Assembly: GCF_964204865.1 (NCBI RefSeq)
Contig: NC_135260.1
Span: 9,982,001 to 10,046,000 of the forward strand
DNA length: 64,000 bases
Reading direction: 5' to 3'
Source: Styela clava
Taxonomy: Eukaryota
Positions 1 to 64,000 of this stretch are shown here, piece by piece. The position numbers and the translations under genes are program-made. Numbering within the stretch: the first letter of the stretch is position 1; the number at the start of each line of letters is the position of its first letter. Under the pieces are notes generated by a model, which was not told the origin of the DNA, ran no database searches, and saw only the letters and a list, made by a program, of their open reading frames with translations.

Positions 1-578
1 TGGATGGAAACTACCTATATTTTTTGCCTTCCTCCGATTTTAGACAAATTTATTCTGAGGGATTTCGCATATAATTCTCACTGATTGTTGGCTGTTTATA
101 ATTCCTATTGATTGTGAATTCTGATTATAACAATGAGTTGAAAATTTTTTTACCTAATTTACTGGCACCTTTTTCTTGTCAATACTCCAAGCTGAGGTAA
201 TAAACATGACAATACATTTATGTCATCTGGAAGCAAAATATGCACACTAATTAATAATTTGGCACATTGAGATAATACATCATGACAGAAAATACAAGTT
301 AAAGATATGTATGACCATCACATGGTAATTAAAATTAATAAAAATTAATAGGGGCTGTGGAGTATGGAAAGTTCAAGACAAAGAAAAGAACAAATGTTCA
401 TAGCTCATGAACTCTCAATTTTGCCTCCATTGCTTTGTGAAGGCCAATATATTTCGAGTGGCTGAATTGGTTTACCTTTATGATAGCAACGATTTTGTAT
501 TTAATATAGCGAGATTATTTCAATTTAATTGAAGTGATATAATTTCCCAAAGCAATGCTTGAATCGTCTAGAATAGAT

Positions 579-1756
579 CAGTGGTGTCAAACTCATGGGT
601 TTTCGAGAGCCGCATTGCATTTTGAAAATTGTAAAAAGAGCCGCAAACAGTTTTTGATAATGTATACTCAAAAGATATTTTTAAGATAGTTTTAGTTTGT
701 GACATATATTGTGATGCAACTAAACAGTTGGATTAGGTTTTATTATTTTCTTCAATTTCAAATGCAATTACATATTAATATTTGCATTCCACTATTATTG
801 CAAGTTGCAGTATTTATTATAAAAAATCTTAAAATTATATGTACAACCATCAAAATCATTTTTGAACAAGCTTTGAATAAGGAAAGAATAATACATACAC
901 TAAAAATACCTTAATCTAAATATATGAACCTAAAATTAGCAAAAATACTACAGTATAAACTCAATGTTTTAATAATTACATTTGTCCTGGCGTTTGGCAT
1001 CTTTTTTTGTGTCACCAGCATACTAAGGCCAGTCTGAAATGATTTTATAGTACCAACTCTAACTAACGAGGCCACATGATCATGGGTTTATCTGGATCTT
1101 TACGAATGTTTAATTAATTCCAGTAATGCAAAAAAGTTACTTTTATCATTTCATGTATAGATCAGTAAAAAAACAAACGACAGATTTTTTCGACAAGACA
1201 TTTCGCACTACATTGCGTGGCATAGGATTGCTTGAATTATTCTTGATATTGATTTTTAGTAACTAAGTCGTTGTATAATTATATTAATATACAAACACAT
1301 GGAAATTTTCTGTTCGAAGTTGGTCTTCGAATTTGTCATATTGACTGCTGAGCTTATTGTGTTTTTTGATTGTATTGATGGAAATATGACAAATTAAACA
1401 ATGTGCTTCAGAATTTTGTGAAGAGCAGAAATGTTACAACTCCCATTTTCTTCGAAAATACCACCTTCTTCATGTACTTTGCGTTTAATTTAATTACTCA
1501 AGTGTTTTATTCAAGTATTCTTTTGGTAGCTTGATGTGTATTCTTAATTGGGTCAAAATGTGGACAAAAAAAATTAATATTCCAAAACTACTTTCAGTAA
1601 ATTGTTTTCTGTGTGAATAATCAATTTCACTTTAGAAGGTTTGAAAAATCTATTACATTTAGATAAAAAAAAACTTCCAGAATACTATTACAATTATTGT
1701 TAAGCGTTCGAGGGCCGCACTGGAAGTTCTCTGGGGCCGCGAGTTTGAGATCCCTG
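579..1756 (-). mobile_element. Non-autonomous hAT (Charlie/SPIN-like) DNA transposon with a decayed transposase C-terminus
   Basis: TIRs CAGTGGTGTCAAACTC (579) and GAGTTTGAGATCCCTG (ends 1756), GGCCGC/AGCCGC subterminal motifs, flanks gaatagat/gtctagat (degenerate nTCTAGAn TSD). The minus strand at ~975-1110 reads, with a stop and frameshifts, like RSR*THDHVASLVRVGTIKSF...LVTQK/RCQ, resembling the GTF2IRD2/SPIN-type transposase tail. Confidence 0.75.
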
Positions 1757-2009
1757 GTCTAGATTGAAGTTGTTCAAAAAATATATGATAGTATTTTATC
1801 ATGAATGATGATTATACCCCTTCCGGAATTTCTTCTATAGTACTACCAAAAGTTGATGAACCAAATATAACACAGGTGCAGTGAGGTACCCGTAATTCTC
1901 ATTTCCAAAGCTGTTTTAAGTATGTCTGGCGTGTTTTGTGCCTTTTTACAAATAAGACCGCTTATGCAATCTTACGCTTTGGAATTTTTAGTTATTTTCC
2001 TCAAGCCCT

Positions 2010-2330
2010 GCAGGATGTGGGGGCCATACACAACTCTACCGGAGGGTCAAATGTCTTTGCATGCCTCCATAGGTTGTTCGTTCGTGCATACGCCTTGAAA
2101 GCAGCACACATCCGCTCGTTTTCGTCTCGTCAAGTATGTGCATTGGAGCGTGCTATCGAATACGATCTTCGGACAAAAATGCCGGAGTTGCGCATCATGT
2201 TGTTTAATGTCATTGGTGTCCAACAACAAACAAAAATGGGAATTGTACATTCCAACATTTGCATCATTTATCTGGCTCTTTTTACTGGATATACCGGCTT
2301 GCAATTCTTGACTCTTTTCATCAGTTTGAA
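2010..2330 (-). pseudogene. Putative piggyBac-type transposase C-terminal relic
   Basis: Fragments across shifting minus-strand frames (NVGMYNSHF, LRHFCPKI, GCVLLSRRMHERTTY, CKD, DPPVELCMAP) follow the order of the piggyBac DDD tail and Cys-rich domain. Locally higher GC. No termini found. Confidence 0.4.
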
Positions 2331-2620
2331 CTTTAAAGACTAAACACAAAGTTGGGTTAGCTTGGGTGGCGGTCGGACTCTTAGTAATAATTTCTGGATG
2401 TTCTGATGTTACTTGCCTCCTTTTTACTTTTTTTCACCGTCGGATCGGCTGATTGGTCGATTAGAGTCTGATGCATAGATTTGGATGTTTATATTTTTTC
2501 AGGTTTATTGACTTATATTTCATATGTCAGTATGTAATTTGTATGCAATGAATCAGTGCTCAACTGTTTATTAAAAAATGAAATGTTATCAGCCATAGTT
2601 TTATGACATAAACCGACAAG

Positions 2621-5600
2621 ATGGCAGAGGGAGATAACTCAGTCTCTGATGATGACTTGAATCAGCAGAAAGGTGAATCTGGTAAGATATTATTGACAAT
2701 CTGAACATAAATAGTTGGATTAAAATTGAGATTTTTATTGTTTACATTTTACCAGTTTGTAATCTCTTGGCACCAGTCAACCAGTTGGTTTAATAATATT
2801 TTTTAATGGTCCTGTTAGAATGAAAAGTCATATTGGCACTACCTTACCCCATATAATTTACACGCTTGGAAGTGGGTGCCATATACAGATATAGCATATG
2901 GCTATCTATCATGCTGATCAAAAATGTGATTTTATAATTTATACCTGTATCATTATTTGTTTGTTGGCGAGCTTCAACAGTTCAAACACAGAAACAGTCA
3001 AAAGGGTGGTAAAATTACTCCAAGTTGGTACCTACTGTAAGCCTCCGTCTGATTGTATTGTAATATATAATACTGTAATATGTAGCGTTTTATATCTAGT
3101 TCATTTATACCAGTATGTAGAATTGTTATCCTCGAAAGTTGCAGGTGCGTAATACATCACCATGAATTTTAATGGTTTCAGTAGCTCTTCGCATTTCAGT
3201 AGTTGTGCATGACCTTGTTTTGAACGAATTTCCTTAAAAAATTACAGGAAATGGGATAAATTGCATTTGGTATTTATGCTTTTCAAGCTATCCATATCTA
3301 CTGCTCCAGCAGTTCTCAAACTTTTTCTTCGTGCTGCGCCAAACTTTTAGGGAAAAAACGCATGGCACACTTACACGAGAAAAATCAATTTTGTGATCGA
3401 TAATGTGTCTGAATTTTATGTCTTGCAAAGTTTGTAAACATGTAGGTCTAAGGAATAAAAGCAAAAGGTTAACTCTTTTTTTTCCATCTTGCCTGATTTT
3501 ACATTGAAATGCTAAAAAATAATTCATGTTCTCTAAACTCGGTTCAGCAGATAAATAAACTGCAGCTCACGAAATTGCATCGAGTGGTGTATATCCCTAT
3601 TGTTACATAACAGTAGAGACAGACATTATGTAACAAAAATTAAACAACATAAAAAGTGAAAAGAATTTATTGATTCAAATACACAGCATTCAAAATAAGA
3701 AACAATAAAACAGTTATAATAATTACAATATGTAAAATATTTAATTATATTTCAGTTATGTCCAATACAATTTTCGCGGCGTACCCTTCGAGAACCGCTG
3801 TACTACAATATTAATTTCTTCATTGATTTATTCAGGCTTCTTTGATCATAGGCCGCTCTTCCTATTATTTTCTCAATGCTTCGTAATTTTGAGATTAATT
3901 ATGATTTTCATTTTTTACAACAGGTACAATAAGAGAAGGGACTGCACGAGTACACATGAAACTTTTCCCAAAATATGGTTTCCTTGTTCCTGATAATCCA
4001 CTCTCCATGGGTGACACAATCTTTTTTGGCCTGACAGCTCATGTAGATGCTTCAAAAAAGTATATTGCAGATCTTCGTGAAGAGCTCTACCCTGATCAAA
4101 AAGTAAAATTCATGGCTGTACCCGTTGAACGCGATGGTTCTATAAAATGGAAGGTAAATATTTGTCTCACACAAAAATAGGATAGGATTTTTATTTTCTC
4201 TCCGGGAGCGAGGAGTCCAGCAATCCTTTTGTACATATTATCACTCATGGGATTTGTACCAGCGAACCCACACAAGATGATCGAAGGTGCGGTGAGCATA
4301 TTCCTAACGCTTACGGGAGCATGATACGCCACCAATACTTAGTTTATATCTACAGTTAGCCTTTGGTGCAAAAATACTGTGCAACAACTTTGTTGTTGTT
4401 TAAATTAACTTTGTTAAATTCATAATCGGCTTTATCATACTTTGTTGGCAGTCTTGGCCCGTCACATTAATTTGGGCGTTTTATGCAAGACTTGTCCTAG
4501 GCGCAGGAATTTGAATGGGAAGTCTAAAACATATTTGGGACATTATAAGTAAATGATGTCGGAAATTAATTTTGTGAATAATCCAGTGTTTTTCAACCTA
4601 TGGGTCGTGAGTTCAAAGCTGCGTGGCCTAAAAATCCATTTTGGTCGCCTGTTTGTCATCAAAAAATTATTGAATTTATTTTCTAGGTAATATAAATGTA
4701 TCTTTTGTATTTGACATTGAATTGTTACTCAGGTATAATTGGATATGTGAGAAAAATATTAAATCGGAAAAGCTTGTTGTGAACGTTAAAACTGATTCAA
4801 TTGAATAGGTTCCTCTTGCAATTTTTATTTTTCAACCGAAATTAAATGATATTCACACGTCACACCACTTTACTTACCGTAAGTGAACTCAATAATTTTT
4901 GGAAATTTGAACCAATTTTTAGTCTCTGATTATCTCTGACAATTCCAACGTGTCCCCGAAGCTCTAAGTTATTTATTTATTATTTATTTTCAGGCATTGG
5001 TGGTTGGTCCTTTACCTGATGACCAACAGGATGTTCCCAGAATTATAGGTATGTGTTATTGCTTCTATTTATTTTTTTTTTGTTTGTCTTTTGTGCCATT
5101 ATACTTTATATTTAGAGGAGGAAGGAGAGGAAGATGGTCAAATCTGGTTAACTTGTCGAATTCATCCAAATTTACAGCCAACACATGGTTTTGCTACTCC
5201 AGAAGGTGGAAATCAATATCATGACAATGTTTATTTTAGTTTACGTGAGGTAAATTCAAATTTAATTTTTTTTTTATTGTAATTTTCTTTTATGTCCCAA
5301 CATTCACTTTTGTAGGCATGTTTATTGTTTTTCCCAAAATATAGACAGTATATCTTGGCATTTCAGTATTCACATGCAAAAATCCCCTTCATTTTCGAGT
5401 GAGTGTTGTGACCTTGCCCTGAGCAATCATCTTATAAAAATATAGGCCTATATACATTATGAGTTACCAAATAAGGAATACATGCACAAATATTTAATTG
5501 TATTATAGAATGAACCATTACATCTATATTTTTGTAACAAAACAATATTAAAAACAAATAGAAATTTCCTTAACAATACGTGTCAAATGATATCAATATT

Positions 5601-8600
5601 TAACTAATTTCATAAAATAATAAATACTCAGTTTTACTCACACTCACACTAAATACTCGGTTTTTATTCTGCCAAGTGTGGCGTTTTGGTTTTGCAAACT
5701 CATAGCTACTGCTCAGACTAATTTTTCCCCATGACTCGCAAAGGCTATCGGGACTGCTTTGGACCGCTGTGTCCATATATTTGGGCTTTGCTCTTGCTCT
5801 CTTGTTAAGTACCGGTAATAATTTTATCAGTTTAGATTTTTTGTGTGGCCCTTCAATTCTCAACTGCATTGAAATAGGGTCTTCAATTTCGTTTCTTCAG
5901 GCAACTGACGGTCTTGAAGTCTCCGTTTCTGATTTGACTTCCGTATTTTCTGCCGGAGAAAGAATCAAAGCTCTTTGTGTGTCTGCTGATCCTCAATTCA
6001 AAGCTAAATACAGAGCATTGAAAGTCTGCAAAATTCCGGAGTCTGCAGATGCTGATTCGGTATGTATGGGTTTGAAAAATTGATCTGAAAAATATTCACG
6101 AATCCTATTTACTGTCAACTGTTTCAATAAACTTTAAAACTGTCTATGCATGTATGAAAGTTTTGTAGTTCTACTCTATGATAGGATTTACAAGTTTATC
6201 CCACTGGAGAGGAAATACTATTAGACAGCATAATCACATGGCTGACCTATGGCCTCTCATCCAGTTACTAGTCCATGTAGGCTCTATCATTATTTGATAC
6301 TGGTATTATTCTTCTTTGCCTATAGTTTGCAGGCAATTCCTATATTGGATTGTGTAAATCTAATTGGAAAGTCAACCAGCTGTAATAAACTTTCTGCTTT
6401 ATCAAATTTATACTGTAATTTGTTTCCAAATTTTTATCATGAACATCGAATATTTAATATCACAATGTTTGATTATTTAATATTTGTTCTCCTTTATAGA
6501 CTGCAAATAGTGATACTCCCGTTTCCAAGAATTCTGCTGAAGATTGTTTGCTGGTCGAAGAAACTGATCAAAGCGCAGTGTCATGGATATATGAAGTTCT
6601 TAAAAGCAAAGATAAAATCAAATTAACAAGCCTAGCAGGAGATTTAAGTCACAATTCCGATATTCGTTCTGTGGTACAACCCCAAAAGAAATCTCTAAAG
6701 CGTTTCCTTGCAAAGTATCCACGTTTCTTCACTATTAAAGAAGATATAGTCAGCCTCGCTCCAAATTGCCCGCCAATTAACTTCAAACCAGTCAGAAAAT
6801 CAAGTGATACATTTCCCAGAGATGAGTATGTTCTTAACAAAAACTGGTCTTCTGAAGACGAGTCTCTCAACAGCCCTAGTGCATCTGAGAGTATACCATC
6901 TGGCATGTCATCACCTATATTATATACAACACATAATTTGAAAACATTGGCGGATTCTTCGTCTCGCTTCACCATGAGCATGCTGGCAAATATAGTCAAG
7001 TCTTTGCCAGAACCAATGAAGATGTCTGAAATTTTTAAACACTGTCAAAAGCAAGGTTGGGAAGGAATGAGAAGTATGGCAATGTTGGCACAAGTCGTTT
7101 CCGACAACCCAACCTATTTTTGCCAGGACGAGAAAGGATGCTTGCTAGTTACTGCGGAAGGAAAAAATCTCTCTGTCAAACAAGCTGATGTTAATAATAT
7201 TAAGACGACAAAAAGTTCCGTAAATGGTACTAACCATCCATTAACAAGTTCTATAATTGTCAGTGCTCCCAATGTTGAAACTACAATAGGTCAAGGACCG
7301 CTTGGAAGCTTTAACCACTCTTCAACTGCATCTGCATTTTCAATCTTCTCTCCACTATCGCCTCCAAAGCCTCAAGAGTCATCTTCATCACTGATAACAC
7401 CTAGTTTAGGATTTGGAACATCTGCCTTCAACCATACTCAGTCAAATGTAGGAATAAATCGAAAAGCATACATGCCTATTAGCACCAATTTTCTTGGTCT
7501 GACTCCATCATATCAGGTATAAATTAAATGATTCTTTATTCCCATCTCATTCTCTTCTTGGTTAAGTGATAGCTGGTAACACTGGTAGCAAAAAGGTTTC
7601 TTATTTTGTCCGTAACTGTAATTAAAATTTTTTTGTTCAACTCTTTCAGTGTTAAATGTAAGACTATAGCTAGATTCCATTTTCAGTGTTGGAAAATATG
7701 TACTGTTTTGCTAAATTGTTGTTAAAGCAATAAATTGCCTGAAAATAGTGCTCTAATCACTCTCAATTCTTTGATATTTAAAGTATATTTGATAGGATAT
7801 TTCGGTGTCACTTTGGTTTGCGATCGCACTTGCTCAAAACATGATCTCAATCACATACCAGGTGTTGCCACTTCGGTATGATTTTAAGCTCTCAATGAAT
7901 TCCAAACCTTATCCTAACTGAGATCACACCTTGTTGAGATTGCTTACTAAAATAGCATCGATATTTTCTTTATATTTTCTAGTCACATTTCTTCCAAGCT
8001 TGTTTGGGTTTGATCTTTTTGTTCCCAAATTGTCTTGTTTTAAATTCTCACCTCTTAGTCTCACTGATCATTTTTGGTGAGCTAGTGGTGATGGTGTGAA
8101 CTGTGAAGACACAGTGACAGTACGTTGAGCACCCCTCTCCTTTTATTTTTAGGCTGACAGATCCAAATCCACAGCAAGTAATAATTTTGGAAATAATTCA
8201 TTCCCTTCAAGTCATGTTTTACCTGTCGCCCATACTTCTTCAACTACTTCCTTGACACGACTCAGTAATGGATATGTAAGTTTACTTTGTTTGAAAATGT
8301 GAATTCGATAGCTATTAATCATAAGCTCGGATATATTTATTATTATGTGTTATTTCAGATCACATGATCACAATAGAGTATCTGACATACAAATGTTCAC
8401 CATTTGACATGAAAAATTATTGCCATTTTCTGAATGCACAACCTATTAATTCAATATATTTTGTTCAAGAAAAAAAATATAATGTAAATAGAAAAATTTT
8501 TGGCGTTCCCAGAAGTGGACCACGTTGAGAAACACTGCTTTACACTACTCACCTATGTAAAATCATATTTAGGTATCTTTTCAATATTTTCGGACATTCG

Positions 8601-11347
8601 TGAGAAGTGGAAAAAACATTGGGAAGCATTCATAATTTTCTTTATTACCTTGCTGATAATTTGCATCACAAATTACATTTACCAGATTTATCACAGTGAC
8701 AATGAAGACTTATTAGATGACAAATTCAGATCTCCAAAATCAGTGACATCTGCGAGTCATTATAATGAAGAGGAGAGTCAATTTTTGTCCGTGGTTGCTC
8801 GAGGAATTTGTCCTCACGCTGTGGGTGGAGGTGAAGAAGTTTTCAAAATGCTGAAAAAAGAGCTCGAAGCACTCGGGATATCATTGTCAGACAACGAGGG
8901 AGGAAACACAAGCGGTACACTGTCACGTCATCTATTATGTTTGGAAATGGATGTGGGAAAGAAACCAAGAGCAAAGTAAGCAGAATAGGATGAAATTTAT
9001 ATATTTTTTGTGGGGGGGGGGGAGAGGAAAATGTAATTGATATTGATATATTATATTTTCTAGGTTCCAGTCTTTCACACCAAGTGGAAAAATCAGCAAA
9101 ACAACTGTGACATTATTGTCAGCTGAAAGAATAAGTGAGGCTGCTCTAGCTAATATGCTTACCTTGTCACAAGCAAATGTTAACATAACAAGAGTTGGAA
9201 GACTTCTATATGGCATAAACAAAGCTTATCATTGTATAAGGTAGAACACTTCCTATTTCATTACTAAAGATGCATTTGTACAAGTGATATTCTTGTCATT
9301 GTATGGTATTAAAGCCCGACATTCAAAAATAGAACTCTTTGTTTGAACCATAGTGAATTTTGGGTATTCCTGTAGTGTGTGTACCATACCAGGTTAGGGT
9401 TAGGCCATAATTTTATTTCGATTTTCCTTATTTCAGTTCTATTGCGAGTTTGGGGACTGTCTGTGTTATACAAGTGAATATACCCCCTGCCCATAGGTTT
9501 CAGTCCCTTTACACAACTTAATGTAAAATAGGCGAACAAAATTAGTCACCTCCGTAACTGAGTGAAATGCTTCCTGCTCTAAATTCTTTCAGAGTCTGAT
9601 ATTTCACTGCAAAATTCGCTGTTTTTCACAAATCCCTGGCATACTTTCACAGCATTTAGGACAGTACTTCTAACATTTGACTGGAAGTTTGCTGGCATTG
9701 TGATCTTCATTTGGCCTTTGTGTGAATATATTTGAGTACTTGTCCCTTGTTTTCGAATAATTCTTTACTATTTAAGAAAAAATATTATAATTTCGAATAC
9801 CAATTATTTCAATTATTATTTACAATATTACAGATTTTTATAGAAATATATTCCTGCTTTTCTTTTCAGAATGCTAACAAATGGTATTGATGAGATTTCT
9901 GGCTGTACTGTAAGTTTCAAGAACCAAGATGCCCCCGATATCAGAATGTCTGATCATTTGCAACTTGGAGAAAAGGGAAAAGTGAAAATAATATTGAGTC
10001 ACAGTAGTCAGGGTACAACCTCAAGTGCTGCTTGTGCATCATTGAGAAAACATGCTATCGAAAAATGTGTGAATTCAACTGTTGTTGTAGTAGACTTGGA
10101 GGGCCAGGTTTGTGCATTCTACTGATATATATACCCTCTCCTTACAAAAATATTTTCAGGGTCTTTGTGTGTTATTTTTCTTAACATTAGCATTGACCGA
10201 CGTGATCATATCAGTCAACTGACCTTTATGCCCATATGTTATCTTGTTTTGCAGATTAAAGTAAAACCGACTCTTTTCATTTGTCCAAATTAGCTTTTCT
10301 ATTCTTATACAGTTCTTTTATACTTTAACTTTACTTTGGGTGGTATGCATAACATCATGTTATTTTCTTTTCTTCAGATTTTTGGATTTGGCTGTCATAC
10401 TTCTGAAGTTCGTCGCATGATTTGTGGAAGCTTAGACATGCAGCAACGACATTTAAAGGAAACTGTTCATCATCATCCCAGTTTAGTTGTTGCAAATTCT
10501 ATCGATTGTGTCGAATCTTTAAAATTATTGAAGCGAATAAATGCTAAAGGTAAGTAGCAGATGCCTGAATGGTAATTATGAATGTGGCTTTAGAAAGGAT
10601 AAAATGGAATTTACATATTTATCTTGGGGAGTGGAAAGTCGATAAGGCGCCTTAATCATATGATGAGCCACGGCCTCTCGTCTTGTTACCAGTCCATGTT
10701 GGGTATGAGATTAGTTAGCCAGTTATTTGTTTCCGGCTTGATGTTGGAGGAAGACCTGCAGTTATGTAACTGACCTGCAGTTACGTGAACCTTCCTATGG
10801 CGGAGAGAAGTACAGCAATCCTCTTGCACATAATTATTGCCTGAAGGCTGAAATAAAGATTTGTGCTCTGGTGTGAAAAAAATTATTTTCATTTTTTAAC
10901 CTGATATTCAGGCTCGACGTAACATCTGCTTAAATATTGCATATGCATAGCACTGTTCTTCATTTTCCAGATTAACCAGTTTAAGTCTATATTCCACTAA
11001 TTTCTCACTTGTTACTGTCATTCCTAGTACCCTCGTGTTGTGTACTTTGTGCGCAATTTTTACAATATTTTCGATTGTCTTTTGTGATTTTCTTATACTA
11101 TCCAGAAACTTCACGCGTATAGGTATTAAAATATATTTCCTCACTAAATTTTACCTTTTCTCGTAAAACATGATATTGATTAATCTGAGTTGTTAATTTA
11201 AGATTACCTAATCGAGCATCCAGCTTCCACATCCACACAATAGCTTGCGCTAAGTAATTTCATTTCTATTTAGGAATTTCCATATATGCAGAGGTCACCA
11301 AATCATTGGAAAAAACTGTGAGAAATATATTTAATGATTGTACATAA
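2621..11347 (+). CDS. ~909 aa putative RNA-binding protein: 2 cold-shock-like OB folds + Egalitarian/LIN-66-like winged helix + Ser-rich linker + ACT-like/alpha-beta C-terminus
   Basis: Exons 2621-2681, 3924-4153, 4994-5048, 5116-5249, 5901-6059, 6500-7516, 8153-8275, 8686-8975, 9064-9240, 9870-10107, 10378-10549, 11274-11347. All introns GT-AG with compatible phases, total 2730 nt, AATAAA near 11505-11525. OB-like repeats KLFPKYGFLVPD..TIFF..DLREELYPDQKVKF..KWKALVV and PTHGFATPE..NVYF..DLTSVFSAGERIKA..KYRALKV. Winged-helix-like segment KLTSLAGDLSH..DIRSVV..KKSLKRFLAKYPRFFTIKEDIVSL. Confidence 0.8.
3307..3800. mobile_element. Non-autonomous hAT-type MITE in intron 1 of gene 1
   Basis: Ends CAGCAGTTCTCAAA (3307) and TTCGAGAACCGCTG (3800) are inverted repeats. 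Flanks tactgctc/tactacaa form only a degenerate 8-bp TSD. Confidence 0.55.
4177..4330 (-). mobile_element. tRNA-derived SINE, internally deleted copy (head joined to tail)
   Basis: Minus strand has a box-B-like GGTACAAATCCC, then AGGATTGCTG (shared with the 10596-10840 copy), then the tail AAATCCTATCCTAT. Confidence 0.6.
6177..6281 (-). mobile_element. SINE 3' fragment (same family as 10596-10840)
   Basis: GATAGGATTTAC..TTTATCCC..GGAGAGGAAA..TAATCACATGG..GGCCTCTCATCCAGTTACTAGTCCATGT aligns with 10596-10700. Confidence 0.7.
10596..10840 (-). mobile_element. SINE body and 3' tail
   Basis: GC-richer intronic block that overlaps in sequence with both the 4177-4330 and 6177-6281 copies. Confidence 0.7.
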
Positions 11348-14300
11348 AGAAGCAAGTATTTAATTTTTTTGTCTTTAGCAAATTTATCATCTGCCACTGT
11401 CCGTACCTATAAACAAAAAGTAGATATCAATTTACATGGATGAATTATGAAATGTGTATGTAATGTATATAATGCTATTTACCAGACAAAATTATTTATT
11501 TCTTAATAAACTCAATTTTAATAAAGCATTCATAGTAAATTATGTTTGAACTGAAACTTGTCATATGCTTAGTTTATTTCTTTCACACAAATAATAACAT
11601 GCTTTTTAAAATTACCCCCTTTAAAAAATTTAATCCAACTTAACACAATATAAATTTAATTTAATCACTTAATAATTTTTTATGCAATATAATCTTTCAT
11701 TGAACATAATGAATAATGACTACATATTATATATTCCTTTAAATTTAAAATAATGAAACATACGATAGATTAAATTTCATTTAGATGTTCTTCAAGTTCC
11801 AGAATATTTTAATTTATTTAGTCAGCCATATAATTTATGTGTTCAAATATACTCACTTTGCACCACCATAAATGTATATAGTAGATTCGGTGGTAGCCCG
11901 CAACTTTGCTCGGAGATGAGTCTCTTTTACCTCTGATTGAGTGTGCATAACTGTGCTTTGAGAAAATAACTATAAAGAATGAATTTTTTTTTGATTTGCA
12001 GTACAGTGTTGTACACTCCATAGAACCAAAATTATCAGTTTAAGTTACATACTTCCAAATTTTCAATTGTTTTACTTTGAAGTTTTTTTAACTACAATAT
12101 ATGACCTTTTTTTGAGTTATTCATAAATAAAAATTGAATGAAACCAATATTCTGAAATGTAAGGTCTTTGTGCTATTTATCATTTTTCCCAAACTTAAAA
12201 ACTATTTGTGACAAATCTACATGCTCTGAATTTGCTGTATTTATGTGCAGCAGTGCATTTTTTCTGATAGGAAAAAATACTATGAAAATATATGTTTATG
12301 AACGTCATGTAGATATTCTCAGTATACTATAGCAAATGCTCGCATCATTATAGTATATATTCTGTATACTTTTCCTTGATGAGTGCAAATGACACTAACT
12401 AGTAGTTTTAATTCATTGAATCTTCTAAAACAGCTTTTTAAATTTAAAATAGTTGAAATATTTCTTGAGATAATAAGTCAAGTATGTGATTGTATATAAT
12501 ATATTTAAAGAGGATATTGGTATTCAATAGGAATCTGTCATTAGCTTTGTCTTGACGGATATTTCGTCCTGTATTGGACAGAATCATGACTAAGACAAGT
12601 GTGTTTGTGTTCAACACCTTGCCAACGAGGGCTCAACAACAACCATTCCAAAATGCTTGCACTTTATTACTATTTACTTACATACATACAAATAATTGTT
12701 GAATTCATGAGGCTTACTTCAAGTCAGTTACTGAAAAAATGGTCTTAGATATTTTAGTCTTTGTAAATAGAGAGCCGCAGTTAGAAAGCCCAAATTATTA
12801 ATTACTTGTTAGAAGAAGCTTGTTTGTATCTGCCTTCCACTCATTGTCTGTTTGTACCAAAGGCTTTCAAAATTTACTCTTTTGTTGTAATCCTAATGGA
12901 TGTTGTACGATATTGTATATTAGTATAATTGTGTTGTAGACTTGTAGTAGAACATCAAATTTCATTTGTGAATATCGCAATTTTTTTGTATTGATGTAGC
13001 AAGAGATTAAAAATATTGTATATATGAATTATTACTCTGATATCATAGATAATAAGAGTACCCAAGAATGCTATAAATCGAATGTATTATTATTATTAAC
13101 ATATAATATTGTGCGCAAAGAATGTGAAATGTAATTTAAAGTGTAAAATGAGAATATATATGCAATTTGCCTGTTGTGGTTATGAAAATATATCCATAGC
13201 AAACACTAGAAAATGAAGATGGTAATGTATTTGAATGGTTCACTTTTATAGAATTCCTAGTGATATTTGCATTTCTGTTGAGTATTTTAAAAGTTATCCA
13301 CTAGATCACACAACTATGGATCTTAAAACCATATCATTTTGTGATATTCGAGGTAGTCCAGTTTCGGTTGAATCAGCTTTGCTTTAATTATCTATTGTAC
13401 AAGAAGAAACAAGTAAAAAAAATTTTGATTGTGAAAGTCCAATAAATATCTGAATGTTTGGTCATATTGGTCAAGAGGCAATACCAAGTTTAGTTTATAA
13501 TATTTCCCTAATTTGAGTGATTGAAGAAATGATCTTCTACTATCTGTTCAATGTTATCAGCAAAGTGTTCATTGTTATGTATGAAATGAATGATTATGTA
13601 AAATAAATTCTCAATGATGGTACAAAGGTATTGCTCTTCCTACCAAGGTCAGGGAAATCGAGTCAACTTTTTCATAGAGTTGATATGACTCTTAGTAATC
13701 TAAACCAGTGATTCTTAAAGCGAGCGATATCACCCCTTTTGGGGCGAGAGACACAGTAGGGGTGGACGCGTATTTATTTTGGGAAACATCGTATTATCAA
13801 TAAACCCTCATGAATCTTATTTGATATGCATCAAATCTGATCCAAACGAAACGATTGAAACTCTAGTGTAGATTCTAATAGCAACAAAGCGCGTCACACC
13901 GCCGGCGAATTTGTCAATAAATTGCTGGTTTATTGTTATTAGATTTACAAATACACGTCTATATTTTAATTTGACTTCGGACTAGCTGATGGCCGATTAG
14001 TAGCAGTGGGTTCACCGGTGTAATCATCCCTGGATGCTCGGGCTTAAAACAATGACAAACCTTCGCTGTTTGTATGGCGGACTTTCCAAATAAATATCGT
14101 ATATATTATATATGAGATTTAATTTCACACTTTTCGCGAATTGGAGGATCCCGTTTGACAGCATAATCGTGTGGTGATTAGCGACCTCCTGTCTGTTCAC
14201 GAAGCCGAGACTTATGTGACATTATCTAACCATTTCGATGTCCATATGGGCAGAAGCCGAAGCGTTAAAATGAACTGAACGGTTCAAAATGAACAAAATT

Positions 14301-15195
14301 ATATAATAACACGCGCGATGTTCTTCAAATCGGCGGATGTGCATTGGTACCGTAAGTGAGTCATAAAACCACCACTGTCAACATACGTGACCCACATCAT
14401 TGTAACAAACAAGTATTAGAATACAGCACACAATCTTCATGCAACAAGATGTATTAGGAGTTACAATTTTAATTTACAACACTGGGAAAGGTAAGGGTTT
14501 CATATATTACTAATGACTGTAACATATTATGAAAACTGAAGGCTAGGCAACTGCAACTTGTGACTTTACGTTACATAATAATAAAAACAAAAAAACATTC
14601 TAAAATGTCGAGGTGTGAACAAACATTCCTGTCATTGAACATGCAATGTTGCATTTGAGTCCTGTCAGTTAGGGTTCAAGGCAAGAGGTAGTTTCATTGT
14701 GTTCGCACCGATAATAATAAGTAACGGGGATTTATTTTCTAAATGAAAGTATTTCGAAATTTTTACACATAGACCTCAGACCATGAAAAAGTTTATCGTT
14801 ACCAAGTTATTCCAGTAGCAAGGAACCTTTGAATGAGTTTTGATAATACTCGGAAAAGGAATTGTATATCTTCAAGGCAGAACGCTTCCTGCACAAACCA
14901 TAAATAAATATAATCAAAATAACGTACCATCTCTATAAATTCGATTGTTCTGGAGTTATGGTATTAATTTTTAACAGGACACTTTATCTCATAATCGAAT
15001 GAACGTCAGACTTATAGTAAATATCAATTAGCGCTTTATATAGATGGTTTTTAGATTAAAGGCTTCTTTTGTGTTTATATATATACATGCATTGTTCAGC
15101 ATGGTCTGTAAAATTTCACGATAAATTTGATCACGGAATTCATTGCAACATTAGCATATTCATCACTGGTTCGAGTGCCGGTAGGCTATGCTTGC

Positions 15196-18061
15196 TCACT
15201 TATTTGTTATTTCGGTTCCTTTTGATGAAACTAGCATCGATTGAAGTCGAACTCTCTTCTTCCATACAACATCTACAATATTCGAATACATTAATGGATT
15301 GAGAACACTGTTTATAGGCAAAATAATGATAGCTGTAGCAGCATAAATTTCAGCCCTCGCCTTTATTGCGCCGGTAAAATTTAATAACGCTATGATACAC
15401 AACGGCATCCAACAACAAAAATCACTGGCAACAAGGCGTATGATTTTCTTCTGCATACTCGAACTTCTATCAGCAGTACTTCTAATTTTACTTTTCTTAT
15501 TAGACTTTCTATAAATGGCGATGTAAGCAAGCATTATATAGATGAAAATGAAGAAGTTTACTATCACGATCGTGAATGAATATCCCCACATCATTTCTTT
15601 TGTTGTAACATAGAAGTTCGGTAAACAAACGCTCTCCTGGGAGTAGTATCCATAAAATCCACGAATGCGATGAGCGGGGAAATTTTGCTGCAGGTGATAA
15701 TTAAGTTTACTCCAGTCTTTTGGCAAATTAGTATTAGATGCGTTTGGAGAAAATGCGGTGAGAAGCGTTGCAAATTGTCTCACTCCGTTGAGGTGAACAG
15801 TGCGGGATGAAATGAACTTCGAAGGGATGAATGCTCCATAAGTAAAGGCTTCTTGCATATGAGAGGAAAATGGTATAAGACCTATGAATAAAGCAATACC
15901 CCAGGCTAGAGCTATTGCAATCGCCGCCCATTTAACTTTTATACTCCGTACCGTGAGGGGATTATGCACAGAGACAAGCCTGATCGTTGTAAGTAATGTT
16001 AGCATAAATACAGATGCTTCCGAGGATATGATGGAGATTGCACCGAGCCACACACAGGCATTACTTGTTCGCCATTGAACATCGTGTCTACAATATGCAC
16101 CGGCAACTGTACTGTTTTTTACAGCTATCCCAAGAAGATAGATAGCCATTAACAAATCGGCTATAGCAAGATTAAATAGAATCAGATGATTGCATTTTAG
16201 TAAACCTTCAGCCTTATGTATTCTATCATAATCTCTGATTTTATCAATAATCATATAGCTGTTTCCAAATATACAACAGAACCCGACAAACCAAACCCAA
16301 AATTGAAAGAACGGCGATGCAATCAAATACGCTCTTGATCCAATGGGTTCGTTGTCTAGATCTCTCGGACATTCGTCAGCACCTTCGTGGCAGTCTTGCA
16401 CTCCATCTCCTACAAACCTGTTTGGGACTGATAGAGGAGTTCCTTCCTCGCATTGGTACCTTGAAGTGCAGTTGTCTTCATCGCTTCCGTCGTCACAATC
16501 TTCATACCCGTTACATTTTAGAACGTTATCAATACTGATTAGACTTCCACTCTGGCAATAAAATCTACCTGGACAATTAGTTTCTTCTTCTGGGATACGT
16601 GGATTACAAGAAGACCATTGTCCATCACATATGTGCTCAACAGTAAGGTTAAATGTACCCGTACTTGTATTACATTCTCGAATAAACGGAACAGTAGAAA
16701 AACCTAAATAGCAAAAATCCGATGTTGTGTTTGTTTTATTTACGCACTCAAGATTACACTCGTCCGATAGATCGTAACACTCCGGTCGCCCATCGCAAAG
16801 CCTTGCCAATGTTCGAGTTGAGTTATCTACATCGCCCGCACATCGCATAATCCGACGAGATGAATGAGAACTGCAGTATTTTTCGTCCATCCTGTCTTTG
16901 CAATCTAGCCTTCCATCACATATTTTGTCGGTGGTTAACTCAGTAGTAATATCACAGACAAAAGTCCCCAAAGTACAATTGGTTGTTCCCCACTCTGCTT
17001 CTCGTGTACAATAGCGCGAACAAAATTCTTCATTACGATTTTCGCACGGACATTCGTCAGATAAATCCGAACAATCTACAACTCCATCACATTGTTGTAA
17101 AGTAGATATCCTCATGCTTTTATCAAAGCAGTGAAACAATCTAGAATGTCCATCTGTAGTTTTTCCTTCGTCTTCTTCGTTGTTGCAGTGAGTAAAGCAA
17201 TCAGACACATGTCGTTGTGGAAGAACGCATATGTCACCTCCTTGTCCGAGTGGGCATTTGAACCCGGCCACGTGACGTATTTCATCCGAACCATCTCCGC
17301 AGTGATCAATTTTATCACATGCGTATTTTGTACTAATACATTTTCCATTTTTGCATTGATACGTTCCGTTTATACAGTCGCCGTTATCGCAAAACTCCTG
17401 CCATGACCAACATTCTGGCCTCTTTTTTCGGCAACCCCTCTCATCACTATAATCTCCACAAGAATCAATTCCGTCGCACACTTTTATCTGCGATAAGCAT
17501 TTACCATTGCCGCAGTTATATTCTCCAAAATTACAAAGGGGATCAGTTGTAGAAGAGTTACTTTGAGGAGTAGTATCTGTTTGACAATTCCCCGGTAATA
17601 TACCTGCATGTGATTCAAAATTTCAATTTTATTTTACCTTAATTCAAATAACATTTAAAGTTATAGCCTTATGTGAACATGGTATAAAATGTGTTCACAA
17701 CTTGTAGCTTCGACGAAAGAAAAATATCTTAACAAATAAATATTTTTTAGCTTGCTATCGAAATATAAAGGAATCAAATAACACATATAGTTTAACTATT
17801 TTTTGTAACCAACTTTCATTAACATTTTTATGTTTTATGACGCTTATGCTATAAGCCTGATGATTTGGTTCAATAATTAAATTAAATTAATTGCCGCCTA
17901 TTATAGTCATATGAACACCTATGATTTTTCATTGCTGAAAAGAAAGAGCAAGCAATCTACTGAACTATCTAATTCTATTTCACATTATATCACGTCATGT
18001 GAAGTTACTTCAGTATCTTACCTTGTGTGCATGTTAATAATAACAAAAAAGCAAGTCGCAT
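15196..18061 (-). CDS. ~815 aa class A GPCR, RXFP/LGR (GRL101-like) 7TM with ~9 N-terminal LDLa modules and no leucine-rich repeats
   Basis: Exon 1 18061-18022 (MRLAFLLLLTCTQG, signal-like, donor GTAAG) and exon 2 17603-15196 (phase 1, 2408 nt). Repeated CDGxxDCxDxSDE motifs. 7TM hallmarks WVWFVGFCCIFGN, NLAIADLLMAIYL, WRTSNAC, SSEASVFMLTLLTTIRL, SVCLP, SDFCCWMP, LPINSVLNPLMY. Confidence 0.93.
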
Positions 18062-21000
18062 GTTCGTCTATATTTAGGATCTATTTTATTTCCAAGTAGC
18101 AAGTATTGATGCAGGTGATATAACGTGAAATTCCAATAATATGAACAGTAAACTTTAATCTGAAAAGGACATATTATAGTAAATAAAATGTTAAAAAATA
18201 TAATATAAATATATACTAAAAAATAATATTTCTCCATGTCACTGTAATAAATCATCGAAAACGGCATATACACTGACTGAAATAAAATTTGTGGCTGGCT
18301 CCTTCATATCATTTAAAAGATTCGAGTTTTGAATCATTGTTTCCCTCCTTGTATGACTTATCACTACGGTGATCATTCAGTTTATAAATAACTTTCAGCA
18401 TTTATCAATTTTGTTACATACAAAATAATGTAGCATCTTAGGCTACAATAGCCAATATTTTACCATTAAAAGTGAATATATTGTTGCGCCTACAGCAGGG
18501 TATCATACACTGAGATTTTAGCACTTCTTCTGTTCAGCAATGTTACAACTTCAACTGTTGACTGTACGAACTACAATCATGAATGTTACGTCAACAACGT
18601 ATTCAATATAGGGTTTGTCCAAATAAAAGTTAACAAAGAATTGGCAAATAAGCACGTGATCACGTAAAGCAAAATCTTTTGTCGATAAAAATGATCTCAA
18701 CAAGTACGTTAAAAATAAGTATAGTCACTGTATATGTGACCGTACTATAACTCATAAACGTTGCATCCACCAAAGCTGTACTTTTATAGCTTCTAAAGTC
18801 CAGCGGAAACCCATCATTCAGTTTTTATTTGCTAAAATGGGATACGCGTTACTTATCTACTATAATAATATATTTACCACGTGTATACACTCATATAATA
18901 CGCTCATCCTATGACTACATGCACAAAGCAATTGGGTGCGTTATCAGTTTTCGGTTCTTATAAAATGACGTACGTTCGTGCGCAACTTCCGAATAATATT
19001 GTCGGTGATTAAGCGCCGATGTATTTTTGTGAACTTAGTAAACCAAGAAAAAATATGATGTTTTTTAAAAGCCACAGGAGGGAGCTCGCGTGATATATTT
19101 TGTTAAAACAAAATTGCTACCCACAACGACTCTGTCCCTCGCTCGTAGTTTTAAAAAATTCTCCCAAAAATATAACTAATGCGGTTTGGAATGAAAGTCT
19201 AATTTGAATGATAAATTAGGCATATCTTATCGTAACAAAATTAATTTATAAACTTGATCCAAAAGGATTTCAATGACTGCAGTGCGCTATATCTAAGACA
19301 GATAGGGCATACACAATGCTTAATGTAAGCAATGTGAATGACAGATCTTTGCCAGAGTGATTTTGCATCATACAAAAGCAATATTTGATGTGCTTAAATT
19401 ACAATAAAATATAACCCGGAAAATATATCGTGAAGTACCTAGGAGAAATCAATGTTAAATAATATTTAATATTTAAAAGCTTGCAGTAAAACTCAATTAT
19501 AAAAAGCCCATTTGCGTCAAAACCGTTGATCTGTCTGTAAATTAATTGAAAGCATTAATTTCAGGTTATATTTCATTGAAAAGTTGAAATGCATCTGATG
19601 CTTTATGAAATGTTGGCAACCTTGGTTTGCTACATTGTATGCTACATCGCTAAATCTCTCTTTTATGATATGAATTTATTAATATATTTATTTTGAAATA
19701 TATTAACGTTTAGGCCTTTTTTGCCATTACAATAACGGCAAAATAACAATCTATCCAACTCAAGCAAAAAAATTACCAGGAGTAAAAACACTTAAAATTC
19801 AAATTAATCCAATCGACCCCACGCGGTTTTATGCATTATTGATGACAATTCAATGTTATTTTTATCGTAAGCCTGCTAAAACAGTCGAAAGCGATCCGGT
19901 CTGTACCGATCATTTGTACCTTAAACATCTAAATATTGGAAACCTCAGCAAAATGCTTAGGCCTATGACGTGGTTTTGAGGTTGCTGAGAACTTTTTGTA
20001 GTAATCAAAACTATTGCGTTATTATTGATAATTCGAATTAAATAAAGGTACTTTTTACCGATTTTAATGCAACTTTTTCGCATTTTATCAAACATGGAAA
20101 ATCAAGTATCGGAGCGGCGGTTCTTCTACTCTTCCTCAGGCTCGGAATTTTTTCACCAACATGCCGAAATACATTTCTGGAAAATAATTCTTTTATATAT
20201 TGACAGAATGCAACTGCGTTAGACAGCGAAAACAAACTTAATGAAAATCGTATTTTGAGGGCAGCGACGCGGAATTAATTCCGTCTTTCGAGGAGTCCCG
20301 CAACAATACGGGTTGTCTTACGTGTCAGCGAAAGCCGTAAGCTCGGGCTGCGCTCCCGACGGCTGGTTATTGATTTCTTCACGGTGAATCTTTGTCTTTC
20401 ACACCAAATACCGCTGCGCTCATTTGCTGCTCGCCCGTGCCGATTTACCCGTTGAAGACAGTTGTGAATGGCAGGTTGGTCTCTGAACTGGGTGATGATG
20501 ATTTCGCCACAAATATACAAAACGGGGTCGTTATATGAGGGGACTATGCTAGTTTGTTTTTAACTTGTCTAGAAAAAAGTTAATTTATAGTGTATACAGT
20601 ATACAGAACAGCTACAAAGTTTATTTATGATGTGACATCGTGAATTTTGACCTAACTCAGTTTCGCCAGAAGAATGGTTAGCAAGTCTAGTGCGAGATCA
20701 AAACTAAGATATCAAAACAAGGAAATAGATCTAAGATACGAATTGCGGTTAGTGCGTTTACCCAAAAGTAGCAAAAGTTGTTTTGGGCAAACCTACAACG
20801 AGTACTCGGGGCGGCATTCCGTGCTAAATTGGTTGGAATCAGGTTCTAATACTGAATAAGTAACATTAAAGTATTTACAAACAACTATCATACCCACCTT
20901 GGATAATAGGACGAGAAGCCACTGTTCGACAAGTGCCAGCCGAGGGAGGGCCATAAAAAGCTTTTAGGCTCTCGAATCCTATTGTAAATTTGCTGATAGG

Positions 21001-22696
21001 TATTCTAAACTACACTCATACATGTTTGTGTACGTGTATGTTTGTTCATTTTTAGTTGCTTTGCCATGGTATAAAGTTAGCAGCTTTGCCAAAGTGTATA
21101 TAAGGTAGTTTGAAGTTTTCGATAACTTGACCTTTCAGAACGTGAATGTGAATCTCAAGTAGAGTTGCGGTACAATCAGCGATATTCTGTGTACTGTGTG
21201 TATAACACATATCAAACTAACATCAGGCAACATTCTACTCAAAACATAAACTTTGAGGTGTTTGGGTTAATACTCTTTTCATTGGTGACTTTTTTTTAGA
21301 AATGGTATGCTGAGATTTGAATTTTGCAATGAAACGTGCCTAACTGACTGTTGCCTAACCCAGAATTCTCAAATCCAATTTATCTAGGAAGCTGTGTTTC
21401 AAATTAACGGTTCGCAGTATATATATATATGTACTGTTCCAGTTTATTCACTGGCGGTCGTTATGAGAGAACACCTTTCATCTTATATATAAAAAAGGCA
21501 TAAAAGTGGAGTAATGAACACTTTTGGCAAATTTTAAACTAAATTACTTTCATATGATGTAGCTTACAAATGGATGTTATCGCACGCAACCCCATCTAAC
21601 TACCAATCAAGAAAAATGTTGAGGAAGTTGATCAATCCTACAAACTACAAACGCGATTTCTTTGAATGACGATACTTTAATTTTTTTATTTATTTATAAT
21701 ATTTTAATTAATCAGATTATCTCTTGCGTTTTTGCACCCGTTTACCCCGAAAGGACATTTACTAGATTTGCGAGTAGTTCAAAATTCATTCTCTGCTTTA
21801 GTGTGTGATTGTCAACAAAAATACTACTTCAAAAACGTTTTTTCACGGATCTCCGTGTTTAAACTTCCCTCCCTCATACTGTTTCCGCGCGGTGTTTCAA
21901 AAAAATTGGTATATATTATTTGGATTATAATATATATTGGGGGGCAAATTGCTAAAGTGAATATATGAAGTGGGATTCGTGCTATGTTGTGGGTTAGGAC
22001 AGATATAGTGATCTGGCAGTAGGTCATAGTATTCATATGACGTAAGGTTTATACACTTAGAATACATAATTTCAAGGCACCCCTGTTTCCCTGATATCCG
22101 CTGAGTTGGAGTCCCTCGTCACTACTGACATCGCCATAGCGCCATCAGTTGGTACAGCACCTGCGAGTCAATGGTTATATATTTTCTCGTAGTTGCGTGC
22201 TCGATAAATATGGTTTAATGTTTCTAAATTTTGATATCTGTATGCCCGGAAGACATCATCCACCTCGAATCAAGATTTCTCTCAGAGCATCTAACATATT
22301 CTTTCTGTTGGGGTTGTATAGGAAAATTATTTGGTAACACAGTAACTGTGAAGAGGGTGGTGGTATTATTTCTCAGTTATTAAAACTAAATAATCCCTTA
22401 CATATACATTGATTTTAATAATGTGATTGATGCAAATACCTTTTTTCTGACAGCATATATATGAACAGTTTCAAAATCCTGATGTTTAAAAAAGTTCGAG
22501 AGTAATCCACGGAAATTGATTTTATTTTCATTACACCACAATCTCCCACAATTCCCCCTTAACTCACACAAAGAGGATTTTTAATCATAGCCTTTATAGT
22601 AACGTACTCATTGCCTCTGTATATAGTGTTAAAGGGTATAAAACAACAATTTATTTTCAAGATACCACGATAAATGATTATTTTGTCACGAAATTA

Positions 22697-25600
22697 ATGA
22701 AGAGTTTTCGCAAAAATCAACAAAAGCTGGATATTTACGCCATGACTGATCCTAATTCTTGTCAAAACGGAAAGACATATGATTTAGATAGGTATTCGGA
22801 GCCTCGTGTTGTCCGTCACAACAGAATTTATCCCAAAGTTTCTGCAAAGGATCCATGTGGAACAATGCCGATTAGAAACAGTTATCCCCCGGTTTCAACG
22901 GAACTTAAACCAATGAGAAAATCTTGCATTCCTTTATGCAATATTGAGAGTAGTTCGGGGGCTTCATCTCATGCCAATTACACATGGAAAGAACCATCTC
23001 CTTGTACTATTGTAAGTGAATATCCTTCTAGTCAATACGATCATAAGTCGGAACTACTGAATAGAGATGATAATCGAATAAAAATTGACATTCATTCGGG
23101 AGATACTGGACTTCCGCCATATTTTGCAATAAAAGACAATCAGGCCCATTCTGAATGGAGTTCTTACAGTCCAGTGTCAAGATTGCGTTGTACGAACGAA
23201 AATTTGTCGTTACTTCATCGATTTCATTCGATTAATACAAGCTTTGAAAGTACTGATAGAAACAGCGTATATGATCCATCGGATTTGGCTAATACAATAG
23301 AAGAAAGTATTATCGACGAAAGTTGTATTCAAAATGACGGAACAATCAATGCCGTCGGAGGTATTCCGCGTAACAGATCAAGGCCAGACGTGGCGACCAG
23401 GCATGTCGTCGTGACAAGACCGAAACGGAGATCGAAGAATTACTATCGGAGGAAACGGGCAAATAAGGTAGCATTTACGTTATTCTGATTAATCACGAAC
23501 TATAATTTTAAGTTAGCGATGGTACCGACACAAACACCCATACATAAAATCTAATACACTAATGAAAATCCAAATCGCATGGACACGAAATTGAGCGATG
23601 GCACTCTAGTCTAAGACTACAGATAAATCTGAAAACGAGATAGCGATAGGAGACCGCCGACTTATCGATCTAGCGGCGTGTATCCTTCGCTCCCACTCAA
23701 TAAGCTTCCGGTCCGAGATATGATGAATGCGCATACAAAATTTGGCGCAGATTCAACCTCGCTTTCGTGAGATATCGCGTAACATACGAAAGTGTCAAAC
23801 AGACAGACATAAATACCTATCAACATACTTACCGATCGAGATCGATAAGTAACAAATTAACAAGAAAATGCAAGTCGACGATTAAATTGGACGGACCGTT
23901 GCAGCAGTCAATGTTTTAGTCTTTATTTCTATATATTATAAAAACAAAGAGATGAAATTATTTAAAAATTTATTTATGCAAATCACAACCAAGGTAAAGA
24001 AAAATACAATATGCATGCAAAAAAATCACACAATAGCAAACACTATTTCTCGAATTTTTTTAATATATGTCTACATATTTTGTCTCATAATATATACTTT
24101 ACTGTGACACACAGGTAAAAAATTCAAATCCTAAGTTTTATAAATGGGATTTTGACAGTACACAGTGGCCGCAGAAAGTCATGATATCAACTGCTAAAAG
24201 TAAAATTTAATACACAACAGTCTTGCCAAAGTTTTTTTAGAATTTGTAAATATTGAAAATCATACAAGTTATATATTCGTATTTTTTCGAGAAAAGAGTC
24301 CAGCTGGAATTTCAGAAAAAGCATAAAAACATCACTCACATGATCATATTAAATCATATTACTTTCGCCTACAATATGATGACCATTTTTGATTAAATTT
24401 CGTTTTTCTTCGTATGAAAATGAACGTTTGGTAATTTCAAAATGGAACGCAGTTTGTGCATTCATAAAGTACTAATTACAACAATAAAAATATCAATTTC
24501 GATCTCTAGATTCCTAAAGAATAAAATTTGTTTTAAACTATCTAATATATTTTTCAGTTTTGCCTGATAAACTTTGCTGATGCCAATGCAAGCATAAATT
24601 CTTTGTAAAATCGATACAAGTTTGATTAGGCTGCGTCCAATTTCATTTAGGCTGTCTGTCTCGCCCAAGAATTGACTTTTGGAAAAAGGTTGAATGTAAC
24701 TTGTATTTTGCAAACGTGATGTTATCAATCTTATTTTTTATTCTGATAAAAAAGCTCAGGCCTTTCTCAATGATTATAATTTAAAGTAAAGTATGTGGAA
24801 GGAGAGCAGAATTTGTCACTATAGGGATCGACCTTGCTTTCTGCGGTTCCGCTATATAGATTCCTATTCCTTCCTACAGTAATCTCAATGCTACGGTTCA
24901 CGGGGATAAGCTGAACGAATGAATTTACTTCTAGATATGCTTTACGCTATGCAAACATTTTACAAAAAATCTCAAATGTAATCTCAGTATTGTGACATCC
25001 TATAATATGAACAAAACCGTGTCCGGAAAATTCGCCGCATAGGGTTATTGTTGGGGTATGCTCTTAAATAACGAACCTTGTTTAAATAAAAATGTATTTC
25101 AAAAACATAACTGTTTTTATCACAAATACTTGCTTTACAGCAAAATGCTCTTGCGGCGATATTTCCTATGCGGCAAAATTTCATGCGGCGAGATTTCCCA
25201 CGGCGAATTTTCCTAAAACCGAACAAAACACGTTTCAATGCACATGCATTGTGTAGACGGTTACTGTAGTCTGGCGTAGTCCGGCAGTTCGGTATAGTTC
25301 AAACATAGAAACGTGATGATAAGATCCATATCGCAGCCTTACTATTTATTGTAGCGCTACACTATTAAATGCCTATTAATTAATCTTCTAACAATATATA
25401 TATAAAAAAATGAGTCGGGTAGGACTATATGAGCATGCCAACTGAAAGGCCGAGAGCATTAGTCACGAACTGCAAACCAAGCGGACATGCAATCCTCTAT
25501 TATCTCATTGTGTATGGATTGTCTGTTTGGTAAACCATTAGAATAGTTTAACTCGTCGTCGTTATCGATCGTTTTCTCCATGCCTTATGTTCAAAACAAA

Positions 25601-28600
25601 TTTTGCATAACTTACATCCTGTATAGCGAAGCCTATCGTCCACGTTGGCCTGCTTGGTTCACGTGCTTTTGGGGATTCTACCGGTATATCGGCAAGCGTA
25701 TACTTTGTGTATATTTAAGTTATGTTTCATTAATCATAACCAATTTATTCAGACCTAGGTTCTTGAGGATGACGTCGCATCTCAAGAATATTTATTCGTA
25801 TATATACATTGTCAAGTCCAAGTTTCATAGGGACGAAAACTCACAAAAAAGTGACAAAAACGGCGTAATTACAAACCCTACAGGCGAAAACCACTTTATA
25901 CAAGTTTAAGTGAAAACTTATTTCAAAGCAAATTGAGTTCAGCTACTGACTTGAAAAATTGGAACAAAAGATCAATTTACAAATATGTGTAAACAAAAGT
26001 AGCTACTGTAAAACCCCTAACAGTTGTTTCTTGCTCAGTTGTTCAAAATGCAATGTGCAGCATATCAAAGGAAAAATAGCTAAAAAGGAACTGTGGTCTG
26101 GTAAAGGGATGTTTCCCCTAGCATCGATTTCCATGTTCATTTCCGTAATAATGACCATTCAGCAATAAAGTAAATAGTGACGTAACAACTGCATTTGGTG
26201 CAGACGCTCAGACACTCAATTCGCTCAGTTATTCAAGCATGGTTGTAAACCTTGTCACGTCAATTTTCAGTTGTGTTTCCCGCAAATGGAGGTGAATCAA
26301 ATAACTTAAATCTCACTATGTCTCCCAAGGAGCTTTAGATTAATTCAAAAGTCAAAAATTAGTTCCCCAAACGCTGCGATGGAATAGGCTAAAATGAGTT
26401 CAACTTGTTGCATTATATATATATATAATGACTGAGCAGTAATGTCGTCAAAAATAAGCAATAGTTATCAGCACCTGAAAGCGGCGCATGGTTAAATGTT
26501 TTGAACACGTAAACCAGTTTGTATAAATTCGTAAAACATTCTCAAAATGAGTATCCGAAATTTTGCAATAGTAACGTATAGGGAGAACCTGAGTTGCACA
26601 TATTTTTTACAATCTTCAACAGAACATTGGGTCAAATTTCAGAATATGTAAATTTTTTAACGCTTCCGGCCCACTTAGACTGTTATAATAAGTATATTTG
26701 GAAGAAATTCATGTTTACATATAAATTAGGTAAAAACGTAATCGTGCTACTCATATATATCATAGAGGAAGAGCGTGAATTTAAATATATATATATATAA
26801 ACATGTTATTTTCAGCTATTAAACTTGAGTCAGAAAATCGATGCCGAAACTCAGATTCCAGATTAAATACTATTCTGAATGGGAGTTCCGCCGATTTATG
26901 CTTTGCATGTAGGCCAGTTTTTCGAGCGAGATAGTGCGTGAATGAATGATACAATATTCGCTAATTAAGACTTCCTATGAAATCTTTGAAAATTTTATTT
27001 GTTCACGAACGCTAGTTAAATCCCTCAAATTTTAATTGATGTTGCAATATCAATAAACATGATAAAATGCGTATTCAGTGACTCTCTTACGCCTCCCTAA
27101 CTCAATGAAAATCGTTACCATAAGCTGTATGACCCCATTTCTCATCATTTATTAAGCGGATGGCTTACATTAAGATCATTTTTTGGATTCAGGCTTGGTC
27201 TTATTTTCGAGGAAGCACAGTATTACAAGCTTGCGTGATGAAAACAATAAAATCGGTTAAAAATCCCACAATGCCGATATATATGTATACTTTTGCTGTA
27301 TAAATACAGGTAAAAATTGGCAGCGGCACAATCATAATGGTTCGGGGTATTATCTGCAGTAAATAAACTCGTGGTATCTTCAGTTTTCATACATATTCTT
27401 AGTGATTACAACATATGCTGCTGATATATATCAAAGAAGAATTGTATTGTTGCAAAGAGAATTCTTTATTACGGTGGTATACGTATTTAAATAGGTGCCA
27501 AGTCAGTGATTAATTATAATGGCTAGATTCCAAAGTTTTGTGTGCGCATTTATGTTTTAATATTCAGGATCGGGGCTACGACCCTTCTTAACGTCAAACT
27601 GATCGATTTTTGCACGGAAGCCAATATTCAATATTTAGCGCCTGGTTCAAAATAATTATCAAGTAATAAATATTCAGACTAAACAACGTCTTGAAAATAT
27701 ATTTAGTTTTAACAGAACATCAATAAAATAAATGAATTTATTAAGAAAAACTCAGTTTTTTAAAAAAACATTCTCCTTGACTGATCAACATAGAAATAAA
27801 TAAAAATAAAATAAGTTCGTCGATAAGAACATAAAAAGCAAGCTTGATTCGAACTCTAATTTTTGATTTTTGTAGTTTAACTAAACGCCACCAGAGCAAT
27901 ATTTAATTGTCATAACTTAAAATAAGACCTAGTCGATTGCGCGAAATTTTCCAGAGGAGAATCATTTTGAAATATTCTATATTTAGCAGTTTTTTTTAAA
28001 TAAACACGTGTTATTTATAAGTAAATGGATATCGGTTTGCATATTTTGTATATTTGTAATTCGTAATTCTCTACTTTGTAATTTTGTTTTTGATGAATGA
28101 AGATAAAAGACATCCCCCCAAATTAAGCCCTAGTGTTATTTTTCGAAAGAAAATTGAAATAAGAGCATGTCTTGTTTTATTTTTGGGGAAACACAGTAGC
28201 AAATTAGCATTAATTAATCTGTCAAGACTCCTCTTTTGTTCAGTGGTGATTGGAACAACTCAACAACGTTTCAACCAATCAAATTACGTAAATTATTGTC
28301 GTACGTTCCGGCACTGCAAAGTTTTAAATGCATTTATCGTCCTGCACTCCATAGGCATGTGACACAGGGTCGTCGGTAGAAATTTAAATATATCTTAGTT
28401 TTTTATTAATACCGTATCAACCACGGACTATATAAATACTGTGGTTAAACCGAGCAAAGTATATCTATCTAATACTTGGTATGAGGTGTGATTAAATTTT
28501 ACTGTGTGTGTAGTTTATCCTACGACTTTATACGATTTTTCCATCTTGTGGTGGGCGCTTAGGGACTGCTTGACCTCGAGGGAAAAGCGGGAGAAAAGTT

Positions 28601-31600
28601 TTATAGAATCAGTCAAATTATATTTGCACGTCTGGGCTTTGCAACGCGAAGTCTTGTATCGCGGCATTTCCATCCCATTTAACGATTTTCTGTTGCGTCC
28701 TGTAGGCTAATGAGGTCCATAATAGAGCACAGTGCCGTATTATAATAAATTTACCTATTATTTTTTGTAGAGGATTTTTCTATCGATTAGTTCTCTATGG
28801 GACTAATTAATTATCCTTATTCTATGCTTTGCGCCGATGGATCCGTATACATCTAATGCAGGGATGCTGTAGCAAGAGCGAAGATAACTATCCTACGTGA
28901 TTCAAGAGTCTTGCTGCACAATAACACTAATGTATTTCTGTAGCATTTCGTCTGAACAATGTCAGACTTTCTCAGACAAATAGTATTCAACTACTTCTGG
29001 TAGAGTTCAACTACCTTGGTTAGAGGAAACGTTACAAAAATATATTTGTGTTAGTGTGCAGCAAGACTCTTGAATCACTTAGAATTCGTTTTTTTTTTGT
29101 TTTTGTTTTTTTCAAAGCGAAATTGGGATGTCCAAAAAAAGCAAATTTAAAATTACTGACTCGGGAAAAGTTGTCATTTTATTCCAATTTGGTTGCTTTC
29201 AGCTGAGAAATCAGTATTTGAAGTAGATTTTGCAAGCAATGTAAAATCTGTTCTATATCACATCTTTTGCAAACTATATGCATTTACATTATTTGAAATT
29301 GAACTCAACTGCAATACAGAATTGTAAAAAGGGCAATGCCTTCTGTATTGGTGGAGAAAAATAAAAATCGTGTGCTGTACTGACTGTATATAAAATCTAT
29401 TTATTTTAACCTTGTATAACGAGTCTGAGGAGTTGATTCTATTAAAATCAAATTAGAATTTAAAAGCTTAATGCATGTAAATCAAGCACTTTTCAATCAT
29501 GTTCATATTCGCCAAGCGCCGATTTTTAAATGGAATAATCAATCAACTACGGTAAATCCATAGGTTGAAGAATAACTTTTTGTGGTTAGACTAACTTTTA
29601 AGAATCGATGCGCTGTAACATAATGACTGTCATTCACATGAGCGAGATTTTGTGTCTTCTCACATCAGATTTTGCATAAGTTTCGAACAAATATAATCTA
29701 CTCAATTTACGAGGTTGTTAATTTACCAACTCACAGGAAATTCATTCTAGATTAACCGACTTTTATTCACTTATTTCAGTATCTAATGTAAGTAGATAAA
29801 TCTTTCTTTTCAAGGGCTTGTAAAAAAGATCACAAAATTACAGTTTGGGAAGGAGGCCATGGCGACTCGGGGATGTCCAAAACGAAACGAGTATTCGAAT
29901 ACATTCGAAATTGGTTTTATTCGATTTTGTAAATTCTTGATTTTAGAAATAGTTTAGAATATTTTCATTTGAAAATGTCTTTTTAATCATTCATTATTTT
30001 ATTATAGACAAAAAATTTGTTATCTTCTGATAGAATAAAATGAAAAATACTAATTAGAACAATGTTTATCTCAATTATTCTGCCAACTTTGCCAACTAAC
30101 TTTGATATCTAAGAATTTACAAATGTATTAAAGAATTTCTGTTGTGTAGCATACCCATTTCAGAATATATTCGATATTCCATATTAAAATGTATTCAAAA
30201 TACTAAATTATTCGGTTTTGACCATCCCTACCCTAACAAAAACGTTTCAGGGGTGAAAGAAAGATCGGTTTTCTACATTGAATGGAAATATTCATGAACG
30301 ATGCTTCTGAATTAAATTTTGAATGCGGTAGTGCACGTTTAAAATTGATATTTCTCCCTAATTTATGTCTCCTTTCTGTGAGTCACCATAACTTTCCTCG
30401 ATTCCGCTAGGGAATAAAATGATTTCACTTATTTGACTTGTTTGTGAGGTCTGGTTGTCACTGATAACGGTCAAAATTTTTTGGTGTACAAAATCAGGAA
30501 GATTGTCTATAGGGAAATCAATAAATGCAACGTCGTCAAGCAAGAAATATATTTTCACACAATTCACAAAAATTTTATGATATCGTGAAAGGCTCAACTT
30601 CGAATAGCTTTAACCTATATGAAAGTATTGTATTTTCTTTCTTTGATAGATTGTGGAAGTTTTTCTTCATCCAAGCGAGCAATTTTTTTCCCAGAAAAAG
30701 AAGGTTCTATTTTGTCCTGGACAGTAAAAAATGAAGGCTTAAAAATTCAGTGTATACCCTATTTTTTCTCGTCATTTATTAATGTACAGAATTTACAAAA
30801 AAAAAATCAATAGCCAAAAATTTTCACTAATTTATAAAAAATACCATCGGTTTTCTATTCAGAGAGATGTTTATTAAAAACTTGCTTTTGATTAAAACAA
30901 GATCTGAGACCCTTAAACCAATTCTGTCAGAATTATATCTCAGTTATGTATTTCAGGAATTGCAAATCTTTCTCGGTAAAACATCTTTAATGAAAAAGTA
31001 ATTTTATAAGATTAGACATGCTAATGGCCAAGAACACTATTCGATTGGGTGTAGCGCATTATTGATTTTCCATTTTTATCCTATCTCTGTCACTCAGTTA
31101 CATAATTCGCATCTATTTTATGACGTCATACTACACTGTTTTCGTGCGCTGGTTTACCTGAATATTGTCAGAAAACATGACCAAACGGAAGTATTGGCCT
31201 TTTGAAAAGTCACCCATGGCGTTTGATAAATGTCGACTGATGTTCATGCAGGTGGGCTACGAAAACTACGAAAAATTCTTAAAATAGATATCTGGCAATT
31301 TCAGTACTAAGAAATAACGTAAGTAATTCTTGTGATATCTGAAAAAACGCTTTTACGAACAATGATTTTCTTCGGGTATTATACAATGTATACAAAATCA
31401 AGACCAACAACAAAATGCATGCAATAATCGATTTTTCTAACAACAACAATTAAAACCTACACAACAACAATTAAGCAAAATTTTCGATATGTATACGTTC
31501 CCAAACATAAAAAAATCGAGAATGGGATATGCGAGAAAGTCTCTTGATCATTGCGCAAAAAAGTCGATTATCGGTAGGATTATCGAACACTATTCTATGA

Positions 31601-34600
31601 TGGTGACAACCCCCAGTGACGTAAGAAGGCAAGGATTTTGTGGATATTTTTAGTACGTGTGGAATTACGCATTGATTCCAGATTAAATTCCTTTTTCTAA
31701 ACCTGCTAAGCGTTGAACATAGTAAAGATGTTTTTATATATTGGTATTTTCTAGTTAATAGAAAGCAGAACAATCGGATCTGATTTGGTGACAAAATTAG
31801 GAATTTAACAGTTGAGAGTATTTCACAGATAACAGAAAACTTGCACGAGTAGATGAAAAAGATAAAAAAAAATGCAAAATACATTACTGCCCTTTTTATG
31901 ACTATGTTCCACACCTGTCCCAATTGTATGAAGATTTCTTTATACGTATTCTCCTACCGTATGCCAGAGTATCATATCTATTCTAATCCTGAGCATCGCC
32001 TGATTCCCCGTTCATATGCTTACTTGTTCCACCATATGTTCCTGACGTAACTCAGAGCAGTGGAATAAATGGGAAAAGTAGGACATGACATATTTGAGAC
32101 ACCAGTCATATTGGTACATTTTTCGATATATTTTATAACATAAGAATAGTCTACTCTAAAACCAAAGAACAGTTTGGCCGTCGTCCTTCTGTTCACTTTC
32201 CAGTACTAGTAGTGGGGATGTTTTCGATGATAACTTTGGCGAAAGCGCGTCCTTTAGTTTCATGCATTTGCCATTGCTTCCAATTTTGTTATATATCTAA
32301 ATAGATATAATTTTCAATATTACTACAATTTCCCATCAGAATAGCCAGTTTTACGGAGAGTCGTGAATGTAATTAACTGAATTAGAGATTGGATTTTTAA
32401 GAATCAATTTTATCTGAACCAAGACGGAAATCTACAATCAACTACAGTGGTCACTATTTTCAATCAATACTTTTCTTCGCCGGCAATCGCGCAAGGCGGA
32501 TATTTTTACAGCCAAAAGCCGTACCGTTTTTACAGTCGTAGAAGTTTGCAACTACTCCTTGTAGTTCTATTCTTGTTATGGTAGTTGGATAGGGATTCGT
32601 ACGCTTTAGCGCAACAGAAGGTAGTTGAAAATATCTTACTCACTGCCTACGTCATCTTTTCATAAAATTGTATGTGGAGTGGTCGAGGCTAAACGAACCC
32701 ATTAGAAACACCTTCGGGAATAGTAAATAAACATTAGATAGATCTAAAATACCCAACAATGATAAATTTTAAATATCTGTTGTTGAAAATAAAAATGTGT
32801 GTTCCTTTTTTAAATCGTATGCTGTAGCTCAATTTTGACAAATTCCTCGACGAAAAAATATTTTTACATATATATATCTACCCACATTTTTTAATTCGTA
32901 TGCCAACGATTAATATTGTAGCATTCGTTTTAAAAACAATACATCTGGGAAAGATTACGTGCATTCTAAAAAGCATTTTTGGCACATAAAATTTTAATAT
33001 TTTTAGTATGTATACAGTCCGTATGTGTATTTGAGTGACGCTAGAATGACCATTTGGCCGATTTAAGCATGTTTGTGCTTGAATATATAGTTAAATTTCA
33101 CATGAAAGGTAGTTCTATACTGACCTTTTCTTCAGACAGGATGGAAGATCAAATTATTGAATAAAGTAATTTTCCAGGTATTTTGTTCGTCATCATTTCA
33201 ATACAGGTCGGAGCATTATTATTACATGCCATGCTGGGTTTACCTCAGATAGCGTTCTCCTTTCAATGTCATTATGTTAATATAGATTTTTCCATGCTCA
33301 TGAGTAATCAATTGACTTTTAGAGCAAAGATTGAATCATGGCTGACTTTACTTCTAGAAAATTAGTTGCATATACATATATTTTTCATTGAATCTAGAAA
33401 CAATATATTGTTGCAACGATGTACGATAACGAGAGTACTGCAATAACGAACATATCTGAGACGAGTCATCACAAACTTACTCCATTTATGATTATCCATG
33501 TTTAGTACCAACTAGGAACTTTGTTCAATTGAATTTCCATTGTGCCAAGCAAGGGCGCGATGTTTCAATAATGCAAATTTGAACTGTTTTGGGAATTTTT
33601 TTGTATTCCTTTAAATTTGAATATCGATGTTCTGACGGGAAGGGTGTCTGAACTCGTCAAGTACATTATCCGAAATCAGCTTACGGAAATTAATAACATA
33701 TATATTAAAATGATATAGTTTTACAATAAATTATATTCAAATTTCTGATAAATTGATTCGAAATAATGTAGAAGTAGATAAAGTAGATTTTCATCTTACT
33801 TTAATTATACTGTGACTACTACTTCTTCGAAAATATGTGAATGCGTTCTTTCCAATCTGGAACTCTGTCAACGATAATAACAAGCTGATTCAAAAACAGT
33901 CGGACTTCTTCAGACATTCATGATTCCACTATATTTTACTACTAATTGACCAACAACTACTAATTAGGTTGAATTATGTATGTCTGAGGAAGTCTGACTT
34001 AAAATATTTTTGTGTTAGTGTGCGGCTAAGGCTCTTGTTCACTTAAATTAGTCACCTTCAATCTTACTTCAGCATCCTTGTTTGTTTTACGCATATGTAT
34101 CCACCGACACAAAAGCATAGAAGAAGGATAGGTAGTTAGTCTCGCAGAAACCAAATTAATAGCACACTTTACTAAGAGTCATTTTTAATTTATACTGTTT
34201 ATATTTTAGATCCGCAAACTCAAAACAAGGACGATTACAGAGAACCCAAGCCTTATTTCTGACAATTTATTTATTGCAATGGTATCAACGCTCTTCTGTT
34301 TTCTACCACTCGGCATAGTAGCACTTTACTACACATGGAAGGTAATCAAGTATTTATTTTTTCAATTGGAAGAAACGTTGGTGGATCTGACTATACCAAA
34401 CTAGATGACCACAAGCTTATATTTGATATTTGTTTCATCGCAGTCATTTCCATCGAATAACGAAACAAAAAATTATATATAAAATCAGAAGAAATAGTTT
34501 TTCTTAATTAAATGATATTAAATAGATGAAATGTGTAATTTTCTTTTTTTTCTAATAATACCGTGTTTCCCTAAAAATAAGACCTAGACTGAATTTTAAA

Positions 34601-35726
34601 AATGATTTTAATAAAAGCTCTCCGCTTAAAATAAGACCTAGTATTTTACGCGAATTATTTTTTGACCTAGTAGATAGCAAGAAATCTCACCTGCGCGTAT
34701 TAAATGATTGATAATCTATGTTTTGCAGGTATTTTGACTAAAAACGTGTTATTTATAAGTAAATGGATATCGGTTTGCATATTTCGTATATTTGAAAATC
34801 TCGTAATTCTCAACTTTATAATTTTGTTTTTGATAAATGAAAATGTAAGACATTTCCCGAAAATAAGCCCTAGTGTATTTTTTCGGAAGAAAATTGAAAT
34901 AAGACCCTGTCTTATTTTCGGGAAAGCACGGTAAGCGGTATCTGAATAAGTATTGAAAATCCTCAATTTTTGTATCAAACGAAATATTTAATTACTTTAT
35001 TATTGTCGCGGTTGAATTTATTGTGTTTGATTTAAATGCTAACAATATTCTTGCATTCAACGGTTATGTACTTCAGTTTTTGAAAAAAAATTGTGAAGGA
35101 TATATTACGTGTGTTGTAAAATTGATTGCTCGAATAGAATGTTGATGCACTTAAAATATAAGACTATAAAATTTATCTGATAGCTAAGTTTTTGTGTGTT
35201 TTGGTGGATTTTGAACTCACGTTGGCAGAATTACCCTCTTCGTTCAATTTAATGTGGTGGAAAATCTCATGCGATAATATCTAATCTAATTACGAGTCTT
35301 TTTAATTAAGCGACCGATCATCCGTGCCTTGAATTTATCAAAGAATCATTTTCAATTAACAACAACGACATGATAACATTCAGTATGCATAGCTTGGGTT
35401 AAAGTTTTATACCAGGTCCATACATTATCGGCGGATACTTGTCAAAATAGTATGAAAAAGGGACGTATCTGATATTTTAAAAAACATAGCTAACATATTT
35501 TCGTTTCAATTATGGTAATTAAATTTTCCAGGTGCAGAAGTCGCTGTCAGAAAATAAGATCGACGATGCCAGACTTTATTCATTAAAAGGAAGGAAATTC
35601 GCCAACACCGGTATCATGATGGGAATAACGGGTCTCGCCCTGGTAGTTCTGATTTTATTAGTCAAAGACAACGTGCCGTATTCATCATTGGAATACGATT
35701 ATTATTTGCCAGATGTAGCAGTGTGA
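22697..35726 (+). CDS. CD225/dispanin family (SynDIG1/PRRT-like) membrane protein, ~365 aa, long disordered N-terminus
   Basis: Exons 22697-23467, 34210-34341, 35532-35726, all phase 0 and GT-AG. Exons 2-3 encode DNLFIAMVSTLFCFLPLGIVALYYTWK|VQKSLSENKIDDARLYSLKGRKFANTGIMMG plus a TM helix, the CD225 pattern. Joining exon 1 across 10.7 kb is inferred from phase and continuity (RRKRANK|IRKLK). The start could be 22742. Confidence 0.8.
23510..23853. mobile_element. Helentron-associated (HINE/DINE-1-like) non-autonomous element
   Basis: ACAGACAGACA microsatellite followed by a terminal stem-loop TACTTACCGATC-GA-GATCGATAAGTA (23826-23851). The 5' boundary is approximate. Confidence 0.5.
24163..24854. 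mobile_element. Possible Tc1/mariner-type MITE
   Basis: CAGTGGCCGCAGAAAG at 24163 and an imperfect inverted copy CTTTCTGCGGTTCCGCTA ending at ~24854. Confidence 0.35.
25018..25220. repeat. MITE-like element with ~15-bp subterminal tandem repeats
   Basis: GGAAAATTCGCCG at the left is inverted to CGGCGAATTTTCC at the right. Four tandem GCGGCGAnATTTCCn-like units at ~25152-25213. Confidence 0.55.
27915..28198 (+). mobile_element. pogo/Tc2-type MITE, partial copy of the 34561-34931 family
   Basis: Shares GTGTTATTTATAAGTAAATGGATATCGGTTTGCATATTT..AAGCCCTAGTGT..AAAATTGAAATAAGA with 34561-34931 and ends GGGGAAACACAG-TA. A further end fragment lies at ~27170-27222. Confidence 0.8.
28780..29078. repeat. 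Foldback (long inverted repeat) element, copy A
   Basis: GTGATTCAAGAGTCTTGCTGCACA (28897) is inverted to TGTGCAGCAAGACTCTTGAATCAC (ends 29078), with imperfect arms of ~50 bp. The left flank matches the reverse complement of ~34040-34162. Confidence 0.8.
29868..30230. mobile_element. MITE with GGGATG-type termini (hAT/Ac-like)
   Basis: GGGATGTCCAAAACGAA and TTCGGTTTTGACCATCCC are imperfect inverted repeats with TATTCG subterminal repeats. No TSD visible. Confidence 0.5.
33897..34162. repeat. Foldback element, copy B (inverted relative to copy A)
   Basis: Internal inverted repeat AGTCGGACTTCTTCAGACAT / ATGTCTGAGGAAGTCTGACT, followed by TTTGTGTTAGTGTGCGGC..CTCTTGTTCAC..CAGCATCC..AAAGCATAGAA.AAGGATA, homologous to copy A. 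Confidence 0.7.
34561..34931 (+). mobile_element. pogo/Tc2-type MITE, full-length, TA TSD
   Basis: TA-CCGTGTTTCCCTAAAAATAAGAC ... GTCTTATTTTCGGGAAAGCACGG-TA. At least three related copies elsewhere in the window. Confidence 0.85.
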
Positions 35727-37299
35727 TCTAATATTGATTTAAAAAAAACGCAGTGAATTCACAAAAAACCTCGCTGTAATATTAGTATCATACAAAATCC
35801 TATTTAAAAGCTTGCTCTAGTTATTTCACCAGTATTTGGTATTACTTTCATAACGTGTTCTGTTTATGCCGTAAATCATTTTGCCATTAGGGTAAGTTAA
35901 GAAAGTATTTGAAATTAAATTTATTGAATCTGTAACATGATTGGTTGTATATCACAATTGATAAAAATAGAAATATATTATGTTGATTATCTATCGCAAA
36001 TTACCCCGCCTAGACTGCTGAATTCTATTGTGTGTCACTTTTGACTGCAGTGAAAATGAGCGTTGTCTAAATATTTGTCAGGGTATCAATAAGAGTCAAG
36101 ACGGTTATGTTTTGAAAATTTGGGTAACCCAAATAGAAATTTATTTGTAACAAAACTTGTGAATTTCATTTCTTATATTTATTTTATAAATCAACTATTT
36201 TTAAGCGCTTTAGCGACACAGTTTGTTTAATGACTTTACTGCACAACTGTGGTTGAAATTACGAAAGTAATTAGATAATTTATTGATGATTAAATCCGAG
36301 CCGAAGTGAAATTTCTATTTTGTTCAATTGAATGACCGGAAATAAATTTTGTTTGTCATTTATTAAAACAAATGATTTTTGATTATTTTGATTAATGGTT
36401 TTCTGGAAAAATCGATATTGAAGTCTCCCATAGGTATACTCGTCGAATACTATTAGAACTATGCAGTATTGTTTCTGATATTTTGCGATGCGAGCACATG
36501 CAGCCAGAGGGGATTAGTTCCAAATAGCCTGCCTTTTCCCTTTTGCTGAATTGCAAAATAACATAGATTCTTAGTAAATATAACAAGAGCTGAAAAGGTA
36601 AACCAATTTTTGAAGTCAAGACAACGAAGAAATTTTTCAGAAATTGGAAAATGATAGCAGCGAATTTGTAGTGTTTATAGTAGAGAAAACCATGGAATTG
36701 CTCGGCGGCATCGGTTATCTGAACAAGCAGGAAATCACTGCAACCTCAAAAGAATCCAGATTTAGACTGTTTCCGCAAAAACACCTTTCAAGTTCAACAT
36801 TTTTTAAATAGATTTAATTGCGAAATAATGCCAGTTTCCACTCGTTTACCCAATTCTGATTCAAAAGCTCACCTAATCAGCAAAGGTTGGCCAAACTCAC
36901 TGTACCACCACGTCTTATTTTTTGATTTAGGATTTTTATAACAAACTTTACAAATATACTGGCACATTCATCTTTTTATTCATTCAAAAACATTTAAATA
37001 GTGATTTTTACATACAGCATTGCACTTGATTGTGTAGCTGCGCAAAATATCGAACTGTTGTGTCTTGGGCAGTGCCTAAATGTAGATTGGGATCATATGC
37101 CTAATCATATTCGTGAGTGTTCCGCTACAATCGTGACCGGACAAAACGACGTCGACCTTACTTAAAATATCTACAAACAACAACACGCTTTTGCTGGCAT
37201 AGAAATGTAAAATAAATCTCGGATAGAAAACTATTTATCACCAAATAAAGTGCACTACAGCATTCATGTGAATCTGTACGATAGGCTGTAGTTAAATTC

Positions 37300-38496
37300 A
37301 ACAAAAGAGCGATGCTCAGATATATGGACACGAAAGCCAAAACGAAGTAGCACGGGCATGCCATCTGCCACAGTAGACTACCAGTACCGCATCTTTCCGA
37401 TTTCGCCTGACCACGAGATAGAAGCGAATGCGGAACCGCCACAAGGTTCGCAATCCCATAGAGCAGGGGTGTGCAAAAAGCGGCCCGCGGGTTAAATGCG
37501 GCCCACGAGGACAAATTGTGCGGCCCGCGGAGAAGTGCCAATTTTGAATGGTGTGCGGCAAGCTAAATTAATTTTTAATTTAGTTTGATCTGGTTCCCTT
37601 TGCGTTGCGAAGCTTATATTCGAGTCCAATTTATTATCTATGCCTATGACGTTACAACGTCCCCACAGCGAAGCGAACAACGCGATCCACAAGGAAGCTG
37701 TCCCTTGCCGAGCAGCGAACAATTGAAAGAAAAATGCGGAGCAGACGCTAATGAATTTGTAAAAACGGACAATTGAAGATTAGGCTACTGGAAAGCAGTT
37801 TGAAAAAATGTAATATTAAGAGATACAAAAGCTAAATGAGTTTTGGTTCCAGCCTTCCAAAGTATTTGGAATGAATCTTGGCGTATTATACCGAGAACAT
37901 CTCAACTAAGATAACTTTCCACATTTGAAAAAAGTCATGGCTTCAAATATGGCACTTTTCGGTTACATATCTTTATTTTAAATGGGCGTCATATCAAATT
38001 GCTAGCACTTCCATTTAAGCAAATTTGAATAAAAGTAGTCAGGAAAAGAATCCAGCAGCAAATTTCTCACCGAATTCGTTTAAAATGGGTGTGACATTAT
38101 AATTGGATTACAGTTTTAAGATATTTATGCGTTTTCTGTAAAGACCCCTTATGATGACAACATGAGATCAATAACAAAAAAAACTATTTTGTGCCTGCAA
38201 CTAATATAAAGCCTATGTTAAATGAAGGTGCGGCCCGCGGTTTTGCCCAGTTATTGATATTTGGCCCGCCTGCGAAAAAGGTTGCACACCCCTGCCATAG
38301 AGTTCACGGAAATTTAAAAAAAAAAAAAGTAATAGTCTCTAGCGTAGAATACACTACCGAAAATTTTAAAGCAATTGGTCCTGTAGTTAATTAGAATTAA
38401 TTTTTTCACAACAAGAAGAAGGAAAAATACTAATAAGATGGTCAACAACAACATAATAACAAAAACGATCCATAGGTCCATTTCGTGTCCAATAAT
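37300..38496 (+). mobile_element. Dispersed repeat family X (Helentron/HINE-like), copy 1, interrupted by a hAT element
   Basis: Starts AACAAAAGAGCGATGCTCAGATATATGGACACGAAA and ends CATAGGTCCATTTCGTGTCCAATAAT, giving an asymmetric inverted repeat TGGACACGAAA/TTTCGTGTCCA. Four copies in the window. Confidence 0.75.
37464..38294. mobile_element. Non-autonomous hAT transposon, 831 bp, perfect 8-bp TSD
   Basis: CAGGGGTGTGCAA ... TTGCACACCCCTG, flanked by CCATAGAG (37456-37463 and 38295-38302). GCGGCCCGC subterminal repeats. Confidence 0.93.
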
Positions 38497-39149
38497 CATT
38501 GACGATGCATGAAGTTCGAAATGAAAGCGAGTGACATCAAGTCACCATTTGCTATTGTTTCTAGCGAAATTTAAATGCGCGCCATGAGACGCCGGCAAGA
38601 TGTAAACCCAGTGCTGCTATTGTCGTTGAAGCATCAGTGCACAACCTAACGGAAATGTGAAACTAGTATAATCACATATTTTTGTTGTGGAGAACTACTA
38701 TTTAAAAACAAGCAAACACTGTCTACTCATCCTATCAACACCAGAATAGCAGGCCCCAAATTTCGAGTCGAAAATTTTGGTATTACATTATCCTATAACT
38801 TAAGTAAAATCATACTGCTGTGTAATGATTATTCATTATTGAATCAATTTTTATATTATTTATTTGTACATCAACGATAAAAGTATAGATATCTTTCCAT
38901 AGAAAATTGCGCAATCAGATTACGGTAATATGTTTTCAAATACATACAAAATCATCATTTGAAATTGTCTCAGATTATTCATATAGTAATTGCATAGACA
39001 GTGCAGATATATATTTCAATTTTCTGGAGCACTAAATGATTCTATTCTATCAGCAAATAGTAAATTTTCTTCTTTATGGGTTGGTGATCATTGTTCGTGA
39101 AGCTCAACTAGACCTTCCAAGCAGTTCACGTTTCCCTTCAAAAATCTTC

Positions 39150-42100
39150 TCAAATCAGTATAATTCTTTTCATAACTAAATGACTTTGTTCGCCAGCTGA
39201 ATCCTGCAATTTATTTTAAGCATTGTCAGTATTGTTATTATTAAATTCATCGTGGAATCAAAGTCGTTGTTTGTCACGTTGAATTTATAGTGTAATTGGC
39301 ATAAATGAAAGTATTCACTTAAACTAGGTTAATTGAGTGAAGGATTTTTATATTGAAATAAATAATCACGTATTACCTGACTTGTCGTTTTAGTTGACCG
39401 TCTTTTTCGTCCCGCCTGTGTTAAGGAGAGCGCTGGTTTGTTTCGATTTGTGGAACTTTTATCATCACATATGGGTTCGCAGTTTTTAAGGCATACCCTT
39501 ACTCTGAGTAAAAAGTAATTGAAAATTGAATCAAGAATTAAATCGAGCGCTAAATTTATCTTATAGTATAAAATCAAAACTACCTGCATTGCAAATAAAC
39601 TTCCTTCGATTCCTTGTCCTTGTATTTCCAGTCAAAAATTCGGAGCGCCCATCTTGCTTGCTTTCCGACTCCATTTAAAATCACAGTCGTAAATATTGCA
39701 TTTGTAGAACATCTTCATAAAGTGGATAAATAGAATGTGCTCATTTAATATACGCTATGAAATCTTGGCACTTGTAATTTGCATTCAAACGCTTATTATA
39801 CCAGAAGCTAAGTAAAAGCAATAACCAGAGATATTTAGTATAATATGGTTTTTTATTTCAACCATTAGCAACACTTCCTCTAAAGAGAAGCAATGGAACA
39901 AATACATACAGTAACAAAAGTAGAGCAATGCTCAAATATATGGACACGAAAGATAAAAAACGAAGTAGTAACAGATATTTTACAGTACCGGAAGTCTCAC
40001 CACTAGAACACTGAGGTGTGATCACGGAAGCACGGCTCGCACTTTTTAATTTTGATGACGTCATCAAACATAATTTAGAAGTGAGGAGCGAATCACATAG
40101 TCCTCAGATATATTTGAAATAAATAAAAGTAAATGTCTTCTAGCCTCAACAGCAAGATTTAACCACAGAAAATTTCAAAGCAATTATTTCTGTAGTTAAA
40201 AAGAAGAGCAATTTTTTCACAACAACAACATAAAACAAAATGATCCATAAGTCCATCTCGTGTCGAATAATAGTCGGAGAATGTTTCATTTTTATCGATA
40301 CGGAATTTAACAAATGTTTGATAAGAAGAAGCATATTACATCGCTTTTTTGGTTCAGTTGAATATATATCAATGCAGAACTAGACGATAACGAAACCAGT
40401 TAGTATACAGATAATCTTCATACGATGCAGAAAAATTATGCGGCTCTGATGGAGAGACTTATCTGATAATTTTGTATAAACATTCTCACCCATCGTTGAT
40501 GAGATCGTGCACGACGTTTCTTTCTTTTGTTGAATCAGCAACCCAACATTTATCAGCAAGTATGACCATGCTCTCATAACCAGATAACCCAATTGACAAC
40601 AAATCCACAGAAAGATATAAGACTTCACCTAAAACAAGAAAGCGATGATTAAATATATGGACACGAAAGCCAAAACTAAGTAGTGTCAAATCTTTGCAGT
40701 ACCTGTAGTCTGACTACCAGATCACTGAAATGTGATCAGTGAACCACAGCATGGAATTCTTAATTTCAATGACGTAATAATTGAAAGAGTATCGAATGGA
40801 ATAATAACTGGGGAATCGAACAAGGATTTTGTGTTATTGTTCCAAAATATATTTCAAATTTATATTCGGCGATTCAGTTGACTATACGCGAAAACCATGT
40901 AATATAAATTGGTCAAATATTACAAAGAAGATATTGTACTATTGTGAATAAAAGTTTTATTTATGTTAAAAGTTTCATGAATTCATTCTTAGAAGTACCT
41001 TGGGCAATTTTTGGACTATTACGATATCTGTGACTCGGTAGGAAAGAATCATCTCTATATATGAACATTTCCGCATTCACAGCTTCTGTTACTTTTCTTT
41101 CGCTGATTGTCCTGGTTACGAAGAATAAAAACGTAAATTATCAGTTAATATTGCTACTGGAAAAATAAAAGTTCATCAAGTAATTAATACACGGAAGTCG
41201 TGACAAAGTTCAAATTATATAAGATCAACTTCATTTTATAAGTAATTCTTGCTGCAAACTGAAACATAAATATATGTTAGTGTGCATAGAATAGTTATCT
41301 TCACTTTCGTTGCAGCATCATTGCATTATATGCATGCGGATCCAACGGTGCAAAAGAATAGAAAAAAGGGTAAGCAGTTGCTGTTGCATAAGACAATCGA
41401 TATCCCTTATTATTTTGCCACAGTAGAATCAAATAAGCTTATGTATAGTATTTTTAAATTTGAATGGATCAAAGGCGCAAAAGACCACTGAAGTTATAAG
41501 CGCCATAAAACATATATAAAACAACAACAACAAGCTTATGTCACATTTTAAGGTTTTGAAAAAATCGCATTTTCCTAATTTTCACATTTGTACAGTCAAA
41601 CCTAAAAATGGAAATAAGTCACTACTAGGGCTGAGCATTCCGAATCGAATCGGATAGTGAATTATTCGAATCGGTTCAGACAGAAATTTTGAATCCCCAC
41701 CATCTTGTTTTTTATTTGGCCGCACAAAGGTCGAGGTGAATTCCTTGGTTATTTTTATCGAAGCCATATTTTCACACAATGTAATTTTGACATACGACTC
41801 TTTTCTTTTCCGTGAAGTATCGATGAAACATGTTTCTTATTGTGTGTACGCTCAGCAAACTGTCTGGGTGCTGGATTCAATGTTTTCAGTAATTTATGTG
41901 CTTGGAGGAACCATCACAATAAAAAAGTCACATACATTTGAATATCTTCCAAATATTCAAAATTCAGCTCGATTCGAAAAAAGAAATTATCAAGTATTCG
42001 GAAATGCCCAGCCCTAGGCACTACCGAAAATCTAAGCTAAAACAGGTGGAGTTTTTAAACCCAGACAAATTTTGGTTTTACTGTAGCGATATATTCTCTA

Positions 42101-45100
42101 AAAGAATCATTGACAGGAGATTTTCAATAATCAGCTGCATTCAAAATTCTTACCTGACAGTGGGAATGATTCCGAATCCTAAACCAACTGTGGAATTAAC
42201 TTGTTTATTGTAAACGCATGTTATATCAACAATTACAACAGTTGAATCAACAAAACTATCAGAAAGTCTCCATAAAACTTGATTCCTGATAATCAATTTA
42301 TCTCGGTCAGTCTGAATGTAAATAAAAAGTGAATAGTTCTGGTATATCTCGATTCATACAATTTTGAAATGAGCCTTCTTATTTATTATAATATATAAGA
42401 CGATAAGAAGTATATTCTCTGTTCTTGAATAAGTAATTAAACCGAAGTAACATATTAATAAAAATATTATGAGAGCGTGACATGAGAGGGCGAAACAGAT
42501 GTAATTATTACAGTAAGCAGATAAATTCTAGTGTGCAGAGTCTAGATCGAGAATAACAAATTATCAAATATTAACAGTCCAAGTAATAAAAGAAATCCAA
42601 AATAAAAACGACACCTGCTCGCTCACCCATCTAAAAGCGCGCGAATTGGTTATCTATAAAATGTCTTATGCAGTGGTGTTTTTTATGATGACTACATTTA
42701 AAGAAGGTTTTAAAAGTCTATACATAGAAGTTTAGCTGCTTTCAGCTTTTAGTTACCTGAAGTTCTGAACCGCAACTTTTGTCAATAGGCTGTGGTAAAG
42801 CCAAAACAAACATCGATCCCCGAATTTCTGCAAAACAGTCTTTTGAATCAGCTTTCTTGAATTGAATTAGCGTAGGATCTGATATCAAGCCGTCGTCCCT
42901 GACAATTCCCTCGTCAAACGATATCGATATAAAGTTCTCTTCGCATGTTAGCTCGGGTTCCGCTGAAAGCAAGTTAAAGCTTTACTTATTTTTTTAAATA
43001 CCGATAGATCCAGTCAGGAAACATTCAATGAGAGATCAAGTTATGACGTTAGAATAATAGCTTGTCTGTGCGTGCATTAAATCGTCAGACCAAATACTTT
43101 TTTCATTGCGTTGTGAGTGAATGATCAATCTCGAAGCTTGTTCCATTTTGGTAACCGCTCGATGGTACCGCACATACTGATAATGTAACTAACTTCCTAA
43201 TTTTATACAACAAAGCTCACCATATAGACAATTTTTTCCAGCAAATCCTTTAGCACATTTACATTCATATCCAGTCATGACATGATCATTGACGATACAA
43301 GTTCCTCCGTTTTGACAGGGAGTCCGATCGCATGGGCACGGACCCAGAGTACATATCTACAAATATAAAATTTGGTATTGCTGTTGTTAGTATACCATTT
43401 CTTCGATTGACAATATCAGAATCTCTGTTGCAAAGTTTAAAATAAATCATACCTCAACTTCCAAGTCAGTCCCGGGACAGAGTGTCGATCCGGATATGTC
43501 ACCGGTACACATTCGTCTCCTTATTCTTTCGCCATTTCGACATGTAACTGAACACGGACTCCATGAACTCCACACTGCCCATCCAAGCCGGCCTGAATAT
43601 GCATAAAAACGGTTCAGGATATTTAAAATAAAAAAAAAAATTACCAAATTCGACGACAACTACATACCATTGGAACCAATGAATGATTGCGTTTGGAAAC
43701 ATTTCGGTCCTTCTGTTATACCCGGCAGACGAAAGTTTTCCTGAAAGCAGCATTTGAACTGATTGCATTTGTCTCTGTCAAATATTTATAAATAAGAAAT
43801 TTGATTTTGAATAAGAAACTTTCCAGGAAAATAAAGACAAAGCAGAAATGATTCGGGATGGGAGCCAAATTGAAGATTTGATAGTGGTAAAATTGCTTCG
43901 CTGATTTGAATATTAAAATATAAATAAATACCTTGTTATGGTAGATTGGTCTCCACACGGGAGTCGCATTGATGGTTCACGATGAACACAAGATTTGTAA
44001 ATTCTTGCTTTTCCAATCGAAACTAGTCCTTCCGGACCGTTTATCCCTAAATCATAAACAAATAGTTTTATCAGTTCGCCAGGTCACGCGCCGAAAACAA
44101 ATAAACAACTCATTACGATTTAATTACCGTAAACTTCTGATATTTGCTTGAGGCAATACACTTCCGTGTTACATTGTCGGAACTCTTCTTTTGTTCCATT
44201 ACACGTACCGCTTACGAAATTATCTGGAATGCAGTATCGACTTCTCATCTGCGTTCCTGTTGGACCACACGATCGGCTACATCGACCCCATGGTCCCCAG
44301 AAAGACCAATTACCCTTCTCCTCGATTTTTCCATTTCTTGCAAACATTTCTGCAAAACGAATGAAAATAGAAATTTAAAATGACAATCGAGTATGGCTTT
44401 TTTGGCATATTTCTCTCAATGACCATTGAAACAATTATATCATTGTTTTTACATATATATGGTCCTATGCGCGGTTGGATTTTAAGACGAAGACAAATCT
44501 GTCCCGAAATCATTTTAAATTCTTATACGTTACTGTACATTGTCAAAACGTTCAATTAACGTGGGTTAAGTAATGAGAATGTTCTGTCATTTACTATATA
44601 TACTAACAAATACCTGGAGTTGAACATTCCCGCTCATAAATATCTAGTCCAGTTTCTACATCGAATCTTCGGACGAACTTACAATTCGGATTGCATTCTT
44701 TTACCCAGAGAGTTTTGCTGGAGTGGCTTGTTGTCGGGAAACCAGCACCAAGTTTGTATTTCGCTATACCTTGAGAAAGTTCGTCTAATATGATGCCCTG
44801 AAATGAAATTAGTATAAGAAAAACGAACAAAAGAACAAGAAAGCGCTGCTCAGATATAAAGATACGAAGGTCAAAACAAAGTAGTACGGGTATGCAATCT
44901 GTCACAGTAGGCTACCGGTACCCCAGTCTTCACGACTTCGCTTTGGCACTAGGCCATAGGTTCTCAAAGTGCTCCGTACGGAGCCCCAGGGCTCCGCGAG
45001 AGAAACCCAGGGGCTCCGCGAGCTATTCGATTACTTTTCAAAATAATTGAAAAATAATAATGACTTGGCTAATTTAAAACTGTTCCTAGAAGCAATAACA

Positions 45101-47541
45101 GCTTTGATAAAATTTGACAACAATATAGCCTCGAAATATGGCAAAGTGGCGGCCTCAAAAAATGACATTATTTATAAGCAGGAGCGCAGCCAGGATTCTT
45201 AAGAGGGAGGAGGTTCAAATTTGGAATCGGAAATTTATGCGCAACATTCTTGGCGATTCAAAAAAAAAACGGATAACGAGATTTCTGTTGCGTAAAATAT
45301 TCAATTCATGACCGATGTGAGCGTGTCTTGTCGTAATAATTTAATTGTGCTCATCGTTACTCACGTTCGATTCCAGATTACTATTAGGATTACTAAAATG
45401 AAAGAATACTATTCTAAAATAACATAAACTGCTAACTATAAATAAATTGGAGTCGTATTTTTGCGATCTTGGGATTTGTTAAACTTGATTTGTTCTCCGT
45501 CGGTAGTTTTAGAGTGGAAAAATTTTATTCTGACGTGAGTCTGCTGAAACAAAACGTATAGTGTTATCTTCCATTTTAAGTTTTAGTTCTAATATTTTAG
45601 AATGCCGCTTTTTAATCAAAAAATTTGAATTGCGGATCTACCTCTTTATTAACTATTATTTTTAGCATTTCGTCGCCGATGATTATAATATGGTAACATG
45701 TTTTTCACATTGAACTTATAATTCCCCACGAGAACGAAAAAGCAATTATCGTCGTCATTGCGGAACAATACATGTATATGCTGAAGGAAATTTTTGATTT
45801 AGTGAGAATAAACACCGGCGTAAAGATGTTTGAGGTTTAAAAACACGCCATGCTGACGAAAACAATCGGCGATTGTAACAAAATGCAATCGCGCACGTTA
45901 TTAGCGACCTTCTAAGTCTTCCAAAAATGTCAAGAGGGGAAAAGATTCAACGCCTAATTTATTAATATGTTTGTCATGTGTCAAATTTACAGCTTTAGTA
46001 TTATACAATTTATCTTTGAAATTTAGATTTATTTATGACTTGTATTAACCCTATTAAAAGGGTTTAGTATTTAAATTGAGTAAAGTACGTTTAACTTACT
46101 CAGGAATATTAATCGGAAAGTAACAATTTTAGCATTTATTTTGGGGCTCCGTGAATAATAGTCAACCTTTTCAAGGGATCCGCAACGCCAAAAGTTTGAG
46201 AACCCCTGCACTAGGCGAACGCGGAACCACAAGTTGCGCAATTTTTAATTTTAATGACGTCATCGCACACAAATCTTAAACCACAAATTTCGCCCAGTAG
46301 CTAATGAGCAAGCGAAAATGAGAAAAATTTTCCACAACAACCAAAGGAAACAAAATACTAACAGAAGCAACAACAACATAATATCAAAACTATCCATATG
46401 TACTTTTCGTGTCCAATTATAACAAGTATAACGAGAAGAATGTTAGAGTATCTGGGATGTAACGTATACGGTGGGCTAATGGACCAAAATATCGTTTGGC
46501 GAAGCAGGAGATATAGTTTCTCTGACAGCTGATATAAAAAGAAATCCGCAATTAGTTAGTTCCACGGAATCCAAACCCAACTATAGTTTTGAAAAAATCT
46601 AATACCACTAGGGTGGGATGTCTTTTATTTTCATTTATCAAAAACCAAATTACAAAGTAGAGAATTACGAGATTTTCAAATCTACAAAATAGGAAAACCG
46701 ATATACGGTACATTTACTTATAAATAACACGTTTTTTTTATTTAAAATAACTGTAAAACATATATTATTGATCATTTGAAATGTGTGGGAGAGATTTCTT
46801 GCTATAGCTATCGATCGACTAGGTCAAAAAAAATTATTTTAAGGGGAAGGTTTATATTTAAATCATTTTTAAATTCAGGCTAGGTCTTATTTTTTTTTAA
46901 ATATTTCGAGGAAACAAGGTAGGGTTAAAGCCTAAAAGGGCTTGGCTTCATTTCAAAAAGTCAAAACAATCCTTTTTATTCCACAACTTCGTTCAAACTA
47001 CACTCCGCTTCATAATATTTTAACCCATTTTCAAAATAACCAAAACCTTGTAAGAATATATATATATGTATAGTACTGCTATACACACTTACCGTACACG
47101 AAGTGAGAGCATTGCAGATTTTTTCAGCTTCTATTCGTGTTTCGAACAAATATTTCATCCCTTTTCTGTCGCCTCGATGCAGCATTGTATTCATATTTGA
47201 ACTTGTAAATTTTTTATATTCACATTTTTCATTAGCAATGACTGCAAATAATAATCCAAAAATAAAAAGTTATGAGTAATATTCATCGGTGTGATAGCAT
47301 TAATTTTTTTATATATACAAATACAACTTGTATAAAGCCAAGGTATGGCTCAAATCTAAAACTTTAAATTAGTTACCCATATATATAGAACATCACTAGT
47401 GATTCTGTTACAAATCGATGAACGATTTTAACCTAATACAATATAATACATTTTAAAATACTCACATGTCCCTTTCGTCAAGACCAAATTTCGAAGTACC
47501 ATCCATATCACAACAACGAATACCAGTCTTTTCTCCGCCAT
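39150..47541 (-). CDS. ~684 aa secreted ZP-domain protein: signal - Cys-rich N-domain - TSP1 - trefoil - TSP1 - EGF - ZP-N - ZP-C - furin site
   Basis: Exons 47541-47466, 47241-47093, 44797-44614, 44349-44128, 44046-43932, 43774-43668, 43592-43453, 43356-43221, 42962-42757, 42311-42154, 41111-40999, 40628-40490, 39712-39584, 39503-39377, 39203-39150 (2055 nt, phases compatible). TSP1 WSFWGPWGRCSRSCG and WSSWSPCSVTC. Trefoil C..RLPCG..ITRDKC...CCF..PKCF. EGF PCQNGGTC..YECKCAKGFAGKNC. ZP LTCEENFISISF..SCGS..ITCVY and GEVLYLSV..DKCWV..LINDGC..VYLQCRVRVC. Furin site RKRR. Confidence 0.9.
39913..40271 (+). mobile_element. Repeat family X, copy 2 (uninterrupted, ~360 bp)
   Basis: Same termini as copy 1 (ATGCTCAAATATATGGACACGAAA ... 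CCATAAGTCCATCTCGTGTCGAATAAT) and shared internal blocks. Confidence 0.75.
40633..40778 (+). mobile_element. Repeat family X, copy 3 (truncated), abutting a splice acceptor
   Basis: AACAAGAAAGCGATGATTAAATATATGGACACGAAAGCCAAAAC matches the left end of copy 1. Confidence 0.75.
41626..42016. mobile_element. hAT (Ac-type TAGGG termini) MITE
   Basis: TAGGGCTGAGCATTCCGAAT ... ATTCGGAAATGCCCAGCCCTA, with flanks GTCACTAC/GGCACTAC (7/8 TSD match). Confidence 0.85.
44834..46420 (+). mobile_element. Repeat family X, copy 4, interrupted by a hAT element
   Basis: Left end AACAAGAAAGCGCTGCTCAGATATA, right end TTTTCGTGTCCAATTAT. Sequence after 46216 (GAACGCGGAACCACAAG..AATTTTAATGACGTCATC) continues the family consensus. 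Confidence 0.7.
44955..46208. mobile_element. Non-autonomous hAT (Charlie-like) transposon, 1254 bp, perfect 8-bp TSD
   Basis: CATAGGTTCTCAAAGT ... AGTTTGAGAACCCCTG, flanked by CACTAGGC (44947-44954 and 46209-46216). GGGCTCCG subterminal repeats. Confidence 0.9.
46605..46921 (-). mobile_element. pogo/Tc2-type MITE, inverted copy of the 34561-34931 family
   Basis: Reverse-complement matches TTTTCATTTATCAAAAAC..GAGAATTACGAGATTTTCAAAT..ATTTACTTATAAATAACACG..CTAGGTCTTATTTTT. Confidence 0.8.
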
Positions 47542-50500
47542 GTCGGATTGCTAAATGAAAAATAATAATAGCGAATTTTTTGAACAAGCGGTGATTATCA
47601 ATTTCTGACTTGCCTCTTCGCGCGGATTTCAGGTATTGGCAGGGCGTTGTACATCCGACAGAGATTACAATGTCTGATAACTTAATGTGTTATTCTCGTA
47701 ATTCACATCTCTTAACTTAAACAATAAATACGCCCATTTGAAATATTCTCTTTGACAGACGATAACCAAGTAATGCGATTTGTGTTAATTATGATGTAAT
47801 AGGAACTACACAATGCATCACAAGTGATATATAAACACATCAAGGACGTAAACATAATTACTGTCACAATAGATATCCTTAATTTTTAATTCATTCGTTT
47901 GTTCAATTTAGCGTAGCATGTTGCAATGAAGTTATCTTCAAAAGTTATCTCTAGGTCGTTATTAGTACAAAATATTAAAATATCGATCAACATATCGCAT
48001 TGGCTTCTGATTTTTGTGGAAATCTGCGCAACCTTTATCTAACCTATTCTTAAATCATTTACTGCAGAATGAAAGTTTACCCGACCTCTGACCCCTGGAA
48101 AATTTGTTCCCATACTTTGCCATTGTAAAATATTTTGATGCTTATCTTGAGAGATCAATATTATTTCGAAAAACTGATTTACCTACTTTATATCCTCCAT
48201 TATGATCATAATATTCAACCACCTGCCATTAAAAGAACTGATAGCAAATGTATGCCTAGTTTATCGCGACTTTGGTGTAGTAAATTTTGATAACATCCAA
48301 ACTGAAGCTCTCAGAGGGAACAAAATGGCCAATGAGTTATTCGATTTATACATAAATTTCAAGAACACGAATAGAAACTGACGAATTGTTAGCAAAACAA
48401 CGATAACGAGTAAATGTTTGCCACCACGCGGGAAAACATCGTTTGAATCAAGAAAGTGTCGGTTCAGCCGCAGGGGTGACCAAGGTTTTTGGACCAGGGG
48501 CCAAAAATGTTGCCCACTTAGACTGGCGGGTCATGTAAGTGTGACGTAAAAAGTTACATTCTATGAACAATATTTACATTGTTAAAAAGCAAAAGTGGAA
48601 AACAATAACCCTCGTATCAAAACCCAATTTAATCGCAATCGCAGTCTGGTTGTGGCAGCTTGATTGAATTACCTAACGTGCCGGATTCAAAATCGGTGAT
48701 CGAGAAAACATCCATTGCAAGTCTGGGCAAGATCGACAAAACTTTTAAACCCATTTAAGTCATCCCCTTTGTAAATCAGATAGCTGGAATCATTAAAATT
48801 AACCGAGTTAACTTTTTTAGTCAAAATAAAAGCATGTAATGGAAATCTTTTGTTTCAAATATTGGTTGGGTGGATACTAGTGCATCTATCAACTTATTTT
48901 GTGGGAAACAAATCCCTCAGCTATTCGAACATGTTTGGTAAAGTAAATTACAGAGATATATTTACTTTTTCAAACTTGTGAATGTAATAATTCTACCGTT
49001 CGCGGTTATCGCGAGCGACGTATGACCAAACGTGTGCGGGTTCCCTGAAAGAGGAATTTTAACTAAATGCAAGTAATTTTGCTGTATTTTTATCTCAGCT
49101 TTAAAACAGAGTATTCCATCAAACACTGTTAATTATGAATTTAATAAGAGCTACCGTCCATTGTTCATTGTATTAATTTTACATGCGGCGTTGTCCTTTC
49201 TTTCCATATGAGCAAACAATTGTTGCTTCGTAAAGATTAATGTAACCTTATGGGTTTTATTGCGGAGTTATTTGATTTATTTTATATTACAGCATATGAC
49301 GGGGAGTATAATATGCAACGGTTATACTTCCATCTCAAAATTAGTTGTTGTCGTATAGACGTATTTTGAATTCAGATGAGATGGGCATATTCAACTAGTT
49401 GTAACCATTAAATGCATTTTATTTTATTAAATAATGCACAATGTTATTTTACAGCTTTGGGTTATAGTTGGTTCCAATGAACATAAAAAAACTTTATATC
49501 CACTATCAAGATTGCAAACTTGGAACTAATAAGACTCGTTTTCAATGCTTCATTTTCGTCTATTAAAAACGTGTCTATAACGTTTGTTACAATCAACTTG
49601 ACATGATAAACCGCCAATCAATATGTACGTTGTTTCCAGCCTATTTAATCATTTTTCTACGGACGATACTATCCGTGACAACATATTTATTATTCAAAAT
49701 ATGAATGTTTTGCTCCCGATTGAAACAATTCATTATATTGTTTTCAAATTTCGCCTCTTCGTCGAATATAATGAGAAATGTTTTGGGCAAAACATCGAGT
49801 CAAAGAAACGGCGCCAATCCGTTTGTCTTCGGTGTATATTTAACCTCATTCAGTAACCTTTTAAATCTCCCATAGGTATGAAGAAGTTGTAATAAAGAAT
49901 ATTATATGGAATTATGATGACATGAGAACCGTGTGATCATTATGTTTTTGTTGATATTCTCTGTGATTGAGATGGTGTTTCGAATTCAAGAATCAGAACG
50001 TTATATACGAGCTTTAGAAGTTGTATAGTGGGATGAATAAGCATGAATTTTTAGATATTAATCAGCGGCAAAGATGTCCAAAATCATAATTCTAACTGCC
50101 AGAATTCTTTGTAGAATTATGACAAATAAAAAATACTACTCAAAGAGTTCCTACCATATCCATTGGTGTTATAACTATGAGCATATTAGTTTGAAAGTAC
50201 ATTGTGTTTGAATTTATGCCCGAATTTAATTAAAAAGTAATTAATTGATGACTGTTCAGACTGGTGGGGCGAACTTGTATACCAAAAATGTAATTTTGCA
50301 GAAAATAATGGTTAGTTGTTATTTAGTGTACGTTGTTACTTCGAAACGCTTATCAAAATATTCCGTACCATAGGTTTGCCTCCCACATCAACGACATCAG
50401 ATCACACTAGAACATTAAAAAATATATGATTTATATATTACTCTTATATCAAGTTTACTTTATTTCATCATCCTTCAATATTTTTCGGTCTCTTGTAGAA

Positions 50501-50551
50501 CCATGTAACATACACGTTTTGAATCTTAACCGACCGCTTATTATGTGATTT

Positions 50552-51851
50552 ATGACAACCAGAATGGAATTACTGAAGACATTACCTGGAGTTACTGTCA
50601 GGAAACACGAAGTTCAATATCCACACCATTACAATAACGTACCCAGCAATGTAACGGTGCTGAATGTATTGCGACCCTTCTCGCAGCAGCGAGTAGGGTC
50701 ACTGCACGCAAATGTAAGCCCAAGGCTTGTCTACAGCGCTGGCGACAGCTATATAATGAATTTCGGTGGCGATCCTATGCTTCGAGGAGATTCAATATTC
50801 TATCCTAGAAAATCAGATCCCAAGCCGATTTTGAAGAATCAAAATGCAAACAATAGCCCTTACGGTAGCAGAGGTTTGTTTCTAGAACATAATGCTGCTA
50901 ATGTAAAGAGAGAAGGCGCAAAGTCACCTGGTATAACACGAAAGTCTCAGAAACATGTAACCGTTAATAACGTATTAAACCAGTCTGAACAGCACGTGAT
51001 TCCAAAAACTCCAAGTAAAAATGTAACATTCAAATTGGAAAATGAAGATAGACGCAGAAACGTTGTTGAAGCACAGTGGTCGCTCGGGATCTCAAAAATC
51101 AACAAACCTCTACGTGAGCCAAGAAAAATTCACTCAGAACAATACAGGTGAAAGGAAAAATTTCAGTTTTCAAACTTTCAAGCGCAAGAAACTCTAACGG
51201 AACGTCGTTTTGGACAACTGGGTTACCACTTGTTCTCTTTAAAATGTACATTTATGACAGCAATAGCTGATTATTTTGTATACACCAAGAGCATATTTGT
51301 AGTTGACCTCTCCTTTTGCAGATCTAATGAACCACGCCGTGCTCTAACTTCAGAGCAAAGCAGTAGAAAGTACTTTTTGCCACTCCTGCTGAAAAGAAAT
51401 GCTAAAGGAAATCATGTAAGTAAGACACGATTTGGAAAAATCAAGTAGATGTGAATTAACAAAGAATTATGTTCAGAAACAATTTGGTCAAGCAGCTCAA
51501 ATTTCTGACTAGCTACTGATACGCCAGCTCAACTATCCAATTTCAAAAATCTTCGGTGCAGAAGTTGACCATGCATTTTCTAGTTCATTTATGTTGTAAA
51601 CTTTGTAATCAAATGTATTTGTTCTAGTGCATCTGAAATCATTTCAACATAAACGTTCCATGATAGTATGTACTGTTATACAGATTGTGCCTGCGACCGC
51701 CACTCCTTCTCCAAGACGTCCACAAGGTGTTGGCGGATTTAATGATCGAGGACCGTTACGATTCCGCTCGATGGCAGACGAGTACAGAAAAACACTGAAC
51801 CAACCTGGGGTAAACAAAAGAGGGCTTCAAAGACCAAACGTCAGTGCGTGA
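50552..51851 (+). CDS. ~285 aa basic, likely disordered protein of unknown function
   Basis: Exons 50552-51147, 51322-51415, 51684-51851, GT-AG, phases 2 and 0 compatible, 858 nt. AATAAA at ~51906. No recognisable globular domain. Confidence 0.72.
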
Positions 51852-53722
51852 TACTTGTAAACATATGGCGAACCTTATTTGAAGTTGAAAGACAAAAGAT
51901 TTGGGAATAAAATCTATCAAACTATGAAATATTAATACGGGATCACGTAAGACAACCACGAACAAATATATCAATTATGAACTGTGTTTTGTGGTTAAAT
52001 ACGTTTAGAAGAATATTACATCAAACATAACCTGATTTAGAAATTGTACCACAAAAATTATAGCCGACTGAAAAACGTATTGGGATTTCACAAATTTCAA
52101 AAACAGTTTTTCCATTCCATTTGTCTGTAATGATCATTCATTCTATAGATTTATTTAATATATATACCCAGGCTATATGCAAATAGTATAAGATGAAATT
52201 CAGATACACTGTGGATCATCAAATTGAACAAACATATCATTATTTTTCCTCTATTATACCGCTCATTACAAAAAGTAAGGCTACGTCTACCGGGATATCA
52301 GGCAACGTTTGGCAAAATGCTTTCTTCTTTTTCGATTTTATATTTTTATTTATCGTACAAAAGCAGTTTTATATTTACATTATGCTTTCGAAGGGAGAAA
52401 AAATATGATGTCGTAACGGAAATATATATTCTCGATTTAGAAGACTTCCAGTGTTCACATATCACAATGCATTACAGAATGTCTAACAAAAGATCGAATT
52501 TCATTTATTCTTGCTTGTACTAAACACACTTCAAGTTCCACTTGACTGGTAATAGGCTGACGGCGCGACAAAATAGTTTCAGGCTTTTTGTGGTCGAAAG
52601 ACGCGCCAGGTGCCAATTTCAATCTCAAGCTCGCTGTTTGTCAATACATCTTTACATTGTTAAAGCTGTGGTCATTAATTTCCTATGTGTAACGTATTAA
52701 TATAAATATTATTTTGTGCCACAAAATGTGTACTATTATTGAGCTTTTTCTCAAATCACATTACACAAGTGGTGTTATAGTTTTGTAGGAAAAAATATTA
52801 TCAAGAATGCATCAAAAGTTGAAATATGTTACAGAAACAAATTGTAAAAATGCCGAAAACAAAATGTGCGAATTTGCACGAACTATTTAAACGGTAATGC
52901 TTTTGTTGATGAAATCATGACTTGTATCATGGACCAAACGTTATACTCTTTGAACCCGCTTCACAGCGAGCGATAAGCTACCCTCAATTCATCAACAAAG
53001 TTGTGTTTACGACTGGCATAAAAATACAAATGACGTCACAAACCAGCTATAAGTTGTTATGTTTATCCACAGCTGAACGTGGATCATTTGTAACCGTGTT
53101 TTATCTTTGGCCAGGGCTTAACAAATTATAATTTCTGAATATACATGCCAGATTTTTCCCGGGTACTGTCACCATAAAATTATACGGTTACATTTACGGG
53201 ACATTTTTCTCAATGTTATAATATTTAGGGTTAGCTTTTCCGGCGTGTCATATCCGATCACAACGAATATTAATTTTACCGCATTCCGGAAAAAACGTAG
53301 CATTCTACGTCACAATCTACTCATGGTCACGCGCATCAGGATATTACTAGTTTCCTTTTCTAAAATTACCCTATATGGGCATCGCTAATGACTCACTAAT
53401 ATAATGACCAGGTAGCATTGTACGTTTGATCGCGCGGCTTTTTCTTTGGAAAAATAAATCATTCTTTTCAAAGTAGTGTCGTAATTCAAGATTAATAAAA
53501 GAAATAAAAAGAGAGAATAATTAGTGGGTTGTGATAGGATGAAGATCAAACGTCAAAAGGAGAAAGGTCCGGTTTAAAAATTTTACCTTTCTAGAGGGTG
53601 AACGAAGATTTGTCAGAAATCCCCCCGTCATTGTACTGAATCTTTATCATCAGAAAAAATGTGATTTAGATAAAATTTAGAATGATCGAGATATTTTTAA
53701 ATATACCTTGCTTACGCTTGTA

Positions 53723-53788
53723 CGTTATCTCGTTATTAAGATAGGATTTACATTTACATATTCATCCTATCCTAATAACGAGATAACG
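53723..53788. repeat. 66-nt near-perfect hairpin (25-bp arms, 16-nt loop)
   Basis: CGTTATCTCGTTATTAAGATAGGAT and ATCCTATCCTAATAACGAGATAACG are 24/25 complementary. Confidence 0.9.
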
Positions 53789-55485
53789 ATCTAACGTTGT
53801 CACGATCCAAATCACATTAAACGTTATCCTGCTTGTAAAAGCAATTGGATTCAAAAGATATAGATATCACTGGAATAGTGGAGAATAGCTTTATTTTATC
53901 AATGCATACGCTAGTGCTAGTGTAAATTTCTAAGACCTTGGTTCATCAGGAACTCCATTCGTTTAGAGTGGGACCTAACCCGAATGTACTATGACCTATT
54001 CGAAAAGATTTTTTGCGTGATTCAGTATACCAATTCAGTTGAATTTGGAACAAATTTAGTTCACGATGCCATGATAACCATGTGCGTTTGTGACTGAATA
54101 TTTTGTTACGTTGCGAAGCAACCGCGAGTGGAGAATATTTCTAATGTTTACCCATGCATAAAAACTACAGTACGATTATAAAAAAAACTACAGCTCGACT
54201 AGTCACCCTAAGTCTCTATATATATTCTGTAAAATGAATATACGGGCCATCAATGGAGTGTGCGTAGTCTTTCCGCAGGTTTTCATAATACAACTCTGCA
54301 CCGTACTCGCGCAGCAGGAGGGCTATTAATTTCCACGGAATAATATCGATTAACGTAACGAGCTCAACCGAAAAGCGTACTTCGCGCGATTTGTGTCAGC
54401 CAGAATTCGTAAAATCAACTACGGACTCACGCGCAATCCAACCTCGCTATATCAAACACTTAAGAGGCAAAGAACGTTTCGCATCCAGCAATGTAGAAAT
54501 TCTGCGACTCGCTCGCTACCTTCATGGGCCTTTGAGAATAGTCGTCAATACTGTCAAAATCTTCAGTGAAAAATGCTACCCTGAGCATGTATTCAGCAAA
54601 CAGTGAACACACGCCTCTATTAAAAAAAACACCAAGACATTAAGATCAAAACTGATTTATTAGTGCGAAGCAGACTTGATAAGGGGAATAAAACTATAGT
54701 ATACGATTCAATGATTTCCACACGCATTAAAAGCGCTTAAAAACATAATCAGCAGAGCAGCTAAGTTACAATAGATAGGCAGACGTCCATAAATAGTAAT
54801 TCGGGACCAAGTACCCGGCGTTGATAAAATGTAAGCTGCAACTCTCACAGTACTTTTCATAAGCAGTTTTGAAACTGACAATAACGAAAACTCAAGTGAA
54901 ACCGCCAAAAAAGGCGCAGTATGCTCTCCAAGGTAGTCTGCTCGAAGACGGTGAAAATATAGGAGGTAGGTACAGTCCTCCATTCCATATGAACTACATG
55001 ATCACGATTAAATAGATATTTTTTCGGAGAAAATCACCTCGTTTTGAAACAAATAAATCATTGTAAGATATCAGTTGGCAAATCAGTGTATGTATGATTC
55101 AAGGCAAGGTAACAAATACGATAAAAACTTAACAGAGACGCAGTAGGTAAAAACATTCTGTACAAAAAAATCAGTTGGATGTCAATGACAACTCCCCACG
55201 TGGAAAGTTATAGTGAACAGGAACACGGCAAACAGAACAAAGGAAAAATTGAGAGGATGGCAAATTGTTCAACTCTAAATGTAGTGGCTAAGCGGCGTTC
55301 TGTACGTACATCAGTCTACGTATATTGGTACAACCCATCCGAAGTTTACGACTATATATCGCTTAATGTCAGCCGAATAAAATTGAATGCGGATCACCGC
55401 TTGAAGAATGTTCCTCCGAGATAAAATAAAAACAAGATAAAAATTTTCTTCATTTTTTCGGTATAACAGTATTCCTTCGGGAACT

Positions 55486-58291
55486 TTAGATATATTCAGC
55501 TGATGAGGGCTTTGGCTTTGGTGGGTTGTATGCGTACGGTCGTCTATCGTCGTCATCATCAGAATTCCAGGATGCACAGCACATAACAGCTCCACCTAAC
55601 ACGCTGATAACCATTGATATCTGGAAAGAAGTAGAAATTGTTATTCTCAAAACTGTACAATGGCGTGGCACAATGGCACAGAGAACTAATGTTGACCCAA
55701 ACTCAGTCAGCAAATATAATATGCAAATCTACTTTTGAGATATTGTACCTGCAATAAGTACGCAAGTACATATTTCAATAGTGTAAGTTACATTATGAAT
55801 AATGAGTTTTCCGACTCGAATATTGTACAAACGACTGATAACTAAAAACCAAGCATGAATTGTATATTTCTCAAGGAGGGAAACTAGTGAAACAAGCAAA
55901 ATCGAGTTACGAATTCACTCGTAATTCTCATAATAAATTAACATTCTTGAAAGACTGACTGATCGTGAACAGGTGAAATGAAGCAGAATAATACTCACCC
56001 ATCCGACAAAAAGAGCTTCGCCATAGACGTATCGAATACCGGACACTGAGGCGATAGGGTCTTGGTAATCTGCTAAGACATTTGCTGCAAACCACGAAAC
56101 CGCAATACCCAGTGACACTCCAGCAATAACATGGCACACACCAGCAATCATGACCTTGAAAATGAATACATTCATCAGAAAGTGTACGAGTTAAAAAATT
56201 AAATTTAACTACTAGAATTACGGTTTATAATCAAAGTTATTTCGAGGACGCAAATTAGTTGATATTGACATCACACGCTTCAGAAATATTGTCAAGTTAT
56301 ATAAGTTTACAATTCAAACATATTTTTCAAGGTTTTTTGACAGTCTTACTGCAAGGCCCGGACATCACGAGAAATTATAACTTATACCTCGTATTTCCAA
56401 CAGCCAATTATGGCACTTCTTGAAAAAACTCGAATTTTGTTTTTTTATGGCAAATAGGAAATTTCTGATTAACATTTCAATACAAAAATTAGACCCAACA
56501 GAATACTAGATTTTGCGTTATATAAAAATAAATATTATCTAATATTCCCAAAAAATATTTCATGTCTAGTGTCCTTACCAACGGATCAAACAGTTTTTTT
56601 TTTTTAAGTGCTATTTAGTGGTAAAAATTTCCCCAAAGTTGGAAATGACAGCAATCTCGTACAAATTTCATGGAACTTTTTGAAATACTGTGAACATAAT
56701 TCATTTCCATTTACAGTAAACCCATTCATTTTCATTGTGACATCATATTAAGTGATTTCACCAGAATTTCACATGACAAAGTGCGTGGGCCCATAAGGCT
56801 TTAGAAACGAAATTCTATCTTTAAAGCACTCCGTCACAAAATTTAGTCATTTTCCGTCAACCATGTCTCGTTTTTATTTCCGCACGAATGGATTACAATC
56901 CGAGAGAATTAACTTGTATTTTACTCTGGTAAGGAAGAGTGAGAGAATTTTCTTTTATATTATTATAACATCAGGAACTAGCCTTTTTTCTTTTCAATGC
57001 GCAGAAATATGCGCAGAAGAAAATTGTTCATATTCAAATGCGCACATTCATTACGTCATAAAATGGAATCTAAATGAGGTTTTGGGCAAATTTGTATAGA
57101 GGAATATTGGTATACAATAGAGAATATCAAAGTTAACGACCCAAAATAGATTTTACTCAACTAATTTACTGTCGCTTATGCTTTTATCATTTAAATGAAA
57201 AATCATATATTATCTTTATAAGTCTAATAGCTGCTAGTTTTAGTGAATTTTAAATATTGACTGTCGTAATAGGACTGGAGCGAAATATTTTAACTTTTTA
57301 AAAATTTTTTTACCATTCTGGCTTTCATTTTAGGGTTGTCTGATGCAACTGTTGTACAATCGAGTCCGAATGTTCCCAGAAGAAGACCAATGAAACCCAT
57401 AGCAATTGCCAAGCATGTCGTAGCTCTTGCACCCTGTTAAATATAAATTATAATACATATGCATTTTCATTCAGAGAAAAAATTGGCGTGAATTGTAGAT
57501 CTTACACCAATGTTTTTGACAAGAACGTTTAAGATTTTATTTTCCCAAAAATACGAATGAGAGAATATTCATAAAACTTTAATCGAAAGTTTGAATAAGT
57601 ACTATTTTCCAATGAAAAATCGTCGTCTGTGGTACAATGTGAAATAACGACGAGCCTGCTGAATTTCAATTTTTCTAGGACGCTTTACACCTACGAAAAA
57701 AAGATATATATACCTGAAGGGGGACGGGCAAACCCAAGAAAAACGAATCGTAGTCGTTGCAAGTCCAATGACCAGTTGCTTGGTGGGTGCACCTCACCCA
57801 TAGACCAGTCGTCCGGATAATTGATTCGATAACCTCACCTTTGAAAATAATCATTTTGAAATAACTATTTTGTTCAATAAAATAAAAATATGGGCTATTG
57901 AAATTATAAGAGATAGGACATTTTATTACAAAACCAGACCACGATAGACGCCATAAAAAATCCTAATCTAGTTTTATTTCATTACTCTTGTAATATTTAC
58001 ATATTTAAAATTTTATGATACAAATAAAAGTGAAGTGATAAAATATAACAGTATTATAATTTTATTGTGACAATTACAAGCCAGGTCGCTAACCATTCGT
58101 AAATAATATTTCGACAAATGTAATTGTCCCAACACTTTGCCGGCATTAACATTTATTTTGAACTCCTAAATAAGATTAATACCTTCTAAATCATTCTTTC
58201 TCCACGACGGCAGAGCACACGTGATGATTGCCATCAACCAACCAATAATAGTGACACCATATCCACAAACTTGAAGAGATCCGTTAACCAT
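55486..58291 (-). CDS. Claudin (classic type), 214 aa, paralog A
   Basis: Exons 58291-58183, 57838-57714, 57433-57314, 56154-55999, 55620-55486 (645 nt). Signature LPSW..GLWVRC..C..YDS, LQGARA, GLDCT, VSWFA, YGEALFVGW, C-terminal EYI PDZ-binding motif. Confidence 0.93.
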
Positions 58292-60606
58292 CTTGAGTTG
58301 TTTTTATAATCTTATAATTGAACTTATAAATTTCTTGTAAAAACGATCACAATTTAAACTAAAAGATTTGTTATAAAATAAGAATGAAATTGTTAATCGT
58401 ACGTTATAACACATTTTAGGTGGGATAAGATTTACTTATTTATCCAGCGTGTAAAAATTGTAAGACTTTCATGTCTAAAAAACGTAGACAATACAAGATC
58501 AAAATGAGATTCATTATATACTGCAAATTATAATTCGTAAACACACAAATCTTAACACAGGTACTTAAAAATCGCAAATCCGTTTCCATCCTTCTACGTA
58601 GGAAGCCTAAGAGCCCCACTCAGCATCGTTGCCTATCAACAACGCCCTAAACTCCTTTGTTACGTCGAATCTTTTTAAGAAAAAAATGTGACGGCAGTAA
58701 TTGTTGTCGACCACGACACACTAAGCAGCACGACCGAGTCTAACTAGACTATATCCAAAAAATGAGACCCCCGTTTCCTTCGGACCCATATAAATAACAA
58801 CAAAAGAGAGTCTCCGATATTCGAGCTATCTCACTCCCCCACAAAGGCCCGGATGACGAAAAGTGAGTCAAGAGGCACACTAGGGTGCTTACAACTTCAT
58901 TAGACCGTAAACTGTTCAATTTCGCAACTCGTACGGTGTCTTTCTCTTCGTTATCTCCGACTAAATTATACCAGTTCGGTCCAGTAATCACATAGAACGC
59001 AAAAAGCTGGTTGGCAGTATACTTGTTATTATTATCATCATTATTACATTCCCCTCTGTGATTGAATAAGTCGATCGCGTTAGCTGCGATATACCACTAT
59101 AGCATTGAATCATGGATGTAGCGTGTCCATGGGCACAATATTGTCATGGCCCAAAATTGACCAAAAGTGCTTTCAGTATAGCTAAAAATCACCATTTGAA
59201 AGTACTATTTTGATATAAGATATTGATAACGATTCTATATTATGATATGCCTTCAATGCGCCCCGCATAAGAAATGATTCAACCCTGATGTTCAATCTTA
59301 TCGATTTCAAAAATGCCGAAAGCCAAACGTTTAAAATTACAATACAACCCATATAAAAACATCGCCTCATCGTACTATCCACTAATACGGTCTAGCTTCT
59401 GGTGCCAGCTTGATGGTCAACCAAGCAACTTATATTTTACGCTATCCACGCAAAATTACGGTTGTTCTGGCAAGACAGCGACGGCAGGATAATGAATACA
59501 ACATACAGTGCCGTACAATTCTTTCTAAAAGCCCAAGCGTGCAGGCAATTTACAGGTAAACACCTTATTTTCAACCGCAGACCGTGTTTTCATTCAAATT
59601 CTAATACAGTAGCCTATATATCACAATAGTGAACTGGTAGAATCATGTTGAGACAGTCAGCTCTCCAGGCCCTGGGCATGGAACATTTCACTGGGAGCAA
59701 AATGCTCTCATACTGACAACTGCTAAGACTAAGCCCAAAGCTCTCTAAACAATGTTTCTCTTCCTGACCGCACATATAAGATGAGAGAGGGATGAATTGG
59801 AGGTCTGCACAAATCGGGACTGCCGTTATTCAATCTATAACATAGGAAATTGTCGCGCCGTTATAAAGCAATTATTATCGCTCCCGTCGTCCTTTTTGTG
59901 TGTTAATACCATCTAAAGCGGTTCAAAGCGAGGTTAATCAAACACAAAACAAAACACTAATGATGTGGAAAACTCCTTTTATTTATTTAAGTAATCAAAG
60001 AGTAAATGAATGATATATCGTACAAGAAAACGCGAAACAAATTCTTAAAATTGGGGCAAATTAATTATGGGAAGTAATAGTCTGGGAAGTAAAATGAACT
60101 AAGCAAAGGCTACCAAGGCTGGCTGAAAATACCGTATGGTTCAGCAGTTTGAGTGATGGTGTGCAAAGTAGCCAAGGGAACGCTCAGCTTGACGTTACAT
60201 CGAAGACTCATGATGCCAATTCAATATCGGATTACGAGTAATCAACACGATCCTCTATTAATTTCCTCTGTCAGCATGAGTACCAGATGAGCAAACCGCA
60301 AACCTCAGCGATGCATTTTCATAAGTCGTTAAACAAAAGAATATATTAAATAGTATTCGAAATGCAGTTTTAATAATTAAACGATATGCTTTTTCAATGT
60401 TGGTTTTATTTCTATACACGGAATACCGATTTCCATAAAACAGAAATATAACACTAAATTCGCTTATAATTTACATTCCATATTTGAATAGAGGTGTAGC
60501 TAATACTAATGTCTATGTGCATTGTAAAAACTGCAAAAAATCCCGGACTTCTTCAATAGTTCATTTATTGTTCAACCAGCACCATTGAGGTCATAAGATT
60601 TGCGCT

Positions 60607-63343
60607 CTACACGTATTCTTGACTATGTTTTGTAGCGGGTGGTCTGTAAGCATATCCTCGGGAATGGTGGTCGTCTTCGCTGTCGTCACAAGATGTACAG
60701 ATAGCCAACAATCCTCCAAGGAAAAGCAGGGCTCCTCCTGCCCAACCCAGAAACAATGCTTCCCCGAACACATTCCTAAATTGCATACATTTTCGATCAA
60801 AATCATGCGTACACCCGTATAGTGCTAGCATACAATACTAAATTATTTTCTTTATTTTGATCTTAAGCTATATATATTACAATAGTATATGCTGACCCGT
60901 AATAAATTTGAAAGTAATTGAAAAAGGTTAGCGTGTTTAAAATTAAGGAATCACGGCAGCACGATTAGAGAGTTTTGACAAATTGTTATTGTTAAAGTCT
61001 TATCACGTTTTCCCCAGACGACAAGTTTTTGGTTCTGACAAATTTTGGTACCAGTTACAAAATTGAATATAAAATTACGACGTAGTCAATTTTTATAAAA
61101 TTAATTACTTTAGTATTCGTCTGGTATGTCCAAATTATATTGAATTAAGCTTTATGAAAGCGAAGAACGAAGGAGACGTGACGCCATTCGAAAAAGAAAA
61201 AAAAATCAAAATAAAGTTAGACTAACGAAAGGTAGGAGATAGGTTCAAATTAACGCGAGTTCAGTAACCCTGTCGCTTTGTGAGGGTTTTGCTTATTCAT
61301 CGGAGATCAGGCGTATTGGGGGATAAAATGACGCCCACACCAGTTGAATTACAGCACACCCAATCACTTTCTTACGTTCTATGCTCAAAATGGCACGAAT
61401 GGATATATGGTCGAAGTCCGAAATCAATAATGGGAAGCCAGTTGTAATAACACAAGGTTGACTATTGATTGTGTTTAAAGATATGGGCACTTGAACAAAA
61501 ATCATTTCAGTATATTACAAATTGGGAATACAGAAAACACTAATGATATTCGATCTCAATTTTACCTATCCTAACCTAACGAAGAGAGTATTATTGGTTA
61601 ACATATAAATCAGGTATCGTCAAATTACGACCAGGATAGACATAGAGATTGAATTCAATTATATATTTTTGATAACGCACATTACCAACGCTTTTCATTT
61701 GTGAAAATTGAATGGAATTTGATTTACCTAGTGACATTGGATCCACCTAGTTTTCTTGCCGTTTCCACATCGTATTCGAGTCTGATTTGATTGGCGTACC
61801 ACGAAGCAGCAGCAATGATACAGAATCCTCCAACAATTGACATCGCGCCTGCCACCATGCGGATACGTCTCTATAAATTAGATTTTAATAAAAAGAAAAT
61901 TATAAAATAGGATGTTAACGTTAGGTAATCAATATTTGATATACCCCGGGGCGTAAAGTAAATTATGTACAACTAGTAATTTTGAAATGAATGAAAAATA
62001 ACGGTTTTATATATGGTTTGAGAAGATAACAATTTATCATTATAATACCAGTTTCGAAAACAAAAAATATTCTCATTAAATATATTTTGCGAAAAATGTA
62101 TTGATATTTCGTCACGTTTGTAAAATGTTTCTAAGAAATGTAAAAGTGACTGATTTTCGAAGAGAAAATTATCATGAATCCACTAAATTTGCTCATTACT
62201 CGTTGCGCGATATATTTTGAACGTATTATTGGAATTCGTGAAATATGGCTACTCTGATATTTTGAGCGAGCTCACCTTCATGTTCTTATTGTCAGATCCA
62301 CATGGTACACTATCCATTCCCAAAACAATTGTAGCTGTTGCAGCAATTCCAAGTAATATAGCGGTCACACCAAACCCTCTAGCTGGAAATGAAATGTTAT
62401 TGATTGTTTATTTACGGTTTCAATAAAAATACAAAAAATTGTTAAAATCCTTTTTTACTGATACTATTGAAGATAGTTTAGGATTATTTTTTAAGTGTAT
62501 ACAATTAAAGCAGACGACGAACCTTTTCTTATGTATTAATTTTTTTTCAATCAATATTTGCAAGAAAAGTTTGTGATAAGGATAACAAAATATATATTTG
62601 TATGACGTTAATCGTTTGTCGATGCCGTTCTTTAAAATAATCTGTGAGATCCGAATTGAAAAAAAATCGATTGAGTTATTAAATATGCATATACCTGCTT
62701 GCAACATAGCTGGAAGTCCAAGAAAAAATTTGTTGAAATCATCACATTCCCAGTTTCCGGTGGAATAAGTCACACATTTCACCCATATTCCTTTATGCTG
62801 TAAATAATTGGTTGAAAAATTAGAAAAAAGTTTGTTGTGTTACTGTTTTCTGATAGTTCATCTAGTCACTATTCAGACAAGTTTTCTTGTGATATAACAC
62901 TTTTGAATTGAATAGGTATAAGGTAATTTGAGTACTCTAGTGTCGAGTTTTCCCTTTGTCCAATTTTAGTCAAAACACACCTCTTATGATATTTGAGTAT
63001 AAAGAATAAGACGTCGATTGAACCGTTTCAAAAATCATTATATTTGGATTTAACATCACAAAATGTAAAATTATATAAGATCAGGTAACAAAAATTTGGA
63101 AATAAGAGAATAGTTATAAAAATTATACTGCGATTCTTCTCCTATTTCAATGGTTCGCTTAATATGAAGAAATGTCTTAATATGAAGAAATGTCTTTATA
63201 TTACCCACCCTTATGATGTTATCATTGACGGTATCTTCAGGATCGTTCTTCTCCCAGTATGGAATTCCTACTGAAATGCATGTCAAGAGACATCCAATTG
63301 CAATACAAATAGTGGAGGCAATCTCAATACCAGAAGCACCCAT
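60607..63343 (-). CDS. Claudin (classic type), 218 aa, paralog B
   Basis: Exons 63343-63209, 62797-62695, 62382-62276, 61870-61728, 60775-60607 (657 nt). IPYW..GIWVKC..WECDDF, LQAARG, ASWYA, FGEALFLGW, C-terminal EYV PDZ-binding motif. Confidence 0.93.
63158..63193. repeat. Perfect 18-bp tandem duplication in claudin B intron 1
   Basis: CTTAATATGAAGAAATGT x2. Confidence 0.9.
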
Positions 63344-64000
63344 TTTGCCTTAGTTAGTTTTTATCAAAATCAAATATATATTTCTTCTCAAATAAACTAT
63401 AAAAGAGAAGAGAAATTGTATTTAAATGTAAATAAACTTGAAAATTTTAAAACTATATAAATAATAAAAAACAACTAATAATAATTATACAAAATATAAA
63501 TATAAAATAGTTTAGTTAGCTTGCTGACTACCTATTTCAGGTCGACTTTTGATTTTTATGTTATGAATGGAATAATTTTGTTTCCAATCATTCTTTGAGA
63601 AGGCCTAATTTTCAAAATCTGACTTCGAAACAAAAATTCTCACATAAGTGGGAGATTTCGTTTAATTTCATTCTGTGAACTTGTTTACTCTTCGAAAAGA
63701 GTTTCTAATCGACGTCGTTGCCAACGCCAGACCAGCAAACACCATTCTAAACACTGTATTCATCGAAATATATTCTCGCTTTCTAAGTGAATTGAATTAT
63801 TGATGCATCATAGGGCATACACCATCATAGTTTATGTTAGAAGGCCTTTTTTCTTTCGAAATGATCATTTCGTAGTATGTTATACACTTTAACAATCATG
63901 GATCTTAGATAAAATACAGGTATACTGTGAGTTTATTCATCGCCCATACTAGTTCAATATTTCTCTAAGAATGAGTGCGGAAACAGGAGAAAAGATGCCT

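Follow-up and report, generated by a model that had tools for sequence, protein, structure and literature searches.

The window analysed here, 64,000 nt of Styela clava DNA (contig NC_135260.1, positions 9,982,001 to 10,046,000 of the forward strand), contains a 12-exon gene for a 909 aa protein with the domain order OB-OB-WH-WH-linker-dead ATPase: two cold-shock-like OB repeats, two winged helices (WH1, WH2), a linker and an ATPase fold with degenerate catalytic motifs. With a probability of roughly 55% we read it as a cytoplasmic mRNA-binding scaffold that steers translation or localisation of bound transcripts, and as a distant relative of Egalitarian (Egl). We favour mRNA as the target because the N-terminal modules all match RNA-binding families.

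Gene structure and transcripts

The features are as follows.

2621-11347, plus strand: 12-exon gene, 909 aa, open frame, GT-AG at 11/11 introns
2621-2681, 3924-4153, 4994-5048, 5116-5249, 5901-6059, 6500-7516, plus strand: exons 1-6
8153-8275, 8686-8975, 9064-9240, 9870-10107, 10378-10549, 11274-11347, plus strand: exons 7-12, the last including the stop
3929-5011, plus strand: OB repeat 1 (OB1), cold-shock-like, aa ~23-103, RNP1-like KYGFL and RNP2-like IFF
5136-6035, plus strand: OB repeat 2 (OB2), cold-shock-like, aa ~123-205, RNP1-like HGF and RNP2-like VYF
6551-6766, plus strand: WH1, Egalitarian type, aa 231-302, Pfam PF23713, pLDDT 89-96
6959-7165, plus strand: WH2, diverged, aa ~367-435, three helices and a hairpin, pLDDT about 74-89
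7166-8763, plus strand: low-complexity linker, predicted disordered, aa 436-619, 46% S/T/P/N, pLDDT <50
8764-11332, plus strand: predicted Ycf45/SpoIIIAA-type PilT-class ATPase fold, catalytic motifs degenerate, aa ~620-905
9997-10020, plus strand: Walker A loop position, aa 792-799, lysine changed to threonine, two glycines gone
10483-10506, plus strand: Walker B strand position, aa 864-871, Asp-Glu changed to Asn-Ser

By eye, the gene model equals Styela clava LOC120342626 / XP_039267874 except for four residues; the chordate that the earlier note had suspected is an ascidian. That note placed the gene at 2621-6770. The real end lies at 11347, about a third of the gene was covered, and the folded degenerate ATPase domain in the C-terminal third (8764-11332) was missed. 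The repeat and helix motifs it quoted are present in the spliced product, and its second, degenerate helix unit exists but is located at 6959-7165, beyond its range. A full-length match to a characterised family did not turn up in the searches made. Nothing in these results contradicts its suggestion that vertebrates may lack a protein of this type. The splicing is supported by contigs of runs X1, X5 and X6 from three studies, which bridge 11/11 introns with GT..AG ends; the RNA nature of these runs is guessed, and as contigs they indicate joins and not tissue, stage or level. Contigs of the DNA-like run X10 join 0/11 introns.

The N-terminal repeats resemble cold-shock domains

OB1 and OB2 are mutually similar, as had been noticed from the letters: their Smith-Waterman score is 96, while shuffled sequences average 22 with a maximum of 43 and 0/2000 score as high. 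By profile search they are cold-shock-like. A family profile of the repeats searched against the PDB finds exclusively Unr/CSDE1, Y-box or Csp chains among its top 26 of 46 matches, and a profile restricted to ascidian-type proteins ranks Unr first, both with modest E-values (best 1.3e-4 and 5.9e-4, respectively). The earlier assignment to cold-shock-like folds is consistent with these matches. Single OB sequences score below the Pfam CSD cut-off, and OB1 of this protein alone has no Pfam match. Atlas structure rows for the region are CSD-rich, yet under the Atlas naming bar. AlphaFold does not fold the OB region (pLDDT <50 over aa 1-229), which is unfolded in both runs; the single-sequence run (pLDDT 33) was set aside. 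Identity to the orthologue P0002 amounts to 95% in OB1 and 88% in OB2, compared with 53% in the linker. The Ciona family member P0009 shows no cold-shock repeat.

The repeats have a counterpart in spiralian Egal-1-like proteins (planarian Egal-1, PMC12579938; Lingula XP_013412851, P0012). The central region of these proteins, 67-71 aa long, shares homology with the ascidian repeats (hhalign 98.7%, E 2e-16) and has two copies in the ascidian protein. When scored with a profile built from the central regions of 14 protostome Egal-1-like proteins, OB1 reaches 18.2 bits (shuffles ≤4.5) and OB2 11.0 bits. The spiralian central region itself weakly matches Y-box/Csp chains (best E 0.025). The accessible part of PMC12579938 gives this region no family; on the present comparison it can be assigned to the cold-shock fold.

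The earlier note also compared the protein to C. elegans LIN-66, in which a cold-shock-type domain likewise lies amid low-complexity sequence, according to the accessible parts of PMC11184513 and 10.64898/2026.07.07.737059. These describe LIN-66 as nematode-specific by BLAST, with a single cold-shock domain, and mention no ATPase-like domain. The link to LIN-66 is a candidate one, from a single Atlas lead, a cluster with Pfam WHD_lin-66 (score 0.79).

Egalitarian-type winged helices

WH1 matches Pfam WH_Egal (PF23713) at aa 238-301 with E 7e-13 and 49 bits, well above the cut-off of 27. Together with Egalitarian as structural match, this agrees with the Egalitarian-type winged helix proposed before. 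Among the repeats of Egal-1-like proteins, WH1 is nearest to the second (36.7 bits, compared with 27.7 for repeats 1 and 3). WH2 has no Pfam match, reaches just 44% in hhalign against Egal-like repeat 3 and also matches MarR- and PadR-type winged-helix transcription factors with Z 8.6-8.9, a range that the tool calls common. As a pair, aa 232-433 retrieve Egalitarian-BicD-RNA structures, and the two units align to ED1-ED2 of Drosophila Egl (residues 6-167 of PDB 9rvy; VIA-align Z 10.5, rmsd 14.1, 137 aligned). The pairwise match of WH1 to Egl 9rvy is weak (E 0.083). G260/S263 of WH1 line up with Egl Gly124/Ser127 in a low-scoring alignment (1.1 bits for the stretch); these Egl residues are located at the ED2 minor-groove site in the accessible part of PMC13186709. 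These domains put winged helices of Egalitarian type into a chordate. A 2025 survey had no clear finding of them there; in its accessible text PMC12579938 states that the N-terminal domain is "not clearly in deuterostomes".

The pairing of cold-shock and Egalitarian winged-helix modules, which the earlier note had pointed out, is real here but shared by spiralian Egal-1-like proteins, which have it in reverse order. There three winged helices are followed by one OB and a tail motif, whereas the ascidian OBs precede one clear and one diverged winged helix. A C-terminal xQT-type motif is present in 11/14 protostome Egal-1-like proteins, compared with 0/12 ascidian-type proteins or fragments; we infer that it corresponds to the dynein-light-chain-type motif of PMC12579938.

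Drosophila Egalitarian shares with the ascidian protein the winged helices and their fusion to a catalytically dead enzyme fold. It differs in having three winged helices instead of two, an exonuclease/XAD module and an xQT-type tail motif, while the pair of cold-shock-like repeats and the dead ATPase fold of Ycf45 type belong to the ascidian protein. Pfam gives no match to a 3'-5' exonuclease domain at E up to 10, the large C-terminal domain is another fold and the rest is low-complexity linker, in line with the lack of an Egalitarian exonuclease-like domain claimed before. By eye, exon 9 had been taken for an EXD1/Egl exonuclease remnant; this was dropped because the region aligned to Ycf45.

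A degenerate Ycf45-type ATPase fold at the C terminus

Profile comparison of the family with bacterial Ycf45-type proteins yields 98.2% in hhalign (E 3e-14, 198 columns). With the bacterial profile the Styela domain scores 19.2 bits and Ciona members as much as 41.3, compared with ≤6.3 in 800 shuffles. On the structural side, the Atlas gives TM 0.60-0.64 to Spore_III_AA clusters, and Foldseek and VIA-align match the fold to pilus/secretion ATPases, the best Foldseek match being an archaeal Holliday-junction helicase. The domain escapes Pfam and NCBIfam in the family members scanned, and a word-index search with aa 620-909 returns the protein itself and one orthologue only.

The homology to bacterial/plastid Ycf45-type proteins (Spore_III_AA PF19568, PF25516 and R3H) extends over about 200 residues and takes in both the core and the N-terminal subdomain. 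The relation to SpoIIIAA proper is looser (bacterial set 73 bits, TIGR02858 cut-off 281). Whereas 6/6 bacterial Ycf45-type proteins tested contain PF25516 and R3H, the latter a nucleic-acid-binding domain, neither gives a Pfam match here and the protein stops at the ATPase core. Unlike its bacterial counterparts, the ascidian version is eukaryotic, intron-bearing and fused to OB and winged-helix modules. Moreover it lacks both Walker motifs. The Walker A pattern is found in 0/8 family proteins as opposed to 77/77 bacterial domains, Walker B DE[ILV]G in 0/8 as opposed to 71/77. The bacterial domains have 104 near-invariant columns; 16 of these, mostly Gly, Pro and His, persist in at least 7/8 family members, and 43 in no member, including the Walker A lysine, the Walker B Asp-Glu and four arginines. 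The domain is nevertheless conserved: its identity to P0002 is 77-85% as compared to 53% in the linker, and within 40 of the 202 variant rows 16 of 17 coding variants are synonymous. In the domain, 4/4 introns agree in position and phase with the paralogue P0027. As judged from sequence, it is a conserved pseudo-ATPase which kept its fold and lost its Walker motifs. In this small ascidian family an ATPase fold of the bacterial pilus-motor type appears to survive as a conserved pseudo-enzyme.

Distribution and origin of the family

Two paralogues are located on another Styela contig, and Ciona has two members (LOC100180871, LOC100179491). We found no description of this ascidian family in the literature searched, which did not extend to subscription journals and bioRxiv supplements. 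The 35 matches of the C-terminal domain include 0 non-ascidian-type proteins. Neither PF19568 nor a cyanobacterial query finds an intact Ycf45 in the Styela genome, and both searches also missed the dead domain of this very gene. A P-loop ORF from the PF19568 genome search is unrelated (E 0.86). Among the best 120 of 695 matches to a bacterial query, long Ycf45 fusions comprise bacterial-type architectures and one plant protein only.

These distributions would fit a horizontal transfer of the ATPase domain from a bacterium or alga into tunicates with later fusion to animal RNA-binding modules, an explanation of origin only, which we regard as possible though doubtful. Tunicates have accepted such transfers (accessible part of PMC13390645), but the main text and one supplement of that study do not mention ATPase, ycf or sporulation. 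In a tree with 13 of the 77 bacterial rows and long branches, the 8 family rows form one long branch, and no donor can be named.

More speculatively, an old eukaryotic protein may have combined winged helices, exonuclease and Ycf45, and ascidians would have lost the exonuclease and inactivated the ATPase. In its widest form this idea makes Egalitarian, the spiralian Egal-1-like proteins and the ascidian family remnants of one ancient RNA machine of winged helices, exonuclease and Ycf45 ring ATPase. Flies would have kept the dead exonuclease, and ascidians the dead ATPase ring, which would multimerise RNA-binding heads as a chordate adaptor localising or silencing maternal mRNAs. As a whole we consider it unlikely.

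A putative mRNA-binding scaffold and its alternatives

Ring-forming oligomers are typical of PilT-class ATPases. In the scaffold which we propose, the dead ATPase could serve as a nucleotide-independent platform for oligomerisation or partner binding that clusters the RNA-binding heads, filling the place of Egalitarian's dead exonuclease. Unr/CSDE1 and Y-box domains serve as the model for the cold-shock repeats, whose RNP1/RNP2-like aromatics would hold single-stranded RNA; WH1 may contact an RNA stem like Egl ED2, and the disordered linker would give the heads reach. Against this stands that the RNA pocket of Egl depends on ED1 and ED2 jointly with the exonuclease module (accessible part of PMC13186709), the latter being absent from the ascidian protein. 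An exonuclease-containing fragment of Egl binds RNA alone, as stated in the accessible part of 10.1101/2025.08.03.668247. Maternal mRNAs are localised in ascidian eggs, and the two Ciona genes make a role there directly testable in a standard model.

A role in ribosome or RNA quality control beside the ascidian ZNF598-like ligases is rather improbable. In Phallusia P0033 and Ciona P0034 a WH_Egal-like N-terminal domain and the same OB repeat are combined with RING_ZNF598, and related winged helices cross-match Pfam wHTH_TTC3. However, these ligases carry the RING and zinc fingers in place of the dead ATPase, neither being present in our protein, and common modules mean domain shuffling, not a common pathway.

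Only slightly less credit goes to a functional counterpart of Egalitarian which links mRNA stem-loops, e.g. of maternal postplasmic RNAs, to BicD/dynein. Besides the Egl-type winged helices, it would account for the finding that the three WH_Egal loci detected in the genome all belong to this family, while the three genome exonuclease matches are Rrp6-, Mut-7- and WRN-like (the last by eye) and none Egl-like; the search misses genes split by introns, and a true Egl elsewhere is hence possible. A BicD gene exists in Ciona (accessible part of PMC3361156). In Egl it is ED1 that binds BicD (accessible part of PMC13186709), whereas the ascidian WH1 has more in common with the second repeat, and both exonuclease module and tail motif are missing.

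Cold-shock and winged-helix folds may also bind DNA, and Y-box domains bind DNA and RNA alike. A nuclear DNA binder, with OB folds on single strands and winged helices on duplex, could thus be suspected from the MarR/PadR-type matches of WH2 and the helicase match of the ATPase fold; we give it little weight, as Z 8.6-8.9 is commonplace while the matches specific to a family point to Egalitarian and Unr. It is very improbable that the C-terminal domain has remained a nucleotide-binding or -hydrolysing switch which works through non-canonical residues: Asp824, Arg808, His835, Arg841 and His860 are retained in 8/8 family members and a Gly-Thr-Thr remnant persists at the P-loop position of this gene and P0002, but the six paralogues have none and the catalytic Walker residues are gone in 8/8.

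Gene structure and expression

LOC120342626, read directly in the window, comprises 12 exons with a single open frame of 909 aa and GT-AG borders at 11/11 introns.

2621-11347 (+): LOC120342626, encoding P0001 (XP_039267874, 'uncharacterized')

The product differs from this Styela clava protein at four places in a by-eye comparison. All 11 introns are joined in contigs of the runs X1, X5 and X6 (three studies), whose RNA nature is a guess of the search tool and which were used as contigs; none is joined in contigs of the DNA-like run X10. Splicing, which the earlier note had proposed to check, is thus borne out, and LOC120342626 is a real, expressed gene, the runs being presumed RNA. The range 2621..6770, formerly taken as the gene, spans aa 1-303 only, and the C-terminal Ycf45-type domain (aa 620-905) was overlooked. 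Introns 9 and 11 contain high-copy repeats (9380-9550 and 10560-10940), indicated by very high contig depth.

Cold-shock-like repeats and winged helices

The two N-terminal segments described as mutually similar (OB1, OB2) are true repeats (alignment score 96; 0/2000 shuffles as good). Searched against PDB with an E limit of 10, a profile of 17 OB repeats retrieves 46 sequences; the top 26 all bear the name of Unr/CSDE1, Y-box or Csp (best E 1.3e-4). Unr is again top-ranked with 10 ascidian-type repeats alone (E 5.9e-4). Single OB sequences do not reach the Pfam CSD cut-off, and AlphaFold leaves aa 1-229 at pLDDT <50 with a 14-row alignment; hence the cold-shock assignment is one of profile homology and not of the model. 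By this measure OB1 and OB2 are cold-shock-like, and the proposed OB folds hold as profile matches, not as modelled structure.

WH1 (aa 238-301) matches Pfam WH_Egal (PF23713, E 7e-13) at pLDDT 89-96, in agreement with the Egalitarian-type winged helix suggested before. In a weak pairwise alignment its G260 and S263 stand opposite Gly124 and Ser127 of Egalitarian (Egl), located at the minor-groove site of the winged-helix domain ED2 in passages of PMC13186709, where ED1 is the BicD-binding part. Of the three winged-helix repeats in Egal-1-like proteins, WH1 scores best with the profile of the second, at 36.7 bits versus 27.7 for repeats 1 and 3 (shuffles ≤2.4). The supposed second, more degenerate helix unit (WH2, aa ~367-435) does fold at pLDDT ~74-89; it has no Pfam match, and its hhalign probability to repeat 3 of Egal-like proteins is just 44%. 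The joint WH1 and WH2 model superposes on Egl residues 6-167 (Z 10.5, rmsd 14.1, 137 aligned).

The C-terminal domain

As a starting lead, aa 620-905 resembled Ycf45 by eye. Atlas searches return Spore_III_AA (PF19568) clusters at 0.87-0.89 by feature (lead level) and in 10/10 rows by structure (TM 0.60-0.64). For comparison, 80 bacterial loci were retrieved by a Ycf45 motif and 77 entered a profile, three being cut short; Spore_III_AA, PF25516 and R3H occur in 6/6 bacterial proteins tested. The eight full-length family proteins score 19.2-37.6 bits over ~200 positions (800 shuffles ≤6.3), and profile-profile alignment gives 98.2% (E 3e-14, 198 columns); the retrieval motif is invariant in the bacterial set by construction, and the bulk of the match falls outside it. 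The AlphaFold model was built without bacterial rows and is independent of this profile. With it, Foldseek finds the archaeal RuvB-like helicase 5f4h (E 4e-7), DotB, PilB, VirB11 and TadA. PilT superposes at Z 12.1 (rmsd 10.2, 184 aligned), followed by RecA-type cores at Z 10-11; therefore the ATPase core alone is generic. Most of the bacterial Ycf45-type proteins P0051-P0064 (~970 aa) carry PF14528 and PF14890, and one source name reads intein/homing endonuclease.

The Walker A pattern is present in 77/77 bacterial domains versus 0/8 family proteins, DE[ILV]G in 71/77 versus 0/8. The bacterial set has 104 near-invariant columns; for 16 of them at least seven family proteins retain the residue, and for 43 none does. 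Columns lost in all eight include the Walker A lysine, the Walker B Asp-Glu, four arginines, and a glutamate and a histidine which we take to be those of the Asp and His boxes. The orthologue P0002 is 77-85% identical over this domain and 53% over the linker. The 40 variant rows listed of 202 include 17 coding variants, 16 of them synonymous. Judged from sequence, the domain is degenerate yet conserved, a predicted Ycf45-derived pseudo-ATPase; residual nucleotide binding is a much less likely rival view.

Family and distribution

Matches of the product among 1.84 billion representatives (35 in total)
Query: 1
Apparent orthologues, as fragments: 6
Paralogues with the C-terminal domain: 6
ZNF598-like ligases with the same modules: 2
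Egal-1-like proteins or fragments: 20

For 20 of the 34 non-query matches the source was looked up; those with a species name are from Ciona, Styela, Phallusia and Lingula, with no vertebrate among these named sources. Four of the eight full-length proteins are from named ascidians, the others presumed ascidian by similarity; Ciona P0009 has no OB repeat. In the ZNF598-like RING ligases P0033 (Phallusia) and P0034 (Ciona), a WH_Egal-like domain lies at the N-terminus and copies of the OB repeat at the C-terminus. Three WH_Egal loci were found in the Styela genome, LOC120342626 and two paralogues (L007-L009) tail to tail on another contig:

G000:C10:19362174-19368100 (+): first paralogue
G000:C10:19380904-19375545 (-): second paralogue, LOC120339144 (P0027)

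Each carries a single OB and additional winged helices along with the C-terminal domain of the family; in P0027 the OB repeat is followed by a long insert rich in Gln, Asn and His. P0027 shares 4/4 C-terminal-domain introns with LOC120342626 in position and phase, and its 5/5 introns are joined in X1 and X6. Adjoining the pair (L010, ~19385000-19395000, -) are fragmented retroelement-like frames, by eye protease-, reverse-transcriptase- and RNase H-like.

Relation to known proteins

According to passages of the planarian egal-1 study (PMC12579938), the N-terminal domain of Egl is 'not clearly in deuterostomes'; a central region of 67-71 aa is given no family there. The Lingula sequence of that study is P0012. 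Profile-profile comparison finds the central region homologous to the OB repeats (98.7%, E 2e-16); alone it weakly matches Y-box/Csp chains (14/15 rows, best E 0.025). In spiralian Egal-1-like proteins, this region (aa 333-402 of P0012 and its counterparts) is therefore cold-shock-like as well.

Egalitarian has an exonuclease domain, whereas none was found in the LOC120342626 product, as the earlier note had supposed, and the tail pattern of 11/14 protostome Egal-1-like proteins occurs in 0/12 ascidian-type ones. Hence membership of Egalitarian fails on sequence features. LIN-66 is given one CSD and a nematode-only range (passages of PMC11184513 and 10.64898/2026.07.07.737059). A 2012 review describes egl as present only in arthropods and nematodes and records a BicD gene for Ciona (PMC3361156). 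Ycf45 is listed with an unknown pathway in PMC3087521, which names an oomycete and Naegleria as having homologues. The architecture, a variation on that of Egalitarian and Egal-1 which includes a predicted pseudo-ATPase derived from Ycf45, was not found in the published literature searched. Loci L132-L134 hold Rrp6/EXOSC10-like (810 aa) and Mut-7/EXD3-like (1090 aa) proteins, each one long frame, and a 224-aa exonuclease frame.

Possible function and origin

We favour, at a probability of roughly 0.55, RNA-binding heads on a dead-ATPase scaffold: the OB and winged-helix heads would bind RNA and the pseudo-ATPase would hold them. Egl RNA binding requires two molecules and the exonuclease module, according to parts of PMC13186709 and 10.1101/2025.08.03.668247; therefore, by analogy, a multimerising tail is plausible. 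Rivals to RNA-binding heads on a scaffold are Egl-like transport, ribosome quality control and DNA binding.

As to origin, the C-terminal domain may have been inherited, with loss of the exonuclease; gain by horizontal transfer is the less likely alternative. No eukaryotic exonuclease-Ycf45 fusion stood among the 120 hits listed of 695 in a search with a bacterial query. In the tree, which kept 13 of 77 bacterial rows, a long branch (100/99) separates the eight family rows from the rest, and no donor is indicated. ATPase, ycf and sporulation are absent from the main text and one supplement of a 2026 tunicate HGT paper (PMC13390645).

Elsewhere in the window we observed:

22520-23488 (+): long frame, 322 aa, no Pfam match
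50549-51151 (+): long frame, 200 aa, no Pfam match
~55900-63350 (-): several exon-sized frames, no Pfam match in four pieces scanned; claudin-like by eye from a motif
15196-17622 (-): single 808-aa frame that combines a rhodopsin-type 7TM domain and seven LDL-receptor class A repeats

What the first reader, a model, noticed from the sequence alone, without database searches (positions are those of the whole stretch)
8686..11347. SerB-like ACT (amino-acid sensing) module apparently fused to the putative RNA-binding protein
Seen: LSVVARGICP..GEEVFKMLKKELEALGISLS, then KTTVTLLSAERISEAALANMLTLSQANVNITRVGRL..YHCIRMLTNG, later TVVVVDLEGQ and LVVANSID..SLKLLKRINAKGISIYAEV. Knowledge: the second ACT domain of ACT-containing phosphoserine phosphatases reads roughly VTLL.r.isa..L..v...l...glNI..i.RL....cIEf.v.G, and HAD motif I is hhhDxDxT. 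Inference: a degenerate, probably catalytically dead ACT(-HAD-like or RCK-like) module joined to RNA-binding domains could couple metabolite levels to mRNA control. This is the best candidate for an undescribed system in the window, but the similarity is by eye only.
Basis: inference. Interest (0 to 1): 0.75.

Follow-up and report, generated by a model that had tools for sequence, protein, structure and literature searches.

The report
Dead motor ATPase on RNA-binding protein
This sea-squirt gene joins likely RNA-binding domains to a bacterial-style ring-motor ATPase domain that has lost its catalytic residues yet is kept in two distant sea-squirt genera, and the dead motor likely serves to clip several copies of the protein together; it is not the amino-acid sensor first proposed.

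Summary
The fusion is real; the label is wrong. 8686-11347 is exons 8-12 (aa 594-909) of one 12-exon, 909-aa gene. All 11 introns appear as GT-AG joints in transcript-type contigs, and one 3.5-kb contig carries the whole gene.

The C-terminal part is not ACT/SerB/HAD. It is a Ycf45/SpoIIIAA-type (PilT/VirB11-like) P-loop ATPase domain: profile-profile probability 98.7%, E 1.6e-16, 204 columns, including the stretch read as ACT. Fold searches agree.

Walker A lysine, Walker B DE, Asp-box glutamate, His box and both invariant arginines are gone in 7 of 7 long homologues (named ones: Styela, Ciona). The domain is still 82% identical to an orthologue whose linker is 52% identical, so it is a conserved pseudo-ATPase. 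The N-terminus has two cold-shock-like domains and one Egalitarian winged helix.

A three-copy model passed (0.44, best control 0.00) with PilT-like head-to-tail packing, possibly from memory. Best reading: a non-catalytic oligomerisation hub on an RNA-binding adaptor; function untested. New variant of a known kind.

The parts
2621..2681 (+). Coding exon 1 (start codon; aa 1-20). NCBI isoform X2 lacks aa 18-20.
   Evidence: (joint 2680-3923 in X5 only)
3924..5048 (+). Exons 2-3 (3924-4153, 4994-5048): cold-shock-like OB domain 1, aa ~21-105; 95% identical in the orthologue
   Evidence: profile hits UNR/CSDE1 CSD, E 0.0017
5116..6059 (+). Exons 4-5 (5116-5249, 5901-6059): cold-shock-like OB domain 2, aa ~122-206; 86% identical in the orthologue
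6572..6763 (+). Egalitarian-type winged-helix domain (WH_Egal PF23713), aa 238-301, inside exon 6 (6500-7516)
   Evidence: 49.3 bits, cut-off 27, E 7e-13
6932..7180 (+). Second conserved segment, aa 358-440 (83% identical in the orthologue); winged-helix-like by eye only, not confirmed by profile
   Evidence: negative tests
7181..8766 (+). Ser/Thr/Asn/Pro-rich linker, aa 441-620 (end of exon 6, exon 7 at 8153-8275, start of exon 8); 52% identical in the orthologue
8686..8975 (+). Exon 8: end of linker, leading helices and first strand of the Ycf45-like N-subdomain (LEMDVGKKP)
9064..9240 (+).
9870..10107 (+). Exon 10: end of N-subdomain (Ser764 for the second invariant Arg), dead Walker A at 9997-10020 (no Lys), Asp box at 10093-10107 (DLEGQ for DTSNE)
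10378..10549 (+). Exon 11: RecA-like core with invariant Arg841 and His860 and dead Walker B at 10486-10500 (VVANS for IVIDE)
11274..11347 (+). Exon 12 coding part: lost His box at 11288-11299 (AEVT for GTAH), last helix and stop; transcript contigs continue past 11800

Best explanation
The region encodes a Ycf45/SpoIIIAA-type P-loop ATPase domain that has lost its catalytic motifs and ends a single spliced 909-aa protein with two cold-shock-like domains and an Egalitarian-type winged helix, and it likely acts as a non-catalytic self-assembly hub that would bring several likely RNA-binding heads together on target mRNAs. SHOWN: one transcript; homology to Ycf45-type ATPases over both subdomains; loss of Walker A Lys, Walker B DE, Asp-box Glu, His box and two invariant Arg in 7 of 7 long homologues; conservation under selection; a small gene family in Styela and Ciona with shared introns. 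PREDICTED: head-to-tail self-association through the N-subdomain/RecA-core contact that builds PilT/PilB rings. INFERRED: no ATP hydrolysis; RNA binding by the cold-shock and winged-helix domains; a gain of avidity from oligomerisation, as when Egalitarian needs two molecules to form its RNA pocket; a role in mRNA localisation, storage or translation.
For: Transcript. Homology: an unguided hmmsearch of aa 621-909 over 1.84 billion representatives gave 11 hits at E<=0.001. One of them is an intact Ycf45-type ATPase (P0018, E 6.4e-6; Pfam Spore_III_AA E 5.5e-17) and none is annotated ACT or HAD. hhalign of 7 homologues against 7 intact ATPases: 98.7%, E 1.6e-16, 204 columns. The reverse HMM from 80 intact Ycf45 proteins hits 7 of 7 long homologues at 19.6-34.6 bits; the real domain scores 23.5 bits against a best of 4.6 among 1000 shuffles. 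ESM Atlas structure rows: 10 of 10 are Spore_III_AA, TM about 0.62 over about 240 residues. An AlphaFold2 model built without any intact ATPase in the alignment gives only PilT/VirB11-type ATPases in the Foldseek rows shown (best E 6.9e-8) and Z 11.9 and 11.8 to pilus motors. Motif loss. Selection: 82% identity in the domain versus 52% in the linker; 22 of 24 coding differences listed are synonymous, 4 of 4 in exons 8-12. Four of four introns in the domain match a paralogue in position and phase. Three-copy model: score 0.44, best of 3 controls 0.00, runs agree in at least 86% of contacts, partner pLDDT 66; the mark was reached by 21 of 30 solved one-chain pairs and 0 of 23 single chains (eukaryotes 17 of 29 and 0 of 30). 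Its best-resolved contacts use Thr762 and His860, which are invariant in all 31 aligned sequences. The N2D-to-CTD contact is the main inter-chain contact of PilB (PMC5424180, passages).
Against: No function was measured. The complex pass may come from memory of solved PilT-like rings (only 1 of 7 eukaryotic pairs without an older solved relative passed), and the job used three copies, unlike the calibration. The predicted interface is not more conserved than the rest of the domain (0.51 vs 0.49, permutation p 0.32; 4 of 17 invariant positions lie in it). The AlphaFold2 model is mediocre (pLDDT 60.5, aa 722-783 under 50; Foldseek TM 0.25-0.37). Pfam PF19568 does not hit the protein directly. 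The cold-shock assignment is modest (E 0.0017). Only one winged helix is confirmed, whereas Egalitarian uses ED1, ED2, ExoHD and XAD together (PMC13186709, passages). Tissue and stage of expression are unknown.
Confidence: 0.55

Rival explanations
1. The dead ATPase domain is a monomeric docking or RNA-contact surface, like the non-catalytic exonuclease domain of Egalitarian, and does not oligomerise.
For: The predicted interface is not enriched in conserved residues. Basic residues are kept at positions 685, 690, 749 and 841 in most or all homologues. In Egalitarian, catalytic residues of the exonuclease domain are dispensable while the domain is needed for RNA binding (PMC12579938, passages).
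Against: The three-copy model passes with a family-typical head-to-tail contact. Both subdomains, which meet mainly across subunits in this family, are retained.
Confidence: 0.2
2. It is a dead subunit that co-assembles with its paralogues, or with an active ATPase, in a mixed ring and regulates it.
For: Three paralogues with this domain lie in the genome. The ring-type contact is predicted to survive.
Against: All three paralogues lack the catalytic motifs (the third is judged from its close homologue P0017). No intact Ycf45-type gene was found in the genome with PF19568 or P0018, although exon-by-exon searches are weak.
Confidence: 0.12
3. The emptied nucleotide site still binds a nucleotide or metabolite without hydrolysis and tunes RNA binding.
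For: Asp824, Gly827, Gly831 and His835 around the old site are invariant in 7 of 7 homologues. This protein keeps G-T-T at the start of the P-loop helix.
Against: The P-loop differs in sequence and length among the homologues and has no lysine in any. Walker B and the His box are gone.
Confidence: 0.1
4. One reading: a SerB-like ACT (HAD- or RCK-like) module that senses amino acids.
For: A by-eye pattern of strand, helix, strand, strand in aa 702-754, partly seen in the model.
Against: No ACT, HAD or TrkA hit. No DxDx[TV]. The same residues align with the Ycf45 N-subdomain at 98.7%. The helix and strands that follow belong to the RecA core.
Confidence: 0.02

Closest known systems
Ycf45 / 'R3H domain-containing AAA ATPase' of bacteria and plastids, and SpoIIIAA (Pfam PF19568; PilT/VirB11-like secretion ATPases)
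   Same: Colinear N-subdomain plus RecA-type core over 204 columns; 13 positions invariant across 7 homologues and 24 intact proteins; fold matches to PilT, PilB, GspE, DotB, FlaI.
   Different: Walker A, Walker B, Asp-box Glu, His box and two Arg are lost. The C-terminal PTPase-like and R3H domains of the cyanobacterial protein are absent. The domain sits at the end of a spliced animal protein behind cold-shock and winged-helix domains.
Drosophila Egalitarian (PDB 9rvy; PMC13186709) and planarian Egal-1 (PMC12579938)
   Same: WH_Egal domain above the Pfam cut-off. A Ciona homologue matches 9rvy at E 0.00049. Gly260/Ser263 line up, through that homologue, with ED2 Gly124/Ser127 at the RNA minor groove. 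Both pair winged helices with an enzyme fold used without catalysis.
   Different: One confirmed winged helix instead of three; no exonuclease-homology domain or XAD; two cold-shock-like domains and a pseudo-ATPase that Egalitarian's described domains do not include. BicD and dynein-light-chain binding were not tested.
C. elegans LIN-66 (PMC11184513) and UNR/CSDE1
   Same: Cold-shock domain(s) with low-complexity regions. The Atlas ranks an Egal-1 winged-helix cluster first (0.86) and a LIN-66-like cluster third (0.83) for aa 20-440, as leads only. The OB profile's best hits are UNR/CSDE1 domains.
   Different: No ATPase-like domain appears in the LIN-66 passages read; orthology was not tested.
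Uncharacterised eukaryotic (winged helix +) DEDDy exonuclease + Ycf45 ATPase fusions
   Same: Winged helix and Ycf45-type ATPase in one eukaryotic chain; a plausible ancestral architecture (inference).
   Different: Those notes describe an exonuclease domain and, where they say so, an intact ATPase. Here the exonuclease is absent, the ATPase is dead and cold-shock-like domains are added.

Membership tests
ACT-containing phosphoserine phosphatase (SerB) | Sequence match to ACT families (ACT, ACT_6, ACT_PSP_2) or SerB models | tested here: not met
   Full-protein Pfam scan gives WH_Egal only; NCBIfam 0 families; PF21086 0 candidates in the genome while 2 of 14 controls ring. HMMER filters drop most matches above E 0.1.
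ACT-containing phosphoserine phosphatase (SerB) | Beta-alpha-beta-beta-alpha-beta ACT fold | tested here: inconclusive
   This subdomain was not folded alone and is partly under pLDDT 50; fold lists are filled by the RecA core. By sequence the residues belong to the Ycf45 N-subdomain.
   No match in aa 594-909; the Asp is the Ycf45 DTSNE aspartate.
RCK / TrkA-N | Sequence match to TrkA-N family | tested here: not met
   No such family in the Pfam scan; no profile-profile test against RCK was run.
Ycf45/SpoIIIAA (PilT/VirB11-like) ATPases | N-subdomain plus RecA-type core, homologous in sequence and fold | tested here: met
Ycf45/SpoIIIAA (PilT/VirB11-like) ATPases | Walker A GxxxxGK[T/S] | tested here: not met
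   SHSSQGTT at aa 792-799; absent at this site in 7 of 7 long homologues
Ycf45/SpoIIIAA (PilT/VirB11-like) ATPases | Walker B acidic pair (IDE) | tested here: not met
   VVANS at aa 865-869; DE absent in 7 of 7
Ycf45/SpoIIIAA (PilT/VirB11-like) ATPases | Asp box glutamate and His box (PMC2703783, PMC5424180, passages) | tested here: not met
   DTSNE reads DLEGQ (Asp kept, Glu to Gln in 6 and Lys in 1 of 7); TAHG lost in 7 of 7
Ycf45/SpoIIIAA (PilT/VirB11-like) ATPases | Two conserved arginines of the N-subdomain (taken as the arginine fingers by analogy with PilB) | tested here: not met
   Invariant Arg in 24 of 24 intact proteins; Cys747 and Ser764 here; a new invariant Arg749 lies two residues on
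Ycf45/SpoIIIAA (PilT/VirB11-like) ATPases | Ring assembly through N-subdomain to core contacts | tested here: inconclusive
   Three-copy model passes (0.44, best control 0.00) but may be from memory; a hexamer could not be modelled
Ycf45/SpoIIIAA (PilT/VirB11-like) ATPases | ATP hydrolysis | not testable with these tools
   Inferred absent from motif loss
Egalitarian family | Egal winged-helix domain (PF23713) | tested here: met
   49.3 bits, cut-off 27; also in 5 of the 6 other long homologues by Pfam
Egalitarian family | Three Egl domains | tested here: not met
   One confirmed; aa 358-440 fails the profile tests
Egalitarian family | Exonuclease-homology domain with XAD | tested here: not met
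   No exonuclease family hit; the matching part of the chain is a low-complexity linker
Egalitarian family | BicD and dynein-light-chain binding | not tested
   none
Cold-shock-domain proteins (UNR/CSDE1, LIN-66) | CSD OB fold with RNP1-like GF motif | tested here: inconclusive
   Profile of 7 domains: 11 of 12 PDB hits are cold-shock domains, best E 0.0017; no direct Pfam hit

The most novel reading that the evidence does not exclude
Tunicates carry a chordate branch of an overlooked eukaryotic Egalitarian-Ycf45 family. It has dropped the exonuclease, killed the ring-motor ATPase and kept the ring as a scaffold that displays up to six sets of cold-shock and winged-helix domains. That would make it a candidate selector for the localised maternal mRNAs (postplasmic/PEM RNAs) or RNA granules of ascidian eggs.
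Probability: 0.15. Interest if true: 0.85.

Novelty: new variant of a known kind. Interest (0 to 1): 0.58.

Why it matters
It corrects the annotation of an uncharacterised chordate gene family. A bacterial-type pilus-motor ATPase fold, invisible to Pfam here, survives as a pseudoenzyme in Styela and Ciona, which lie in different ascidian orders (recalled). It also places Egalitarian-type winged helices in chordates, where a 2025 paper saw this N-terminal region 'not clearly in deuterostomes' (PMC12579938, passages). Ascidian eggs localise maternal mRNAs (PMC5927453, PMC8918112; start of abstracts only), and Ciona allows knock-down and imaging, so the family gives named, testable candidates for an Egalitarian-like RNA adaptor. 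If the ring is real, it shows a motor ring reused as a pure multivalency scaffold.

Tried and rejected
- Separate-gene reading of 8686-11347: rejected by the spliced joints 7514-8151 and 8275-8686 in three studies. No listed run is on record as RNA, so tissue and level are unknown.
- A possible acceptor at 8359 leading to an early stop was not among the joints shown (95 rows of that table were not shown).
- Single exons gave no family hit except WH_Egal.
- Word-index searches found only this protein and one orthologue, or 4 already known proteins.
- The first AlphaFold2 run on 2 sequences was useless (pLDDT 34.8).
- The PDB sequence search with the 7-sequence profile gave 11 matches, led by designed TIM barrels; I set these aside as repeat artefacts.
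- No ACT, HAD or RCK entry is among the fold rows shown. This absence does not exclude a fold.
- I could not fetch an ACT-type SerB for a head-to-head profile comparison: 0 of 2 and 0 of 301 genomes. Exon 9 against plasmids gave only E>=2 matches.
- No intact Ycf45-type gene was found in the genome with PF19568 or P0018. The three DNA_pol_A_exo1 loci show no winged-helix or Ycf45 signal within 1.5 kb.
- Tree of 36 sequences: the 7 homologues form one clade on a very long branch and join an unresolved set of Ycf45 proteins. No donor or transfer event can be read, and no eukaryotic exonuclease-Ycf45 protein was in the tree.
- A second winged helix at aa 358-440 was not confirmed.
- Interface conservation was not enriched.
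- The viral-contig scan gave only short P-loop matches.
- Paper searches with no hit: ycf45 + SpoIIIAA, SpoIIIAA + R3H + eukaryot, four LOC identifiers. The 30 of 34 ycf45 papers listed show no animal protein in their titles. None of the 15 of 30 ascidian papers listed contains 'egalitarian'. Subscription journals and supplements were not searched.
Full report
1. The gene. The window is intron-rich animal DNA from a 377-Mb assembly. Twelve GT-AG exons from 2621 to 11347 give an open 909-aa frame. This frame equals XP_039267874.2, 'uncharacterized protein LOC120342626' of Styela clava. The finding is exons 8-12, aa 594-909. Contigs of public runs show 11 of 11 introns as joints in X5, 10 of 11 in X1 and X6 (three studies), and none in the genomic-looking run X10. 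One 3525-nt contig spans all listed exons. The runs are only guessed to be RNA and are contigs, but precise intron removal in three studies and not in the control run is what spliced mRNA gives.

2. The C-terminal domain is not ACT. Pfam finds only WH_Egal in the whole protein, and NCBIfam finds nothing. ACT_PSP_2 has no candidate in the genome, and there is no HAD motif I. Four lines point to the Ycf45/SpoIIIAA family instead.
(a) ESM Atlas, aa 620-909: all 10 structure rows are Spore_III_AA (TM 0.60-0.64 over about 240 residues); feature scores of 0.87-0.89 are leads only.
(b) An unguided HMMER search gave 11 hits at E<=0.001 among 1.84 billion proteins: the query, 4 unnamed exon-sized fragments, 5 long homologues and one intact Ycf45-type ATPase, P0018.
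(c) Profile-profile comparison gives 98.6% to P0018 and 98.7%, E 1.6e-16, 204 columns to 7 intact ATPases, starting at aa 674 and running through the 'ACT' stretch. The reverse HMM from 80 intact metagenomic Ycf45 proteins hits 7 of 7 long homologues (E-values there are per single sequence). The domain scores 23.5 bits against at most 4.6 for 1000 shuffles.
(d) An AlphaFold2 model from the 7 homologues alone (pLDDT 60.5) returns PilT, PilB/PilF, TadA/CpaF, GspE, DotB, FlaI, HP0525 and the archaeal 5f4h ATPase in Foldseek (68 matches at E<=0.001; TM only 0.25-0.37). VIA-align gives Z 11.9 (3jc8, 182 aligned, rmsd 7.1) and 11.8 (PilT 2ewv, 130 aligned, rmsd 3.1).

3. It is a pseudo-ATPase. This family is defined by Walker A and B, Asp and His boxes (PMC2703783, passages) and two arginine fingers (PMC5424180, passages). 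Against the intact consensus, GRPGVGKT reads SHSSQGTT, DTSNE reads DLEGQ, IVIDE reads VVANS and GTAH reads AEVT. The two invariant N-subdomain arginines read Cys747 and Ser764. All 7 long homologues lack all of these. Shared replacements (Asn to Gly827 and Ser to Arg749 in 7 of 7) suggest one ancestral inactivation before Styela and Ciona split (inference).

4. It is maintained. Against the unnamed orthologue P0008 the domain is 82% identical (236 of 289), like the N-terminal domains (83-95%) and unlike the linker (93 of 180, 52%). Of the 40 difference rows shown (178 not shown), 24 are coding; 22 of these are synonymous, including 4 of 4 in exons 8-12. The genome holds two more paralogues, convergently arranged on contig C10. 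The one I mapped, LOC120339144, shares all four introns of the domain in position and phase. Ciona intestinalis has at least two members, LOC100180871 and LOC100179491. This is an old, domesticated animal gene family and not contamination. All named members are tunicate, but the 2-sequence profile barely reached intact relatives, so the family's range beyond tunicates is open.

5. The N-terminus. Two repeats at aa 21-105 and 122-206 align with the first domain of four homologues and of a genomic paralogue. Their profile's hits are UNR/CSDE1 and CspA cold-shock domains (11 of 12 rows, best E 0.0017). WH_Egal lies at aa 238-301 (49.3 bits). Through the Ciona homologue that matches Drosophila Egalitarian (9rvy, E 0.00049), Gly260/Ser263 line up with ED2 Gly124/Ser127, which read the RNA minor groove (PMC13186709, passages; alignment). 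A second conserved segment (aa 358-440) was not confirmed as a winged helix. No exonuclease domain was found. The Atlas ranks Egal-1 and LIN-66-like clusters highest, below 0.9. LIN-66 acts in translation through its cold-shock domain (PMC11184513, passages).

6. How it most likely works. In PilB the main inter-chain contact is N-domain on the neighbour's C-domain (PMC5424180). Three copies of aa 641-909, folded from the single sequence, pack in that way: aa 677-705 and 747-764 on aa 817-881. The score is 0.44 against a best control of 0.00, the runs agree in at least 86% of contacts, and pLDDT is 66. The mark was reached by 21 of 30 solved one-chain pairs and 0 of 23 single chains. The tool warns that such a pass can come from memory of solved rings. 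My conservation test was negative overall (interface 0.51, rest 0.49, p 0.32), although the best-resolved contacts involve invariant Thr762, His860, Arg841 and Arg749. I therefore put the hub model at about 0.55. A domain that no longer burns ATP would hold several chains together, so that cold-shock and winged-helix heads on long flexible linkers bind RNA with avidity. Egalitarian likewise needs two molecules to form its RNA pocket. The identity of the domain is about 0.95 certain; its role is inferred.

7. Origin. My tree cannot place the donor: the homologues form one clade on a very long branch. Earlier AI notes of this scan describe eukaryotic winged-helix/exonuclease/Ycf45 fusions in protists, fungi, choanoflagellates and a crinoid. 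If they hold, this gene would be a derived animal member that lost the exonuclease and inactivated the ATPase, the mirror image of Egalitarian. I did not test those notes.

8. Novelty. Each domain type is known; the combination of cold-shock-like domains, an Egal winged helix and a dead Ycf45-type ATPase in a chordate was not found in print. The searches were made, over open-access text only, with no supplements read.

Noticed in passing
window 15196-17622, minus strand: An 808-aa uninterrupted frame with many LDL-receptor-class-A-like cysteine repeats followed by a seven-transmembrane-like region (family names recalled, by eye); apparently without introns in an intron-rich genome.
   Followed up: no
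G000:C10:19362200-19380100 (L107, L108): Two paralogues of this gene lie about 7 kb apart in convergent orientation; each has one cold-shock-like domain, at least two winged helices and the pseudo-ATPase exons.
   Followed up: partly
window 9387-9553, ~10700-10790, ~4207-4335, ~3500-3700: High-copy repeats inside introns, seen as very high contig depth in all four runs; likely short mobile elements.
   Followed up: no
window 2672-2681: NCBI isoform X2 lacks aa 18-20, which fits an alternative donor 9 bases upstream in exon 1.
   Followed up: partly
window 8709: A 3-base in-frame insertion in one contig of run X6, in the linker part of exon 8.
   Followed up: no
window 6656 (aa 266): The window has Ser where contigs of three runs, the earlier NCBI version and the orthologue have Pro, inside the winged helix.
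   Followed up: partly
window 62420-62839, minus strand: A short frame with a claudin-like G-I-W-x-x-C...C motif (family recalled, by eye).
   Followed up: no
L022-L026 (Thermus, Meiothermus, Oceanithermus and Deinococcus plasmids): Ycf45-like ATPases on plasmids, in 2 of these 5 near a lytic transglycosylase gene and in 1 next to a type IV secretion gene; may be conjugation ATPases.
   Followed up: no
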